Below the pieces are notes generated by a model. It made no database searches, had not been told where the DNA came from, and was given only the letters and a program-made list of their open reading frames with translations. Of a stretch of 64,000 bases of DNA, positions 1 through 64,000 are shown in pieces. This DNA is from a virus, in IMG/VR virus record IMGVR_UViG_3300042549_007727; one strand, written 5' to 3'. Position numbers and translations under genes: made by a program. How positions within the stretch are numbered: position 1 is the first letter of the stretch; the number at the start of each line of letters is the position of its first letter.

Positions 1-12
1 GCCTTCGGTGGC

Positions 13-858
13 ATGATGGTTATTGGCCTCAAGCCGACAATGACGGAAGAGTTCTATGCCGGCATTAACCCACGCATGCGTCGTATGCTCAAAGCTAAAG
101 TGCTTCCTTGGCTCCCTAAAGTTATGACCGAGCGCCGAGATGTAGAGATGGGGGCTAAACAGGCTAAGGCGTACAAGCAGATGTTGCAGAACATGATTGC
201 CATGCTAGAAAATGACGAGGGAGTTACTGGTGATGCTCTAGTTGCTCCAAACCCCCTAACGCAGACAATCAGACTGCTTCAGTTTGCTAATGCTTACGCT
301 CAAATTGAAATCTCTGAGGCTGGCGAAGAGCAAGTAATTTTGTCAGACCCTTCTTGTAAGGTTGATGCTCTAATGGATGACATGAAAAATGGTGACTTTG
401 GAGATGATTCCGTAGCTGTTTGTGCAGTGTCTAGGCAACTTATAGACATTCTTAGTGCCAGACTCACAAAAGAAGGCATAGCTCATGGGCTGATTACAGG
501 GGCCCAGGACGGCGATGAAAGACAAAAATCTATTGACGACTTTCAAGCCGGAAAAACTAAGTGGATCCTATTTACTGCTCAGGCTGGTGGAGTTGGAGTC
601 ACCTTGACAAAAGCTCGCCGTCTTGTTATGCTTCAAAGACCTTGGTCTCTTGTTGATTACAAGCAGGCTTTGGACCGTGTCCACCGCATTGGGTCTGAGA
701 TTCATGACTCAATCATTATCACAGACTATGTAACAGAAGGCAGTATCGAAGAAAGAGTTATTCAAGCTTTGGACGTAAAATCTGATAACTTTGAGCAGAT
801 TGTAAAAGACAAAGTAAAACTACTTGAAATGCTAAAGAACGGAATACCGAAGACATAA
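13..858 (+). CDS. SNF2-family helicase, C-terminal part (frame is open to the window edge)
   Basis: HelicC motifs AGGVGVTLTKA and QALDRVHRIG, followed by TEGSIEERV. Confidence 0.85.
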   Translation: MMVIGLKPTMTEEFYAGINPRMRRMLKAKVLPWLPKVMTERRDVEMGAKQAKAYKQMLQNMIAMLENDEGVTGDALVAPNPLTQTIRLLQFANAYAQIEISEAGEEQVILSDPSCKVDALMDDMKNGDFGDDSVAVCAVSRQLIDILSARLTKEGIAHGLITGAQDGDERQKSIDDFQAGKTKWILFTAQAGGVGVTLTKARRLVMLQRPWSLVDYKQALDRVHRIGSEIHDSIIITDYVTEGSIEERVIQALDVKSDNFEQIVKDKVKLLEMLKNGIPKT

Positions 859-1799
859 TGACAACTACAGAGCCAATTAAAATCTCTAACTCAGAGATTC
901 AAACATTTAAAGATTGCCGACGCCGTTGGTGGCTGACTTATTACCGTCGCTTAAAGCCAAAAATGAAGGATTACACTGGAGCACTGGCTTTAGGTTCCCG
1001 CATTCACGAAGCCTTAGACCGTCACTACTCTACTGGTATTGACCTATTAGATGCTCATGCCGAGTTAATCAAGGAAGACATCAAGAAGATGACTGATGCT
1101 AACCGCGATACCTCGAGCCTGGAGACAGAAGCCGAACTTGGCCGAGTCATGCTTGAGGGCTACTTAGAGTGGGTTGAGCTTGAAGGCATTGATGCTGAAC
1201 TTGAAATGATTTCTACAGAAGAAATTCTTGAGCGTTCAATGATGGACGGCAAGGTTATTCTTCAGGGAAAGATTGATATGCGTGTCCGCCGTAAGATTGA
1301 CGGTGCTCGCATGATCCGAGACTTTAAGACTGTCGGTGGTTCTTTTGCTGACTTCGGTGCAATGGCACACATGAACGAGCAGGTTAAAACCTACATGCTT
1401 CTGGACGAAGCTCAGGAGCAAGATGAGGACGGCGCTAGAACCGACGGTGCCATCTTCACAATGCTGCGGAAAGTCAAGCGTGGTGCTTATGCAAAGCCAC
1501 CGTTCTATGACCAGATCGAGGTTCGTCACAACAGATTTACTTTACGTGCTTTCCTAGAGCAAGTGGAGGGTACATTTGAGGACATGCTTCGCGTTCGTGA
1601 CGCGTTGGATGCCGGAGGGAGTCACTACAAAAATGCATACCCGACTCCAACCAAAGACTGCAAATGGAAGTGCCAATTTTTCGCTATCTGCCCGCTGTTT
1701 GACGACGGCTCGGCAGCAGAGGCCGCTCTGAGCGATTCGTTTGAGTCAGCCGACCCATACGGTTATTACGGAATCGAAGAGAAGAAAGGAAGTGAGTAA
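858..1799 (+). CDS. PD-(D/E)XK exonuclease (RecB/Cas4-like)
   Basis: ISNSEIQTFKDCRRRW, GSRIHEAL, GKID..RDFKT, C-terminal CKWKCQFFAIC cysteine cluster. Confidence 0.85.
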   Translation: MTTTEPIKISNSEIQTFKDCRRRWWLTYYRRLKPKMKDYTGALALGSRIHEALDRHYSTGIDLLDAHAELIKEDIKKMTDANRDTSSLETEAELGRVMLEGYLEWVELEGIDAELEMISTEEILERSMMDGKVILQGKIDMRVRRKIDGARMIRDFKTVGGSFADFGAMAHMNEQVKTYMLLDEAQEQDEDGARTDGAIFTMLRKVKRGAYAKPPFYDQIEVRHNRFTLRAFLEQVEGTFEDMLRVRDALDAGGSHYKNAYPTPTKDCKWKCQFFAICPLFDDGSAAEAALSDSFESADPYGYYGIEEKKGSE

Positions 1800-2566
1800 T
1801 GGCAAATGCAGTTGATCGCAGTTTAACAATTATGGTTTATGGCGAATCAAAGGTTGGCAAGTCCAGCTTTGCTGTAACAGCCCCATACCCACGCCTCATG
1901 CTAGACGTTGAAGGTGGACATCGTTTCCTACCTATCAACGTAAAGTATTGGGATCCGCTAACTGAGGAGCCACCTCAAGCTGATGGAACTTGGGACACTG
2001 TTGTGGTCCAAGTCCGTGAATATGACGTAGTCATAAAGGCTTTTCAGTGGCTTCAGTCAGGTAAGCACCAGTTCAAGTCCTTAATTATCGACTCAATCTC
2101 TGAGTTGCAGGTTAAGTGCATGGACAACATTGCAGGAACCGAACAAATGAAGATGCAACAGTGGGGCGAACTACTTCGCCACATGGGTGCACTACTTCGT
2201 GACCTTCGTGACTTGACAATGCACCCGACCCAGCCTCTCGAGGCTGTAATACTGACTGCTATGGCACGTAAGGGTCAGGATGGCGTATACCGTCCTTACC
2301 TACAGGGTCAGCTAGCAATTCAGGCACCGTATTTCTACGACATCCTGGGAGCTATCACGGTAGAGACAATGCCGAACCCAGATCCGCTACAGCAACCATT
2401 CCAAGTACGCCGCATGTATGTTGAGCGCACTCCGGAATATGAAGCTGGAGAGCGTGTTCAGGGCCGTCTAGGAAAAATAGTAGAGCAAGGCGACCTAGGT
2501 GTAGAACGCATGCTCGATAAGGTCTTTGGAGAAAAGACTGCAACAACAAGCAAGAAATCAAGTTAA
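1799..2566 (+). CDS. AAA_24/Sak4-like ATPase (single-strand annealing recombinase)
   Basis: Walker A YGESKVGKS, Walker B LIIDSIS; lies between a nuclease and an SSB. Confidence 0.8.
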   Translation: MANAVDRSLTIMVYGESKVGKSSFAVTAPYPRLMLDVEGGHRFLPINVKYWDPLTEEPPQADGTWDTVVVQVREYDVVIKAFQWLQSGKHQFKSLIIDSISELQVKCMDNIAGTEQMKMQQWGELLRHMGALLRDLRDLTMHPTQPLEAVILTAMARKGQDGVYRPYLQGQLAIQAPYFYDILGAITVETMPNPDPLQQPFQVRRMYVERTPEYEAGERVQGRLGKIVEQGDLGVERMLDKVFGEKTATTSKKSS

Positions 2567-2582
2567 GGAGATATAAAGCCAT

Positions 2583-3101
2583 ATGAGCACAACAAACTGG
2601 GCAGAGCTGATCAAGAAATCAGGCGATGTCGCGTCAAACACAAACTACGAGCCACTGCCAGACGGTGACTACGAGTTAAAGATAGTTAAGGTTGAAGCAG
2701 TTGTAACATCAACTGGTAAGCCTATGTTTAAGGTAACTAATGAAGTACAAGGTGGTCCGTACGCTAACCGCAAGGTTTGGGACAATCTAGTTGTTACCCA
2801 CGACAACCCGAAGGCAATGGACATGTTCTTTATGAAGGTTATTGCCATGGGCCTTACCAAGCCCTTCTTCGAGTCTAACCCTACCGATGCTCAGATTGAG
2901 CAGGCACTAACTGGTAGGACTTTCCGTGCAAATATCGGACTAAGAACCTATGAGGGTAAGGACAGTAACGAGATCAAGAAGTACTTCCCTGGACAGGCGG
3001 CTGCAACTGCACCGTCTACTGGCGGAGCTGCAGTACCACCACCACCACCAGCGCCACCAGCAGCACCAGTATCTCCAGTAAGTTCCGAAACACCGTTCTA
3101 A
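2583..3101 (+). CDS. DUF669-like ssDNA-binding protein
   Basis: YEPLPDGDYELKI, GKPMFKV, NEIKKY, Pro-rich tail ending in PF; AAGGAG SD. Confidence 0.75.
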   Translation: MSTTNWAELIKKSGDVASNTNYEPLPDGDYELKIVKVEAVVTSTGKPMFKVTNEVQGGPYANRKVWDNLVVTHDNPKAMDMFFMKVIAMGLTKPFFESNPTDAQIEQALTGRTFRANIGLRTYEGKDSNEIKKYFPGQAAATAPSTGGAAVPPPPPAPPAAPVSPVSSETPF

Positions 3102-3111
3102 ACATATAACT

Positions 3112-3144
3112 AAGCGGGGCATCTAATTGGTGCCCCGCTTTTTT
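3112..3144 (+). terminator. Intrinsic terminator
   Basis: AAGCGGGGCAT / GTGCCCCGCTT stem followed by a T-tract. Confidence 0.85.
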
Positions 3145-3158
3145 AGTTAGAGGCAGAG

Positions 3159-4172
3159 ATGAAAATTTTATTCACAGGCATGGCGTCGTCCCACTGCTCA
3201 CCCATAGACAACGTAAGTTTCTTTAGTACAGTAGCTAAAGCTGTAGAAACAACCTCGGAAGTCGTTTGGGATACGCCTAAAATTTCATGGACAAAAGACG
3301 AGTTAGATAGTTTTGATCTAATATTTTTTGGTTTTATACCTCCCACTGCTTTAAGCGCAAATAAGATATATGGCGCTATGCATGTACTTGGTCTAATGTT
3401 TGACTCACCTAAATTAAGACTCGTGGTTGATGGACATCAAGTTTGGCAGTATAAAAACAGTATTGAGATGGTTAAAAGAGACGTTTCAAGTCTGTTTAGT
3501 AGTTTTTATTCAAAGAGGGCAGAATACTCTTCTGCTAAAGACCCCTCTAACAGGGACTATATAGATCTTGCTTCAAAATATTTTGCTTCTGAGGTGTGGC
3601 CAATAACTTACTACCCAAAGCTGCCTTGGACATCCCACGAAAAGGCCGTTGCTTCTTTGGGCTTCGGCACTAAGGAAAGATTTGTTGGAGTCTCTCTTGA
3701 CTCTATATTGATAAATCCTGAACCTTACAGTATGTCTACTAGAGGAGATTTTTGGTCGGTGGACAACCACAAAAGTGTGTGGCTAAAAAAGCTAGAGCCA
3801 TCTATAAGACGCCCAGTCTACCCACTAAAGCCTGGCAGACTTTTGACTGATAAGGAAGCTATAACCTCCATGCGAGAGTCTCTGGGACTAATTATTGCTC
3901 CCCAAGACCGCGGTGTAGGGTCTTGGTGGTCCTATAGATATATTCAAGCCCTAAACTCAAACACACCTGTGGCCACCAACTGGATAGACGCGGCCGGCTA
4001 CAGCGAATCCTGGTCGCATCTGGCTTATCAGATCGAAGACATGGACTATAGCCAAAGGCTGTTAGTTGCAAAAAATCAGCTAGAATCGTACCAAGCTTCT
4101 TTACAAGATAAAAAACAGACAATTGATGCCTTTATGGCAGGTATACTAGAATTAGATTCGGAGAGGATTTAA
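3159..4172 (+). CDS. Hypothetical protein, possibly GT-B-fold glycosyltransferase-like
   Basis: MKILFTG start and C-terminal WWSYRYIQALNSNTPV segment loosely resemble GT-B enzymes; weak. Confidence 0.35.
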   Translation: MKILFTGMASSHCSPIDNVSFFSTVAKAVETTSEVVWDTPKISWTKDELDSFDLIFFGFIPPTALSANKIYGAMHVLGLMFDSPKLRLVVDGHQVWQYKNSIEMVKRDVSSLFSSFYSKRAEYSSAKDPSNRDYIDLASKYFASEVWPITYYPKLPWTSHEKAVASLGFGTKERFVGVSLDSILINPEPYSMSTRGDFWSVDNHKSVWLKKLEPSIRRPVYPLKPGRLLTDKEAITSMRESLGLIIAPQDRGVGSWWSYRYIQALNSNTPVATNWIDAAGYSESWSHLAYQIEDMDYSQRLLVAKNQLESYQASLQDKKQTIDAFMAGILELDSERI

Positions 4173-4610
4173 ATGCCAGAACTAAACCACGAGTGGGTAA
4201 AGCAGCAGCTGGAAGCTGCAAAGGTTAAGGTTGGGTCAGCGAAGGCCACCCTTAAATTGCTAAGCACCTGGGAAGAGCTGCCAGCCCTATCCCCTGCAAT
4301 ACTAAAAGAAGTTTTAGACATATTCCCAAAGCTAGTCAGAGGAACACCTTTAACTGAAGAAGAGTCGGAAGAGGACTACTACTGGGACGATCTACAGCCA
4401 GGAAATATTACCGTAGGCGATGTAGTTCGAGTTAAGCAAGATGCGTTTATGGAGAAGCTAGGAACAATACACAATGGCAGGCGTGGCAGTGTTGTTGGCG
4501 TAAGATATGGTGACGTAATCTTCAACGACACTGATGGAAAAAATCCGCCGCTTAAGGGCGTTCACTACTCTCCGTACAAATTAGAAAAGCGACTTAGAAA
4601 GGCCAACTAG
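4173..4610 (+). CDS. Hypothetical protein with SH3/KOW-like C-terminus
   Basis: ITVGDVVRVK...HNGRRGSVVGVRYGDV; GGAG SD. Confidence 0.6.
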   Translation: MPELNHEWVKQQLEAAKVKVGSAKATLKLLSTWEELPALSPAILKEVLDIFPKLVRGTPLTEEESEEDYYWDDLQPGNITVGDVVRVKQDAFMEKLGTIHNGRRGSVVGVRYGDVIFNDTDGKNPPLKGVHYSPYKLEKRLRKAN

Positions 4611-4858
4611 TGAGAACTAGTTTTGAGCTAAAAATAATTGCAGCTAATCTAGAAGAAGCAAAGCAAACTGCCATAGAGGAGATTGCTGCTTTTCTTCGCA
4701 TAAAACAAGAGGAAGTCTTGGATCAAGTAAGCATAGAGCTTAAAGTCTCATACGCTGAAGCAAAGACTAGAGAAGAAATTGCTGAAGAAGTGGACAAGAT
4801 GGACTTCGTTGTGACAGTTTTTGCATCAGTAAAACAGAGTGTTGTAAAGCCTTTTTAG
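4610..4858 (+). CDS. Hypothetical protein
   Basis: 82-aa ORF coupled to the upstream gene. Confidence 0.6.
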   Translation: MRTSFELKIIAANLEEAKQTAIEEIAAFLRIKQEEVLDQVSIELKVSYAEAKTREEIAEEVDKMDFVVTVFASVKQSVVKPF

Positions 4859-4864
4859 CTTTAT

Positions 4865-4893
4865 TTGACTTTTTGCTTAATGCTAGGTATAGT
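4865..4893 (+). promoter_or_regulatory. Sigma70/SigA-type promoter
   Basis: TTGACT-17 nt-TATAGT upstream of the glycosylase gene. Confidence 0.6.
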
Positions 4894-4921
4894 CTAAGTA
4901 GCTTTCTGAAAGGAACTATTT

Positions 4922-5410
4922 ATGCAGACATTTGTGCCAATTACCGACTCGTTTGAAGATATCGCAAAAGTGCTAGACAACAAGCGACTTAATAAGCAAG
5001 CCTTAGAGGGCTGGCAAATTCTTATGAACTTGCTACAGCTCGATCCTCAGGGGCAACACAGAATCTCTAAAGGGTGGTCAAACCATCCGGCTGTAAAAAT
5101 GTGGAGGGGTCACGAGACGGCGCTCTACTTATATATACAAGCTATGGTAGCCGAGTGGAAAAAGCGTGGCTACAAATCCACTATTGGTGATAAAGCAAAA
5201 GCCACTATGTCTACTGCTTTAAAGCTGGGCTTACTGCCAGACACGGCTTGCAACCCTTTTTGGATTTCATCTAATGAGACATTTTCTGAGATTGCTGCTA
5301 GCCACCGCTTGGCCCTTCTCAGTAAAGACTATGAGTGGTATTCGCAGTTTAAGTGGCCGGAAGATCGTGGAGTTCGACCAGAAACCTATGAATATGTCTG
5401 GCCAGTTTAA
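4922..5410 (+). CDS. Pyrimidine-dimer DNA glycosylase / MSMEG_6728-family protein
   Basis: MQTFVP, LDNKRLNKQALE, HPAVKMWRGHE, EWKKRGY, SHR..LLSKD, YVWP. Confidence 0.8.
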   Translation: MQTFVPITDSFEDIAKVLDNKRLNKQALEGWQILMNLLQLDPQGQHRISKGWSNHPAVKMWRGHETALYLYIQAMVAEWKKRGYKSTIGDKAKATMSTALKLGLLPDTACNPFWISSNETFSEIAASHRLALLSKDYEWYSQFKWPEDRGVRPETYEYVWPV

Positions 5411-5458
5411 TTTGTAATTTACGGTATAGTACATAAAACTTGACTTTAGAATCTTAAT

Positions 5459-5806
5459 ATGAAAGATTCTAGAGCCGGTGAGTCCCTTTGGTCATTGTGG
5501 GAGGGCGAAGGCTACGTTAGTGAGCTTGGTAGCCACATTGTGTACTATACCGAAGGTCATGTAGATGTTGATCACGAAGTTGTCGGAAAAGCATTAGCCT
5601 CCGTCATACAAAGAGACGGCATTGTCTACTCACTATTTGAGGCTTATACACTTATAGATAGCGGCGTCTCTTCCCAGGGGTGGGCAGGCTCTTTTACTGG
5701 TGAAATGTATCAAGAAGTCTGCGATGAGGGTGGCCTTACTTCCTACGGATCTTTGGTTGATAATTTAGTGCCTGTAACTTTTGTCGAGGTACCAAACTTT
5801 GTTTGA
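5459..5806 (+). CDS. Hypothetical protein (probably leaderless)
   Basis: 115-aa ORF; TAGAAT lies 6 nt before the ATG. Confidence 0.65.
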   Translation: MKDSRAGESLWSLWEGEGYVSELGSHIVYYTEGHVDVDHEVVGKALASVIQRDGIVYSLFEAYTLIDSGVSSQGWAGSFTGEMYQEVCDEGGLTSYGSLVDNLVPVTFVEVPNFV

Positions 5807-6269
5807 TTCTCAAGAGTGGCACGAAGATGCTGAATGTGCTAAACCAAAAAATGCTGAATTTATAAATAATTTTTTTGCAAATAAACCTGCTCAACAACAC
5901 CAAGCAAAAAAACTTTGTAGTATCTGTCCAGTTAAAAAAGAGTGCGCCCAATGGGCTTTAAATGAAAAGCAGCTATGGGGTATCTGGGGTGGACTAAGCC
6001 CCGAGCAAATTAGACGAACTCTTTCTGTAAACTGGGAGGGTCAGGAGATGCGCCACAAACGTTTCCCACTCTGCCCAGGATGTAAAGCAAAAACTATGCA
6101 CTTAGAGAGCTCTACTATTGATAGACCAGACGGTGGTCGCTGGTCCACAATGAGAATTGTGACCTGTACTCAATGCAAATTTACTTGGCAGAGTAGAACA
6201 AGCGCCAACGCGGTTGACGCCTACTTTGCATTAGAAGCTAAGAAGCAACAGCAGCGAGATAATAAGTAA
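5781..6269 (+). CDS. whiB: WhiB-family regulator with C-terminal zinc ribbon (start may be TTG at 5799)
   Basis: AEC...AKKLCSICPVKKEC...WGIWGGLS, then CPGC...CTQC. Confidence 0.85.
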   Translation: MSRYQTLFDSQEWHEDAECAKPKNAEFINNFFANKPAQQHQAKKLCSICPVKKECAQWALNEKQLWGIWGGLSPEQIRRTLSVNWEGQEMRHKRFPLCPGCKAKTMHLESSTIDRPDGGRWSTMRIVTCTQCKFTWQSRTSANAVDAYFALEAKKQQQRDNK

Positions 6270-7305
6270 GATTATTAGCTAAGCGCTGCTCAGACGGTGA
6301 AAGACTTACAGCTATTTTTCCATACTCCAGAGCCAGTTCGTATTTTTTAAGATTGTATGCGGCTAGTGCTGCTAAATCATATGGATTAGAGTTCCATGCA
6401 AATTCCTCGCATAGATAGTCCAAGGGCTTTTCTTTTATGCTTAGAGCTTGCTCTGCCGCCAGCAAGGACTGCTCCCAATTGGCAGAGTCATGGAATACCT
6501 GAGCCAGCTCAACTAGAGCTTCGCGCCTGCCTGGGGCCTGAGCTATTGCCTTATCTAACCATTCGACAGCATTCTTTCGGTCTATCTTGGCGATATATCT
6601 CATGGAGGCCGCTCTTTCAGGTGGCCAGGTGGCCCTAGGCAGCTCTAAATGCCTCTTAAACTCGCTCAGCGCCTCATTGAAGCGTCCGTAAAAAAAGAGC
6701 TCTCTGGCATAGTAGAAGGCATTTCTGTCGTCTTCAGGGCCCTCCTGGACCGCCTGAGCCAGTAGTGGGAGGTATTGGGATCTAGGCTTAGAATCGTCTG
6801 CATGGTGGTGTATCTCTAGCCCCACCCATTTTTGGACTTCTTTAGTTTCACCGTATGCAATCAAAACTTCGTGGACTGGGTGCTTCCACATATAGCCAAA
6901 TCTAGAGTGAATTTTGTCTCCACCGTATTGCAATCCGGGGATTGTTCTTTCTGCATCTTTCCAGTTCCAGGTGTATTGATATCTAGGTCTGGTGGCTTTT
7001 TCGTCAAAAGCTTTTTGTAGCTCGTCTCTCCACCCAGGGAGTAGAACCTCGTCCATATCTAAAGCAATGCAATAATCTATATCTGCCGGTAGGGCTGCTA
7101 GTGAAGCATTTCTAGCCACGTCAAATCTCCAAGGCTTTACTGTCACATTTACTACATTTACCCCTAAAGATTTTGCTAGCGCTACAGTCTTGTCGGTTGA
7201 TCCTGTGTCTGCAATCAAAAGATAGTCTGCATCTTTGGCACTCTCAGCCCAGGGAGCAACAAACTGCTCTTCGTTTAGAGCAATAGTATAGACAGCAACT
7301 TTCAT
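6238..7305 (-). CDS. GT2-family glycosyltransferase with TPR repeats
   Basis: IADTGSTDKT, FDVARNASL, LDMDE, HPVHE, then helical TPR-like repeats. Confidence 0.85.
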   Translation of the reverse strand: MKVAVYTIALNEEQFVAPWAESAKDADYLLIADTGSTDKTVALAKSLGVNVVNVTVKPWRFDVARNASLAALPADIDYCIALDMDEVLLPGWRDELQKAFDEKATRPRYQYTWNWKDAERTIPGLQYGGDKIHSRFGYMWKHPVHEVLIAYGETKEVQKWVGLEIHHHADDSKPRSQYLPLLAQAVQEGPEDDRNAFYYARELFFYGRFNEALSEFKRHLELPRATWPPERAASMRYIAKIDRKNAVEWLDKAIAQAPGRREALVELAQVFHDSANWEQSLLAAEQALSIKEKPLDYLCEEFAWNSNPYDLAALAAYNLKKYELALEYGKIAVSLSPSEQRLANNLTYYLAAVAS

Positions 7306-7307
7306 AT

Positions 7308-8507
7308 TTATCTCACTGCCAAAACACTTATAAATTCTCTTGGCTCAAAGTCTCCGCCAAGAACCATAGTGAGAAGTCCTGGCTTTGACTCCATTCCAGC
7401 ACGATCACGGAACCATTCGCTTCCGGGGTCTGTGGTTGGAGCCTGAACCCAAAGACGAGTACCAATGTCCATAGTTCTGAAGTTGTGGAAGTGTCCTGAC
7501 ACCCAGACGTCTGCCAAACCAAGAGCAGTCTGTCCTGCTGCCTGCTGTGAGATGTAGCGTAGTGTGTTGTTCTGTCCAGCCTGGTGTCCGTGGAACAGTC
7601 CAAGCATAGTTCCTTTAATATCTACAGTTAGTGTCTGATGCCCAACTGATGGATATCTAAACTCTATGTGCTGTAGTGCAGGATTTTCTGCGCAAATGTC
7701 TTGAACTGCAGATGCAATCTCTACGTTCCATCCATCTGATGGATCTGTCACAACTTGTCTGGTTGCCTCGTCGTGGTTTCCATTTATGACTGGAACAATC
7801 ATGTGCTCTGCTAGAGGTGCCAAAGCTTTAATCTGAGCTAGAAGTAGTCTCCTAGCAACTCGTACCTGCTCGGTTATTCCGAGGTCGGAGGCTGCTTGTC
7901 CTTGGAGTCTTCCGTTTTGGCTGGTAATTCCCTCCACGTGATCACCCGGTAACGCCAGACAAATTGTTCCAAGAGAAAGGCCCATCTTTTTATAAGCTTC
8001 AAATCTATGCACCGCCGATTCTGTTAGTTGGAGAATTCGACCTATCGATTGAGCCGTACCCTCGCCGTTTGCTTTCTTACCTATTTGTTGATCGCTTGGG
8101 ACTACTGTGAACGCGCCGTTTCCAGTTGATGTTTTTACACCTTTTGCTGGACGCCACTTTTTCATTTCATCTAAAAGCTGCTCTACATCTAAAGAGTCTA
8201 AACCAACTGAGGATGATGGTATTAGGTTGACTCGTATTGACTCTAAATATTCACCGTCAAACTTTTGCCACTTGCCTCTACGAAGAGAAGATACCGCCCA
8301 CTCTGCCGGATCTAAACCAAAATCTTTTATAACTTCATTTGCATCGAAGTTAGAGCCTTCTGCACGAGGCGATGAAATTAGATAGCCACCCTTGCCGCTA
8401 TCTATGTCCATTCTTGGACGCCAGTCTTCGGGGACTCCGAGCTTCTTATAGTCAGACCCTGAGGTCCCAGGATTACGTAGCTCTTCTAATTTGTCAGCTA
8501 AGCTCAA
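7308..8507 (-). CDS. Calcineurin-like metallophosphoesterase
   Basis: SDQQIGK, GDHVEG, GNHDE, FHGH, GHFH motifs; TTG start at 8507 has an AGGA SD and overlaps the upstream stop (ORF track start 8531). Confidence 0.8.
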   Translation of the reverse strand: MSLADKLEELRNPGTSGSDYKKLGVPEDWRPRMDIDSGKGGYLISSPRAEGSNFDANEVIKDFGLDPAEWAVSSLRRGKWQKFDGEYLESIRVNLIPSSSVGLDSLDVEQLLDEMKKWRPAKGVKTSTGNGAFTVVPSDQQIGKKANGEGTAQSIGRILQLTESAVHRFEAYKKMGLSLGTICLALPGDHVEGITSQNGRLQGQAASDLGITEQVRVARRLLLAQIKALAPLAEHMIVPVINGNHDEATRQVVTDPSDGWNVEIASAVQDICAENPALQHIEFRYPSVGHQTLTVDIKGTMLGLFHGHQAGQNNTLRYISQQAAGQTALGLADVWVSGHFHNFRTMDIGTRLWVQAPTTDPGSEWFRDRAGMESKPGLLTMVLGGDFEPREFISVLAVR

Positions 8508-8785
8508 CTTATTTTTCCTAATCGTCGGCAAGAGCAGTTGCCCCCGCGATGTCTACTTATGGCACTTGCACTTACGTCATAGCCTTCACTCCTCAGGAGG
8601 TCAGCTAGTGTTTGATGGGGAATATATCTATGGTCTTCGCGATTAGTGAGATTAATTACTTCAGCTAGGGCGTCTCTATCTTTTTTAGATAGCCCCTGAT
8701 CAGAGGTAATAGAGGCGAACTTACAAGTAGTGAGGTCGCTTATATACTTCTGAGAGGCGGTAGCTAGCTTGTCTGCTAATGGCAT
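8504..8785 (-). CDS. Small HTH-like protein with C-terminal HR..CSC motif
   Basis: LADLLRSEGYDVSASAISRHRGGNCSC; GGAG SD. Confidence 0.6.
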   Translation of the reverse strand: MPLADKLATASQKYISDLTTCKFASITSDQGLSKKDRDALAEVINLTNREDHRYIPHQTLADLLRSEGYDVSASAISRHRGGNCSCRRLGKIS

Positions 8786-8836
8786 AATTTCTCCTAGGGT
8801 TAAACCTTAGGTTTATGCTACTACATGTTTTGTAGT

Positions 8837-9217
8837 TTAGCTAGCCTTTTTAGACTTAGACACGCGCTTTTTTAAAAGCGGTTTTTCGGCTGCAGGGAGT
8901 AGGTTTTCTGGGACAGAGTTTGGGACCGAAGAGTTACTGATCCCTAGAGTTAAATTTTTAATGAAGTCAATCTCTGTAGACACCTTGATTACGTGCTTTT
9001 CAATATTATTAACACGATCTGCTAGGGAGCTGCCGCCGTTTTCCCATAGCTGATGCTCAACTTTATCTAGTCTATCTGATATAGTTCTACCGTTCTTGTC
9101 TACACCGATAGCGGCGTCTATTCGCTTAGCAAGTTTATATGATGAAAAGACTGCACCAAAGATTACGGTTAAAGCACCAAAAATGCTTGCAATTGTTATA
9201 ATGATGTCTGTAGCCAT
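8837..9217 (-). CDS. Membrane protein (N-terminal TM helix plus coiled coil, basic tail)
   Basis: Hydrophobic N-terminus; NGGSSLADRVNNIE. Confidence 0.6.
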   Translation of the reverse strand: MATDIIITIASIFGALTVIFGAVFSSYKLAKRIDAAIGVDKNGRTISDRLDKVEHQLWENGGSSLADRVNNIEKHVIKVSTEIDFIKNLTLGISNSSVPNSVPENLLPAAEKPLLKKRVSKSKKAS

Positions 9218-9407
9218 AGACTATGCTAGATTCCTATAAAGTTGAGCTTAATTATTAACTAGTTTACCCTAATATGATTGATGCTATTTAAATACCTGTG
9301 TCTACCAATAAATTAGTGGCAAATTATTCGTTTCTTGGTTTGCATTCAAGACTATTCTGTGTATGATGTTCTTACTGGTGTTCTTAATGACGTAAAGGTT
9401 TAAATAA

Positions 9408-12086
9408 ATGGAAGAAGTAGATTCCGCTACTGGAAGGCTAAAAAATGGAGCCTTATGGTACGCCAATAATGGCTGGAAAATACTTCCTGTACATGGAATT
9501 GTAGATGGCAAATGTACTTGCGGACGCCCTCATTCTGAACCCAAAGATATTGGTAAACACCCAGCTATAAATGCGTGGGACACCAAAGCTACCTCAGATC
9601 AAAATGAAATTAGTTCTTGGTGGGAAACTAATCCTGAGTACAATATCGGAGTTTTTGCCAGAGAGTCTGGCTTCCTAGTAATTGACATCGACCCACGAAA
9701 CGGTGGAGACGAGTCATTCTTAAAACTTGAAGCACTGGCATCTGGTGCGCTACCAAAAACTGTAGAAGCTGTCACCGGTGTATACAACGTAAACGGAAAA
9801 TCAGTAAGAGGTAGGCACTTAATCTACAAGTGCAAGCCAGGTGAAAAGTTTATCGGCAACTTTAAAAAAGCTGGACTTGACGGTATAGATGTAAAGTACA
9901 ACGGATACATTCTTATAGCCCCATCTAGACATTTTTCTGGTGTCAACTACTACTGGAAAGAGGGGCACGCTCCTTGGCAAATTGGAGAACCTGCTGAAGC
10001 ACCAGAAGAACTACTTGCCGTTATTAGGGCTTCGAGTCCAAGTAGCAGCTACACGGGTGGATCTAGTAGATATAAAGATGGCAACTGGGGGGCTTTTAAA
10101 GATCTAGAGTATGACGGCTCTAAGGTCGACATTGAAAAAATTCTTGGTGAGGGTCTTGTCGAAGGTGAACGCGCTGTTGAGATTTACAAACTAGCCTGTG
10201 CGCTAGCAAACAAAATGGGCACTGACTCGATCTCAAGGAGCGCTATCGAGTCAATGATGATTCGATTCAATGCAGAAAAAGTAAAGCCACCTATGGAGTT
10301 AGAGGGACCTAACTCGCTGCTTATGCACGTTAATAGAGCAATGGATTTTGTTGCCGGAAACCCTAAAGTAAATCTTAAGTGGGAAGGGATTTCTGATTGG
10401 GCAGCTACTAAAGGAGCCGACTGGGCGAGCAAAGCTCAGGAAGCTGCCACGAATAAGAGAAAAGAAAAACTAGTTGAAGAATCAGCTAGAGCAATTGAGA
10501 CGTTTGTTGGATCTACTAGTTATGAGGAAGCTCCTCCTGTAGAGGAGTCCGTGTTTATTGGAGATCGTGTAGCTAGTCTGGTTAAAAAGGGTATGTCTGT
10601 GACAGACGCTATTGGTGGCGGAAACTCCGGATTACCTCAAGACCAAGACGCGGTTGATGCTGAAGATGGTGGTGTTCTCGGGGACCGAAGCTTCACTGAT
10701 GTTGGAAACAGTCGAAGACTGATTGATACTTTTGGTTCTGCTATTAGATATACTCCTGGTTTAGGTTGGTTTTTTTGGGATGGTAATTATTGGAAACCAG
10801 ACTTAGAAAACCTAGAGCTACAAGAGCTAGCTAAAAAAGTTGCACCAGTAATCGCCGGTGAGATTAGCAATGTGGATTTAAATAGCACAAAAGCAAACGA
10901 GATTATTAACTGGGCAAAGCAAGCAAAGTCAAGCACCCGTATGACTAGCATGATAAAAAATGCTGTATCTGATAAACGAATCGGGGTCCCTATTGAGCAT
11001 TGGGACGGCGATGTTAATTTGCTTGGTGTAATGAATGGTGTAGTTAACTTAAAAACAGGAGAACTTCTATACGGTAGGCCTGATTTGTATATCACTAGAA
11101 GAGCTCCAGTTGCATATACTCCAGGATTAAAAAACGTTAAGTTTGAGCAATTTTTAGATTTTGCAACTAATGGCGATAAAGAGTTCCAAGAGTGGTTACA
11201 GAGAGCTGTTGGCTATACCCTCACGGGAAATAACAATCAGGACGTTATGTTTTTGGTTTACGGCCCTCCTGGATCGGGTAAAACAACGTTTGTTGAAACT
11301 ATTTTTAATGCTTTAGGCTCTAAACAATATTCTTGGACTCTAGATTCTTCGGTACTTGCTGCTGGAGACGGTCAGGCAAATAGGACAGATGAGTATCACA
11401 TGGCAGAGCTTAGAGGCCGCCGTATGATATGGGTCGATGAACTTCCAGAATCAGAGCGTCTCAAAGAAAACCAAGTCAAGAAGATGACTGGTTCTGGAAC
11501 ACTTTCGGGTCGATCTCCTGGAGAGCGCCCATTCACATTTACGTCCCAAGGAAAGCTTTGGGTTACCACAAACCACAGGCCCATTATTACGGACGATGCA
11601 ATGTGGCGTCGTTTAAGGCCAATTCCACTTACAAACATTCCTGAAAATCCTGATAAAGACTTGCGCCCGTATCTATCTGATCCTGAAGGTGGCCTACCAG
11701 CAGTTCTTTCTTGGGCTGTAGATGGAGCAATCAAATACCTAAACTCTTCCGCGAAAGACGCCTTGGGTTGGTGCACCATAGTACGCGAAGCAGCTGATGT
11801 ATATAGGAAGAATGAAGACAGAATTGGCTTGTTTTTTGAGGAAGAAACTCAGCAGGCTAAAGACATATCTGTCACTATAGCTTCTTTATATGGACTATAT
11901 AGAAAATGGAGTGATACTCGCGGTGAGCGTGCAATGACTCAGATAGCATTCCAACGTAAACTAAGCGACAGGGCTATGAATATTGTTGGTCAAGGATCTA
12001 AAGCAGTTCTACATGGCTATGCCATACTACCTAGGGCTGTACCGAATTGGACCGATTCGGTTGCTGCTTCTCAAATAATGCTTTAA
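9408..12086 (+). CDS. Bifunctional primase-polymerase fused to D5-like SF3 helicase
   Basis: Prim-Pol motifs GKHP, NIGV, VIDIDPRNGG, GRHLIY; Walker A GPPGSGKTT; WVDELPE, TNHRP. Confidence 0.9.
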   Translation: MEEVDSATGRLKNGALWYANNGWKILPVHGIVDGKCTCGRPHSEPKDIGKHPAINAWDTKATSDQNEISSWWETNPEYNIGVFARESGFLVIDIDPRNGGDESFLKLEALASGALPKTVEAVTGVYNVNGKSVRGRHLIYKCKPGEKFIGNFKKAGLDGIDVKYNGYILIAPSRHFSGVNYYWKEGHAPWQIGEPAEAPEELLAVIRASSPSSSYTGGSSRYKDGNWGAFKDLEYDGSKVDIEKILGEGLVEGERAVEIYKLACALANKMGTDSISRSAIESMMIRFNAEKVKPPMELEGPNSLLMHVNRAMDFVAGNPKVNLKWEGISDWAATKGADWASKAQEAATNKRKEKLVEESARAIETFVGSTSYEEAPPVEESVFIGDRVASLVKKGMSVTDAIGGGNSGLPQDQDAVDAEDGGVLGDRSFTDVGNSRRLIDTFGSAIRYTPGLGWFFWDGNYWKPDLENLELQELAKKVAPVIAGEISNVDLNSTKANEIINWAKQAKSSTRMTSMIKNAVSDKRIGVPIEHWDGDVNLLGVMNGVVNLKTGELLYGRPDLYITRRAPVAYTPGLKNVKFEQFLDFATNGDKEFQEWLQRAVGYTLTGNNNQDVMFLVYGPPGSGKTTFVETIFNALGSKQYSWTLDSSVLAAGDGQANRTDEYHMAELRGRRMIWVDELPESERLKENQVKKMTGSGTLSGRSPGERPFTFTSQGKLWVTTNHRPIITDDAMWRRLRPIPLTNIPENPDKDLRPYLSDPEGGLPAVLSWAVDGAIKYLNSSAKDALGWCTIVREAADVYRKNEDRIGLFFEEETQQAKDISVTIASLYGLYRKWSDTRGERAMTQIAFQRKLSDRAMNIVGQGSKAVLHGYAILPRAVPNWTDSVAASQIML

Positions 12087-12089
12087 ATT

Positions 12090-13676
12090 TTAACCAGTCG
12101 GATCAGCCCAAAGCGAGCCGTTCCAAATCTTTACAGGAGCCTCTTCCCAGGTAGCACCGTTCCAAACTTTAAAAACACTTGGAACCCAAGCGGTGCCGTT
12201 CCAGACAGATCCTCCAGCTGATGGCTCTACTAGTATAGTTAAAAGCCCTGTAGTTATGGTTTCCGCGGTAGGCGTTGAAGCATTACTAGCTACAACTTTA
12301 AAGCTGTATGTCCCAGCAGCGGTCGGAGTTCCAGTAATTGCTCCGGTACCTGTATTGAGTGCAAGTCCTAGAGGTAGCGTTCCTACATTCTCGAGCGCAT
12401 AGCTAGCTGCGTTAGATGCAGATACCCCGTCTGTGTAAGGTTGACCTACTCTCACTGTTGTAGTGGTTAGTATTTCATCTGACCACACTGCTAGTCGTGC
12501 TAATGGAGCTAGAGTAAAACTTTTTTCTATGGTCTCGTTGTCTGCGTTTTTTCCAGTTATAGTAAAAGAAAAACTTGAAGTAGACGTTACAGTACCTGTT
12601 ATGGCTCCAGTGTTTGCATTAAGTGATAGTCCGGTGCCTGCGAGACCTACCGCTGAATAAGCATTAGTGGCAGCTGCATTTGTTGCGGTTACCTGGTCAC
12701 TATACGCAACATCAACCCTAGGTCGTCCAAGTGTATCGTCTGACCAAACAGGTAGTGGTTGACGTCTATTTAAAGTAAAAGTTTCTGATGCTTTTGCTAC
12801 TCCAGCCGAGTTAAAGGCATTTACAGTAAAATTAAATGTCTGCGATGCACCAGCGGTAGGTGTGCCTGCAATAACTCCAGTGCTTGTATTAAGAGTTAGT
12901 CCTGCTGGCAATACAGTGGATCCACCAACTAGTGCATACGGATTAGTTGTTCTAATTCCAGTTGCAGTAACTGTTTTAGTGTAGGCAGTTCCAACTCTTA
13001 CATCTTCTGTAAAAGAAGTGGTTGACCAAACCGCTAGCGGCGGGTTTACGGTAATGCTAAATGTTCTATCAGCTATAGCACCGTTGTTGTTTGCCCTAAA
13101 GGTAAAACTAGCTGTGCCAGTTGTTGTAGGGGTCCCCGAGATGGTGTTATTAGTGACATCAAACCCGCCAGTTGCGCCGCTAACCCCTGTGAGGCTATAG
13201 CTAGTAACTGGATCTGCAGTTACAGTAGCTGAATACTCATTTCCGACTGTAGCAGCTGATAGCGTTGTCCCAGTCTGCCATACCGGAGTGACAACCGGAG
13301 GCGGCGGCGGTGCGTTAGTATAGGTTCCAGACCCGCTGGCACTTCCTATAGTACCGGCATTAGTAACACTGCCACTAGTTGCAACAGAGCTAGCTGAAGT
13401 GCTTAATGTGCCGGACCTGATTGTTAGAGTTGTCTGAGTGTTACCTCTAAAATCAAAATTAAAAAGTACGTTAGTTGCTATAGTAGTTCCACCAATAGAT
13501 AGGTTGTATCTACCGGACCCATACGAGCTTGCTAGGTTATTACTTAAAGGATTAAGTTCAAGGGCATAAGTAAGTGTTCCCGGGGTTGTTCCAGATACGT
13601 CAAGCCTGAGCCTAAACTGTCTTCGAACAGGGCTTAATGAGTTTCCGCTAAAATTTGATGCCCAAACAATTGCCAC
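12090..13676 (-). CDS. Virion protein with putative Ig (He_PIG-like) domains
   Basis: Repeated LP.GL.LNT.TG.I.GTPT; C-terminal VWNG..W triplet. Confidence 0.75.
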   Translation of the reverse strand: MAIVWASNFSGNSLSPVRRQFRLRLDVSGTTPGTLTYALELNPLSNNLASSYGSGRYNLSIGGTTIATNVLFNFDFRGNTQTTLTIRSGTLSTSASSVATSGSVTNAGTIGSASGSGTYTNAPPPPPVVTPVWQTGTTLSAATVGNEYSATVTADPVTSYSLTGVSGATGGFDVTNNTISGTPTTTGTASFTFRANNNGAIADRTFSITVNPPLAVWSTTSFTEDVRVGTAYTKTVTATGIRTTNPYALVGGSTVLPAGLTLNTSTGVIAGTPTAGASQTFNFTVNAFNSAGVAKASETFTLNRRQPLPVWSDDTLGRPRVDVAYSDQVTATNAAATNAYSAVGLAGTGLSLNANTGAITGTVTSTSSFSFTITGKNADNETIEKSFTLAPLARLAVWSDEILTTTTVRVGQPYTDGVSASNAASYALENVGTLPLGLALNTGTGAITGTPTAAGTYSFKVVASNASTPTAETITTGLLTILVEPSAGGSVWNGTAWVPSVFKVWNGATWEEAPVKIWNGSLWADPTG

Positions 13677-13706
13677 TTACGCCACCGAACCTAAGCTTTG
13701 CATAAT

Positions 13707-14705
13707 CTAGAACTCTATCCAGACATCTCCAACTTGAATGGTGCCTGTTGGCCCAGTTGGCTGTAGACCAACATAAAGTTTTCTATACTCAGCTACAAGG
13801 GAGCTTCTGTAAAAAACAAAACCAGAAGACATGCTAACAGTTTGATCTGCGTATGAAAGTGGAAGATTCGCGGCCACCAAACCAGTAGCGCCTGTAGGAC
13901 CAGTTGCACCCGTAGCACCAGTAGCACCAGTAGGTCCTGTAGCACCAGTTGGGCCTGTTGGACCGGTTGATCCTTGAACTGCAGAAATAGTCACTTTAGG
14001 ATTAGTAAAGCTTGCTAAGAATCCACCACTTTGATCAAAGAATATAGATATGCTTATAAGCCCAGATGGCTCCAAAGAGATTACAGTACCGTCTGCGAAT
14101 GATGCAGGGTTAGCGGCGTTTATTACTCGTATAACTGAGCCAGCGACGAATGCGCCGATTTTGTTTAGAGTACCGACTAGGGTTCCTCCGCTATAACTGC
14201 TGATAGCTAGAGTTACGCCATCGTAGCCAACTCCCGCACTGCCGGTAGCTCCAGTAGGTCCGGTAGGTCCGGTTGGCCCTTCAATTGTAGAGTCTGCTCC
14301 TCTTTCTCCGGTAGGGCCAGTAGGGCCTGTAGGACCTTGAACTTGACCAATGTTTTCCCAGCCCGTACCATTCCAAACATAGAGAATACCATTAACTACG
14401 TAAGTATCCCCTATTTCATCTCCAGGGGTGGGGAGTGCTCCTGTAGAACCAGTTGAGCCCAGTATTCGTATGCCAGAGCCATCTCGTCCGGGGGCTCCGG
14501 TAGGTCCGGTTGGGCCTTGAAATCCAATTGAACCAGTTGGCCCTGTTGGACCAGGAACCTCGGAAGCAGCTCCGGCAGGCCCCTGAGGACCTACCGATAC
14601 AGAACCAAATATCTCCCAAACATCACCATTCCAGGTCCAAGATCTTTCGGACCCAATAAAAATTTGACCTACTTCGGGAGAGCCTGGAAAATCTAAAGCT
14701 GCCAT
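13707..14705 (-). CDS. Collagen-like fibre protein
   Basis: GPT/GAT triplets; N-terminal LDFP..P..G module; ends GDVWIEF. Confidence 0.8.
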
Positions 14706-14708
14706 GTT

Positions 14709-17705
14709 TTATGCCTGTGCTTCTGTCCAAGAAATACGTCCAAGTATGTTTCCGGTACCGCTAGTTGCAACGTTGGTTACAATAATGGTCAAAACATCCG
14801 GTCCGTCTGGATAAATTTGTTCGTTTATTCTCTTGCTACCGCCGCCCAATACCGAGTTTCCAAGCTCTCGAACTAGGCTCAAATCTAGGCTTCCAGTTCC
14901 AGAAACGTAGTATCCTGCAACTACTTCTCCACCGAAAATTGGAATATCTCTAGCGCTAAAGTCAGCAATCTGAGCTAACGATGAGTTGGCCTGAGCTCCA
15001 ACACCACCAATAGCGTCTGTCCACTCTTGAGTGCCAGCTGCTGGAATGCCATTTAGTACAGCTCTAACTAGGAAGTTTCCAGTTGCTCTAGCAGAGACGT
15101 CTAGGCTTCTAAGAATAAGCTGCATCCTATTGACAATTTCTCTACCCCCAAACTCAGAGACTATACCGTTATCTACTGACGGGGCAATTCTAATTGCAAA
15201 CAAAGACCTTGTCTCTCCTGCAGCAATAGATACTGAACTTTTTTGTCCATATGTAAAGACAAGGGATTTGTCATCGTCATAGCCACCATCCATAATCACC
15301 GACGTACCCCAGTGGGAAACGGTAGGTGAAAATTCTGGAAAAGCATTCTCAACAATTACTGGTGCAGTGTCTGAATAAGTAAAGGTCTGCTCTACTGAAC
15401 TCATTGGTGCAAAAATTACTGCAGTTGGGTTAGCTGTGGTGGCTGCCTTACTAAATGTAATCTGACTTCCAGTAATGTCTGTCACAAAAGTTGCGGTAGG
15501 GAAGCTAGGGGATATCACTCTTTGCCCGATTTGAACATTAGCTAGGTCTCCGACAGTTACAACTGTTCCCTTTGAAGAGCCAGTAGCTATTGTCAAGTTT
15601 ACAGAAGAGTTACCAGTTTTTGCACGTGTAAGTCCTTGAAAAGTAGTTGCGTTTTTGCTGGAGTAGTTCATGGTTTCTACTTTAGTTCCAGTTCTTACCG
15701 TAATAGTTCCTGAATCATTAAAACTTGCAGTAGAGGCTACTGATAAAGAAGTTGCACTTGAGGACAAAGTACTAGTTGTTTTTGTGTATACCGGAACAGT
15801 ATTAGTTTCATACCTAGCAGGCAAGTTACCAGAGCGCATATAAGCCTCTAGGTTAACGTTGTTGTTTACCTCTTTATGTACGTAGGTAATCTCTCCATCT
15901 GTAGCCCTAAAGCCCCAACGGATAGCTCCCGCACCATACCAGGAATAGTCGATGTAGAACATTTGCATTCTGTTGAGATCAAGCTCGTAGCCAGTGAATC
16001 CAGTGCCATCTGCCTTATCTAGATTCCAGCTAGACTGAGGGATCTTTTTGTCAAAAGTCTTAGACATTGTTACGTATGTAGTAGTTGCTCCTCGATATGA
16101 CGGAGATATTGTTAAGCTAGTATCACTCTCGATACTTAGGATTTTATAGGACTGTCCGCGAATTACTACATAGTCTCCAGGATCTAGTTGACTGGTAAAG
16201 CTTGTTGGGAAATCGGGACCGGTCTGCGTTACTGTGTTCCCGCCCTGAGTTACAGATACTCTTCCAGATACTTGATAGGTTGAGTTTCTTTGTACGGCAT
16301 ATAGAGTGTCTCCGTCAAACTCAAAGAAAATACCGTTTTGCTCATCAAAAAGCCCAGCTCTAACTACTGACCCAGTCCAACCGCTAACTGTCATGTAATA
16401 TCTACCTGTAGCTTTTGCTGGTAGAACTATAGGAGCATCTACAGTAAATCTATTGTAAGTTAGTACAGATTTTACTGTGTAAGCTCTGTTATATCCGGTA
16501 GTAGTGGCATTTATAATATTAATCTCAGCGCCAGGAATTAAGTTGTGCTGTTCTTTTGTTTGAATAGTTATAATGGCATTAATGTTGTCGCATGATAACT
16601 CGTCAAGTTGGAATGACGGTCTCATCAAGCTTCCAGAGCTGTACTGTAGACCCTTACCAGACTGGTATCTGAAGTAACGACGTGTCTGTCTAATAGCTTG
16701 CTGATTATTAGAGTTTCCGTTAGTGGAAAATATAACTCCACCATCAAAAGGCCTATGAGCAAATGTGCCTTGAGGTCTTACAAATAATCTTGCAGTACCC
16801 CCTATAGTACCGCTCGGGGCGTCATCTGCATAAAAAATTATTTGTGTTGGGCTCAGTACTGTTGCAACTGTCCAGGACCCATTTGGTGGATTGGTAGAAG
16901 CTGTTGTGCCGGTCAGAGCAATTTCATTTCCAATAGAAAGACCGTGAGGCACTGTAGTGACTACGCTAACTGCTTTACCGGTGTTAGTTACTGTAGGAGC
17001 ACCACCTATTGGAGCTGAAACGTATGAAGTTGCTGAAAAAATTGAAGTTTTAGTTGTGTCAACTATGTCTGTAATCTCAGTAGTGTTTTGAGCAGTAGCA
17101 TAGTAGCTAAACTGAGCAGTACCGCCACCAGACTCGATTAAATATGTACCGTCTGCTGGCTTAACTAGGGTGTCAATTACAGTGATAATAGATCCATTTG
17201 GTGGTGCATACCCAGAAATTGCTGTACCATTTTGATCTCCAGCAGGCGATGTGGCTGCATTTGCTACTGAAAACGTTGTGGCAGATCCTACTTCTACAAT
17301 TTGATATAAACCATTATATGCAGCAGTAACATCTGAAATATTAACATACTCACCAATAACAAAATTGTGGTCTGTAGAGGTCGTGTATGTGACATATCCA
17401 GCAGCAGGCTGAGATGTAGCTATAGCTGAAACTGTCGCTGTTTTTGTTGTTAAATCTACTGTGACAATATTAGAATCTAGAGGCATTGTCATATCCGCTA
17501 TATTTTTTAGCGGAATGGCAGAGCTAAATGCAAAAGGCCTATTGTTGGTCATAGATAAGGACTCCCATTTGGTGCCCTGGGTTCCGTACTCAAAGTCGGT
17601 GTCGATAAGAGCTACAGGCTGGGATACTCTAAACTTACCTACTGGATCGGTGAACTCCTGAGAAGGGGTAAACTTTTGATCAAAGTTTGATAAAAATTGT
17701 GTCAT
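14709..17705 (-). CDS. Large virion structural protein, paralog A
   Basis: About 1000 aa, Thr/Ser-rich beta repeats (TT..H.L..G..I.I); ATG at 17705 overlaps the upstream stop; closely related to 32991-36029. Confidence 0.7.
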   Translation of the reverse strand: MTQFLSNFDQKFTPSQEFTDPVGKFRVSQPVALIDTDFEYGTQGTKWESLSMTNNRPFAFSSAIPLKNIADMTMPLDSNIVTVDLTTKTATVSAIATSQPAAGYVTYTTSTDHNFVIGEYVNISDVTAAYNGLYQIVEVGSATTFSVANAATSPAGDQNGTAISGYAPPNGSIITVIDTLVKPADGTYLIESGGGTAQFSYYATAQNTTEITDIVDTTKTSIFSATSYVSAPIGGAPTVTNTGKAVSVVTTVPHGLSIGNEIALTGTTASTNPPNGSWTVATVLSPTQIIFYADDAPSGTIGGTARLFVRPQGTFAHRPFDGGVIFSTNGNSNNQQAIRQTRRYFRYQSGKGLQYSSGSLMRPSFQLDELSCDNINAIITIQTKEQHNLIPGAEINIINATTTGYNRAYTVKSVLTYNRFTVDAPIVLPAKATGRYYMTVSGWTGSVVRAGLFDEQNGIFFEFDGDTLYAVQRNSTYQVSGRVSVTQGGNTVTQTGPDFPTSFTSQLDPGDYVVIRGQSYKILSIESDTSLTISPSYRGATTTYVTMSKTFDKKIPQSSWNLDKADGTGFTGYELDLNRMQMFYIDYSWYGAGAIRWGFRATDGEITYVHKEVNNNVNLEAYMRSGNLPARYETNTVPVYTKTTSTLSSSATSLSVASTASFNDSGTITVRTGTKVETMNYSSKNATTFQGLTRAKTGNSSVNLTIATGSSKGTVVTVGDLANVQIGQRVISPSFPTATFVTDITGSQITFSKAATTANPTAVIFAPMSSVEQTFTYSDTAPVIVENAFPEFSPTVSHWGTSVIMDGGYDDDKSLVFTYGQKSSVSIAAGETRSLFAIRIAPSVDNGIVSEFGGREIVNRMQLILRSLDVSARATGNFLVRAVLNGIPAAGTQEWTDAIGGVGAQANSSLAQIADFSARDIPIFGGEVVAGYYVSGTGSLDLSLVRELGNSVLGGGSKRINEQIYPDGPDVLTIIVTNVATSGTGNILGRISWTEAQA

Positions 17706-18885
17706 TATACGATTCTCCATCCATATGTAGATCCAACAAATCTAACTACTATCGATGCCTTATCGACGTTTAGAATCATGTTTTCAGCTCTTCCTTCGAT
17801 AAGTTCGTCTCCCCTACCTAAAATTAGACCATTTCTTTTGAAAGACTGCTCTAAGTCAATTATAGCAATAGAAACACCAATCTGAGGATCTTCTGGCAGA
17901 ATTAGAGTAAAACTTCCGTTACTTGTATCAACAAGGAAACCTTGATTTGCTAAGGCCGGGGCTGCAGGAGTTGCATTTATATAGCTCCAGTTTCCATAAG
18001 CAGTTCCTCCACCTACACCTACCCAAGCGTTGTCATAGTATATGTATGTGCTTCCAAGCTGAGAGTTAAACCAAGTATCTCCCTGCTCTGGATCTGCTGG
18101 TGGAAGTTCGCTAGTGTAGTAAACCGCATCCGGGCCGGTTGGACCGGTTACGTTGCTAGGAGCACCTGTTGGTCCCGTAGGTCCCATTGGGCCAACTATA
18201 GTGTCTCCCTTAGCACCAACCGCTCCAGTATCTCCAGTCGGGCCGGTTGCACCAGTTGGTCCTGTAATACTAGCACCCTGAGGTCCGGTTGGTCCCACTG
18301 AACCAACTGCACCAGTTGGTCCTATAGGCCCTTGAACTCCATTAAAACCTATAGCTCCTTGAGGGCCTGTAGCACCCGTTGGACCAGTGACCGTTGAGGC
18401 CGCTCCTGTTGCACCCGTAGCGCCTGTAGGACCAGTTGGACCAGTATCACCTATGCCACCGGGCTCTCCGACCAAACTTCCAATTTGTGCCCATTCAGAG
18501 GTAAACCAACCAAAGAGAGCTCCGTCAACTACATAAAGATCTCCCTCTTCACCTGTTGGATGTGCTAGTTCAAATTCTGCATATGTTTCGTAGTACCCCA
18601 AAATAACAAGAGGCTCTCCTATTGGGCCAGTAGATCCTGTTGCACCCGTTGGTCCAGTAGATCCAGTCGGCCCAGTTGAACCAGTAGGTCCTACTAAACC
18701 AGTTGCGCCTGTCGCACCAGTTGCGCCTGTCGGGCCTGTTGCACCAACAGCTCCGGTAGCACCAGTTGGGCCAATAACTCCAGTCCGGACAATACTCCAC
18801 ACGGAGCCGTTCCACTTCCAGGTGCTGTCACCTGAGGTAAATACGTCATTGATAGACGGGGAGTTTGGGAAATTAATAGCGGTCA

Positions 18886-18886
<1 letters not shown>
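17705..18886 (-). CDS. Collagen-like fibre with C-terminal T4 gp34-like repeat domain
   Basis: GPT repeats; [13 protein letters not shown]...GW C-terminal domain. Confidence 0.75.
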
Positions 18887-22720
<3,834 letters not shown>

Positions 22721-22792
22721 GCGACTGTCCCTCAGGATAGAGTATCCCTTATATTTTACCTGAGTTGCGCCATAGTGATTAACTAGAAGTGG

Positions 22793-23467
22793 CTAGCCTT
22801 GGGCATTACCCTGCTTCCACTCCTCCTGTTGAATTCTCTGCTCTTCTCGGACTTTTTCAATCTCTGCTTCCCACTCTGCTAGGCGCTCCTCCGAATACAC
22901 GGATTCGGCATAGTCCCAAAAAGCCCCTATAGTGTGCCGGGTCCCTGATTCTACCTTTTTAACCTGATGCACGTTTAGGATGCCTCCGGGGAACGTAATT
23001 AGCTGCCCGGCTTTAGGCTTAATTGTCAGATCGTGATCACGGAAGTCTAGCTCCCCACCCTCATAATCATCATTTATATATAGAAGACATACCAATTTGC
23101 TCTTTTCCCAGGCTGACCAGTTGCCTTCCATATCTGTGTTGTCAGAGTGGAATGGTGCATATGCACCTTTTTCCCACTTCTGGGCATGATTAGAGACTGA
23201 CTTTACTGGACGTTCATGGGCATCCTCTACATACTCTTGGAGCCTGTCAGCAAGTTTACCCAAATAGTCTCTGGGTAGCCCGTATTTTTCTAGGTTTGGG
23301 TCATCTGGAAGAATGCTCATGCCATATGACTCATAAAAAGCTGACATACTCCATGGGTGATCTGGGTCATTAAAGTAGTTTATAATTTTTTGTTGGTCTT
23401 CTAGCGGGATAAAATCATCATAATAAATGATGTCATCTTTAAAAAATTGTTTATTTTTATCTGTCAT
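22793..23467 (-). CDS. 2OG-Fe(II) oxygenase (prolyl-hydroxylase-like)
   Basis: HSD, YINDDYEGGEL, H...GTR. Confidence 0.9.
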   Translation of the reverse strand: MTDKNKQFFKDDIIYYDDFIPLEDQQKIINYFNDPDHPWSMSAFYESYGMSILPDDPNLEKYGLPRDYLGKLADRLQEYVEDAHERPVKSVSNHAQKWEKGAYAPFHSDNTDMEGNWSAWEKSKLVCLLYINDDYEGGELDFRDHDLTIKPKAGQLITFPGGILNVHQVKKVESGTRHTIGAFWDYAESVYSEERLAEWEAEIEKVREEQRIQQEEWKQGNAQG

Positions 23468-23924
23468 TTTTACTATCTCCTGTGTAGCCAGTATTTAGGA
23501 AAAATCTTTCTGGGTCAAAACGCTGGTTGTCTTTAGAGAACAGCTTAACAGTCTCTAGTATTAGATAATTGTAACTGTCCGAAGCCATACCGTCTTTTAT
23601 GCTATTAAGTATCTCCGACATTTTATTGTAGTCATCTCTAACAAATACGCACTCTCCTCCCCGGGGTCGTTTTAATATCTTTTCATGAACTCTACCGGTA
23701 GGTTCATATAACGTTACAGTCAAAAATTCCTTAGCAAAACCCCAGTCTGTGTAGGCTGCGTAGCCAGTTGCGGCGTCTATTGCATTGTCATAAAAGTATA
23801 TAGATCTGGCTGGAGACTCCCCGTCGCGGGCAACTGTGAGCATGTAAGAGTCTCCAGCGCCTCTAGATACTTTAGCTTTATATTCTTCAACAAGTACGCC
23901 ATTGATAGCGTTTAGTTCGTTCAC
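23457..23924 (-). CDS. Hypothetical protein within the oxygenase array
   Basis: 155-aa ORF overlapping both neighbours. Confidence 0.65.
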   Translation of the reverse strand: MNELNAINGVLVEEYKAKVSRGAGDSYMLTVARDGESPARSIYFYDNAIDAATGYAAYTDWGFAKEFLTVTLYEPTGRVHEKILKRPRGGECVFVRDDYNKMSEILNSIKDGMASDSYNYLILETVKLFSKDNQRFDPERFFLNTGYTGDSKNDR

Positions 23925-24799
23925 TCTAAATAGCTATCTTTTAGTTCGCCTGACTCTAAGAGTCTGTAATATTCTCCAATAGTCATTCTTTGGTGGAGTA
24001 CCGGATCTTGAATGGTTAAATCTCTTCTTTTTCTTCTAACTTTTTCAAGCTCTTCGAAAGCTGGACCGTATTTTTCTTTTAATCTTTTATAGTCTTCAGA
24101 TGCTTCCTCTTCAAAAATCCAATACAGTCGGACCATATATTTTGAGGCTTTTTTAATATTCATTACCCCGTGGTAGTACGGCGGGGTAGATGGGAACATT
24201 AAGATATCTCCTGCTTCTGGTTTGTAAAATATTTCTTTGACTACCTTTTTATTGTCTTCCGGGTCAGTTATTCTAAAGTTTATATCCCCGCCCTCATAGT
24301 CGTCATTTAGATAGACAACTGCAGTTATCCCAAACTTTTCTCCTGGGTACTCTGCTATTTCTTGTTGGTAGTCTGTATGATGTCTCATGGTTCTACCATC
24401 GTTGTCCGCCTCGTTAAACTCTGGTACATCTGGAAAATACCTAGCAACCCCCCAAGTTGGAGCCTTCCATGACGGCAAATAAGTTTTAGTTTCGTTTATG
24501 TATATGCTTGACGCATCATAAAAAAGATCAGCAATCTTTCTTTTATAGGGGTCTGGTTCTTCGGAAAACTCCTTAGTCCAGGCTTCTTTAGTCGGGAATT
24601 CTGTGGTTGTGCCCCAAGAGAGACCTGAATCAGCTATCATTTCCCCAAAAATAAACCAAGACACCCAGCGGGCTTTTTGCTCTGGGTCTGTAAGATAATA
24701 ATCTATATATTCTTGAGGATTTTTTACCCATTTATTAAAAATCCATATTTTATCGTCTAGTTTTTTTATATTTAAACTTTCTAAGGTTGTATCATCCAC
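23921..24799 (-). CDS. 2OG-Fe(II) oxygenase
   Basis: HTD, YLNDDYEGGDI, YHGV...SKY. Confidence 0.9.
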   Translation of the reverse strand: MDDTTLESLNIKKLDDKIWIFNKWVKNPQEYIDYYLTDPEQKARWVSWFIFGEMIADSGLSWGTTTEFPTKEAWTKEFSEEPDPYKRKIADLFYDASSIYINETKTYLPSWKAPTWGVARYFPDVPEFNEADNDGRTMRHHTDYQQEIAEYPGEKFGITAVVYLNDDYEGGDINFRITDPEDNKKVVKEIFYKPEAGDILMFPSTPPYYHGVMNIKKASKYMVRLYWIFEEEASEDYKRLKEKYGPAFEELEKVRRKRRDLTIQDPVLHQRMTIGEYYRLLESGELKDSYLE

Positions 24800-24801
24800 T
24801 T

Positions 24802-25446
24802 TTAGTCTGCACTTCCTGTTTTACTGTTATTCTTCCAGTGGTGGGTTATTAACATTTTTCGGCCCTTTACTATTTTGCAAGACTGGTGAAGATATGGCAA
24901 GGTAGATGGGAACATGACAACGCTTCCGGCTTTAGGCTTAATTTTTATGTCAATTTGAGGATCAACAAAGTAAAGCTCTCCACCCTCATAGTCGTCATTT
25001 AAGTACACTACTATTGTGTATGTAATATCTGAGTTGTGCTCATTCCAGTCAACGTGGGGGCCCATATACTGACCTTCAAAATATTTATTGATTCCGTACT
25101 TTGTCTCTGGAAAACGTAAAGCATGGTCCGCAAATGACAGCATTTCTTCGCTAATGTTGTACAGTTCAGCGTACTTGCTTGCGCAAGATGACATACTAGA
25201 TATAAGAGTATTGAGGACGCGATCTGCAGTAGTTTTAGTTGCTAGATCGGACTCGATGTCTAGTAGTTTTTTCTGCATATACTTAATCTCGCCGTATGGA
25301 TCTGTCTCTGTTCCATACCCATACCAAGTATTCCACTCTGTAATTGCAACACTATTAGTAGACTCTATATCAGCTATTAATTTATCGATGTTATCTATTA
25401 CCCCGGGGAAATAGACAATTTTGTCATAAGGTATTTCGTAGTTCAC
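24802..25446 (-). CDS. 2OG-Fe(II) oxygenase
   Basis: HVD, YLNDDYEGGEL, LHQS...GRK. Confidence 0.9.
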   Translation of the reverse strand: MNYEIPYDKIVYFPGVIDNIDKLIADIESTNSVAITEWNTWYGYGTETDPYGEIKYMQKKLLDIESDLATKTTADRVLNTLISSMSSCASKYAELYNISEEMLSFADHALRFPETKYGINKYFEGQYMGPHVDWNEHNSDITYTIVVYLNDDYEGGELYFVDPQIDIKIKPKAGSVVMFPSTLPYLHQSCKIVKGRKMLITHHWKNNSKTGSAD

Positions 25447-25448
25447 GG

Positions 25449-26225
25449 CTACTCCGACGTGAGCTGCTCTGCATCATCAGCAAGTTCCGCTGATCCAGCA
25501 TTATATTTCTTACGATCTTCTTCATTGTTTATGTCAAAATCATCAATAAAAACAAAACCAGGAAAAATGTACTTATCTCCCTTTTTCATTTCGTGTACTC
25601 GGTGCATAAATGGGTGGGTAGACGGGAATATTAAAGCTGATCCTGGTTTTGGTTTTAGCCAAAAATCAATTCTGTCTTTATTTCGTGGATCGTGCACATC
25701 TTCTAGTGGCTTCATCTCTGAGTACTTAGGGTCTCTTAGGTCATAGTCTCTAATTGCAAAAGAGATTTCCCCGCCCTCGTAGTCCTCGTTTAGATATAAA
25801 ACTATGGAGTACTTTAGAGTTCTATCTCCAGCCTGAGCATCAAAGTGAGCACCCATAGAGCAGCCTTCTATGTATTTCATAATTCCCACAAACGGAGACA
25901 TGTTTGGGGATCCTTCTAGATTTCTATCTCTGTAATATGCTTCAGCAACATCAGTCACTGCCTTTTTTATAGCAAATATTGCAGTTTTTACATCTTCTTT
26001 TCTGGGAGATGTTAAATTTTCAATTGCATCTGGATTAAAGTCTTTTTTGCCCCCAAATTCATGGTAGGACTTACTGTTGGATAGCCAAGGCCCCCATGGT
26101 GGTATAGCTGGGTAAACTGACTCGTCTGAGTCAAGCTCCTCTATTAGCGCAATTAGCTCTTCTGGATTAGCAATTACGTCTTGGTAGTAAAAAACTTCTT
26201 CGTGTAGTTTTTCAGCTAAAAACAT
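25449..26225 (-). CDS. 2OG-Fe(II) oxygenase
   Basis: HFD, YLNEDYEGGEI, MHRV...GDKY. Confidence 0.9.
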   Translation of the reverse strand: MFLAEKLHEEVFYYQDVIANPEELIALIEELDSDESVYPAIPPWGPWLSNSKSYHEFGGKKDFNPDAIENLTSPRKEDVKTAIFAIKKAVTDVAEAYYRDRNLEGSPNMSPFVGIMKYIEGCSMGAHFDAQAGDRTLKYSIVLYLNEDYEGGEISFAIRDYDLRDPKYSEMKPLEDVHDPRNKDRIDFWLKPKPGSALIFPSTHPFMHRVHEMKKGDKYIFPGFVFIDDFDINNEEDRKKYNAGSAELADDAEQLTSE

Positions 26226-26279
26226 GTCTTTCCTATCTACGGTTTAGTTGTCCTATGTACATTCTATATTAATTTGTAG

Positions 26280-26930
26280 CTATTCTTTGTTGGCGGCATC
26301 TACTATTTTTTGGGGTATATTGCCTAAAACATTAGTTACGTACTTTACCCCGCTGTTTATGGTCCTGGACTCATGTAAAAATGCAGCAGGAAATATAACT
26401 ATGCTTCCTGGGGTCGGTTTTATAGCGACCCCCTTGTCCGGGAAGCTTAGCTCTCCGCCTTCGTAGTCGTCATTAAAGTATATTGATGCTGTGTACTCCA
26501 CTGGGTCTAGTGATTCTGAGTCAGGGTGAGGCCCTAGGTGCTCGCTATCAAAATATTTTTTTATTGCTATATGATCGAGTCCGGAGTCTCGATATTTAGA
26601 TGCCCAGGTAGTAGCAGTTTTTTCTGGCAGCCCTATTGCTCGGTAGTAGTCAGCAAAAGAGTTGTCTAACGCTGTATATATGTTATAAATCACGTTAGAA
26701 ACTTGATCTTTAACTTTAGCGTCTGATTCAAGGTTATTTTTGCTTGGTGTTAGTTCTTTCATTAGACCGTATTGATGAACATTATTGGAACCACCTGAGA
26801 GCCAAGGCAGCCACTCACCGGCAGCAATACTATTTGTATTCTCTAGTAGTTCCACGACATCAGCAGGAGTTTTTAGTGCATATGGAAAATGTACTATTTT
26901 TTCTGCTATAAGTTCGTAGTTTGATGTCAT
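26280..26930 (-). CDS. 2OG-Fe(II) oxygenase
   Basis: HPD, YFNDDYEGGEL, LHES...GVKY. Confidence 0.9.
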   Translation of the reverse strand: MTSNYELIAEKIVHFPYALKTPADVVELLENTNSIAAGEWLPWLSGGSNNVHQYGLMKELTPSKNNLESDAKVKDQVSNVIYNIYTALDNSFADYYRAIGLPEKTATTWASKYRDSGLDHIAIKKYFDSEHLGPHPDSESLDPVEYTASIYFNDDYEGGELSFPDKGVAIKPTPGSIVIFPAAFLHESRTINSGVKYVTNVLGNIPQKIVDAANKE

Positions 26931-27608
26931 TTATGGCTGCTTATCTCCGGTGTGTTTTAGAATGGTCCAAAAAAATGGACTAACATATCTAATACCAGAT
27001 ATAACTTCGGTGACTCCATGAATATAGTTCATGTCTCCAGGGAAAAAGTATGCTGCACCTCGTTTAGGTTTAAACTGGATTCCTTGATTAGGGAAATACA
27101 GTTCTCCACCTTCATAGTCATCATTTATGTAGAATAGTCCAGCAATGTCATAGTACGGAAAGTCGTTTGGTTTTCCTCTATTTTCGCCTTCATGTAGTTC
27201 TTTGTCAGCGTGAGGATTTTGATACTGTCCCGGTAACCATCTAACTAAAGCTGGTGGAGTTGGTAGGGCATCTACTTTTAAGAATTTGTCCACTTCGAGC
27301 TTAAGTCTTTGCTGCATGCCCTCAATAACTTCTAGTACTCGAGGATCTGACTTATTTAAGCTATTTGTAGTTGCTACTCGATCCTCCCAGTAAGACGCGT
27401 CATATATGCATACGCCATCTTCGTTATAGTGTGACTCGGTGTAGTCCCAGATGGTATTATTTCTAGCAAAATTGTCTAAAAACTCCAGCTCTTCGTCGGT
27501 CATAAAATTTTCTAGAGTCACAATATTGTTAGCAGAATCTCCAAAAAACCCGGAGGGGGTTATAGAAACTCGCTCATTGAACTGTAAGTTATTGTTAGCT
27601 GCATCCAT
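26931..27608 (-). CDS. 2OG-Fe(II) oxygenase
   Basis: HAD, YINDDYEGGEL, IHGV...GIRY. Confidence 0.9.
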   Translation of the reverse strand: MDAANNNLQFNERVSITPSGFFGDSANNIVTLENFMTDEELEFLDNFARNNTIWDYTESHYNEDGVCIYDASYWEDRVATTNSLNKSDPRVLEVIEGMQQRLKLEVDKFLKVDALPTPPALVRWLPGQYQNPHADKELHEGENRGKPNDFPYYDIAGLFYINDDYEGGELYFPNQGIQFKPKRGAAYFFPGDMNYIHGVTEVISGIRYVSPFFWTILKHTGDKQP

Positions 27609-27624
27609 AGTTATATCCTACTCC

Positions 27625-28356
27625 CTACTCGTATGTACGACGAGTCCAGACTTCCTTTTGGTAGACTCCTCCGTTTGGTACTCGGTATTTGTTGCTATTT
27701 TCTTGATTCTTTTTGACCATTTCTTCATAGCTAATTTTTGTTTCTACTTCAGAAATCCAGTTTTCTCTTTTAAATGGAAGGATCTGCGCATACGGAGTTC
27801 CTGCTGGTATGACTCCCGAAAAACCTTTAGCTATAAAAAATGGCATTGTGCCTGGAAGATGTACCTTGTCGTTATCAATTACTCCGCTAGTTGTCAGAAA
27901 AGGTAGCTCAAATCTGTTAAATGGCTGGGCATAAAGTGCGCTGTATCCTTCTGGTAGTTCTACTGCCCAGTCAGACCACCAAGCAAAGTGTTCTTCATGA
28001 TATCCGGACGGTGCTACAAACTGAGACATCGGTGGTCGTTCCCCTACAAAGTCTTGCATTTGAGGATTTAGAACTTTTATTTTAGGTTTGCCGGCTACCT
28101 CTAAAATTTCTATGTCGCAGGGGGTTCTATACACATAACCGGTGCCCATGATGTCGAAAACTGCAGGGCATGCTTTCCAAGTAGGAATCTTGCCGCCGTC
28201 TCGGGGATCCACCCAGTGTTCATTTGTGTGGGGATTTACTGCAAAACGATCAGCTTTTCTGTACCACTCTGGAATTGTTTTTATTGTAGGTTTAGGGGCT
28301 GAGGGGCTGTCTTTAGTTAGCCAAGGTCTATTAACTACAAATTTAATTTTGTTCAA
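27625..28356 (-). CDS. DUF6065-like protein (dUTPase-like beta fold suspected)
   Basis: IPEWY, TWKACPAVFD.M.TGY, LPEGYS.L..QP.N, IPAGTP.AQI.PF.R. Confidence 0.6.
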   Translation of the reverse strand: MNKIKFVVNRPWLTKDSPSAPKPTIKTIPEWYRKADRFAVNPHTNEHWVDPRDGGKIPTWKACPAVFDIMGTGYVYRTPCDIEILEVAGKPKIKVLNPQMQDFVGERPPMSQFVAPSGYHEEHFAWWSDWAVELPEGYSALYAQPFNRFELPFLTTSGVIDNDKVHLPGTMPFFIAKGFSGVIPAGTPYAQILPFKRENWISEVETKISYEEMVKKNQENSNKYRVPNGGVYQKEVWTRRTYE

Positions 28357-29104
28357 GGTCCCCCTCCTGAGTAGCCTCTACTTCATAAGTGTTTTTAGTT
28401 ACTGGGCACGTGACAGTTTTTAACTTAATTTTTTTTGTTTCGTGGTGACCTACTACGTCTCCCCGATAGTCTAATCCGTCTCTATACATTTTTGACCAGT
28501 CGCCAACTCTATTTCTGAGCTCTAAAGCAGCGCCATACCTTTTTACTTCGTCCCAGTGGTCCTGGCCAACATATTCATCAGATATTTGTAACTCATAGTC
28601 GTTTTCTAATGATGTTAAAGATATTGGCATTACCGAAGCTACAGGAGTGCCAGCTGGGATGGTAATTTCTATGTTTGGTTCTGTGACTCTCCAGGCTATT
28701 GGAAGCCCGTGAATATAAAAAGACGTGCTTATTAAGGTTGTATAGCAGTGGGCACCGCGAATAAACAGATTAGGGGTAGGCATTGTTAGCATAGTGGTTT
28801 GATCGTCGGTTTTAAATATCAAACCAGATACAAAACTTATAGTTGCATTTCCCCTGTTAGTGTCTACGTATTTATGTCCCTTTAGTACAGTTATGTGGTC
28901 TGGTGTGGTGTCTGTAACTCCGTCCCAAATAAAAACTATGTCTTCGGGGAAAGATATCCCCCAGCCGAGTCTATTAGTTACACTTAGGGGAAAGCACATA
29001 TACGCGTGCTTTTCCGGTGTTTCATCCATCCAATCGCGTCTAGCTTCAAGCTGCTCTATGTTGGCGCAGTCTTGCTCGTACTTTTTTACATATATGCTTT
29101 TCAC
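28343..29104 (-). CDS. DUF6065-family protein
   Basis: RDWMD.T..KHAYMCFPL..TNRLGW, IPAGTPVA..MP. Confidence 0.7.
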   Translation of the reverse strand: MKSIYVKKYEQDCANIEQLEARRDWMDETPEKHAYMCFPLSVTNRLGWGISFPEDIVFIWDGVTDTTPDHITVLKGHKYVDTNRGNATISFVSGLIFKTDDQTTMLTMPTPNLFIRGAHCYTTLISTSFYIHGLPIAWRVTEPNIEITIPAGTPVASVMPISLTSLENDYELQISDEYVGQDHWDEVKRYGAALELRNRVGDWSKMYRDGLDYRGDVVGHHETKKIKLKTVTCPVTKNTYEVEATQEGDLEQN

Positions 29105-29862
29105 TAATTTCCTGTTTCTTCATAGAACTGAGGAGTGTGAAACTTTTCTGAATAGTCAAGCATGGTTACCATAGAGTACTTAGTCCCAGACTTCACTGGC
29201 ATTGCTCTGTGTGGGTACATAAAGTTTGACGGAAATACGTAGAGATCGCCCTTCTTAGGCTTAATTGTGATGTTCTGAAGTCTAAAATACAACTCTCCAC
29301 CTTCGTAGTCGTCATTGGGAAACCCGACTAGTGACACTACGCAGTTATATGAGTACCCGTGATCGTGGTGCTCTTGGAAGTGTTGTCCGGGGCCGTACTT
29401 AACGTAGTTAGTTGCTTCCCAGTAGCGAAGCTCGCCTATGTTAAATCTTCTTGTATAGTCTTTGACCGCTTGAAGCTCTTTATACGTTACGTCATCAGCA
29501 AGCTCTTGCAGCGCAAGTCCAGCTGGCGATGTGTCATGAGCAATGTCAGATTTTTTGTATTTAAAGTCTACGCAGTCGCGATACTCTGGCATCTTCATCG
29601 CATACCCAACCATTGCTTCTTGATATTCGTAGTGGTTGTCTGGATTAGTTATTACCGACTCTAGTCTGTTGATTATATCTAAATCGTCTGTTAGAACGTC
29701 TCTGTACACAACAATACCTGGCGCAACTTCTTCTGAGCTACTCCATGTTTGTTTTTCTACGGTGTACCAAGCAGAGAGCCTCTCTGCAACTAATTTCTGT
29801 TTTTCAGCTCCCTCGGTTTCTTGGGGCTTATCTGAAAAGTTTTGTGTGTTTTCCATAACCAT
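29104..29862 (-). CDS. 2OG-Fe(II) oxygenase
   Basis: HHD, NDDYEGGEL, PHRA...GTKY. Confidence 0.9.
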   Translation of the reverse strand: MVMENTQNFSDKPQETEGAEKQKLVAERLSAWYTVEKQTWSSSEEVAPGIVVYRDVLTDDLDIINRLESVITNPDNHYEYQEAMVGYAMKMPEYRDCVDFKYKKSDIAHDTSPAGLALQELADDVTYKELQAVKDYTRRFNIGELRYWEATNYVKYGPGQHFQEHHDHGYSYNCVVSLVGFPNDDYEGGELYFRLQNITIKPKKGDLYVFPSNFMYPHRAMPVKSGTKYSMVTMLDYSEKFHTPQFYEETGN

Positions 29863-29866
29863 ATCC

Positions 29867-30610
29867 TTAATACGTTAGTTTATATTCTTCAATTACTGGA
29901 GCAACTCTGTTGTTTACATTGTCTCTGTCGTTATAATCCGTCATAACTACTACTGAGTATTTGACACCAGATTTTATGTCCTGTGACGAGTGCTCATATA
30001 TGAAAGTTGATGGAAATACAAGTACATCTCCTGCTTTAGGTTTTATTGTTAAATTGTCCATTCGAGGAAACCAAATCTCTCCGCCTTCGTAGTCGTCATT
30101 TAGGTATACAACTACAGAAATTGTGCAAACATATGTTGGACCGTGATCTGCGTGTATTTTAAAGTGAGTTCCTGGCCCGTCGTACTTTACAAAATTAAAT
30201 GCTTCGTACCATCTCATTCCTACGCCCCAGGAATCAGAATAATCATCTACGCATTGGCGCACTGCTTGGAATACTTTTTCATGAAGATCGTAAAGCTCCG
30301 AATTTTCTGAGTCGCGGGGGCCTAGCGATGTAGAGTTAACTTTAAAATCTTGTGCATTTCTAGCGCTTAGAAGCACATCGGCTGACGTTGTCACTCTTGC
30401 TCCACCCCAAGTATATTTACCTGTGCCGCTCAAGTTAGACTCTAAAGTTTTTATGTATTCTCTACCCTGCTCTTCTGTGATGGCCCCGCGGTACAGGTTC
30501 ACTCCTAGTGCTGGATTAGACACAGTAATATTTGGGTTTCTGGGAGCAGGGCGGTCTGGCATCCGATTATTTGAAGTTTCAGATCTATCTTTTGTGAACC
30601 AGTCGTTCAT
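29867..30610 (-). CDS. 2OG-Fe(II) oxygenase
   Basis: HAD, YLNDDYEGGEI, EHSS...GVKY. Confidence 0.9.
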   Translation of the reverse strand: MNDWFTKDRSETSNNRMPDRPAPRNPNITVSNPALGVNLYRGAITEEQGREYIKTLESNLSGTGKYTWGGARVTTSADVLLSARNAQDFKVNSTSLGPRDSENSELYDLHEKVFQAVRQCVDDYSDSWGVGMRWYEAFNFVKYDGPGTHFKIHADHGPTYVCTISVVVYLNDDYEGGEIWFPRMDNLTIKPKAGDVLVFPSTFIYEHSSQDIKSGVKYSVVVMTDYNDRDNVNNRVAPVIEEYKLTY

Positions 30611-30730
30611 GTCTAGCCTCGCTTCTGTTCTTTAAACTAGTTTATATTTAAAGGTTGTAGCGATAGTCTATCAATAAAAAGGGAAAATGCCTAATTAAAC
30701 TTGGTGTTTTACAAGTTTTTTGTAAGCTTT

Positions 30731-30768
30731 AGGCAGGCCAAGCCAGGGGTAGTGACTTAGCCTGTCCT
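30731..30768 (-). terminator. Strong hairpin without U-tract directly after the Hint gene stop (I-shaped terminator or mRNA stabiliser)
   Basis: Minus-strand AGG(A)CAGGCTAAGTCA pairs with TGGCTTGGCCTGCCT. Confidence 0.5.
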
Positions 30769-32104
30769 ATGCTATTACTATAAAGGATCTTGTGATGAAC
30801 CAAGGCTGAGGAGAAGTCTTTACTTCGTAAACTGTAGACTCAGCTTCGTCTTTTTCTATAGAGACAACTACTGTTTCTGACACTACTCCGTCTGCTGCTA
30901 CTCCTAGTAGAACGTCTCCTATTTCGACGTCTTCAGCGTTTTTGTAGCTTATTCCTTCAGATTCTTTTACAAGAATTGGCTGAGTTACAGAGTAGTCCTT
31001 ACCTAGATCATTAAATCCGATTAGCACGGCGGATCTAGCTTCTACTGAGACTATCTCTGCTTCGATGAGAGCTACCTCTTCACTTAAGAAGCTGGACTGC
31101 TTAGTCTCTAATAGCGCTGACAGATCTATGTGTCGACTGTCAACCGTCAACACTTTGTCTCCAACTTTTACATTCTCTGCTTTTTCCCAGCCGTTTGGGG
31201 TCAGGATGTCTGTTGTTGGTGCCAAACAGAATCTTACCTTGAAGCTTGGGAAGAACGGGAACATCGGTGGGAAGAACGGTGGGAAGAACGGGAACATCGG
31301 TGGGAAGAAAGGTGGGAAGAAAGGTGGGAAGAACGGGAACATCGGTGGGAAGAAAGGTGGGAAGAACGGTGGGAAGAACGGGAACATCGGTGGGAAGAAC
31401 GGTGGGAAGAAAGGAGGGAAGAAAGGAGGGAAGAATGGTGGGAAGAATGGTGGGAAGAATGGAGGGAAGAATGGAGGGAAGAATGGCGCAGTAGTAATCG
31501 ACGCAGAGTAGCTAGACCACTCCGAGGCACCATTTGCATTTTTAGCTCTAACTCTATACTGCTGAGCGGTGTTTGCTTCCTGAGTCACTGTTGCTGAAGT
31601 GCCAGTTACGTTTGAGGAGTTTGACTTACTATCGGTACTTTCCCAGTCATATCCAGTTATGACAGAGCCGCCAGTACTAGGGGCTGACCATGAAACAATG
31701 TCTTCGCCATTACTTGTTGTTACCGTTGGAGTGTTTGGAGCCTGGGGCACTGTTGTTATAGTTACGCTTGAAGACGCGGAAGACTCAAGAGATGTTCCAG
31801 CTGAGTTTGTGGCTGTTAATACGAAGGTGTATCCGGTATTAGAGTCCAACCCGCCGACCACGATAGGGGAAGCAGATCCAGTAAGATTGGTTGCTGTTGT
31901 GTCAACAGTAGTGCCATTTTTGTAAGCAACTATGGTATATCCGGTAGCTTCTGGAGAGCCTTCTGGTAGAGCAAAAGCTACTGATGCAGCACCATTATCA
32001 AAAGCTCTAGCAGTCCCTACGTTGGTTGCAACAACATTAATTGGGGCTTTTGGCTCCAAAGAGTCGTTCTGCTGTTGGGAACGCTTACCAGGTGATTTGC
32101 TCAT
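30767..32104 (-). CDS. FN3-FN3-(PFFP)n repeat-Hint domain protein
   Basis: Two FN3 domains (GLDSNTGYTFVLTATNSAG; WSAPSTGGSVITGY...YRVRAKNANG), 80-aa Pro/Phe repeat, Hint domain starting CLAPTTDILTPNG. Confidence 0.85.
   Translation of the reverse strand: MSKSPGKRSQQQNDSLEPKAPINVVATNVGTARAFDNGAASVAFALPEGSPEATGYTIVAYKNGTTVDTTATNLTGSASPIVVGGLDSNTGYTFVLTATNSAGTSLESSASSSVTITTVPQAPNTPTVTTSNGEDIVSWSAPSTGGSVITGYDWESTDSKSNSSNVTGTSATVTQEANTAQQYRVRAKNANGASEWSSYSASITTAPFFPPFFPPFFPPFFPPFFPPFFPPFFPPFFPPMFPFFPPFFPPFFPPMFPFFPPFFPPFFPPMFPFFPPFFPPMFPFFPSFKVRFCLAPTTDILTPNGWEKAENVKVGDKVLTVDSRHIDLSALLETKQSSFLSEEVALIEAEIVSVEARSAVLIGFNDLGKDYSVTQPILVKESEGISYKNAEDVEIGDVLLGVAADGVVSETVVVSIEKDEAESTVYEVKTSPQPWFITRSFIVIA
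30770..31228 (-). other. Hint (Hedgehog/intein) domain, residues 293-445
   Basis: Block A C-L-x-x-x-T-x-I, AENVKVGDKV, second half AEDVEIGDVL, block F VYEV...WFI; no terminal His-Asn. Confidence 0.75.
31247..31486 (-). repeat. Coding tandem repeat: 17 x PFFP (12 bp) with 4 interspersed PMF (9 bp)
   Basis: Pattern (PFFP)8-PMF-(PFFP)3-PMF-(PFFP)3-PMF-(PFFP)2-PMF-PFFP; variation among PFFP units is confined to Pro wobble positions. Confidence 0.95.
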
Positions 32105-32130
32105 AATATGTCATTCTACCTTAGATTTAA

Positions 32131-32991
32131 TTAAGCCTTTAGGTCTCCAAAGACCAGCCAAGTGTTTGCAGCTACCTTAGTTAGGGATACTGAAGAATTT
32201 AATGCTCTAAAGATCAATCCAGGTGTATACAGAAGGTCTACAGATGCTCCAGCTACTATAGACGCGCCTCCGGCTCCTACGCTCTGGTAGAAGTTCAGGG
32301 TAGTCCCAATTGGGAAAGTGATTGAGTTGGTAGTATCTGCGTCTACTGTAACGCTATAAGCTCCGCCAATTGCAGTCAGTGCGTCTCTGTATGTTAGAGG
32401 CTGAGGCAGGGTTGACGTAGTTGCGTTAGCTGTAATAGCTGCCTTAATCGGGGTAAGAGAAGGTACGCCCTGCAACGTCTGAGTTCCGTCTGAGAAAGCG
32501 ATGCCGCTAGCACCAACGGTTACTGTTCCAGTAAATGTTGGAGATGCTTTAGGTGCAAGAGTTGTGTCAGTTGGGTGTACGTGATCTGCTCTAGCATACT
32601 TTAGAGATGTACCTGCAGCCGCCGTCCCGTTAGCCACTGGAGTGGCCGAAGCAGCTTGACCCACAACAAACGCAGTAGTTGCGAGCTGCGTGTCATTCTG
32701 GTCAGCGGTAGCTGTTGGAGCTGTTGGTTCTCCTGTAAAAACTGGGCTGACAAGTGGTGCCTTAGCGTCTAGCTGAGTTTGAATTGAAGAAGTTACGCCA
32801 TCTAGGTATCCGACCTCTGTAGACGTTACTGGTGATGCTACTAAGTACCCATCTTCATCCGAAATAATGTCGCGATCGACAGTGTACTTAGCGCGGTCCG
32901 GGGTCCAAACTTCTCCCGACCAAAGCCAAGTTCTGCCATTGTAGGTATATGCGTCACCAACTTCTGGTTCTGCAGGAAAGTTAATTGCCAT
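32131..32991 (-). CDS. Fibre/adaptor virion protein
   Basis: MAINFP start at 32991 overlaps the upstream stop; [31 protein letters not shown]-terminal FPIGT...TWLVFGDL domain. Confidence 0.75.
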   Translation of the reverse strand: MAINFPAEPEVGDAYTYNGRTWLWSGEVWTPDRAKYTVDRDIISDEDGYLVASPVTSTEVGYLDGVTSSIQTQLDAKAPLVSPVFTGEPTAPTATADQNDTQLATTAFVVGQAASATPVANGTAAAGTSLKYARADHVHPTDTTLAPKASPTFTGTVTVGASGIAFSDGTQTLQGVPSLTPIKAAITANATTSTLPQPLTYRDALTAIGGAYSVTVDADTTNSITFPIGTTLNFYQSVGAGGASIVAGASVDLLYTPGLIFRALNSSVSLTKVAANTWLVFGDLKA

Positions 32992-35900
32992 TATGCCTGT
33001 GCCTCTGTCCATGATAGACGACCGGTAAATCTAGCTGTGTTGGATCCGGAAGATGTGTTTGTTACAACAATCGTAAGAACGTCCGGCCCATCCGGGTATA
33101 TTCCTGTTCTAGATGAAGAACTTCCTCCACCAAGAATTGAGTTTCCAAGGTCGCGTAGAGTTCTTAGCGAGATAGAGTCTGTACCCTGAGACAAGAAACC
33201 ACCAGTGATTTCTCCACCAGAAACAGTGACGTTACCGTTTACACTGTAGTCAGCAATCTGAGCTAGCGAGGAGTTAGCTGTGCCTGCATCAGCAAAGTTT
33301 GGTATAGTCCATGTTGCAGATACAGACGGCGTTGCGTTTAGGTAGGCTCTTACTAGATAGTTTGTACCAGCATCCTGCGTACTCACGCCGAGCTCAGAAA
33401 GCTTTAGCTGCATTCTGTTAATTAGCTCTCTTTGGCCGAATAGGGCACCTACACCGTTATCGGCTGAAGGAGCTAGTCTCACGGCAAATAGAGCTTTAGA
33501 TTGTCCAGGAAGAATTGAAACAGGATTAGTTTGACCATAGGTGAAGATAAGAGAGTTATCCTCATCAAAACGACCATCCATAATCACCGAGGTACCCCAG
33601 TGGGAAATCGAAGGTGCGAATGTTGGGTATGCCAACTCTACTGAGGTAGGAGATGGGGCGCTGTAAGTGTATGCCTTAGCTTCAGCACCCATCGGTGCAA
33701 ATATCAACGTTGGGTTAGATCCAGTAAGAGCGGTGTTTAGCGTGATAACTGTTCCAGCTATGTTGGTTATGTAAGCACCGTCCGGCACTGGGCTAGGGGA
33801 TGCGCTAGAAAATACGCGCTGGCCAACTTGAAGTCCAGTGGCACTAGCAACAATTCCTGAGTTTGACCCAATAGTCCAAGTGGAAGAGACACCAGAAGCA
33901 CCAGCTTTACCACGGACTAGTCCAGTGAAGGTAGTTGCTGTCTTGCCTGTGTAGTTTACATACTCGCTAAATAGTCCAGCTTCGTTGTTTGTAGTACTAG
34001 GCTTGATAATTAGTGTTCCTGTAGGAGGGAATCCGGCGGTAGATAGAACAGTTAATGTTTCTCCTGTGTCCGACAAGCTAGCATCTAGTCTAGTTGTCGG
34101 TGGCAGTGTTGAAGTTTCGTAGCGAGCTGGCAAGTTACCAGAGCGCATGTACGCTTCGTTGTTAACGTTGTTATTCTTCATCTTGTGGACGTAGAATACG
34201 TTACCGTCTATACCACGTAGGCCCCAGCGGATAAAGCCGGCACCGTACCAGGAGTAGTCTACATAGAACATTTGCATCTTAGTAAAGTCAACGTTAAATC
34301 CTGAAGGACCGGTACCGTCTGCTTTATCTAAGTTCCACTCAGACTGAGGGATTCTAGTGTCTATGGTTTTTGAGATATTTACGTGATCCGCGCTAGCTCC
34401 TCTGTAGGAAGGCGAAATTGTAAAGTTTGGTGTAACTGACAGATCATCAATAGCAATTACTCGGTATGACTGGCCCCGGATAATTACGTAATCTCCAGGG
34501 ATTAGCTGACTGGAGTAAGAAGTCGGGAATGACTCGTCTGTTCTAGTTACTACGTTAGATCCCTGAACTACTGATGAGCGTCCTGATAGCTGCTGGGTAG
34601 ATGAGCGCTTTACTACATACGCGTCTTGTCCGTCAATTTCCCAGAAAAGTCCGTTTTGAGCATCAAAAGTTCCTAATCTAGTGCTTGATCCGTACCATGA
34701 TGTTACGTTTAGGTTTACAATTCCAGTAGCTGGACTAGTAGTGGATTCTGGTAGCTCGTAAGTAAAAGTATTAAAGCTAGTTACCTGATCTACTGAAAAA
34801 GTGCCATTATATGCCGCCTCATTTGCACCGGAAACCAAAATTGAAGTGCCAGGCAGAATGTTGTGCTGCTCTTTAGTTGTAACTGTCGCGGTAGTTCCAG
34901 ATGAAGTAATACCATCAATAGTTGCATATGGCTTAAGGATTGTTCCAGACGAAACCTGTAGACCCTTACCTGACTGGTATCTAAAATAACGACGGGTTTG
35001 TCTAATAGCCTGTTCGTAGTTAGAGCTAGCGTTAGTTGAGAATAGAACTCCACCGTCGAAAGATCTGTGTAGGAACTGAGCCTGAGGACGTACATAAATA
35101 GACGCGTTTGTTGCAGTCAAGCCAGACGGAGTGCCTTCGGTTGGGTCTGCGTAGAATACAAATGTTGTTGGAGTTGCTACAGTTGCAACTCGATAAGCTC
35201 CGTTAGGTGGGTTAGTACCTGTGATACCAGCAGTAGCTATGGTGTTACCAATAGAAAGACCGTGGGGCACTGTAGTAGTTACAGTTACTTTTAAGCCAGA
35301 TACGGCTAGAGTAGGTGCTCCACCAATTCTTGCATCAGTGTAGATTACCGCTTCATAGATGGCAGTCTTGTTTGGGTCAAGAATTGAGGTAACGGTGGTC
35401 TTGTTTTGGGCGCGACCTAGGTAGGTAAATGATGCAGTACCACCACCGGACTCAATAATAAAGTTTCCATTGCCAGCAGCAAGGAAGGTGTCCTGAACTG
35501 TAATCGCTGTTCCTGTAGGAGGGGCTACTCCAGCTATAGCTGAACCTGAGGTCCATACCTCTGTTCCAGTTGTTGCATTTACTACAGAAAATGTAGTTGA
35601 AGTTAGTGTTCCAACTATTTGAAATGTTCCGTTGTAGCCTGAAACAGAAGATCCAGATATAGTTACATACTGTCCAGATCTAAATCCATGAGAGGATGAG
35701 GTTGTGTAGGTTACATATCCTGTAGATGGAGTGCTTGGGTCTGCACCAGTTACAGTTTTAGTAGTTGTAGTTAGAGCTACAGTAACAATTCTTGCATCTG
35801 TATTCATTGTCATTGAAGCTATGTTTGTCATTGGGGATGCAACCTGGAAAGCAAACGGCCTATTGTTAGTTACACCTAAGTTTTCCCATTTCGACTGCTG

Positions 35901-36029
35901 GGTACCATACTCGAAGTCGGTATCAATAAGCGCTTGAGCGGTTGAGGTACGTAGTTTATTTACCGGATCGGTAAGAACTTCTGTTGGGTTAAAACGGCCA
36001 TCTGATGCCGGAAACTGTTGAATACTCAT
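32991..36029 (-). CDS. Large virion structural protein, paralog B
   Basis: Shares ALIDTDFEYGTQ..KWE, RQTRRYFRYQSGKGLQ, AYMRSGNLPARYET and SWTEAQA with 14709-17705. Confidence 0.7.
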   Translation of the reverse strand: MSIQQFPASDGRFNPTEVLTDPVNKLRTSTAQALIDTDFEYGTQQSKWENLGVTNNRPFAFQVASPMTNIASMTMNTDARIVTVALTTTTKTVTGADPSTPSTGYVTYTTSSSHGFRSGQYVTISGSSVSGYNGTFQIVGTLTSTTFSVVNATTGTEVWTSGSAIAGVAPPTGTAITVQDTFLAAGNGNFIIESGGGTASFTYLGRAQNKTTVTSILDPNKTAIYEAVIYTDARIGGAPTLAVSGLKVTVTTTVPHGLSIGNTIATAGITGTNPPNGAYRVATVATPTTFVFYADPTEGTPSGLTATNASIYVRPQAQFLHRSFDGGVLFSTNASSNYEQAIRQTRRYFRYQSGKGLQVSSGTILKPYATIDGITSSGTTATVTTKEQHNILPGTSILVSGANEAAYNGTFSVDQVTSFNTFTYELPESTTSPATGIVNLNVTSWYGSSTRLGTFDAQNGLFWEIDGQDAYVVKRSSTQQLSGRSSVVQGSNVVTRTDESFPTSYSSQLIPGDYVIIRGQSYRVIAIDDLSVTPNFTISPSYRGASADHVNISKTIDTRIPQSEWNLDKADGTGPSGFNVDFTKMQMFYVDYSWYGAGFIRWGLRGIDGNVFYVHKMKNNNVNNEAYMRSGNLPARYETSTLPPTTRLDASLSDTGETLTVLSTAGFPPTGTLIIKPSTTNNEAGLFSEYVNYTGKTATTFTGLVRGKAGASGVSSTWTIGSNSGIVASATGLQVGQRVFSSASPSPVPDGAYITNIAGTVITLNTALTGSNPTLIFAPMGAEAKAYTYSAPSPTSVELAYPTFAPSISHWGTSVIMDGRFDEDNSLIFTYGQTNPVSILPGQSKALFAVRLAPSADNGVGALFGQRELINRMQLKLSELGVSTQDAGTNYLVRAYLNATPSVSATWTIPNFADAGTANSSLAQIADYSVNGNVTVSGGEITGGFLSQGTDSISLRTLRDLGNSILGGGSSSSRTGIYPDGPDVLTIVVTNTSSGSNTARFTGRLSWTEAQA

Positions 36030-36343
36030 TACGCTATCTCTACTCCGCTAATGTGGACTTTTACTGTGGTGGCTGACGCAAATCCGCGAATTTTTTTAGG
36101 GGTTGCGTTAGCGTCTAAAACCTGTTTCATATCAACTGAAATTGTTGAATGCCCTGCAATAGGAGTCTCATCAAACACTTCAACGCCATCTAATAGAATG
36201 TTGAATGTTTCGCCCGCTGCACCAGTGTTTACTACAACAATGTTAGTGACAACAGTTGTAGTTCCAGTGGTCGGAACTGTGTATAGATCGCCAACGGTTG
36301 TAGCGAATGCGGCTCTTGATAGAGCTTTAGTTGTGGTAGCCAT
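36029..36343 (-). CDS. Small virion protein
   Basis: LYTVP...T.V.NI...N...SGVEI all-beta pattern in a structural operon. Confidence 0.65.
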   Translation of the reverse strand: MATTTKALSRAAFATTVGDLYTVPTTGTTTVVTNIVVVNTGAAGETFNILLDGVEVFDETPIAGHSTISVDMKQVLDANATPKKIRGFASATTVKVHISGVEIA

Positions 36344-36379
36344 TAATTACTACTCTCTTTTCTTTTGTTATTTGTGCGT

Positions 36380-39300
36380 TTAGTAAGCACCCATGATTAC
36401 CATTATATCGGTATCAGTGGGAAGTGTTGTCCAGCCAGCATCTCCATTAGTGTTGGAAAGTTTAACTAAAAATTGTCCGGTAGTTCCTCCGGTAGGTAGT
36501 GATTCACCAGAAGGACCGGTTGGGCCAGCGGGACCCTGAGGACCTGCCTCACCAGAAGTTAGAACCCAGTAACCGTCGTAGAACGCGTAGATTCCAGCCT
36601 GTTCAGTGTTAAACCATAAAGCTCCCTCGCTAGCTCCAGTTGGAGGAGTTGCTGAAACAGCGAGGCTTGCACCGCCACCAGTACCGTTAGCTGCAAGAGT
36701 AATTCTTCCCTTAGCGTCTACAGTGATGTTTGCGTTGGTGTATGAGCCAGCTGTCACACCAGAAGTAGCTAAAGTTGGGTTTGGATAAGTTCCAGTTAGA
36801 TCTCCACCAGCAGGTCCGGTTGGGGTACGAGAGTTAGTTAGTCGAGCATCAGCATTTACAACTGCAGTACCGGCAACTTCTGACGGGCTAACGTTTCCAA
36901 CGCTTAATACACCACCAGCACTCGACTTTACTACACCCGCAACCAAAGGCATGATAACGGTTCCAGTAAATGTTGGGCTAGCTTTTGGTGCCTTGTCATT
37001 TAACTGGTCTTGTATGGAAGACGTAACGCCTTCTAGGTAAGCAATTTCTGTACCAGTTACATCACCAATAGAGGTGGTTACCGGTAGGACGGTAGTTCCA
37101 GTAAAGGTCGAAGCGTCTAGAGTTGCAACAACAGCTGAATCGATAGCAATCTCTGATCCAACTTTTGTAATTCCAGTGCCGGCAGTAATGTTCTGCGCTG
37201 CGCTAAACTGTTCGTAGCTAATGTCATCTGTACCAATAACTACGGTACCAACGTTTGTCACAACGAACCCAGCATTTGCGTATGTTGAACCATCTGTTAC
37301 TAGACAGAAAGATCCACCAGTTAGTTCCGCAGACGGGCTGTTGTCAGCATCAGTAGCACGAGTTATCACCCATGGGTTAGATCCGTCACCTAGAGCGGTA
37401 ATAGTGTAGATACCATTTTGTTTTGCGTCAGTTTGAGCACGTAGGAGAATGCGGGCACCAACAGTGACTGTTGCACCGTCAATAGTCCCAATTGCACCGT
37501 TTGAAGCCTTGGTGAGTGTTGCACCAAGTCCAGCAGTTCCGTTGTCATAGGTTCCAGCCAAGTTGCCGACGGTAGCCGCAACTACTGGCTCGCTAACGCT
37601 TAGACCGGTTGCAACGCTGTCTACGTAACCCTTGGTTGCTGCCTGTAGGTCAGTTGTTGGTGAACCTGGAAGGACTAGGGCACCAGTAAGGGTTCCACCA
37701 GAAAGTGCTAGTCTGCCGTCAATTGCAGTTTGCTGAGCAGTTGAAACTGGCTTATTGGTGTCAGAAGTATTGTCTACGTTTCCTAGTCCAACCATGCTCT
37801 TTGAGATACCGCTCACGGTGCCTGTAAAGGTTGCGCCAGCTAGAGATGCCTTGCCATCGATCTGAGTCTGAATTGAGCTAGTTACACCGTCAACATAGTT
37901 TAACTCTTCAGTTGATGCAGTTATGCCGTCTAGAGTATTTAACTCAGCGGCAGTTGCAGTTAGGTCAGAGACGTCTGCAACTTCAACAGTAATGATGTTG
38001 TCTGCAGTATCAATAGTTTTGTTAGTTAGTGTTTGTGTACCACTGTTGGTGATCACAGAGTCAGTAATCTTGATGTTACCGGAGCCATCGAACTCAACGC
38101 CAGTGCCTAGTTTTACGGAAATAGCTGAAGATGAGTCGTTATAAGTAAGACCATTTCCTACGTTATCGCCCACTGCATCTTGCGCACGCTCATTAGTGAA
38201 GTAGAGGTTTGTACCTTCTTCAATTACCGAAGTAGTAAGTGCGTCTATTGCAGCAGTTGTGAAGGTGTTGGCATCAGTTTCTGCTTGATCAGCTTTGCTC
38301 TGAGCTCCAGTAGTAGTCTCGAGTAGCGAGGTGTCAGCAATACCGTGAATACCTGTGGTGTCGTCAGCGTGCGCGGTAAGTGCAGCTGTAGTTGCCTTTA
38401 GGTCAAGTGCAGTCTGAGTTGCACTTGAGATCGGCTTATTAGCGTCTGTAGTGTTGTCAACGTTGCCAAGTCCTACCATCGCCTTGGTAATACCAGCTAC
38501 AGTTCCAGTAAAGGTTGGAGAATTTAGAGCTGCCTTCTGGTTAATCAGAACCTGGGTAGCAGTTGAGACTGGCTTGTCTATGTCAGAAGTGTTATCAACA
38601 TCACCAAGACCCACCATAGACTTAGTTACACCAGCTACAGTTCCAGTAAATGTTGGGTTGTTTGTTGGTGCTTTGCTGTCTAGCTGAGTTTGAATCGCGC
38701 TAGTTACACCATCAACATAGTTAAGCTCTGTAGTGGATACAGTAATTCCGTCTAAGACATTAAGCTCGTTTGAGGTAATTGTGCCTATAGTTGTGCTTTC
38801 AGGTAGAACTACGTTTCCGCTAAATGTTGGTGATTCTAGAGGAGCATAAGTGGTTTCTGCATCAGAAGAGTCTAGCTTTAAGTCTATTTTTTCTAGCTCT
38901 GCTGCTAGGTCATACAGTTCGGTTACATTTTTAATGACTGTTACATCGGCTGGTAGGGCTACAGTTCCCTCAAAAATAGGGCTATCTATTGGAGCTTTCT
39001 CTGCTAGTAGTAGGCCAATTTCTTCATTGTGAGTTGCTTTAGAGTCTGCAATAGCACTAGCTAAAAGTTCGCCATTTACTAGAAGAGAAAAGTCTGCAAC
39101 TCCATGAATATTTAAAGTTTCCCCAGTATGTGTCTCTATGGCAGAGGTTACATCTGCAAAAGTTGTTAGCTCCGTGGTATCTGCAATACCGTGAACGTTA
39201 CTTGTAGTTCCTGCGTGTATTGCTATTTGATCATCAGTATAGTCTTTGGCTACAGTTAAGGACGTCTCTGTTGATGTGTCAACATAGTCTTTTGAAGCTG

Positions 39301-40675
39301 TAACTGCATAGTCTGTAGAAATTATATTTCCGTCTAGCTCTATACCCAAGCCAGCTATGTAGGTACCAACACCAGAGAACTGAACCCAAGTTATGTCATC
39401 TACTCCAACTGCAAAAGTTCCAGCATTTTCAACTAATGCAACCCATCCAGTTGATCCGTTAGTAGCTCCTTCTTGAACAAAGACATAAGACGATGGAATT
39501 TCTTCGGGTTCGTCACAGAAAATGCAGCGCTTTAGCACCCAAGCAGTTCCTGCATTTCCAACAACAGTTATGTAGTAGCGACCATTTTGAATAGGGTTAG
39601 TCTGATCTTTAACTAAAATTCCATCTCCAGCTGACCAGCCGACTGACAATCCATCAATAGTTAAAGTTGCAGTTGCAGGGATAGTAAGAGTTGCGTCAAC
39701 TCCATTTGTTCCATTGTTGTATGTAGCAGTTATATTTTCTGTAGTAGCCGCTAATACAGCCGGTCTTACATGAAGACCTTCGGCGACAGCGTCAACGTAA
39801 CCCTTAGTTGCAGCATGGTCCGACTGCGTAGGTTCACCTAAATCTGTAAGCTGGTTGCCGTCCATTAACAGGTCGTCGCCCATAGTTTTATTAGTTAAAG
39901 TTTGAGCTTCTGTAGTTCCGACAATTTCATCAACGCCGTGACTAGATGTAGAGCTCGCGTGGTCGGATATCTGGGTATTTGTATAATCCTCTGCAGCAGT
40001 CTGCGCTGCTGTTGCTTTGGTTTGAGAGCCTGTCTGAGTTTCTAGCTCAGCGGTGTCACTTATACCGTGAACTCCCAGTGTTAGACTACTGTGAGTAGTG
40101 ACTGCTTCGTCTGCATAGCCTTCTGCGTCGTCTAAAGCAGTTGACGCTGAACCATATGCATCATATGTGTTTGCAGTTACAGAGATTGCACCAGTCGTGT
40201 CATTGTATGACAAACCAGTCCCAACAGAATTACCAACTGCATCCTGAGCAAGCTCAGCAATATCTGCAGAGTTTGCCTTGGAGTTTATCTGAGTCTGAAT
40301 AGAAGAGGTAACGCCATCTAGGTAACCGATTTCGGTGTCAGATACTCCGGTAACCTTGTCTTGCTTGGTTCCCAGTGCGGTAGATACTGTGCTAAAAAAG
40401 TTTGGGTCATCATTAATTGCAGCAGCTAGCTCATTTAGAGTGTCTAGGGTGCTAGGGGAAAGATCAATTACGCCAGCAACAGCTGCTGATATTGCAGAGG
40501 AGATTTCAGTAGGGGTTAGCCCGGTGTATGCCAGCGAAGTCCAAGCTGTAGAGCCATTACCAATTTTAAGCTTAAGGGTATCGCTCTCAAACCCAAACTC
40601 ACCCGCAGATAGCGTAGGGTTGGTTGACGTCCATTGGGCCGCTAAGCCGCGCCGAGCTTGAATTTTAACTGCCAT
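36380..40675 (-). CDS. Long tail-fibre protein with Mtd-like N-terminal domain
   Basis: [35 protein letters not shown]; [13 protein letters not shown] repeats; AATKGYVD; two Q....NG.Y domains. Confidence 0.8.
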
Positions 40676-40700
40676 TATATTCTACCTTTAATTTCTACCA

Positions 40701-41201
40701 TTAGCCGTTTATAAACTCTGTAGTGTTGTAGAGACCACCATCTATTGTACCAGCGAATTCAGTGGTATTATATGAGCCTCCATCTCCAGATGTCACTCCA
40801 AAAGCAACTAAAAGTTCTAGGAAACTAGTGTTTACCCACGCGTTTACTGAACCGTCATAAAAAAGTACTTCTCCATTAGCTGGAGTCGGAGTTGTTACGT
40901 CTGTTAAATCTGTTAGTGATACTGCTCCAGCAGTGTCATCTACCCACTGGGTGTTGTAGTTGTCGCCATTAATTTTTGCAAGAATCTGTCCAGCAGTTCC
41001 ACCTGTTGGGACTCCCGGGCCTGTTGCACCTGTTGGTCCTGTTGCACCAGTTGGTCCAGTAGCGCCAGTGGGGCCAGTAGCACCAATGGCATAGTCGTAA
41101 CCAACGGTCTCCCAGGCAACGCCAGTCCACTTCCAAGTGCTGGTTCCAGCAGTAAATACGTCATTGACTGACGGGGAATCTGGGAAATTAATAGCTGACA
41201 T
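40701..41201 (-). CDS. Short collagen-containing fibre adaptor
   Basis: MSAINFP module, GPT tract, GGTAGQILAK, LTDLTDV. Confidence 0.7.
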   Translation of the reverse strand: MSAINFPDSPSVNDVFTAGTSTWKWTGVAWETVGYDYAIGATGPTGATGPTGATGPTGATGPGVPTGGTAGQILAKINGDNYNTQWVDDTAGAVSLTDLTDVTTPTPANGEVLFYDGSVNAWVNTSFLELLVAFGVTSGDGGSYNTTEFAGTIDGGLYNTTEFING

Positions 41202-41221
41202 TTATCTATTCTACCCTATTT

Positions 41222-43624
41222 CTAAACCGCAAAGTCTCCTCCGATGCGAGCAACTCTAAAACGAAGTAAGGTGTTGAAAACTGTAAAAAGTCCGCCAAGC
41301 AATATCTTCCCGTCTGACTGAGTAACTATTGAAAAAATAGTGTCACTAGCTCCGGTGCCGGTATTTGTGCTAAATGCTGTATCTCGTGTCCCATCCGAGT
41401 TGAGTCTTACAATGCGGTTTACCGTTGTACCGTTAAAAGTTGTAAAATTCCCGCCAAGCAGTATCTTTCCATCTGATTGAACAGCTACCGAGCTAACTGT
41501 GGTGTCTGCCCCCGTGCCAGTATTTGCGCTAAATGCTGTATCTACTGTTGCATCTGTATTAAGCCTTACAATGCGGCGGGCACTTACACCATTAAAACTT
41601 GTAAAGTCTCCACCTAACAATATCTTCCCATCTGATTGAACAGCTACTGAGTTGACTGTGTTATTAGCTCCAAAACTAAACCCAGGCTCAATAACAAACG
41701 TTGCGTCTCGTGTTCCATCTGCATTTAGCCTTACAATTCGAGTTGTTGTTGTCCCTTTAAAGCCTGAATAAGATCCGCCAACTAATATTTTTCCATCTGA
41801 TTGGATGGCTATTGAGTTAACTGAAGAATTGAACCCTGTTCCAATATTTGTTATAAAAGCAGTGTCTACTGTTCCGTCTGCATTAAGTCTTGCAATACGG
41901 TTTACCGTTGTACCGTTAAAGGTTGTAAAGCTCCCGCCAAAAAGTATTTTTCCGTCTGTTTGAACAGCTATTGAGTTGACTCTGTTATCTGTCCAACCCC
42001 CGGTATTTGCCCTAAAAGCTGTATCCATTGTCCCGTTTGCATTAAGTCTTACAGTCCGGAATGACGATGTACCATTAAAATCTGTAAAGTCTCCGCCAAT
42101 CAGTATCTTGTCATCTGACTGAATAGCAATTGAGACGGCGTTGGAATTAAGTGCTGTTCCAATATTTGTCATAAAGTCGGTATCTAATGTTAGATCCGAG
42201 TTAAGTCTGACAATACGACGGGCACTCACGCTATTAAAAAAATAAAAATCTCCAACTAATAAAATTTTGTTATTTGATTGAATACCTATATCTCTCACTA
42301 GGCCACTAACGGAAGGTATCTCCCCTAATTCTCCATCTGAGCTGAGTTTTACAAAGCCCCTTACTTCTATCTCATCAAATGTTGAAAAACCTCCACCCAG
42401 TAAAATAGTTCCGTCTGGTTGAATAGCGACCCTGCTTGGTGACGTAAGTGGTCCAGTGCCGGTATTTGTAGTAAATGCTGTATCTAAAGTTCCGTTTGCA
42501 TTAAGTCTTGCAATGGAGTTTACTGATATACCATTAATACTATTAACAGTCCCGCCGAGCAATATCTTTCCATCTGATTGAATAGCCATTAAAGAAATAG
42601 TGTTATTTGCCCCAACCCCAATATTTGTCATAAAGTCGGTGTCCCGTGTTCCATCCGAGTTGAGTCTTACAATGCGGTTTACCGTTGTACCGTTAAAAGT
42701 TGTAAAATTCCCGCCAAGCAATATCTTCCCGTCTGACTGAGTAACTATTGAAAAAATAGTGTCACTAGCTCCGGTGCCGGTATTTGTGCTAAATGCTGTA
42801 TCTCGTGTCCCATCCGAGTTGAGTCTTACAATGCGGTTTACCGTTGTACCGTTAAAAGTTGTAAAATTCCCGCCAAGCAGTATCTTTCCATCTGACTGAG
42901 TAACTATTGAGTAGACGATGTTATCCATGCCAGTGCCAGTATTTGCGCTAAATGCTGTATCTCGTGTCCCATCCGAGTTGAGTCTTACAATGCGGTTTAC
43001 CGTTGTACCGTTAAAAGTTGTAAAATTCCCGCCAAGCAATATCTTCCCGTCTGACTGAGTAACTATTGAAAAAATAGTGTCACTAGCTCCGGTGCCGGTA
43101 TTTGTGCTAAATGCTGTATCTCGTGTCCCATCCGAGTTGAGTCTTACAATGCGGTTTACCGTTGTACCGTTAAAAGTTGTAAAATTCCCGCCAAGCAGTA
43201 TCTTTCCATCTGATTGAATGTCCCTTGAAAAAATAACATCATTTGCCCCCGTGCCGGTATTTGTGCTAAATGCTGTATCTCGTGTCCCATCCGAGTTGAG
43301 TCTTACAATGCGGTTTACCGTTGTACCGTTAAAAGTTGTAAAAGTCCCCCCTAAAACTATCTTTCCGTCTGATTGAATCGCTATTGAGTTAACTGATCCC
43401 ACTTGACCCGTTGACGACCCAAGGTTAGTATTGAAATTTGCTGGAAAAAAATTTTCTTCGTTACCCAGTGGAGCATCTAAAACACCGCCCTGCAAAAACC
43501 AATTTTTCCATTTTTCATCTATCTTGGTCCATGCTGACTTAGCTATTCTCCAGCTTCCAGAGACTTTGACATAAGGAGCTGACATGTTTCTCCATGTCCC
43601 AGAAACTTTAGTTTGAGCCCCCAT
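41222..43624 (-). CDS. Delta-60 repeat beta-propeller protein (14 repeats), probable receptor-binding head
   Basis: QSDGKILLGG.FT.FNG...NRIVRLNSDGT.D..F repeats. Confidence 0.85.
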   Translation of the reverse strand: MGAQTKVSGTWRNMSAPYVKVSGSWRIAKSAWTKIDEKWKNWFLQGGVLDAPLGNEENFFPANFNTNLGSSTGQVGSVNSIAIQSDGKIVLGGTFTTFNGTTVNRIVRLNSDGTRDTAFSTNTGTGANDVIFSRDIQSDGKILLGGNFTTFNGTTVNRIVRLNSDGTRDTAFSTNTGTGASDTIFSIVTQSDGKILLGGNFTTFNGTTVNRIVRLNSDGTRDTAFSANTGTGMDNIVYSIVTQSDGKILLGGNFTTFNGTTVNRIVRLNSDGTRDTAFSTNTGTGASDTIFSIVTQSDGKILLGGNFTTFNGTTVNRIVRLNSDGTRDTDFMTNIGVGANNTISLMAIQSDGKILLGGTVNSINGISVNSIARLNANGTLDTAFTTNTGTGPLTSPSRVAIQPDGTILLGGGFSTFDEIEVRGFVKLSSDGELGEIPSVSGLVRDIGIQSNNKILLVGDFYFFNSVSARRIVRLNSDLTLDTDFMTNIGTALNSNAVSIAIQSDDKILIGGDFTDFNGTSSFRTVRLNANGTMDTAFRANTGGWTDNRVNSIAVQTDGKILFGGSFTTFNGTTVNRIARLNADGTVDTAFITNIGTGFNSSVNSIAIQSDGKILVGGSYSGFKGTTTTRIVRLNADGTRDATFVIEPGFSFGANNTVNSVAVQSDGKILLGGDFTSFNGVSARRIVRLNTDATVDTAFSANTGTGADTTVSSVAVQSDGKILLGGNFTTFNGTTVNRIVRLNSDGTRDTAFSTNTGTGASDTIFSIVTQSDGKILLGGLFTVFNTLLRFRVARIGGDFAV
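41290..43390 (-). repeat. Coding repeats of 159 bp (53 aa), several near-identical
   Basis: CCATCCGAGTTGAGTCTTACAATGCGG recurs at 42651, 42810, 42969 and onward with a 159-bp period, and again near 41391. Confidence 0.9.
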
Positions 43625-44349
43625 TAGCTATAAACAATCCAAAGATCGCCATTGTTGCCATCTCCAGCAGTTGGGCCCGTTGTTGAAGCCTGTATGAAGG
43701 TACCGTTTTCTCCGGCCGATCCAGTAGCACCAGTAGCGCCAGTTGGACCTGTTGGACCAGTCGGACCTCCTGAAGGGCCGGTCGGTCCGGTATCGCCTGT
43801 TGCACCAGTAGCACCTGTAGAACCTGTTGGTCCAGTTACTGTTGATGCGGCACCCGTTGCACCTGTAGCACCCGTAGGTCCAGTTGCTCCTGTAGGTCCA
43901 GTATCTCCTGCTGCACCAGTCGCACCAGTCGGTCCTGTAGGTCCAGTTGCACCATCAGCTCCCGCAAGTCCACCCTCAACATAGATATTTGCAATTGCTT
44001 CATCTACATATGTTTCTGTAGCCAATCCTTCAATATTTGCAGCAGGCCCAGTTGGGCCTGTCGGACCTTGCGGGCCAACATTGTTCTGGCCTGGCTCTAT
44101 CCAAAAAGAATCGTAGTAAACAAAAGTTTTACCGCTAACAGAGTTAAACCATATATCTCCACTGCTTGGGGATGATGGGGGAGTTTCAGAGACCGAGTAG
44201 GTATTGCCTTTAGTATTTACCCAGGCGGAGCCATCGTGAACATAAACGGCATCTTCGTCTGCCTTAAAAAAGAGATCGCCAGCAGAACCTACCGACGGGA
44301 GAGTATTTCCCGACGGTAGGCCTACAGGGGTTAAAAACTTTTTAGACAT
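43624..44349 (-). CDS. Collagen-like fibre protein
   Basis: GPT/GAT tracts; GDIWFNS module; ends GDLWIVYS. Confidence 0.8.
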
Positions 44350-44376
44350 TACCTATCCTTATGTAGATATAGGTTA

Positions 44377-46467
44377 TTAGCCTACTATAACAACTTGGTA
44401 AGAATCGGCATCAACATCGTCTGCTGCTACCCAACTCAAAGTTGCGGTGTTGGTGTTAGTTCTGTCTACGTCAACTATTACTTCGTCAAAGCTGGCGATG
44501 TCGTAAACCTGGATTACTACGTTCCTAGTTCCTAGGTTGTGAGTAACTGTCCAAGTAACGGATCCGCTTGTTTCGGTTAGTAGTGGGTTTGCTGCAGTGT
44601 ACTTAGTTGTTGCACCAAGGTTTGTGCGAGCATCGGCTGCAGTAGTTGCACCAGTACCACCGTTTGCAATAGCAATGGTTGTACCGTTCCATGTACCAGT
44701 AGCAATTGTTCCTACTGTGGTAATGGATGACTGACCAGCGTAAGTAGACGCAATGTCAATCGCATCAGCAGCTACTGTAATTCTGTCAGCAGTGCCTACT
44801 GCGTTGAAGATGTTACCGTCTAGGGTTAGACCGTCGCCTGCAAGGAATGTTCCAGCACCAGAGAACTGTACCCAGGCAATGTTGTCAGTGCCTAGAGTTG
44901 CTATAACATTTGTCTGTACAAAACCAGCGTTGCCGTATGTGGCACCCTGATCTACGAATACGAAGTCACCTGGATCAATTTCGCCAGCACTGTCATAGTC
45001 AAGTGCACGAGAAAGAGTAGTTCCGTTAGATACGTAGATACCGTTCTGAGCTGCGTTTGTCTGAGCTCTAACAAGAACTCGGTCTCCGCTATTGATGGTT
45101 ACGCCATCAACAGCTGCAACTCCAGAGCCTAGGTTAACGTTTCCAGTTGTTGCTGCCTTTACAGAAGCGTGGACGTGTAGCCCTTCAGCTACTGAATCAA
45201 CGTAGCCCTTGGTTGCTGCATCGGTAGCATCAACAGGAGCACCTAAATTGGTGATTTTGTAGGTGCCAGCACTTAGGTCAGCGCTAAGAGCAGAACCAGA
45301 GCCCAATGTTTTGTTAGTTAGGGTCTGAGTGTCAGTGGTTCCTACTACGTTTCCAGTAACTCCGTGAACGCCACTGGTGTCGTCTGCGTGATCTGCAAGT
45401 TCGAGATCAACGTAGTTCTTAGTAGCTGCATCCTGTGCGCTTGTTGGGTCAGCAAGATCAACAATCTTGTTCTGGTCTGCATCTACGTTTGCACTTAGTA
45501 CAGTTCCTGAACCTAGGGTCTTGTTGGTTAGTGTCTGAGAGTCAGTGTCACCGACAACGTTTCCGGTTACTCCGTGAACGCCTGACTGAGCTGTGGTGTG
45601 GTCATCTAGGTTGTCCTGGACGCCATCTACATAGTCCTTAGTGGCGATCTCATTGCCAGCAACAGCTGAACCAATGTAGGAATCACCGTCTGCACTAAGG
45701 ATAATGTCGCCAGTAGTTGCTGTGATGTTAACATCGGCACCTGTAGCTACTGTCTTAAGGTCAAGATTTCCAAAGTTAGCCTTAACTTCAAACTCGTGAG
45801 TTGTTGGCTTAACCGCAATTTCGCCTTCATTAGCAATTGTTACACCGTCTGTGAAGTGCAGTGTGTCAATAATTCTCTTGTTTGAGAGGTCTTGAGTGTC
45901 GGTAGTTCCTACAACAGAGCCAGTTACGCCGTGAACGCCAGAAGATGCTTCAGTGTGATCATCTAAGTTGTCCTGAACACCACTTGCAGCACCAGCTGCG
46001 TCGTATGCGGATGCGGTTGCATCCAATGCACGCTGGTTGGTGAAGTACCTGTTAGTGGTTCCTTCTGTTAGATCATCAGTATCTGAGTCAGCAACGCCGT
46101 TCTCAGCTGTGATGGTAAGACCGCTACCGTTACCAGTAATGGTGATGTTAGTTAGGGTTGCACCTGTTAGAAGAGCAGCTGCATCGGTCTTAGCGCGTGC
46201 AGTAGTGTAATAAAGATTACTGGAGCCCTCGTCGATGTCGTCTGTGTCAGCAGCAGCAATAGCAGCATTAATTGCTTCTTCAACGTTGCCACCGGCAGCA
46301 AGGGATACCCAGGCGGTGCCGTTCCAGATAGTTAGTTGCTTAGTGTCAGTGTCATAGTAGATCTGACCTTCAACAGGGCTAGATGGAGCGACGGATAAGT
46401 TTTGAATCTTTGCATTTAAAAGCTCATTCTTATTAAGATTGAGCCCAGTTAGAAATTGACGAGCCAT
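44377..46467 (-). CDS. Tail-fibre-like virion protein
   Basis: DAATKNYVD and HGVTG.VVG...TQTLTNKTL repeats; RVLVRAQT.AAQNGIY domain; VTHNLG C-terminus. Confidence 0.75.
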   Translation of the reverse strand: MARQFLTGLNLNKNELLNAKIQNLSVAPSSPVEGQIYYDTDTKQLTIWNGTAWVSLAAGGNVEEAINAAIAAADTDDIDEGSSNLYYTTARAKTDAAALLTGATLTNITITGNGSGLTITAENGVADSDTDDLTEGTTNRYFTNQRALDATASAYDAAGAASGVQDNLDDHTEASSGVHGVTGSVVGTTDTQDLSNKRIIDTLHFTDGVTIANEGEIAVKPTTHEFEVKANFGNLDLKTVATGADVNITATTGDIILSADGDSYIGSAVAGNEIATKDYVDGVQDNLDDHTTAQSGVHGVTGNVVGDTDSQTLTNKTLGSGTVLSANVDADQNKIVDLADPTSAQDAATKNYVDLELADHADDTSGVHGVTGNVVGTTDTQTLTNKTLGSGSALSADLSAGTYKITNLGAPVDATDAATKGYVDSVAEGLHVHASVKAATTGNVNLGSGVAAVDGVTINSGDRVLVRAQTNAAQNGIYVSNGTTLSRALDYDSAGEIDPGDFVFVDQGATYGNAGFVQTNVIATLGTDNIAWVQFSGAGTFLAGDGLTLDGNIFNAVGTADRITVAADAIDIASTYAGQSSITTVGTIATGTWNGTTIAIANGGTGATTAADARTNLGATTKYTAANPLLTETSGSVTWTVTHNLGTRNVVIQVYDIASFDEVIVDVDRTNTNTATLSWVAADDVDADSYQVVIVG

Positions 46468-46485
46468 TGTTAATGTTCTTCTTTC

Positions 46486-46803
46486 TTATGAGAGATGAGC
46501 TTTTCCAGAGATTGCCGCTGAAAAAGTAATGATTAGTGTTACTTGATTGGTGTGATTGACTGTGCCCTCTACCATTGAGTTAGCGCTATCGTAAACGGTA
46601 ACGTTCGGGTAGAAGTTTAGGTTGTGGTTTACTGTCCACTCAGCTGATGCAGCCCCCTGGTTGTGTACGTATGAAACTAGATCTATTATTTCGTCAGACT
46701 GAAGACCAGAAACTCCTGCTTCACCCTGGGGTCCGGGCGCAGTGACTACTATCTGTCTTATGTTCCTACCAGAGCTAACGGTGCTTGGGACATCGCTTGG
46801 CAT
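46486..46803 (-). CDS. Small virion protein
   Basis: VVTAPGPQG, then H.Q..AS..W.V.HNL..YP.V.V domain. Confidence 0.7.
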   Translation of the reverse strand: MPSDVPSTVSSGRNIRQIVVTAPGPQGEAGVSGLQSDEIIDLVSYVHNQGAASAEWTVNHNLNFYPNVTVYDSANSMVEGTVNHTNQVTLIITFSAAISGKAHLS

Positions 46804-47165
46804 TATCTGGTTACCTCCGGCCTAACTACAAAATTTCCGCGTAATATTTTGTATACGTACAAGTTGCTACTAGGGGCTACCATCTCTAGGTCGTATAAAT
46901 ACTTACCCTCTGAGATAGTCGCCATAGTCTCATCTGAAACGTACAAATTGATATGGCCGTTACTCTCGCCTAGAGTGATTCCGTCATTTTCTGTAGTAAG
47001 ATTTAAAATCACTTCAGAGCTGTTGGAAGCGAGCCTAACTTTCATTCTGGCTGTATATCCCCGCAGAAGAATGGGCTTTTTAGCCGGATCTCTCCAAACA
47101 ATTGTGCGTGCCAGGGTGGAACCTTGGTCAGCTACAATGTTATAAAGACCGGCAGGAGCACTCAT
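46803..47165 (-). CDS. Small virion adaptor protein, paralog of 22361-22720
   Basis: DQGSTL...YTARMKVR...YLYDLE...G.F.VRPEVTR. Confidence 0.7.
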   Translation of the reverse strand: MSAPAGLYNIVADQGSTLARTIVWRDPAKKPILLRGYTARMKVRLASNSSEVILNLTTENDGITLGESNGHINLYVSDETMATISEGKYLYDLEMVAPSSNLYVYKILRGNFVVRPEVTR

Positions 47166-47244
47166 TTAACTCTTTCGGCAAGGGTACAGTCTCTATTATT
47201 TTACCTCATTTAGAGTTTGCCAATAAGGGCCGTATACTATCTAT

Positions 47245-47472
47245 ATGAGTACAAGCTTAGAAACTATAGAAGTCTCTGAACTAGAGACTGAAGACGTAAA
47301 TAGGTTTGCTCATTACGCTGAAAAAGTGTCGGTAACTGAGGGTTATGTCTTAGGCACACCTGTCCTTGCCGTATGCGGTAAACTTTTTATTCCTTCTAGG
47401 GACCCCAAAAAATTTCCTCTTTGCCCGATTTGCAAAAAAATTTCTGAGGCGTTATTCTTTTCTGAAGAGTAA
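47245..47472 (+). CDS. DUF3039-family protein (actinobacterial, zinc-binding)
   Basis: RFAHY..K..V....V.GTPV.A.CGK.F.PSRDP.KFP.CP.CK. Confidence 0.85.
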   Translation: MSTSLETIEVSELETEDVNRFAHYAEKVSVTEGYVLGTPVLAVCGKLFIPSRDPKKFPLCPICKKISEALFFSEE

Positions 47473-47515
47473 AAATCAACCTTTGTTTTTTGTTCTATAC
47501 TGGTAACCCAGCCAG

Positions 47516-47550
47516 TCCTGACGTTGATCTTTAGATTAAAAACGTCAGGA
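47516..47550 (+). promoter_or_regulatory. Hairpin in the predicted nrdH 5' leader
   Basis: TCCTGACGTT / AACGTCAGGA perfect 10-bp stem downstream of TATACT at 47496. Confidence 0.5.
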
Positions 47551-47584
47551 TTTCTCATCTCTCCCTTAGGAAGGTACCTAAAAA

Positions 47585-47806
47585 ATGGTAACTGTGTACA
47601 CTTTGCCGTCGTGCGTTCAATGCGAAAGCACAAAAAAATATTTAGCAAAGATGGACATACCATTTGAGACAGTAGATTTGGCAGAAGACGAGGTCGCTAT
47701 GGATCTTGTTAGAAGTCTTGGATATCAAGCAGCTCCTGTAATTGTTTCTGGAGATAGCCACTGGAGCGGGTTCCGCCCAGACAAGCTAGACGCCCTAACT
47801 AACTGA
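47585..47806 (+). CDS. nrdH: Glutaredoxin-like protein NrdH
   Basis: CVQC, GYQAAPV, WSGFRPDK. Confidence 0.95.
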   Translation: MVTVYTLPSCVQCESTKKYLAKMDIPFETVDLAEDEVAMDLVRSLGYQAAPVIVSGDSHWSGFRPDKLDALTN

Positions 47807-48201
47807 GGCATCGTGTTTGACATCGTTTATTTTTCGAACGTGTCTGAAAACACTAAAAGGTTTGTAGAAAAACTTGAGCTAAACTCCATAAGAGTTCCAA
47901 TCAAGTGGGATGACAATAACCCCCTAATAGTGACCAAAGACTTTGTTTTAGTCACTCCCTCTTACGGGGGCGGGGCTGAAGGCAAGACTGTTCCTAGGCC
48001 TGTAGTTAAGTTTCTTAACTTAGAGGTAAACAGAAAGTTTTTACGAGGTATTGTAGGAACCGGAAATACCAACTTTGGCGACCACTACTGTGGGGCAGCT
48101 GAAGTTATTGCAGCAAAGACAGGTGTGCCTTTGCTGTATCGAGTAGAAGTTACTGGCACACCGGATGATGTGATTGAAGTTAAAGAGAGGCTAGACCAAC
48201 T

Positions 48202-51279
<3,078 letters not shown>

Positions 51280-51280
<1 letters not shown>

Positions 51281-51465
51281 TGCCAACCTATGAATACAAA
51301 TGTTCAGAAAATCCTGAACACCGATTTACAGAAATACGTGAAATGTCAGAAGAAGCAAGTAGATCAACTTGCGCTGAACCAAGCTGCGATGGTAGACTCA
51401 TACGTATATTCGGAACTCCTTCTATTAGATTTAATGGGACGGGGTTTAACTCAAGTCGAGGTTGA
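51280..51465 (+). CDS. FmdB-family zinc-ribbon protein
   Basis: MPTYEYKC...C....C...F.GTGF. Confidence 0.75.
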
Positions 51466-51480
51466 AAGGTGCGCACTTAA

Positions 51481-51843
51481 ATGGCAGGTCTTTACCCGAC
51501 GGAGGGGACTGGAATAGTTCCATGGTTTCTACTTAACACCGATGCTGTGCCGCTTTGTGCTGAAACAGACCCTGATGCTTTTTTCTCTAAAGACTATTTT
51601 GACGATGAAGACAAAAGACCTCGTACATTGTCTTACGAAAACGAGCGTGCTACAAAAGCAATATGCGCTGAGTGCCCGATGAAACTCGACTGTCTAACAT
51701 ATGCAATTGAAACTGGTCAGCACGGGATCTGGGGAGGCACTACGGAAAACGAGCGCTTAGCTATTCGTAGGGGTAGAGGTATTAAGCTGCAACGAGCCCT
51801 AGGACTAACTCCTACTAAGAGAGTTCAAAACGCGGTAAAATAG
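51481..51843 (+). CDS. whiB: WhiB-family transcription regulator
   Basis: LCAETDPDAFF, KAICAECPMKLDCL.YA, GIWGGTTENER. Confidence 0.9.
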   Translation: MAGLYPTEGTGIVPWFLLNTDAVPLCAETDPDAFFSKDYFDDEDKRPRTLSYENERATKAICAECPMKLDCLTYAIETGQHGIWGGTTENERLAIRRGRGIKLQRALGLTPTKRVQNAVK

Positions 51844-51896
51844 AAGAGCCTGGGAGAGAGGCATTTAACCTATTAACTCTACCCAGGGAGATACCT

Positions 51897-52157
51897 TTGA
51901 ATATCCTAAAAACAGTCACTAAGAGGACTATAGCTCTTATCATCCTACGTGTCAGCGGAACCCTTGCTGGTGGTAGCATCGCTGGAGTTGAGCTCTGGCA
52001 AGCAGCAATGTTGGCAGCCTTTATTGGTGTAATGGACGTTGCTGAATCACTATCCAGATCATACGTAGTTGACGGAGATCTAAGTGAAGAAGAGATCCAG
52101 CGCGCTTTTGCAAGCTCAGCTGAAGCAGAACTTTCAAGTCAGAGCAAGAAAAAGTAA
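51897..52157 (+). CDS. Small membrane protein (holin-like topology)
   Basis: Two hydrophobic segments, basic C-terminus, GGGAG SD. Confidence 0.55.
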   Translation: MNILKTVTKRTIALIILRVSGTLAGGSIAGVELWQAAMLAAFIGVMDVAESLSRSYVVDGDLSEEEIQRAFASSAEAELSSQSKKK

Positions 52158-52178
52158 AGTAATAGACTAAAAACCTCT

Positions 52179-52217
52179 AAAAAGAGGGCTACATCAATTT
52201 GGTGTGGCCCTCTTTTT
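52179..52217 (+). terminator. Intrinsic (possibly bidirectional) terminator
   Basis: AAAAAGAGGGCTACATCA / TGGTGTGGCCCTCTTTTT. Confidence 0.8.
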
Positions 52218-52233
52218 CTGCTATGGTGTATAC

Positions 52234-52476
52234 ATGGATATGAATTTTGAAGACTGGCTAAAGCTAGGTATTGAAAATGGTTGGTGTGGTCCAGCTGTCT
52301 GCTACACTCACGATGGGCTGCCTACATCAGAACCTGAAGATGCTGAGTTTGAAGAGGGCAATGACCCCTGTCTTCACATCATTAGACTGTATGAAGATGA
52401 CGACCACAAAGCTGCAATCGAGGCTGCCCACTCTCCTTCAACTTGGAGAGCATCTAACCGCGGTATTGACGTTTAA
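52234..52476 (+). CDS. Hypothetical phage protein with Cys/His motifs
   Basis: GWCGPAVCYTHDG...DPCLH; ATG 52234 preferred because the 52204 start lies inside the terminator. Confidence 0.7.
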   Translation: MDMNFEDWLKLGIENGWCGPAVCYTHDGLPTSEPEDAEFEEGNDPCLHIIRLYEDDDHKAAIEAAHSPSTWRASNRGIDV

Positions 52477-52487
52477 AAGGAGATAAA

Positions 52488-52622
52488 ATGGCAAAAGGAA
52501 AAGGTGGAGCTCCAGCTCCTGCAGCAAAGAACACTTCTGGCGAAGGCCGTAATAACGGTAAAGCCGTAAAGAAGCACCCTAAAGTATTTGACCCTGTCAA
52601 GCGTAGATTAGTTAATAAGTAA
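52488..52622 (+). CDS. 44-aa basic protein missing from the ORF track
   Basis: AAGGAG SD; MAKGKGGAPAPAAKNTSGEGRNNGKAVKKHPKVFDPVKRRLVNK fills the gap before the tRNA. Confidence 0.7.
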   Translation: MAKGKGGAPAPAAKNTSGEGRNNGKAVKKHPKVFDPVKRRLVNK

Positions 52623-52629
52623 CTAGTAA

Positions 52630-52701
52630 TCCTCTCTAGCTCAACGGCAGAGCGTTCGACTGTTAATCGGATGGTTCGTGGTTCGAATCCACGGAGGGGA
52701 G
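52630..52701 (+). tRNA. tRNA-Asn (GTT), CCA not encoded
   Basis: TCCTCTC/GAGGGGA acceptor, GCTC/GAGC D arm, TTCGA-CTGTTAA-TCGGA anticodon arm, GGTTCGAATCC T arm. Confidence 0.95.
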
Positions 52702-52797
52702 CGGAGACTCAAATCTCCAAGAAGCGGGCCCATCAGTAAACGAGCTATTCTCAAAAAATCTGAAACGGGTCCGCTTTTTATGTTTTATTTTTAACTA

Positions 52798-53427
52798 TTA
52801 AATTTCGTGAGCCAGTCTCTGGTGTTCAGGCGGTATGACTGCGTAGTTAGGCTTATACTCTATGCTTGTATCTACAACATCAAAGAAGTGGCTAAGAATA
52901 TTTATTCTAGATCCGCTAGAGACTTTGTTTACTGCATGTCTAGTGTAGAATCCTGGGAAAAACACTAAGGTCCCGGCAGTTGGTTTTAGCGATATTTTTT
53001 GATGTTCAAAAACTAATTCTCCGCCCTCATAGTCATCGTTTAAAAACAAACCCATAACGTATGTCATGCTGTTTAACTCTTCTATTGGCTGATCTATTGG
53101 CCTATCATCCGTGTGTCCATCTAGATAGGCCCCTTGGTGCATATAGTTAACATGAGATCTGTTTAGCTCGAAAGAGGTTCCTCGCATTTTATACTTATCA
53201 AGAAAAAATTGTTTGCCAAAAGCTACTGCTTCATAGAGCACATGCTCTGGATCAAATTTGTTAAAAGTATCTTTATTGGAAAAACTCTCTGGTCCGCCTA
53301 AGCTTAGGTTGCCATAAAACTCTCTAGGGTCTTCATCCTCGTGAATTAAAAAATACTTTAAAAGGTCTGAACACTGCTTTTTAGTTATGTAGTTTTCAAT
53401 AACATAGTATGGCTCTATGGTGTTCAA
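52798..53427 (-). CDS. 2OG-Fe(II) oxygenase
   Basis: HTD, FLNDDYEGGEL, RHAV...GSR. Confidence 0.9.
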   Translation of the reverse strand: MNTIEPYYVIENYITKKQCSDLLKYFLIHEDEDPREFYGNLSLGGPESFSNKDTFNKFDPEHVLYEAVAFGKQFFLDKYKMRGTSFELNRSHVNYMHQGAYLDGHTDDRPIDQPIEELNSMTYVMGLFLNDDYEGGELVFEHQKISLKPTAGTLVFFPGFYTRHAVNKVSSGSRINILSHFFDVVDTSIEYKPNYAVIPPEHQRLAHEI

Positions 53428-53515
53428 GTGGGCTCCTATACAAAGATTTAAACATAATTATACCTTAATTTAAAACTAAAGACTAAGCGCTAGTTTACGG
53501 TATTAGTATAGTCTT

Positions 53516-54952
53516 ATGAGAATTTTAGGTATAAATGAGACTACCCATGATGCCTCTGTTTGCGTGCTAGAAGATGACAATATACTCTTTGCCGGGCATG
53601 CTGAGCGCTACTCAAAAGTGAAAAATGATTGGTTTACTAATCCTGAAATATTAGACGAAGCACTGTCTTATGGTAAGCCAGATGCAATTGCATATTATGA
53701 GCGGCCGCTAATAAAAAAGCTTAGAATTGCAACTAAGGGTGGCTTTGGTGGGGGCAAACCTTTTTATAAAACCTATGCCCCATTAAAGGGCATTAAGTCC
53801 TACAACTTCTCCCATCACTACTCTCATGCGGCCGCTGGGTACTATACTTCTAATTTTAAAGACGCGCTTATTGTAGTTTTAGATTCTATTGGAGAATTTG
53901 ATACCGGATCAGTATGGATTGGTAGTGGGTCGAACATAAAATCTCTAAAAAAATTAAAATATCCAATGAGCTTTGGTCTTTTTTATTCTGCATTTACAGA
54001 TTTACTAGGGCTTAAAGCTAATGAAGAAGAGTACATAATGATGGGGATGGCAGCTTATGGGGATCCCGAGAGGTACTGGGAAAAAGTGAATAGCTACTTC
54101 CCGATGTCGGGGGTACAAAAGTACAACTTTCATCAAGGTATAACGGACTGGACTGAGCCCATCGGCGATCAGGATCGCTTTGATGTTGCAGCCGCTGTTC
54201 AAAAAGTTTATGAGGCCAGGCTCTGGGAACTTATGTGTATGTGGAAAGCAAGGACTGGAAAAGACAATTTAGTCTTTATGGGCGGATGTGCCCTGAATAG
54301 TAAAGCTAACACAATGCTTTGGAAAATATTTAAAAATGTTTGGATTATGCCTAATCCTGGTGATTCCGGGTCAGCGTTAGGTGCAGCTGCAGCTTTATAT
54401 GGGGATCATGTTAGTTGGAGTGGTCCTTATTTAGGGACAAGTATTGGTGGCTCGTACCCAGCTGAAAAAATAATAAACGCTATTATCAAAGATGGAGTAG
54501 CTGCAGTGGCAAATGGTAGAGCTGAGTACGGGCCAAGGGCTCTGGGGAATAGGAGTATCTTGGCTGACCCTCGGGATCCCGACATAAAGGACAAAGTAAA
54601 TTTAATAAAGCAACGGGAGTTGTTTAGGCCCTTTGCACCAGTAGTTATGGAAGAGCATGCTAGTGAATGGTTCGATATGGACTATGCCTCCCCTTATATG
54701 CAATATACCCCTAAATGTTTGAAGCCAGAATTAGTCCCTGCGGTTGTTCATATAGATGGCACGTCTAGGGTACAGACAGTTAGTAGGAAGCAAAATCCTG
54801 GTCTTTACAGTGTTTTAGAGAAGTGGTACAAGCTTACTGGAGTACCTATTCTCTTAAATACAAGTTTAAATGTAAAAGGTCAACCTATAATTAATGATAA
54901 AGTTGACATAAGCAACTGGGAAAAACACTACAAAAGGAAAATATTATTTTAA
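53516..54952 (+). CDS. Carbamoyltransferase (NodU/CmcH/TobZ family)
   Basis: HDAS, ERYS, HHYSHAA, MGMAAYG, GGCALN, EYGPRALGNRSILADP, RPFAP, LNTSLN. Confidence 0.93.
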   Translation: MRILGINETTHDASVCVLEDDNILFAGHAERYSKVKNDWFTNPEILDEALSYGKPDAIAYYERPLIKKLRIATKGGFGGGKPFYKTYAPLKGIKSYNFSHHYSHAAAGYYTSNFKDALIVVLDSIGEFDTGSVWIGSGSNIKSLKKLKYPMSFGLFYSAFTDLLGLKANEEEYIMMGMAAYGDPERYWEKVNSYFPMSGVQKYNFHQGITDWTEPIGDQDRFDVAAAVQKVYEARLWELMCMWKARTGKDNLVFMGGCALNSKANTMLWKIFKNVWIMPNPGDSGSALGAAAALYGDHVSWSGPYLGTSIGGSYPAEKIINAIIKDGVAAVANGRAEYGPRALGNRSILADPRDPDIKDKVNLIKQRELFRPFAPVVMEEHASEWFDMDYASPYMQYTPKCLKPELVPAVVHIDGTSRVQTVSRKQNPGLYSVLEKWYKLTGVPILLNTSLNVKGQPIINDKVDISNWEKHYKRKILF

Positions 54953-55065
54953 TAAAATTTTTGTACTATCTTGAAAATTTATACTTAAAAGTTAAACATT
55001 TTTTTTGTCCTCCAAAAAAAGACAAAACCAAGTACATTTATTAATATAGCATATAAGATACTCAC

Positions 55066-55596
55066 GTGGAAACAATAAAACATTACAGCCAAATTTGGGA
55101 AGTTCAAGGGTTTCTTTCAAAAGAAGAACTTCTATATTTTAATGAGCTTCCGAGTAAGGTTTTAGAGCTAGACTGGTTTTCTGTGGACGGGCCGGAGCAC
55201 TGGAGGGGCAGAGATCTTGTTCTAGAAAAAACTTTAGAACTTGACAATTTAGAAAAAAAAGTTGCTTCTTTGTTTAAAAATTATGAGCGAATTCATGACA
55301 TACAAAGCCTTCTTCGTTATAGGTCCGGGGATATGCTGGGAGAGCACAGGGACAATAGCGAAGAGTCGGACTATAACAACATATACGGTCTAATAATTTA
55401 CTTAAATGACGACTACGAGGGCGGGGAAATTTACTATCCAGATGTAAATATTAAGATAAAACCTAAGGCAGGATCTATTGTCATTCATGACGCGGGCATC
55501 CTTCACGGAGTAAAGCCTGTCGTTGGTACTAAGATAAGATATGTCTTAACTAGTTTTGTTAAAGGTGACAAAACAACATGTTTTTTAGGAGAATGA
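55066..55596 (+). CDS. 2OG-Fe(II) oxygenase
   Basis: HRD, YLNDDYEGGEI, LHGV...IRY. Confidence 0.88.
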   Translation: METIKHYSQIWEVQGFLSKEELLYFNELPSKVLELDWFSVDGPEHWRGRDLVLEKTLELDNLEKKVASLFKNYERIHDIQSLLRYRSGDMLGEHRDNSEESDYNNIYGLIIYLNDDYEGGEIYYPDVNIKIKPKAGSIVIHDAGILHGVKPVVGTKIRYVLTSFVKGDKTTCFLGE

Positions 55597-55597
55597 A

Positions 55598-56167
55598 ATG
55601 CTGTCTGATCAGTTTGTTTTAGATATTTTAGACAATAAAAAGAACGGCTATTATGTGGAGCTAGGTGGGGCTGATCCGATAGAGGGAAGCAACACTTATA
55701 GTCTAGAAACAAAATATGGTTGGAAAGGGGTCTCTTTTGATTGGAACGAAAAACACGCTGAGAATTTTAATCAGCTTAGAGAGAATCCGTGTCTTGCAGA
55801 AAATGCTTTAACTTTTGACCATAGGAAGTACTTTGAAGAGAACAATTTTCCGGAGAGAATAGACTATCTACAAGTTGATGTAGACACCGGTTACACAGCG
55901 GGTGGTCGTCCAATAAGTAATCCTGCAGCAAACCTACTTGGTTTAATTTCTCTTCCACTAAATTCATATAGGTTTTCAGTAATTACCTTCGAGCACGATG
56001 CTTTAATTCACTTTAAACTGGGGTCTGTTAGGGATGCCGCCCGTGAGATTCTTGATGGCTTGGGCTATTCTCTAGTTCAACGTCACACTTGGGAAGACTG
56101 GTGGGTTGATCCAGAAATATCTCACTATATGACATACAGAAAACATTTTATTGCTTTAGCCCCATAG
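55598..56167 (+). CDS. FkbM-like SAM-dependent methyltransferase
   Basis: GYYVELGGAD...SNTY.LE..YGWKG, IDYLQVDVD, VITFEHD. Confidence 0.75.
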   Translation: MLSDQFVLDILDNKKNGYYVELGGADPIEGSNTYSLETKYGWKGVSFDWNEKHAENFNQLRENPCLAENALTFDHRKYFEENNFPERIDYLQVDVDTGYTAGGRPISNPAANLLGLISLPLNSYRFSVITFEHDALIHFKLGSVRDAAREILDGLGYSLVQRHTWEDWWVDPEISHYMTYRKHFIALAP

Positions 56168-56250
56168 CTAGCTAAAAACCTGCGCTGGGCCCCCTTTTTA
56201 CTGTTTTTGTGTTAGGATTTCATTAATAGCACTATACAGGGAGAAATTTA

Positions 56251-58446
56251 ATGACAAGCTATGAAACAAATGATAATGAAGCTAAGTGCCCAGTCCCTCA
56301 TGGGACTGCTGGGGGTGCCAGTAGTTCACGAGGAACTGCAAATAATGATTGGTGGCCTAATCAGCTGTCACTAGAGCCACTGCTTCACGGTAACCCAAAG
56401 TCTGACCCTATGGGCGAGTACTTCGACTATGTCGAAGAATTTAATAACCTAGACCTTGCTGCAGTTAAAGCAGACATTGTTGAAGTTATGCATACATCTC
56501 AGTCGTGGTGGCCGGCAGACTACGGACATTACGGTCCGCTATTTATTCGCATGGCTTGGCACTCTGCTGGAACCTACCGAACTACTGATGGTCGTGGAGG
56601 CGGTGGACAGGGTCTACAGAGATTTGCTCCACTCAACTCATGGCCTGACAACGTAAACCTCGATAAGGCTCGTCGTCTTCTTTGGCCAGTTAAAAAGAAG
56701 TACGGACGTTCGATCAGCTGGGCTGACCTAATGATTCTTGCAGGTAACGTTGCGCTAGAGGATATGGGATTCCCTACTTTTGGTTTTGCTGGTGGACGTG
56801 CAGATGTTTGGGAGCCAGACAACACCTACTGGGGTAACGAAACTGAGTGGCTAGCAAGCAAGCGCTACGACAGTTTACGCGAAGCAGAAACTCTAGAAGA
56901 TCCGCTAGCCGCTGTACAAATGGGTTTGATCTATGTAAACCCAGAAGGTCCGGACGGTAATCCAGATTTCAAGTTAGCTGCTGCAGATATTAGAACTACT
57001 TTTGCTCGTATGGCTATGAACGACGAAGAAACAGTTGCGCTTATTGCTGGTGGTCACGCATTTGGTAAGACTCATGGCGCTGGTGATCCTTCTCAAGTTG
57101 GCGTTGAGCCAGAAGGAGATGACATCTCGAGCGCAGGGCTTGGGTGGAAAAACTCTCAGGGTAAAGGCCACTCGGAAGATACCATCGGTTCTGGTCTAGA
57201 AATAACATGGACTCCTAACCCGACCCGCTGGGATAATGACTACCTACGCCTAATCTACAAGTACGAGTGGGAGATGGAATTATCTCCCGCAGGTGCAAAG
57301 CAGTGGGTACCTATTAATTGCGAAGAATCGGATATGGCACCTCATGCTCACCTTGAAGGCGAAATGGTAGTTCCTAGGATGGCAACAACTGATTTAGCTC
57401 TTCGATTTGGTGACGAGAAGTACGCAGAGATCAGTAAGAAGTTCTTAGATGATTTTGACTACTTTACAGATGCATTTGCCCGTGCCTGGTTTAAGCTAAC
57501 CCATCGTGACATGGGACCTGTGTCGCGCTACTTCGGTCCAGAAGTTCCTAAAGAACTATTGATATGGCAAGACCCAATTCCAAAGGGTCCTGAAAACACA
57601 GCTGAAGGACTGGAAAAAATCACAGAAGCAATTGACGCTTCAGATTTGACAATCACTGAGCTTGTCAAGCTTGCGTGGGCTTCTGCAAGTTCTTTCCGCA
57701 ACACCGACAAGCGCGGTGGCGCAAACGGATCTCGCATTCGTCTTGAGCCGCAGATTAGCTGGGAAGTCAATGAGCCAGATCAAATTAAAGAGACACTAAA
57801 GAAATTGGAAGACCTGCGCAGCAGTGTGGGTGTAGATATTTCTATGGCTGATCTGATTGTCTTTGCTGGTAGCTATGCAGTGAAACTAGCTGTAGATGGA
57901 GTAGGCGAAGGACTATACATCGACTACATAGGCGGTCGTGGAGATGCTACCCAGGAATATACTGACGTAGAGTCTTTCGAGTATCTACGACCGATTGCTG
58001 ATGGGTTCCGTAACTGGACTCCGGGCAATGAGGAGATTGCAGAGCGTCTACTGATTGATAAGGCAGCGCTTCTTGGGCTAACTCCAACCGAGATGACAGC
58101 TCTTGTTGGCGGCCTACGTGTAATGGGTGTCACGCATGGCGGCTCATCTCATGGTGTTCTCACTGAGCGTGTAGGTGTACTGTCTACAGACTTTTTTGTC
58201 AACTTGCTAAGCAACGACATTGCGTGGGCACCTAAAGCTGGACAGCCTGGCATCTACGGTTCACATGCTTACAAAGATGGAGAGCGTAAGTGGACAGCAA
58301 CTCGTGCAGACTTAGTGTTTGCTTCAAATTCAGTCCTACGTGCTATCGCTGAGGTCTTTGCATCAGATGACGGATTGCCGCATTTTGTTCAGGCTTTTGC
58401 TAGTGCATGGTCAAAGGTTATGAACGCAGACAGGTTTACCATTTAA
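56251..58446 (+). CDS. katG: Catalase-peroxidase
   Basis: RMAWHSAGTYR, MGLIYVNPEG, AMNDEETVALIAGGH.FGKTHG, WFKLTHRDMGP, RGGANG, KVMNADRF; both domains present. Confidence 0.97.
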   Translation: MTSYETNDNEAKCPVPHGTAGGASSSRGTANNDWWPNQLSLEPLLHGNPKSDPMGEYFDYVEEFNNLDLAAVKADIVEVMHTSQSWWPADYGHYGPLFIRMAWHSAGTYRTTDGRGGGGQGLQRFAPLNSWPDNVNLDKARRLLWPVKKKYGRSISWADLMILAGNVALEDMGFPTFGFAGGRADVWEPDNTYWGNETEWLASKRYDSLREAETLEDPLAAVQMGLIYVNPEGPDGNPDFKLAAADIRTTFARMAMNDEETVALIAGGHAFGKTHGAGDPSQVGVEPEGDDISSAGLGWKNSQGKGHSEDTIGSGLEITWTPNPTRWDNDYLRLIYKYEWEMELSPAGAKQWVPINCEESDMAPHAHLEGEMVVPRMATTDLALRFGDEKYAEISKKFLDDFDYFTDAFARAWFKLTHRDMGPVSRYFGPEVPKELLIWQDPIPKGPENTAEGLEKITEAIDASDLTITELVKLAWASASSFRNTDKRGGANGSRIRLEPQISWEVNEPDQIKETLKKLEDLRSSVGVDISMADLIVFAGSYAVKLAVDGVGEGLYIDYIGGRGDATQEYTDVESFEYLRPIADGFRNWTPGNEEIAERLLIDKAALLGLTPTEMTALVGGLRVMGVTHGGSSHGVLTERVGVLSTDFFVNLLSNDIAWAPKAGQPGIYGSHAYKDGERKWTATRADLVFASNSVLRAIAEVFASDDGLPHFVQAFASAWSKVMNADRFTI

Positions 58447-58454
58447 GTTAATAG

Positions 58455-58489
58455 AAAGATCCCCCCGTTAAAGCGGGGGGTTTCTTTTT
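58455..58489 (+). terminator. Intrinsic terminator after katG
   Basis: CCCCCCG-TTAAAG-CGGGGGG followed by TTTCTTTTT. Confidence 0.85.
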
Positions 58490-58507
58490 ATTCTGTATAC
58501 TCTAGTT

Positions 58508-59128
58508 ATGAAAATTAGCTTAAAATCACTTAAAGTAGCCTACATTAACTTAAAAATGTATCCCAATCGAAATACCACTATGGCCAACATGCTCACTCAC
58601 TATGGGCTTGACTTCATTCGAGTTGAGGGCGTCAACCACAACAAGTTTGACCCAATAGCCTCTGCTCACATCGATGCCCTTAATACTGGGGCAGATCTTA
58701 TTCTAGAAGACGACTGTATTCCTTTTAACTATAGGGATACCCTTGAGGTCCCTGACGACGCAGACGTTGTTTTTTTGGGTGTCTCTACTGGAACCACTCA
58801 TACCACAAAGCCTAAGTACAAAAAAGTGTCCGAAGAGATTTATAGGCTGTATGACATGACAACTATCCATGCTGTCCTATATATAACTGAAGCTGGAAGG
58901 CAGTGGCTTCGTAATGCCTACGATATGACGGCTAAAGAAAATGTGGGCTTTGATATCTCCACTGCTAGACTAATGTCCACAATTAACGCCTATGGATTGA
59001 ATAGCCCGGTGTGGTATCAATTTGATCTTGAAAGCCAAACTAAGTTAACCCTAGATGAGGCCCTATTGAGTGATGACTACTTTGGTGGGGGCTACCCGGA
59101 CTACCCTGCGCCTATTACAGTATTTTAA
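58508..59128 (+). CDS. GT25-like glycosyltransferase
   Basis: YINL...PNR...M, RVEGV, AHIDAL, LILEDD, HAVLY. Confidence 0.65.
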   Translation: MKISLKSLKVAYINLKMYPNRNTTMANMLTHYGLDFIRVEGVNHNKFDPIASAHIDALNTGADLILEDDCIPFNYRDTLEVPDDADVVFLGVSTGTTHTTKPKYKKVSEEIYRLYDMTTIHAVLYITEAGRQWLRNAYDMTAKENVGFDISTARLMSTINAYGLNSPVWYQFDLESQTKLTLDEALLSDDYFGGGYPDYPAPITVF

Positions 59129-59155
59129 AAAGAGTTAGCTATTTAGTAGCTTTTG

Positions 59156-59184
59156 TTGCGTTAACTTAAAAAGTATGCTACACT
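59156..59184 (+). promoter_or_regulatory. SigA-type promoter with extended -10
   Basis: TTGCGT-17 nt-TACACT, with TG one base upstream of the -10. Confidence 0.5.
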
Positions 59185-59230
59185 TATAATCTTATTTGAA
59201 TTATTTAACTTATAGTGCTAATCTGTTCTC

Positions 59231-59911
59231 ATGATAAAGAGATTTAGTGCTAGAAAAGCTTTTGGGCTGGCTGCCCTAGCCATCGGGCTTTCTGCTGTCA
59301 TTGTTGCTCCTGCCTTAGGTGTGCAGAACTCTTTTGTCTTTGTTAGCTCTAATACTTCTGTATCCGAGGATTCTAGCCCTAAGAATGTAGATAAGTCTTT
59401 ACCACAGCCTGCAGTAGAAGTAAGTCCGTCTCCTCTAAACCAGTCTGTACCTAGTGATACAGCTGAAACTTCTACGGCCCCAAGCCCAGCGGCAGTTGTT
59501 AAATCTACTCCGACCCCTACAGCTACTTCTACCCCTGCGCCCGTAGCAACAGCTGCCCCCGCTCCGCAAGAGACTTCAGCGCCTGCTCCTACCCCTACAC
59601 AGGCTCCAGTAATTCAACAGCTCCCCGCAGCGCCTGTAGTTGGGACAGTAGCCGTATCTCAAGTTACTCCAGGAAGTGGGATTGGAGAGGCTGTATTACA
59701 GTGGTCTTCCATCCCTGGTGCTACAGAGTATCGAATCTTCAAGACTGGAACAATTAGACCTAGCTGGAGACTCTTCTACATCTATCCTTCTTCTATAACT
59801 AGCATCACTATATTTGATCAGCCGGGCTCTATTGCCATTTATAAAATCATGGCTGTAATCAACTCTCAAGAGACTTTATTGGGCGAAGTTACTTATCGAC
59901 CAACTAACTAA
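59231..59911 (+). CDS. Exported or membrane-anchored protein: signal/TM, Pro/Thr/Ala linker, FN3-like domain
   Basis: MIKRFSARK plus hydrophobic stretch; PTPTATSTPAP linker; LQWSSIPGATEYRIF. Confidence 0.7.
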   Translation: MIKRFSARKAFGLAALAIGLSAVIVAPALGVQNSFVFVSSNTSVSEDSSPKNVDKSLPQPAVEVSPSPLNQSVPSDTAETSTAPSPAAVVKSTPTPTATSTPAPVATAAPAPQETSAPAPTPTQAPVIQQLPAAPVVGTVAVSQVTPGSGIGEAVLQWSSIPGATEYRIFKTGTIRPSWRLFYIYPSSITSITIFDQPGSIAIYKIMAVINSQETLLGEVTYRPTN

Positions 59912-60094
59912 GGTACTAAATATAGCATATTGGTTGCCAGTGTTTTAAAGGTTAATGTACAAAAGGTACTGTACAAAAAGTCCGTATAAACTTAATCCTA
60001 AGGTTATACAAAACACCCCTTAACTAGCGCTGTTTTAGGTCTGTCATAATATTCTAGGGAGCTCTTCCCGCCCACATTTTTAGGATAAAACGCT

Positions 60095-62260
<2,166 letters not shown>

Positions 62261-62269
62261 TTTTAACTG

Positions 62270-62302
62270 AAAAAGCCCCTCCTGTAATGGGAGGGGTTTT
62301 TT
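62270..62302 (+). terminator. Intrinsic terminator
   Basis: AAAAGCCCCTCC / GGAGGGGTTTTTT. Confidence 0.85.
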
Positions 62303-62314
62303 GTTATAAACTGG

Positions 62315-62924
62315 AGTAATGGACGCCCCTATCAAAGTCATTAAAAACTTCATTAAAAAGCCAGAAGTCAAGCTACTGATTGATTACATAGACTACCTAG
62401 AGACAAACCACTTAGATGAGTTTGCAAGTGATCACGGGGGTAAACGCTTAGCCTTACAGTTTGGCAAAGAGCTTAATGACTACTACGACCGCTGGACGCA
62501 CTTAAACCTAGACTTAGTCGCGGATAAGCGAGAAGTATTACAGCGCTACTTTAGCCAGATTATTGAAGAAATCCAAGCAAACTTCACTGTGACAGATGGG
62601 CTATATCCCTGCGTTCTTTGGATTGCAAAGCAGTACCCGGGTGCCATCGTAGAGGTCCATCAGGACACAGACTACGGAAAAAGCATGCACATTAAGTACA
62701 CTGGCAGCCTCTATCTAAACACCATGACAAATGGCGGGGAACTTTACTTCGAAGACTTTGACTACACATACAAACCAGAAGCTGGAGACTTAGTCATATT
62801 CCCGTCTCATGAAGCGGGCATGCACGGAGTCCGCGAGATAAACGAAGTTAGATACTCTATCTTGCTGTGGATGACCGACTTAGATCATTTGGCCCTATCG
62901 TGAGGAAGTAATGGACGCCCCTAT
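62315..62924 (+). repeat. 18-bp direct repeat AGTAATGGACGCCCCTAT at 62315-62332 and 62907-62924
   Basis: Spans the start codons of two adjacent unrelated genes, both beginning MDAPIK. Confidence 0.85.
62319..62903 (+). CDS. 2OG-Fe(II) oxygenase
   Basis: HQD, YLN...GGELYF, MHGV...VRY. Confidence 0.88.
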   Translation: MDAPIKVIKNFIKKPEVKLLIDYIDYLETNHLDEFASDHGGKRLALQFGKELNDYYDRWTHLNLDLVADKREVLQRYFSQIIEEIQANFTVTDGLYPCVLWIAKQYPGAIVEVHQDTDYGKSMHIKYTGSLYLNTMTNGGELYFEDFDYTYKPEAGDLVIFPSHEAGMHGVREINEVRYSILLWMTDLDHLALS

Positions 62925-63606
62925 TAAATCTGGCAAAGCTCTTCTCTATGCCCGAGTATCTACTCAGTTGCAGGTTAATGATGGAGTGTCGCTGGACGTG
63001 CAGGAACGCACGATGGTGAACGCTGCTGAGTTTCATGGCTTTGAGTCGTGGGAGCTGGTGCGTGAGGAGGGCAAGTCCGGTAAGTCGATTACTGGTAGGC
63101 CGGCCCTAACCGATGCGCTGGGGCGACTAAAGCGCAAAGAAGTAGACGCCCTTATTGTTACAAGAATAGACAGACTGGCAAGGAGTACTACAGACTTTTT
63201 GGATATCGTGGATAGGGCCAACAAGGAGGGGTGGAGGTTGATCATGTTGGACCTAAACCTAGACACCTCGACCTACCAGGGGCGCTTCGTTGTGACGGTG
63301 ATGTCGGCGCTCGCTGAGATGGAAAGAGGCATAATAGCCGCGCGGCAAAAGGACGTCCATAAGGACCGTCGAGATCGTGGTATCGTATGGGGTGTAGACA
63401 TGGGTCCGAAAAATAAGACGCCTCTTGACATTAAGGAGCGGATTATGCTACAAAGAAACAGTGGACGCGCCTATGGAAAGATTGCTGATGAGCTGAACGC
63501 TGATGGCATTCCTACGCAGAATGGTAGAAAATGGTACGCGTCAACTGTAAAGAATATAGTAGACGCCGCAACTGAGACAGGCGATAAGAGTGGCAGTCCC
63601 GAGTAA
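62911..63606 (+). CDS. Serine recombinase (resolvase/invertase catalytic domain plus C-terminal DNA-binding domain)
   Basis: YARVSTQ.Q, SGKS..GRP.L, RIDRLARS, IADELNADGIPT..G.KW..STV. Confidence 0.92.
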   Translation: MDAPIKSGKALLYARVSTQLQVNDGVSLDVQERTMVNAAEFHGFESWELVREEGKSGKSITGRPALTDALGRLKRKEVDALIVTRIDRLARSTTDFLDIVDRANKEGWRLIMLDLNLDTSTYQGRFVVTVMSALAEMERGIIAARQKDVHKDRRDRGIVWGVDMGPKNKTPLDIKERIMLQRNSGRAYGKIADELNADGIPTQNGRKWYASTVKNIVDAATETGDKSGSPE

Positions 63607-63991
63607 AGTAAAAATTGGTGCGCAGATCTTTAAGGTCGAAGAGCGTAGCGTAAAGCAAGACGGCACCCTTAACGATAACTCTTATGGTTACACTTTGGAC
63701 CAGGGGAACCTAATAGTAATAGACGCCTCTATCGCCTTCAACAAGAAACAGCAAACGCTCCTACATGAAGTAATTCATGCAATAGGTATGGTACATGCTG
63801 CAGGAATGAAGCAACCAGACAGTAAAGACGGGTATGAAGTTTGGGAGCATCATTTTATTGGCATTTGGGAGTCCCCTATGCTACTGTTCATCAAAGACAA
63901 TCCTGAAGTTATCGCATGGTTGCAACTAGAAGAGGAGCCTGCAAGTGGCCAAAAGAAAGAGTCAAGAGCCGTCAGGCCCAAGACCAAATAG
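63590..63991 (+). CDS. HExxH metallopeptidase-like phage protein
   Basis: QTLLHEVIHAI. Confidence 0.7.
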   Translation: MAVPSKVKIGAQIFKVEERSVKQDGTLNDNSYGYTLDQGNLIVIDASIAFNKKQQTLLHEVIHAIGMVHAAGMKQPDSKDGYEVWEHHFIGIWESPMLLFIKDNPEVIAWLQLEEEPASGQKKESRAVRPKTK

Positions 63992-64000
63992 CGCTTGGAT

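Follow-up and report, generated by a model that had tools for sequence, protein, structure and literature searches.

The window, that is, the whole 64,000-nucleotide stretch of viral DNA analysed here, carries between two blocks of fibre genes twelve genes that all lie on the minus strand, at the coordinates and in the layout that an earlier note had read from the letters. The gene that closes the upstream fibre block codes for a 445-aa protein made of two FN3 domains, a Pro/Phe tract and a Hint domain. The array that follows consists of eight intact P4H-like 2OG-Fe(II) oxygenases, two DUF6065-like genes and one unknown gene. The features are as follows.

32131..36029, minus strand: upstream fibre genes of 293 aa and 1012 aa, which precede the tract gene in related phages (synteny)
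30767..32104, minus strand: FN3-FN3-(Pro/Phe tract)-Hint gene, 445 aa (ORF call; two Pfam fn3 stretches, E 5e-9; phrog_6977, minor tail protein, E 2.8e-7)
31490..32104, minus strand: its N-terminal segment (GKRSQQQND.LEP, with invariant N-terminal residues) and two FN3 domains, aa 1-205
31247..31486, minus strand: its 80-aa Pro/Phe/Met tract of PFFP and PMF units, aa 207-286 (composition, codon usage)
31226..31246, minus strand: junction SFKVRF (aa 287-292) / Cys293, predicted site of N-S acyl shift and cleavage
30770..31228, minus strand: its C-terminal Hint (bacterial intein-like) domain, aa 293-445, 153 aa (profile, fold, Pfam)
29867..30610, minus strand: ox2, P4H-like 2OG-Fe(II) oxygenase, 247 aa, core (PF13640, E 1.9e-11)
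29104..29862, minus strand: ox3, P4H-like, 252 aa, core, in minimal modules too (PF13640, E 1.3e-13)
28343..29104, minus strand: DUF6065 protein, 253 aa, core, in minimal modules (PF19541, E 2.4e-26)
27625..28356, minus strand: second, divergent DUF6065-like protein with a conserved Cys, 243 aa (phrog_7084)
26931..27608, minus strand: ox6, P4H-like, 225 aa, most conserved core oxygenase (PF13640)
26280..26930, minus strand: ox7, variable member, 216 aa (PF13640, E 2.6e-8)
25449..26225, minus strand: ox8, variable member with an insert in the DSBH, 258 aa (PF13640, E 6.7e-11)
24802..25446, minus strand: ox9, variable member, 214 aa (PF13640, E 5.5e-15)
23921..24799, minus strand: ox10, variable member with a C-terminal helical extension, 292 aa (PF13640, E 8.7e-10)
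23457..23924, minus strand: unknown protein, 155 aa, recurring in larger arrays (viral hypothetical clusters only in Atlas)
22793..23467, minus strand: ox11, final array gene, 224 aa (PF13640, E 1.6e-10; phrog_61)
17705..22720, minus strand: downstream block, a 119-aa protein (phrog_1084) and three collagen-like (GPT/GAT) fibre genes

The tract (aa 207-286) counts 38 Pro, 40 Phe and 4 Met; every Phe is encoded by TTC, and Pro by CCA, CCT or CCG. It is kept at the protein level in at least 120 IMG/VR loci, in which its unit and length vary. The family of such tracts may well be large and confined to phages, with (Pro-Pro-[x]-aromatic-aromatic)n at or near the C-terminus as its hallmark, a delimitation of which we are about half convinced. 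In many of its members the tract is internal to a large fibre protein, and in others the C-terminal cap is a non-catalytic Cys-rich knot or acidic tail. The 1012-aa product of the upstream block is 41-47% identical to virion structural proteins of S-PM2 and S-RSM4. We consider it likely that the 445-aa protein is virion-associated; that it serves this uncultured phage as an accessory protein associated with the fibres, with the Pro/Phe tract as its business end, is a reading on which we are evenly divided.

As judged from profiles and a structural model, the C-terminal 153 aa are a genuine Hint fold, as the earlier note had held. Pfam gives sub-threshold matches to Hint_2, Hom_end_hint and Intein_splicing, and a profile of nine homologues compared with PDB sequences finds the bacterial intein-like (BIL) domain 2lwy first (E 4.1e-8) and mini-inteins next. 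The AF2 model has a pLDDT of 89.7, and every top Foldseek match is an intein, a BIL or a Hedgehog Hog domain (prob 1.0, TM 0.6-0.8). Homologues P0001-P0004 are 49-58% identical to the 445-aa protein over the Hint part. The position of Cys293 is invariant in alignment A1; of 40 Hint-bearing relatives, 31 have Cys and 7 have Ser at position 1, so that 38 of the 40 keep a nucleophile even though the Hint subtypes share only about 27% identity. The domain ends with FIVIA at the stop codon, without a His-Asn pair and without a C-extein.

The Hint domain is an optional, exchangeable cap that does not belong to the defining parts of the system. It is found in 40 of 182 tract proteins, so that the self-processing precursor heading the array, which the earlier note had put foremost, describes a minority variant. 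Where present, it starts 0-7 residues past the tract in 27 of 38 cases, and a search of 1.84 billion representatives gave 305 clusters at E<=1e-10, with the Hint at the extreme C-terminus, right after Pro/aromatic low-complexity repeats, in nearly all full-length matches. Among close relatives the Hint is of type 1, of type 2 (copies of which end in His-Asn plus 1-3 residues) or missing, and the cap therefore appears to be swapped freely. Hint-less orthologues from three separate metagenomes, 59-62% identical to the window protein in the N-terminal part, end in ...GFRVRAV, ...RFRVRAV and ...GFRIRFV, which align where the window has ...SFKVRF|C.

Judging from the fold, the conserved nucleophile and these natural variants, we slightly favour cleavage at Phe292-Cys293. 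Cys293 would attack the carbonyl of Phe292 and the thioester would then be resolved, most simply by water; release of the Hint would leave ...SFKVRF-COOH, a C-terminus of the kind found in the Hint-less orthologues. The cap probably serves to hold the tract, which is very hydrophobic, in a soluble or unassembled state until maturation. The N-S acyl shift is normally driven by the block-B His. The window Hint reads S-V-T-Q in block B, with Gln where His is expected, and since it also has no terminal Asn, cleavage is plausible and not assured; with Gln at this place it may be slow or absent. A catalytically dead Hint, retained as a structural tip or as a receptor-binding or assembly domain, would affect the cleavage step only. 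The same His is replaced by Gln in 21 and by Glu in 5 of the 40 relatives, and since other members of the family bear non-catalytic caps, a cap need not be removed. We nevertheless consider a dead domain rather doubtful: the nucleophile persists at position 1 despite the divergence of the subtypes, the domain always adjoins the tract and runs to the stop codon, the junction coincides with the C-terminus of the Hint-less orthologues, and some inteins splice without the block-B His.

All eight oxygenase genes score above the Pfam gathering score for PF13640, and their products retain HxD...H, the Lys/Arg at +10 and N(D/E)DYEGG(E/D), i.e. the iron and 2OG ligands. The best solved relatives of the oxygenase profile are P3H1 (E 3.9e-9) and the PBCV-1 P4H 5c5t (E 6.7e-8), further ones being the P4H enzymes of B. 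anthracis and Chlamydomonas, LH3 and PHD2; the earlier assignment as prolyl-hydroxylase-like thus holds, the nearest enzymes being protein prolyl and lysyl hydroxylases. Orthologues of ox2, 53-76% identical, come after the tract gene, and ox6 is 55-86% identical in close lineages and 39-45% in minimal modules. The DUF6065 protein (28343..29104) has an invariant Cys in alignment A4 and at least 586 relatives in IMG/VR. The Atlas matches of the second, divergent protein (27625..28356) are DUF6065 clusters, and hhalign aligns it to A4 at 95%; its AF2 model (pLDDT 84.9) is a dUTPase-like beta-barrel that reaches Z 9.5 to dUTPases in VIA, where the top 22 matches all belong to the dUTPase/dCTP-deaminase superfamily. 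For the 155-aa protein Pfam and PHROG scans gave no family, and copies 43-67% identical occur in related arrays. Eight paralogous enzymes seem too many for so simple a repeat, an observation that counts against the tract as their substrate. Elsewhere in cyanomyovirus genomes, P4H-like oxygenases also occur singly at scattered sites.

Tract and enzymes are not paired by chance, and the pairing recurs in most of the related phage contigs examined. When 87 tract ORFs of IMG/VR were picked by DNA pattern alone, 76 were followed within 4 kb by homologues of the oxygenases or of DUF6065 (11 had no array within 4 kb), as opposed to 2-3 of 58 with such genes upstream. Conversely, when 30 loci were anchored on DUF6065, 27 proved to have a tract ORF in the 5 kb upstream, and only 11 contain any collagen-like ORF. 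The co-occurrence and synteny that the earlier note had named as a check are thus strongly positive in both directions, despite rearrangements of gene order. All seven loci found with the tract protein keep the array, every duf5-anchored locus with enough flank has an FN3-tract gene upstream, and by tblastn the aa 1-205 part stands immediately upstream of the array at almost every related locus. Gene order differs between lineages, and the linkage persists through at least six gene orders or orientations and several architectures of the tract protein, down to minimal modules that consist of no more than DUF6065 and two oxygenases together with the tract gene and one fibre gene. In S-PM2 and S-RSM4 the homologous fibre gene is present, with neither tract gene nor array beside it. 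Since a single broad group of uncultured phages, whose fibre genes are homologous, supplies all the loci, the linkage must in part be inherited synteny. Throughout the family the tract gene may close a fibre block, and the core after it may almost always be two or three P4H-like 2OG-Fe(II) oxygenases plus a DUF6065 protein with dUTPase fold and conserved Cys, to which larger arrays such as the present one add oxygenases, a generalization that we give an even chance.

From this gene linkage and the family assignment we think it somewhat probable that the tract protein is what the enzymes act on. The oxygenases would hydroxylate the tract during late expression, at prolines and possibly at other residues, by analogy with collagen P4H and with the Chlorella-virus P4H that modifies the virus's own proline-rich repeats. 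The whole sequence of events, hydroxylation of a fibre-linked tract and removal of an optional Hint cap, is one we can accept only with reservations, our judgement standing midway. The first alternative sees in the array an auxiliary island, of small-molecule (secondary-metabolite) or host-directed function, that occupies a conserved insertion hot spot where the fibre operon ends and has the Pro/Phe protein as a mere neighbour. The variable gene content of the arrays indeed looks island-like, and a haloarchaeal-virus duf5 homologue adjoins thymidylate synthase and DNA polymerase rather than fibres. A homologous array in cyanophage Syn9 has halogenases and no tract protein, and secondary-metabolite synthesis was proposed for it in 2010 (PMC2938197); Sullivan et al. 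2010 proposed 2OG or nitrogen-stress roles, or DNA repair (PMC3037559). We regard such an island as unlikely here: the linkage to the tract survives the rearrangements described above, the array is co-oriented with structural genes and embedded among them, its genes include no scaffold-building enzyme (NRPS, PKS, ATP-grasp), and the nearest solved relatives work on prolines and lysines of proteins.

Less likely still is that the oxygenases hydroxylate other fibre proteins, i.e. the downstream collagen-like GPT/GAT proteins or the large upstream fibres, instead of the Pro/Phe tract. Three collagen-like genes, the alternative candidate substrates, lie directly downstream, collagen is the classical substrate of P4H, P3H and LH, and the related Syn9 array comes after fibre and Gly-rich fibre-assembly genes. 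However, the collagen-like genes are more loosely linked to the array than the tract gene is (11 against 27 of the 30 loci), the minimal modules do without them, and the collagen repeats of the window have Pro in the X position and not in Y. Finally, a RiPP-like pathway releasing small modified Pro/Phe peptides, as the earlier note had suggested from a repetitive 'core' beside many tailoring enzymes and from Hint chemistry able to free the upstream polypeptide, is very improbable, as the 'precursor' is a 292-aa folded protein, encoded where a fibre operon ends, in which a conserved N-terminal segment and two FN3 domains precede the tract, the tract lies inside a large fibre protein in many members of the family, the array has no protease, RRE, cyclase or exporter, and Pfam and PHROG scans of the twelve genes gave no match to RiPP recognition, leader-protease or export genes.

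It is instructive to compare the proposed hydroxylation of a capped or uncapped tract with known systems. As for the cap, BIL domains (Clostridium thermocellum BIL, PDB 2lwy) and Hedgehog Hog (1at0) have the same Hint fold and Cys1, and no homing endonuclease. Like Hog and B-type BILs, the window Hint is without the terminal Asn, so that presumably only N-terminal cleavage or transfer is possible. It differs in the Gln of block B, in forming the very end of the protein, without C-extein, and in being dedicated, as a type, to the C-termini of Pro/aromatic low-complexity tracts in proteins of phage fibre loci. Self-cleaving C-terminal intramolecular chaperone domains are known from endosialidase and T5 pb1. 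The 'transient chaperone caps' described for phage tail fibres and tailspikes (PMC10579305) offer a parallel as removable C-terminal fibre modules needed only until assembly. Those domains, however, are not Hint folds and use another cleavage chemistry, and the chaperone role of the Hint is one that we infer.

As for the polymer, collagen with its prolyl 4- and 3-hydroxylases and lysyl hydroxylase is likewise a repetitive proline-rich structural polymer served by P4H-family enzymes, and P3H1 and LH3 belong to the solved relatives closest to the window oxygenases; the tract, in contrast, has no Gly-X-Y repeat and half of its residues are aromatic. Chlorovirus PBCV-1 also combines a P4H-type 2OG oxygenase with repetitive proline-rich proteins of its own on which the enzyme acts, and its P4H, the second-best solved relative of our profile, hydroxylates Pro-Ala-Pro-Lys repeats (PMC3634087). 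Here the host is prokaryotic, the repeat is Pro-Pro-Phe-Phe without Ala or Lys, there are 2-13 paralogous predicted enzymes instead of one, tightly linked to the candidate substrate gene and to DUF6065, and some candidate substrates bear a Hint cap.

The closest precedent is that of tandem dioxygenase arrays with a dUTPase-fold Cys protein in cyanophage Syn9 (gp41-gp54), described by Iyer, Abhiman, de Souza and Aravind 2010 (PMC2938197). Syn9 gp43 fits that Cys protein best and is homologous to the 27625..28356 product (hhalign 95.4%, E 1.7e-8), and both arrays come directly after fibre genes; contrary to the earlier note, which had put forward a candidate new system, the system is therefore not entirely new. 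Syn9 differs in having a JmjC/MINA-type member and two tryptophan halogenases and in lacking a Pro/aromatic tract protein; the tract protein and its Hint cap are absent from the 2010 description (PMC2938197). The recurrent pairing of polymer and enzymes thus offers a testable substrate for phage oxygenase arrays that have been known since then.

The twelve genes described in the earlier note are present in the gene listing of the window, and, co-oriented as it had stated, all of them lie on the minus strand. The gene that heads the group is

FN3-tract-Hint gene, 30767-32104, minus strand, 445 aa: conserved N-terminal segment, two FN3 domains, tract and Hint domain

The two FN3 domains are recognized by Pfam (fn3, E 5e-9), and the protein matches phrog_6977 'minor tail protein' (E 2.8e-7). 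The tract (aa 207-286) consists of 80 residues of PFFP and PMF units (38 Pro, 40 Phe, 4 Met) and is followed by the hexapeptide SFKVRF, by Cys293 and by 153 residues up to the stop. Phe is encoded by TTC throughout, Pro by three different codons. The same protein-level repeat is retained by many diverged relatives with different codons and lengths, so the reading frame of the tract is real; the antisense ORFs that run over it (GKNG and WEER frames) were rejected as by-products of the repeat. After a gap of 156 nt come eight P4H-like oxygenases (ox2, ox3 and ox6 to ox11), one DUF6065 protein (duf4), one divergent DUF6065 relative (duf5) and a 155-aa protein for which no family was found in Pfam, PHROGs or Atlas. 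The fibre genes upstream of the tract gene encode proteins with 41-47% identity to virion structural proteins of two cyanomyoviruses, S-PM2 and S-RSM4, and a small phrog_1084 protein and three collagen-like genes lie downstream of the array. A promoter and terminator scan of 22000-33200 gave counts no higher than in shuffled sequence.

As to its wider surroundings, the array is located between two paralogous fibre modules (fibre proteins of about 1000 aa at 14709-17720 and 32991-36029), alongside which there are several collagen-like GPT/GAT genes (13707-14705, 17705-22361). By reading of the translations, the replication genes at 1-12086 (SNF2-type helicase C-terminus, PD-(D/E)XK-like exonuclease, ATPase, SSB-like protein, 892-aa primase-helicase) are not T4-type, though the fibre proteins are similar to those known from T4-like cyanomyoviruses. 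A class I ribonucleotide reductase (NrdA/NrdB, 48202-51280) and a Nol-like carbamoyltransferase (53516-54952, phrog_1601, E 1e-103) are encoded downstream of the fibre genes, and a 731-aa ORF at 56251-58446 was labelled a candidate katG in the first reading.

The linkage between tract gene and array was examined from three independent anchors, i.e. the 445-aa protein, the duf5 protein and a DNA pattern. With the 445-aa protein, seven IMG/VR loci were found, and in all of them the fibre genes are followed by the tract gene and this in turn by ox2, ox3, DUF6065, duf5, ox6 and so on to ox11. With duf5 (64 loci), an FN3-tract gene stands directly before the array wherever the upstream sequence suffices. 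The third anchor, a DNA pattern for PFFPPFFPPFFP alone, is blind to the neighbours and detected at least 120 loci. The co-occurrence of tract and oxygenase genes, which the earlier note had singled out for checking, came out positive: among the matches listed, oxygenase or DUF6065 homologues lie within 4 kb downstream of 76 out of the 87 tract ORFs for which 2.5 kb or more of downstream sequence is available, as opposed to just 2-3 out of 58 on the upstream side, where fibre genes are found (44 out of 58). Several of the 11 exceptions belong to loci that have a second tract gene with an array. The reverse search, starting from the DUF6065 alignment, gave at least 586 relatives in IMG/VR, and among the matches listed 27 out of 30 dereplicated loci (5 kb on each side) carry a tract ORF on the same strand within 5 kb upstream. 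The association of tract and enzymes is real and well above chance.

The linkage is also kept where the genes are differently ordered or oriented, in six or more arrangements (ox2-ox3-duf4-duf5-ox6; ox2-duf5-ox3-duf4-ox6; ox3-duf4-(duf5)-ox6; ox3-duf4 preceded by three copies of ox6; ox3-duf4 preceded by an inverted ox6; duf5-duf5-ox), and across several architectures of the tract protein, which may be of about 125 aa and devoid of FN3, may have a single FN3 domain or two, or may be a large fibre whose tract is internal, the units being PPFF, PPYF or PPGFFA. The smallest module that recurs comprises a tract gene, DUF6065 and two oxygenases, one of the ox6 type and one of the ox3 type. A cellular origin of tract proteins was considered and rejected. 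Of the 28 pattern matches in 185,579 prokaryote genomes, some are (PFF)3 strings that arise by chance in spurious frames, and the others lie on phage-like MAG contigs, where fibre and oxygenase genes are again the neighbours; genuine tracts are found there only on phage-like contigs, and the system is therefore viral. Among 50,697 GenBank phage records there was no megablast match to the 9.3-kb region. No tblastn match was found in GenBank phages for the DUF6065 protein, nor, at E≤1e-5, for the 445-aa protein, a search in which the low-complexity filter masks the repeat and which covers the remainder of the protein.

The C-terminal domain of the 445-aa protein is a Hint domain, as had been proposed from the sequence. 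Its AF2 model (pLDDT 89.7) has an intein, BIL or Hedgehog Hog domain as every top Foldseek match in the PDB (prob 1.0, TM 0.6-0.8), and a profile of nine homologues finds 2lwy, the bacterial intein-like domain of Clostridium thermocellum, as its best PDB sequence (E 4.1e-8), followed by mini-inteins. The Pfam matches of the domain in the window and in five relatives are all below threshold but consistently of the Hint clan. The block A nucleophile is present: Cys293, followed by L-A-P-T-T, is invariant in the Hint alignment, and of 40 Hint-bearing relatives 31 have Cys at position 1 and 7 have Ser. The Thr-x-x-His of block B is absent from the window protein, which reads Ser-Val-Thr-Gln, the Gln aligning with the His of HPFYV in 2lwy; of the 40 relatives, 21 have Gln here, 13 His, 5 Glu and 1 Thr. 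In inteins and the A-type BIL the domain ends in His-Asn and is followed by a C-extein, whose +1 nucleophile serves for splicing, whereas the window protein ends ...FIVIA at the stop, without either of them (an HN-like motif ends 17 of the 40 relatives). N-terminal cleavage or transfer is therefore the most that it would allow, and in this respect it is like Hedgehog and the B-type BILs, which carry out N-terminal cleavage or transfer only.

It is also an optional domain, borne by 40 out of 182 dereplicated tract proteins sampled from IMG/VR, and the weight that the earlier note laid on it was too great. Where present, the Hint domain starts 0-7 residues past the tract in 27 out of 38 proteins, and it comes in at least three subtypes: the one of the window (SFKxxx|C ... 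FIVIA), an intein-like type 2 (PPRF(G)|CIEE ... GGYLVHN plus 1-3 residues, HN(K/KL/LKV), or ending in HQN) and a Ser1 type. In the Ser1 type (L251, L266, L267, L294, L296) the tract is followed by KS|VG(V/I)NTLLRTP..., the block-B His is kept, and the proteins have an extra 30-aa tail (...DPDG(S/P)GPL) beyond the Hint domain rather than ending there. Some of the tract proteins that lack the domain stop right after the tract, very often with ...FK, and others end in short basic-hydrophobic tails, acidic tails, Cys-rich knots or further domains. Short Cys-rich tails (4-12 Cys, e.g. CPECTKGCPC) replace the Hint domain or the free FK end in about 32 out of 147 tract proteins (loci L047, L049, L066, L077, L084, L090, L094, L099, L104 and L176 among them), and they may be knottin-like or metal-binding tips.

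The nearest Hint-less orthologues, from three independent metagenomes, end in ...GFRVRAV, ...RFRVRAV or ...GFRIRFV, and these ends coincide exactly with the junction ...SFKVRF|Cys of the window; the mature product predicted for the window thus agrees with what its Hint-less cousins produce naturally. Among close relatives, in which duf5 is 72-81% identical, the Hint is of type 1, of type 2 or missing; the cap is freely exchanged. A Hint profile search of 1.84 billion representative proteins gave 2190 clusters at E≤1e-3, of which 305 reach E≤1e-10, so the domain family is large. Among the best 150 of the 2190, the full-length single-domain matches nearly always have the Hint domain at the extreme C-terminus, and by inspection about three quarters of those not in the PP-aromatic class have another low-complexity Pro/aromatic repeat just before the Cys (FGFTP, PPDFTP, poly-Pro, PVAAPT). 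The Hint subfamily appears to be specialised for capping the C-termini of low-complexity tracts. Other low-complexity tracts that it caps at the very C-terminus of FN3-type proteins are FGFTP/FGAFGFTP, PPDFTP, poly-Pro, PVAAPT and IIATP (P0011; P0005-P0154). At one such locus (L298:2425-5691) an FG-repeat-Hint gene comes after an Mtd_N fibre gene and is followed by three paralogous genes for proteins of 215-231 aa with the motifs WHEH...GHPH...RITIAYD, which look like divergent DSBH oxygenases (phrog_81 E 6e-4 and PF13759 E 0.2 only).

We lean slightly towards the view that Cys293 forms a thioester whose resolution would free the Hint domain and leave ...SFKVRF-COOH. That the domain is dead and merely retained, as the loss of the block-B His might suggest, is a doubtful though still arguable reading, which would affect the cleavage step only; the invariant Cys and the ends of the Hint-less orthologues are to be set beside it. 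We speculate that the cap would hold the 50% Phe polymer soluble or unassembled until maturation. A bolder and quite improbable scheme is that another molecule would resolve the Phe292-Cys293 thioester with its amine or hydroxyl group and that the hydroxylated tract would in this way become C-terminally ligated to a virion protein or a host envelope component, the tract itself being a new, non-collagen, hydroxyproline-stabilised fibre material. Such a ligation would have parallels in Hedgehog-cholesterol transfer and in the BIL-mediated ubiquitin-like conjugation of Tetrahymena (BUBL), the PDB entry of which, 6y75, is among the fold matches of the Hint model.

All eight oxygenases exceed the gathering cut-off of PF13640 (31.8-56.5 bits vs 27). 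The iron triad His-x-Asp...His is kept (H153, D155 and H207, invariant in the oxygenase alignment A2), a 2OG-binding Lys or Arg stands at +10 from the second His in all eight, and so does the motif N(D/E)DYEGG(E/D) recur in each of them. The closest solved relatives of the oxygenase profile are human P3H1 (3.9e-9) and the PBCV-1 P4H 5c5t (6.7e-8), followed by the P4Hs of Bacillus anthracis and Chlamydomonas, PKHD/PiuC hydroxylases, the lysyl hydroxylase LH3 and PHD2; these solved relatives all act on protein side chains. The candidate substrate we infer from gene linkage alone. In our proposal the tract protein would be a fibre-associated virion component, which it probably is, and we think it rather likely that the array oxygenases would hydroxylate its tract. 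The core of the earlier interpretation, a candidate substrate linked to hydroxylases and furnished with a genuine Hint domain, is right according to the linkage counts and the fold.

Two other views of the array need to be discussed. According to the first, it is a small-molecule or host-directed island and the tract gene a mere neighbour. The linkage signal as a whole is in part inherited synteny, because all these phages share homologous fibre genes; on the other side stand the several gene orders across which the linkage is kept, and also S-PM2 and S-RSM4, where the fibre gene has a homologue but both tract gene and array are missing next to it. We consider this view unlikely. The second holds that the true substrates are collagen-like or other fibres. 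In the seven loci found with the 445-aa protein, ox11 is followed by a 119-aa gene and then by collagen genes, and a collagen-like ORF occurs in only 11 of the 30 dereplicated DUF6065 loci; collagen-like substrates are less probable still. Hydroxylation of the tract remains our preferred reading.

The two DUF6065 proteins are not read as dUTPases. The protein at 28343-29104 is a DUF6065 protein proper (PF19541, 93.1 bits vs a cut-off of 26.6, E 2.4e-26). The one at 27625-28356 has no Pfam match; it is related to the DUF6065 alignment by hhalign (95%, with the invariant Cys aligned), and its Atlas neighbours are DUF6065 clusters. Its AF2 model (pLDDT 84.9) is a dUTPase-like beta-barrel, which VIA-align superposes on 3t60 with Z 9.5 and an rmsd of 3.1 for 126 residues; dUTPases, dCTP deaminases or viral dUTPase-fold proteins fill all of the 22 highest rows. 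Foldseek against the PDB found none at E≤1e-3 (best E 1.7e-3), and a sequence profile of the DUF6065-like protein found no dUTPase and no relevant solved relative in the PDB. By reading of the sequence, a G-V-I-D-N-D stretch in it resembles dUTPase motif III, and the aligned stretch of the paralogue at 28343-29104 is without it. The idea of an active dUTPase was set aside because this motif-III-like stretch is present in one paralogue only. Relatives of the protein at 27625-28356 found by tblastn in cultured phages are confined to haloarchaeal tailed viruses of the HF1/HF2/HRTV group (24-30% identity), with 49 haloarchaeal virus records in all. One locus was inspected, that of Halorubrum tailed phage 7 (L010); there the homologue, gene 38, adjoins thymidylate synthase and DNA polymerase, and neither an oxygenase match nor adjacent fibre genes were seen.

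A linked, simple and repetitive candidate substrate makes the role of the phage oxygenases directly testable. Our interest in the system is high because a fifteen-year-old open question thereby becomes accessible to a simple experiment. Should the proposal be true, phages would hydroxylate fibre-associated proteins of their own, a new class would join the virion components that are modified after translation, and the tract would be a new Pro/aromatic structural polymer. If the processing is true as well, the Hint cap would be a dedicated intein-like autoprocessing device that matures, and possibly ligates, a phage structural protein.

Published reports count P4H-type and other 2OG-Fe(II) oxygenase genes among the 'auxiliary' genes that are abundant in aquatic phages, and a 2022 survey still termed the use of viral P4Hs 'cryptic' (PMC9301287). 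Of the 16 cyanomyoviruses treated by Sullivan et al. (2010), 14 were listed with more than one 2OG-Fe(II) oxygenase, for which the authors suggested DNA repair or functions related to 2OG or nitrogen (PMC3037559). The open-access literature searched contained nothing on Pro/Phe tracts, DUF6065 or phage-fibre Hint caps, and queries for PFFP, PPFF or FFPP repeats returned unrelated acronyms only. The array itself has a longer history than the first reading allowed, as a tandem dioxygenase array was described in Syn9 by Iyer et al. (2010), who proposed secondary-metabolite synthesis (PMC2938197). Like the array of the window, the Syn9-type array contains several tandem, divergent, classical 2OG-Fe(II) dioxygenases and a conserved-Cys protein of dUTPase fold; the best candidate for it is gp43, with which the protein at 27625-28356 is homologous (hhalign 95.4%, E 1.7e-8). 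It differs in having tryptophan halogenases and a JmjC/MINA-type member, families that are not found among the twelve genes of the window. In Syn9 (NC_008296.2, L297, 21068-43144) the array, gp41-gp54, comes straight after the fibre genes gp32-34 and the very Gly-rich gp36, gp38 and gp39, and two of its genes, gp46 and gp52, are labelled 'minor coat protein' in RefSeq. The Syn9 array thus directly follows fibre and Gly-rich 'fibre assembly' genes, yet is without a Pro/aromatic tract protein. The analogy to a RiPP cluster was overstated: the candidate substrate, encoded in a fibre operon, is no short precursor of leader and core but has 292 aa and two FN3 domains, Pfam and PHROG scans found no RRE, peptidase or transporter families in the array, and a RiPP-like peptide pathway, for all the resemblance of a repetitive protein next to many tailoring enzymes, is hardly credible. 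A closer parallel is the P4H of PBCV-1, which hydroxylates that virus's Pro-Ala-Pro-Lys repeats (PMC3634087), and it is with such a virus-encoded P4H acting on the virus's own repeat substrate, and with the tandem dioxygenase arrays of cyanophages, that the finding belongs.

Follow-up and report, generated by a model that had tools for sequence, protein, structure and literature searches.

What could a phage gain from 80 consecutive residues drawn solely from proline, phenylalanine and methionine? Such a tract is encoded on the minus strand of a 64,000-nt stretch of DNA from an IMG/VR virus record (IMGVR_UViG_3300042549_007727), the whole of which is referred to here as the window. The original prediction held the tract to be selected at the protein level, and to be either a multi-core peptide precursor or a rigid aromatic rod for membrane or surface binding. 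We consider a structural stalk more likely than a peptide-drug precursor: specifically, the tract would serve as an extended stalk, built of aromatic residues and proline, in a protein that is probably located on the virion surface and would mature by self-cleavage of a C-terminal Hint domain, a reading to which we assign a probability of roughly 0.55.

Table 1. Coordinates of the tract gene, its parts and the co-oriented oxygenase array in the window
Feature	Position	Strand	Residues	Basis or remark
Whole gene, 445 aa	30767..32104	(-)		ORF list, translation, 391 homologues at E<=0.001
Two FN3 domains, after the N-terminal peptide	31487..32053	(-)	~18-205	Pfam, PDB, AF2
Phe/Pro/Met tract	31247..31486	(-)	207-286	Codon-level check, TRF, AF2, homologue composition
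Junction SFKVRF	31229..31246	(-)	287-292	Basic; Phe292 is the Hint -1 residue
Hint / bacterial intein-like domain, 153 aa	30770..31228	(-)	293-445	AF2, Foldseek, profile search
OXY_a, first 2OG-Fe(II) oxygenase, prolyl-4-hydroxylase-like	29867..30610	(-)		Pfam PF13640; PDB
Rest of array: 7 more PF13640 oxygenases, 1 DUF6065, 2 unknown genes	22793..29862	(-)		Pfam

Reading frame and conservation of the tract

The protein consists, in order, of a family-conserved N-terminal peptide (aa 12-18, QND-x-LEP type), two FN3 domains, the aromatic-proline tract, a basic junction and a Hint domain that runs to the stop codon. The FN3 pair scored 36.7 bits with Pfam fn3 (PF00041) against a cut-off of 25, in two stretches, matched the FN3 domains of titin and neogenin in the PDB, and was modelled by AF2 as beta-sandwich strands at pLDDT 95-98; residues 115-206 also gave a weak PHROG match to 'minor tail protein'. 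In the full-length AF2 model the tract had no DSSP secondary structure and a pLDDT of 40-59 (FN3 and Hint, 95+), a low confidence that is not evidence for any particular tract conformation.

Re-derived from the DNA as assembled, the tract comprises 17 PFFP and four PMF units in the order (PFFP)8, PMF(PFFP)3, PMF(PFFP)3, PMF(PFFP)2, PMF-PFFP, with repeat periods of 12, 33 and 45 nt (TRF) and no charged or hydroxylated residue. All 38 Phe codons are TTC and all four Met codons ATG, while the Pro codons are CCA (18), CCG (11) and CCT (9), the variation being confined to their third positions. These counts agree exactly with the unit numbers, the invariant TTC and the silent Pro variation first described, and the repeated PMF-(PFFP)3 super-unit was recovered in two full occurrences. 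The same variation had been predicted to be non-silent in antisense, and indeed the GKNG/GKKG and WEER/WEEW ORFs alter a residue at each variable Pro third position. The window holds no second tract-bearing gene and no tRNA-Phe or tRNA-Pro; no Pfam family covers the tract, an ESM Atlas search with it returned no usable match, and a full-text literature search found no paper on natural PFFP/FFPP repeats.

A search with the window protein yielded 391 homologues (E<=0.001); of the 120 matches listed, almost every one has P[FYW]FP/FFP units following its two FN3 domains. IMG/VR loci were gathered with a degenerate nucleotide pattern encoding PFFPPFFP; over 116 distinct ORFs from IMG/VR, tract composition was 48.7% Phe and 45.7% Pro, written in mixed synonymous codons. 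Because this composition is conserved in homologues, the frame of the tract is the coding one. Selection at the protein level is thereby upheld, as a Phe/Pro tract persists, in varying synonymous codons, among homologues whose flanking domains are 40-60% identical; a run of 80 codons limited to three residue types cannot arise by chance.

Over the tract the plus strand is a polypurine simple repeat, and short-read assembly readily collapses or expands such repeats, so a non-coding simple-sequence repeat or an assembly artefact in a chance open frame had to be weighed. However, the tract lies in frame between two confidently folded domains, and the feature is shared, in the same frame, by hundreds of database proteins and by at least 120 contigs of IMG/VR. 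As these come from independent samples, they refute an artefactual origin of the tract as such, and we give this explanation practically no credence.

Tract length ranged from ~15 to 140 residues across homologues. Locus L006 is identical to L005 and L007 over 205/205 FN3 residues and differs from them by one 10-residue unit (RFPFFPFFPP), in line with the variable copy number that had been anticipated. Super-units of 10, 11, 14 and 15 residues were all found, and on that account a fixed super-period of a multiple of three residues (strict PPII register) was dropped. The unit types drift freely (FFP, FFPP, YFP, HFPP, FGFTP). Unrelated linkers in homologues had been named as the finding that would count against the prediction, and on this point the outcome is mixed: PFFP/PYFP units are kept in close and mid-distance homologues, and at the greatest distance Hint relatives have related Phe/Pro repeats (FGFTP, YSFTP, PPSFF) or, in a few, plain Pro-rich linkers.

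The motif also occurs as 10-30-residue linkers inside large, unrelated modular proteins (PASTA, He_PIG and Flg_new proteins), where it joins beta-sandwich or Cys-rich domains, at times four to five times per protein. Architectures of the tract proteins vary (one, two or four FN3, with or without Hint), and the tract-plus-Hint cassette recurs C-terminally behind unrelated N-terminal parts of up to ~1,100 aa. Among 50,697 deposited phage genomes, tblastn detected no relative of the whole protein or of its Hint half; the FN3 half found only generic FN3 matches in actinophage minor tail proteins (E>=4e-4). In a scan of bacterial and archaeal genomes, true members were located solely on MAG contigs from many phyla, which are likely binned phage DNA, and the remaining matches were out-of-frame or simple-sequence ORFs. 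The family, previously undescribed, is one of proteins of uncultured aquatic phages, with the tract as a conserved, length-variable spacer.

These data also bear on the proposed multi-core precursor, which would be cut into linear or cyclic Pro-Pro-Phe-Phe peptides. Its one argument is the tetrapeptide, present in many tandem copies and common to antamanide and cyclolinopeptide A. The link drawn to these two goes no further: both are cyclic peptides, of fungal and plant origin, that arise from short precursors dedicated to them, and the tract gene shares none of their biosynthetic features. Moreover, i) the units abut, with no leader, recognition or spacer sequences between them; ii) the tract is set between folded domains (FN3 and Hint), and elsewhere the motif forms short single linkers in modular proteins; iii) no protease, oligopeptidase or macrocyclase is found among the annotated neighbours at ~12-47 kb and 48-63 kb, which are fibre proteins, oxygenases, DUF6065, collagen-like proteins, RNR, carbamoyltransferase and peroxidase; iv) free drift of the unit types is incompatible with a fixed peptide product. 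We therefore regard a peptide precursor as very improbable, and this half of the original prediction was abandoned.

The Hint domain and its possible cleavage

The C-terminal domain was modelled by AF2 with a pLDDT of 94 and a pTM of 0.84. Every top Foldseek match of this model was an intein, a BIL domain or a hedgehog Hint domain, at E values of 2e-7 to 1e-5, a probability of 1.00 and a TM on target of at most 0.79; hedgehog Hint and Tetrahymena BUBL BIL2 were among the best. The family profile matched PDB 2lwy, a 'bacterial intein-like domain', over its full length (E 1.9e-8), and Pfam Hint_2 reached a sub-threshold E of 0.0024 on the window protein. The domain thus has a Hint fold, with a nucleophile, Cys293, as residue 1.

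Across 101 distinct tract-following domains, residue 1 was Cys in 95 and Ser in six, and the nucleophile was present in 53/53 domains of the window's own type (Gln in block B, no terminal His-Asn). Block B reads SVTQ in the window, Gln replacing the usual His of Thr-x-x-His; its Ser/Thr is kept in 101/101 domains, and the fourth position holds Gln (74 domains), His (23), Glu (three) or Thr (one). The window domain ends in FIVIA-stop, with neither the His-Asn nor the C-extein of a type A BIL or canonical intein, and is therefore type-B-like; 34 of the 101 relatives end in HN plus 0-12 residues, a likeness of some family members to type A BILs. F[KR] stands at most 10 residues ahead of Hint residue 1 in 58 of the 101.

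The Hint fold, N-terminal Cys, block-B Ser/Thr and position as last domain are those of type B BIL domains and of the C-terminal Hog-Hedgehog Hint. The window domain differs from these in its block-B Gln and in having no C-extein, sterol-recognition extension or downstream toxin, and its family differs in being carried by phages behind a Phe/Pro low-complexity tract.

Under the stalk reading, the precursor would be made as FN3-FN3-(Phe-Phe-Pro)n-basic tail-Hint from a gene in the tail-fibre module. Cys293 would turn the Phe292-Cys293 peptide bond into a thioester and the Hint domain would leave, giving a mature protein with the Phe/Pro tract and the SFKVRF tail at its C-terminus. Orthologues that lack the Hint domain but keep the gene order terminate at the Hint junction (..PPGFRVRAV-stop), and minimal tract proteins end in ..PPSFK-stop. 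From both it follows that the cleaved form would be a viable end product, which suggests that the Hint domain is a removable cap. Putative autocleavage at the N-terminal junction draws indirect support from the Hint-less orthologues and from the invariant nucleophile.

On the other hand, the block-B His normally assists the N-S acyl shift, and its replacement by Gln here and in most relatives counts against the stalk reading, as the domain may cleave slowly, under certain conditions or no longer at all. Some inteins without this His remain able to cleave, e.g. Tko CDC21-1. Given the Hint-less forms, the Hint domain is also dispensable, and its role may be minor.

A self-removing C-terminal domain in a fibre-module protein has a parallel in Peptidase_S74, the self-cleaving C-terminal chaperone of tail spikes and fibres (e.g. 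K1F endosialidase, T5 pb1), which removes itself after its job. S74 acts by a Ser-Lys dyad in a trimer, in contrast to the thioester of the usually monomeric Hint domain, and neither Pfam nor Foldseek gave a sequence or fold match to S74.

Instead of being released, the thioester could react with an amine or hydroxyl group on a second molecule (candidate acceptors being a lysine of a virion protein, a sugar or a lipid), whereby the FN3-stalk would be covalently attached via its C-terminus. Hint domains have precedents for such transfer, namely of cholesterol on Hedgehog and, in Tetrahymena, of ubiquitin-like domains, whose conjugation BIL domains are proposed to mediate, and the Hint domains of both systems are among the top structural matches noted above. 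Covalent attachment is also consistent with a residue-1 nucleophile that stays invariant even where the block-B His and the C-terminal His-Asn are missing, and with the recurrence of the cassette behind unrelated N-terminal parts. Moreover, the cleavage that type B BIL domains catalyse is not coupled to splicing (review, PMC4031507). However, Hint-less orthologues occupy the same gene order, thus transfer cannot be essential; a stop codon follows the Hint domain where an acceptor-recruiting domain might be. We consider covalent attachment unlikely.

An oxygenase gene behind the tract gene

Upstream of the tract gene are genes for tail fibres and virion structure, and past the oxygenase array come genes for collagen-like fibres. 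OXY_a, the first gene of the array, has the same orientation as the tract gene and starts 157 bp downstream of it; the DNA between the two lacks a consensus terminator. All eight oxygenase paralogues keep the HxD...H and NDDYEGGE motifs, and the gene order of the array is kept in seven related loci.

This arrangement raises the possibility, compatible with the stalk and adding one step to it, that the tract is a substrate of OXY_a, and perhaps of more of the array, and that its prolines are hydroxylated, for which collagen, plant extensins and the PBCV-1 (PAPK)n proteins offer models; hydroxylation might stiffen the rod or ready it for glycosylation or cross-linking. Several lines of evidence argue for it: i) the closest solved relatives of the array oxygenases are peptidyl prolyl and lysyl hydroxylases, the best PDB match of OXY_a being the Bacillus anthracis prolyl 4-hydroxylase, at a weak E of 2e-4; ii) among OXY_a orthologue loci (39-63% identical) with at least 1.5 kb of upstream DNA, an aromatic-proline ORF lay upstream on the same strand in 57/59, at most 3 kb away in 52, despite the differing architectures of the tract proteins, a count that is confounded by shared ancestry; iii) at least one such oxygenase was present in 72/102 tract loci, and a collagen-like ORF in few; iv) like the tract family, the OXY_a orthogroup is missing from the 50,697 deposited phage genomes, where the best match is 24-30% identical; v) Hyp-Phe-Phe tripeptides form stiffer assemblies than Pro-Phe-Phe (PMC8113556).

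Against a substrate role, the synteny may be no more than the signature of a single uncultured phage lineage, and within-locus permutation found tract-oxygenase adjacency no commoner than for other genes (34 observed vs 28.7 expected, not significant). Several long loci that carry tract genes have no oxygenase, and the collagen-like proteins past the array are alternative substrates. We also know of no prolyl hydroxylase for an F-P-P-F context. We hold the substrate role as tentative and somewhat doubtful, though likelier than covalent attachment. Between short tract genes and OXY_a orthologues there are gaps of 560-840 bp, and no Hint remnant was found in them. A full-text literature search found no paper tying cyanophage oxygenases to a Pro-rich substrate.

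Tract, Hint cap and OXY_a could even constitute one maturation system, in which the prolines would be hydroxylated and the thioester would then release the stalk or covalently plant it, via its C-terminus, on the virion or the host envelope; this combination, too, is improbable.

The tract as a probable aromatic-proline stalk

As Pro recurs at every third or fourth residue and Gly, which collagen has at every third, is absent from all 80, the tract can form neither an alpha-helix nor a collagen helix, and a PPII-like rod is most likely. At ~0.31 nm per residue, such a rod would extend 80 residues to up to ~25 nm. Its Phe side chains would provide a sticky face, self-associating or surface-binding, and its length would drift by replication slippage in units of 4-15 residues. 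The rigid aromatic rod of the original prediction remains the favoured option, as it fits both the non-globular spacer position and the use of the motif as a linker elsewhere. A rod of 48% Phe is physically awkward in solvent, a difficulty for the stalk reading that suggests the rod is buried, either within an oligomer or in the surface of a target.

Rigid Pro-rich spacers are known from TonB (Glu-Pro/Lys-Pro), cellulase Pro-Thr linkers, plant extensins and PBCV-1 (PAPK)n, the latter two partnered with a prolyl hydroxylase (a viral prolyl 4-hydroxylase in PBCV-1). The window tract resembles them in its tandem short Pro units, variable length and position between domains; they are hydrophilic or charged, unlike the Phe-rich tract. 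Decoration domains of the T4 Hoc type, tandem Ig-like/FN3 modules that presumably act as weak adhesins, are likewise encoded in the structural gene region, but share no homology beyond the FN3 fold and have neither a Phe/Pro tract nor a Hint domain. Synthetic Phe/Pro tripeptides share the three-residue chemistry of the tract and assemble through dry Phe zippers, more stiffly with Hyp; they are free, crystalline molecules with helical-region phi/psi and say nothing direct about a covalent polymer within a protein.

The tract is a natural poly(Phe-Phe-Pro), a chemistry otherwise met in synthetic self-assembling peptides and without a described natural counterpart, and its regular pairing with a Hint domain at the C-terminus suggests that virus assembly puts intein-type chemistry to a new use. 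Arrays of 2OG-Fe(II) oxygenases have long been annotated in marine phages, to our knowledge with no known substrate. As one oxygenase orthogroup nearly always lies behind a Pro-rich-tract gene, the substrate question becomes experimentally tractable. If true, the maturation system would provide the first natural substrate for these arrays and would give the phages a self-installing, hydroxylated aromatic tether. If the tract is a stalk and nothing else, it would still be a new and widespread linker module, of use in annotating 'hypothetical' phage proteins, which number in the hundreds, and perhaps of interest for protein engineering.

Architecture of the tract-bearing protein

Codon-level re-derivation from the DNA bore out every checkable detail of the original prediction: residues 207-286 of the 445-codon ORF hold 17 PFFP and 4 PMF units, Phe is TTC in 38 of 38 codons, Pro is CCA, CCG or CCT, and substitutions at Pro third positions would be non-silent in the antisense GKNG and WEER frames (ORF comparison). 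The tract DNA has nested periods of 12, 33 and 45 nt (Tandem Repeats Finder).

Two fibronectin type III (FN3) domains lie in the N-terminal 205 residues (Pfam, 36.7 bits vs a cut-off of 25), and residues 293-329 gave Pfam matches below threshold to Hint, the autoprocessing domain of inteins and Hedgehog. When the C-terminal 171 residues were aligned with 50 homologues and then folded, the model reached a pLDDT of 94, and its best Foldseek matches were all inteins, bacterial intein-like (BIL) domains and the Hedgehog autoprocessing domain; moreover, the family profile matched the solved BIL domain 2lwy across its full length (E 1.9e-8). In the full-length model both FN3 domains and the Hint domain were confident (all pLDDT at least 95), joined by a tract of pLDDT 40-59 without secondary structure. 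Thus the domain matches and the full-length model give the architecture N-terminal peptide-FN3-FN3-tract-SFKVRF-Cys293-Hint-stop.

The tract lacks Gly and has a Pro every three or four residues, so it can be neither alpha-helical nor collagen-like; collagen was rejected on the lack of Gly. Such a composition would most naturally favour an extended rod of the polyproline-II type, up to about 25 nm long. A half-Phe rod is unlikely to lie free in water; the tract probably packs on copies of itself or on a hydrophobic target.

Distribution of the tract and its units

From 5.8 billion proteins searched, 391 relatives were recovered, of which 120 were listed; in nearly all of these the FN3 pair precedes P[FYW]FP or FFP units. 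The tract, the hallmark of this family, measures about 15 to about 140 residues. A degenerate DNA pattern for PFFPPFFP found at least 120 stretches in IMG/VR, and among the matches listed the tracts of 116 distinct ORFs were 48.7% Phe and 45.7% Pro, with both codons for Phe and all four for Pro in use, as expected if selection acts on the peptide and not on the DNA repeat. An artefact was rejected because the same feature recurs in the same frame in independent samples. No relative occurred in 50,697 deposited phage genomes, and our literature search found no paper on natural PFFP-type repeats. At three related loci, alleles with FN3 parts identical at 205/205 residues differed in that one was short of a single RFPFFPFFPP unit, direct evidence for whole-unit gain or loss, though assembly collapse could also produce this difference.

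Searched alone, the tract proved to be a module: it was also found behind PASTA-like, He_PIG, Flg_new and Cys-rich repeats, as several short APFFPPYFAP-type linkers between beta-sandwich domains within one protein, and in minimal proteins of 70-170 residues that are hardly more than tract and end ..PPSFK-stop. A query of tract plus Hint gave 109 clusters (full HMMER scan, 1.84 billion representatives), in which this Hint subfamily forms the final domain in essentially every case and usually follows Phe/Pro-rich low-complexity sequence. PFFP-type units precede Hint in 35 of the 72 clusters with enough upstream sequence; most others have related units, for example FGFTP, YSFTP or PPSFF. Plain Pro-rich linkers occur in a few, and certain weak or internal matches are without any such upstream sequence. 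Thus the conserved property is "aromatic plus proline" rather than the exact tetrapeptide, and tract and Hint travel as a pair behind unrelated N-terminal parts. Distant terminal-Hint proteins (P0183, P0207, P0218, P0243 and others) carry FGFTP, YSFTP or VFGFSP repeats, not PFFP, which are reminiscent of cohesive FG repeats. The survey suggests a broader class of Phe-rich low-complexity tails with Hint caps.

The original prediction had offered either a rigid aromatic rod or a multi-core peptide precursor, and half of it stands. The rod fits. The precursor does not, and was rejected on several lines of evidence: i) the units have no spacers; ii) no processing enzymes were found among the annotated neighbouring genes; iii) the tract is embedded between folded domains; iv) unit types drift freely.

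Chemistry of the terminal Hint domain

Of 101 distinct Hint domains located after such tracts, 95 have Cys and six have Ser at residue 1; the block-B Ser/Thr is invariant. Gln replaces the block-B His in 74, including the window (SVTQ), and only 34 have the C-terminal His-Asn; the window protein terminates in FIVIA-stop. A terminal His-Asn is present in type A BILs and absent from type B, which catalyse cleavage uncoupled from splicing (PMC4031507); the window domain is therefore type-B-like. The nucleophile is retained in all 53 domains of the Gln/no-His-Asn type, an argument for continued selection on the first step, formation of a thioester at Phe292-Cys293; with the His lost, the rate of this step is uncertain.

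Hint-less orthologues in the same gene order stop at ..PPGFRVRAV, the junction position, and 58 of the 101 domains have an F-K/R motif, comprising one to three basic residues, ahead of residue 1. The simplest interpretation would be that Hint is a cap that comes off, leaving a mature protein that finishes with the tract and a short basic stretch. Such a cap could restrain the sticky tail until assembly and then depart. The Hedgehog and the Tetrahymena BUBL BIL domains each turned up in the structural comparison, and by analogy with them the thioester might instead attach the tail covalently, but obligatory transfer is unlikely given that orthologues without Hint exist.

Oxygenase pairing and genomic setting

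Tail-fibre-like and virion-structural genes lie upstream of the tract gene; the product of one shares about 45% identity with T4-like cyanophage structural proteins. On the downstream side, the same strand carries eight paralogous PF13640 oxygenases, a DUF6065 gene and two genes without annotation, then collagen-like fibre genes; seven close relatives have identical gene order. All eight array oxygenases keep HxD...H and NDDYEGGE, and their closest solved relatives, all weak matches, are Bacillus anthracis prolyl 4-hydroxylase, P3H1, LH3 and PBCV-1 prolyl 4-hydroxylase.

Features of the window around the tract gene and elsewhere
Feature	Position	Strand	Basis or remark
Tract-bearing ORF, 445 codons	30767-32104	minus	ORF list and translation
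Tract	31247-31486	minus	
Eleven PF13640 2OG-Fe(II) oxygenase genes: eight in co-oriented array, three dispersed	22793-30610; 52798-53427, 55066-55596, 62319-62903		
DUF6065 gene and unannotated 243-aa gene	28343-29104, 27625-28356	minus	fixed order after first two oxygenases, 7/7 close relatives
Collagen-repeat and tail-fibre-repeat proteins flanking oxygenase array	20931-22361, 18886-20931, 43624-44349, 60095-62260		
800-aa protein in fibre module	41222-43624	minus	13 DUF5122 beta-propeller repeats, E 2e-178
731-aa two-domain haem peroxidase, KatG-type catalase-peroxidase	56251-58446	plus	Pfam PF00141, two stretches, E 6e-65
NodU/TobZ-type carbamoyltransferase adjoining dispersed oxygenases	53516-54952	plus	both Pfam halves match
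Primase-helicase	9408-12086	plus	50-58% identity to its counterparts in large Microbacterium phages and in a lake "Actinomycetia phage"

At least one such oxygenase occurs in 72 of 102 tract loci, and 38 tract genes directly adjoin one; within loci this adjacency was observed 34 times vs 28.7 expected, and other genes adjoin about as often. The reverse test was stronger, in which the 80 best IMG/VR loci were picked by orthologues (39-63% identical) of OXY_a, the first oxygenase downstream of the tract gene: an aromatic-proline ORF lay upstream on the same strand in 57 of the 59 loci with enough upstream DNA, in 52 of these within 3 kb. The tract proteins at such loci differ in domain number and Hint presence, and the best OXY_a match in deposited phages, which are without the tract family, is only 24-30% identical. 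The tract gene and OXY_a are a conserved gene pair with matching distribution. Hydroxylation of the tract prolines by OXY_a fits this pairing and is possible rather than probable; shared descent within one uncultured lineage fits too, and the flanking collagen-repeat and tail-fibre-repeat proteins are alternative substrates for the hydroxylases.

Many related loci (e.g., L015 1613-2173 and L060 1695-2532) have one small ORF separating the tract gene from the OXY_a orthologue. This ORF, which matched no Hint, FN3 or oxygenase profile and is no remnant of a Hint domain, is missing from that position in the window.

The peroxidase may shield the Fe(II) oxygenases against peroxide or else cross-link aromatic residues, the carbamoyltransferase may belong to a protein- or sugar-tailoring set, and the DUF5122 protein may be a receptor-binding head. 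With a primase-helicase like those of Microbacterium phages (about 190 kb) and of the lake-metagenome "Actinomycetia phage DSL-LC01", and fibre proteins like those of T4-like cyanophages at about 45% identity, the phage is not clearly a cyanophage, and aquatic actinobacteria may be its host. Overall, we see here a new and widespread form of proline-rich stalk, its function inferred, coupled to BIL-type autoprocessing and a candidate prolyl hydroxylase.
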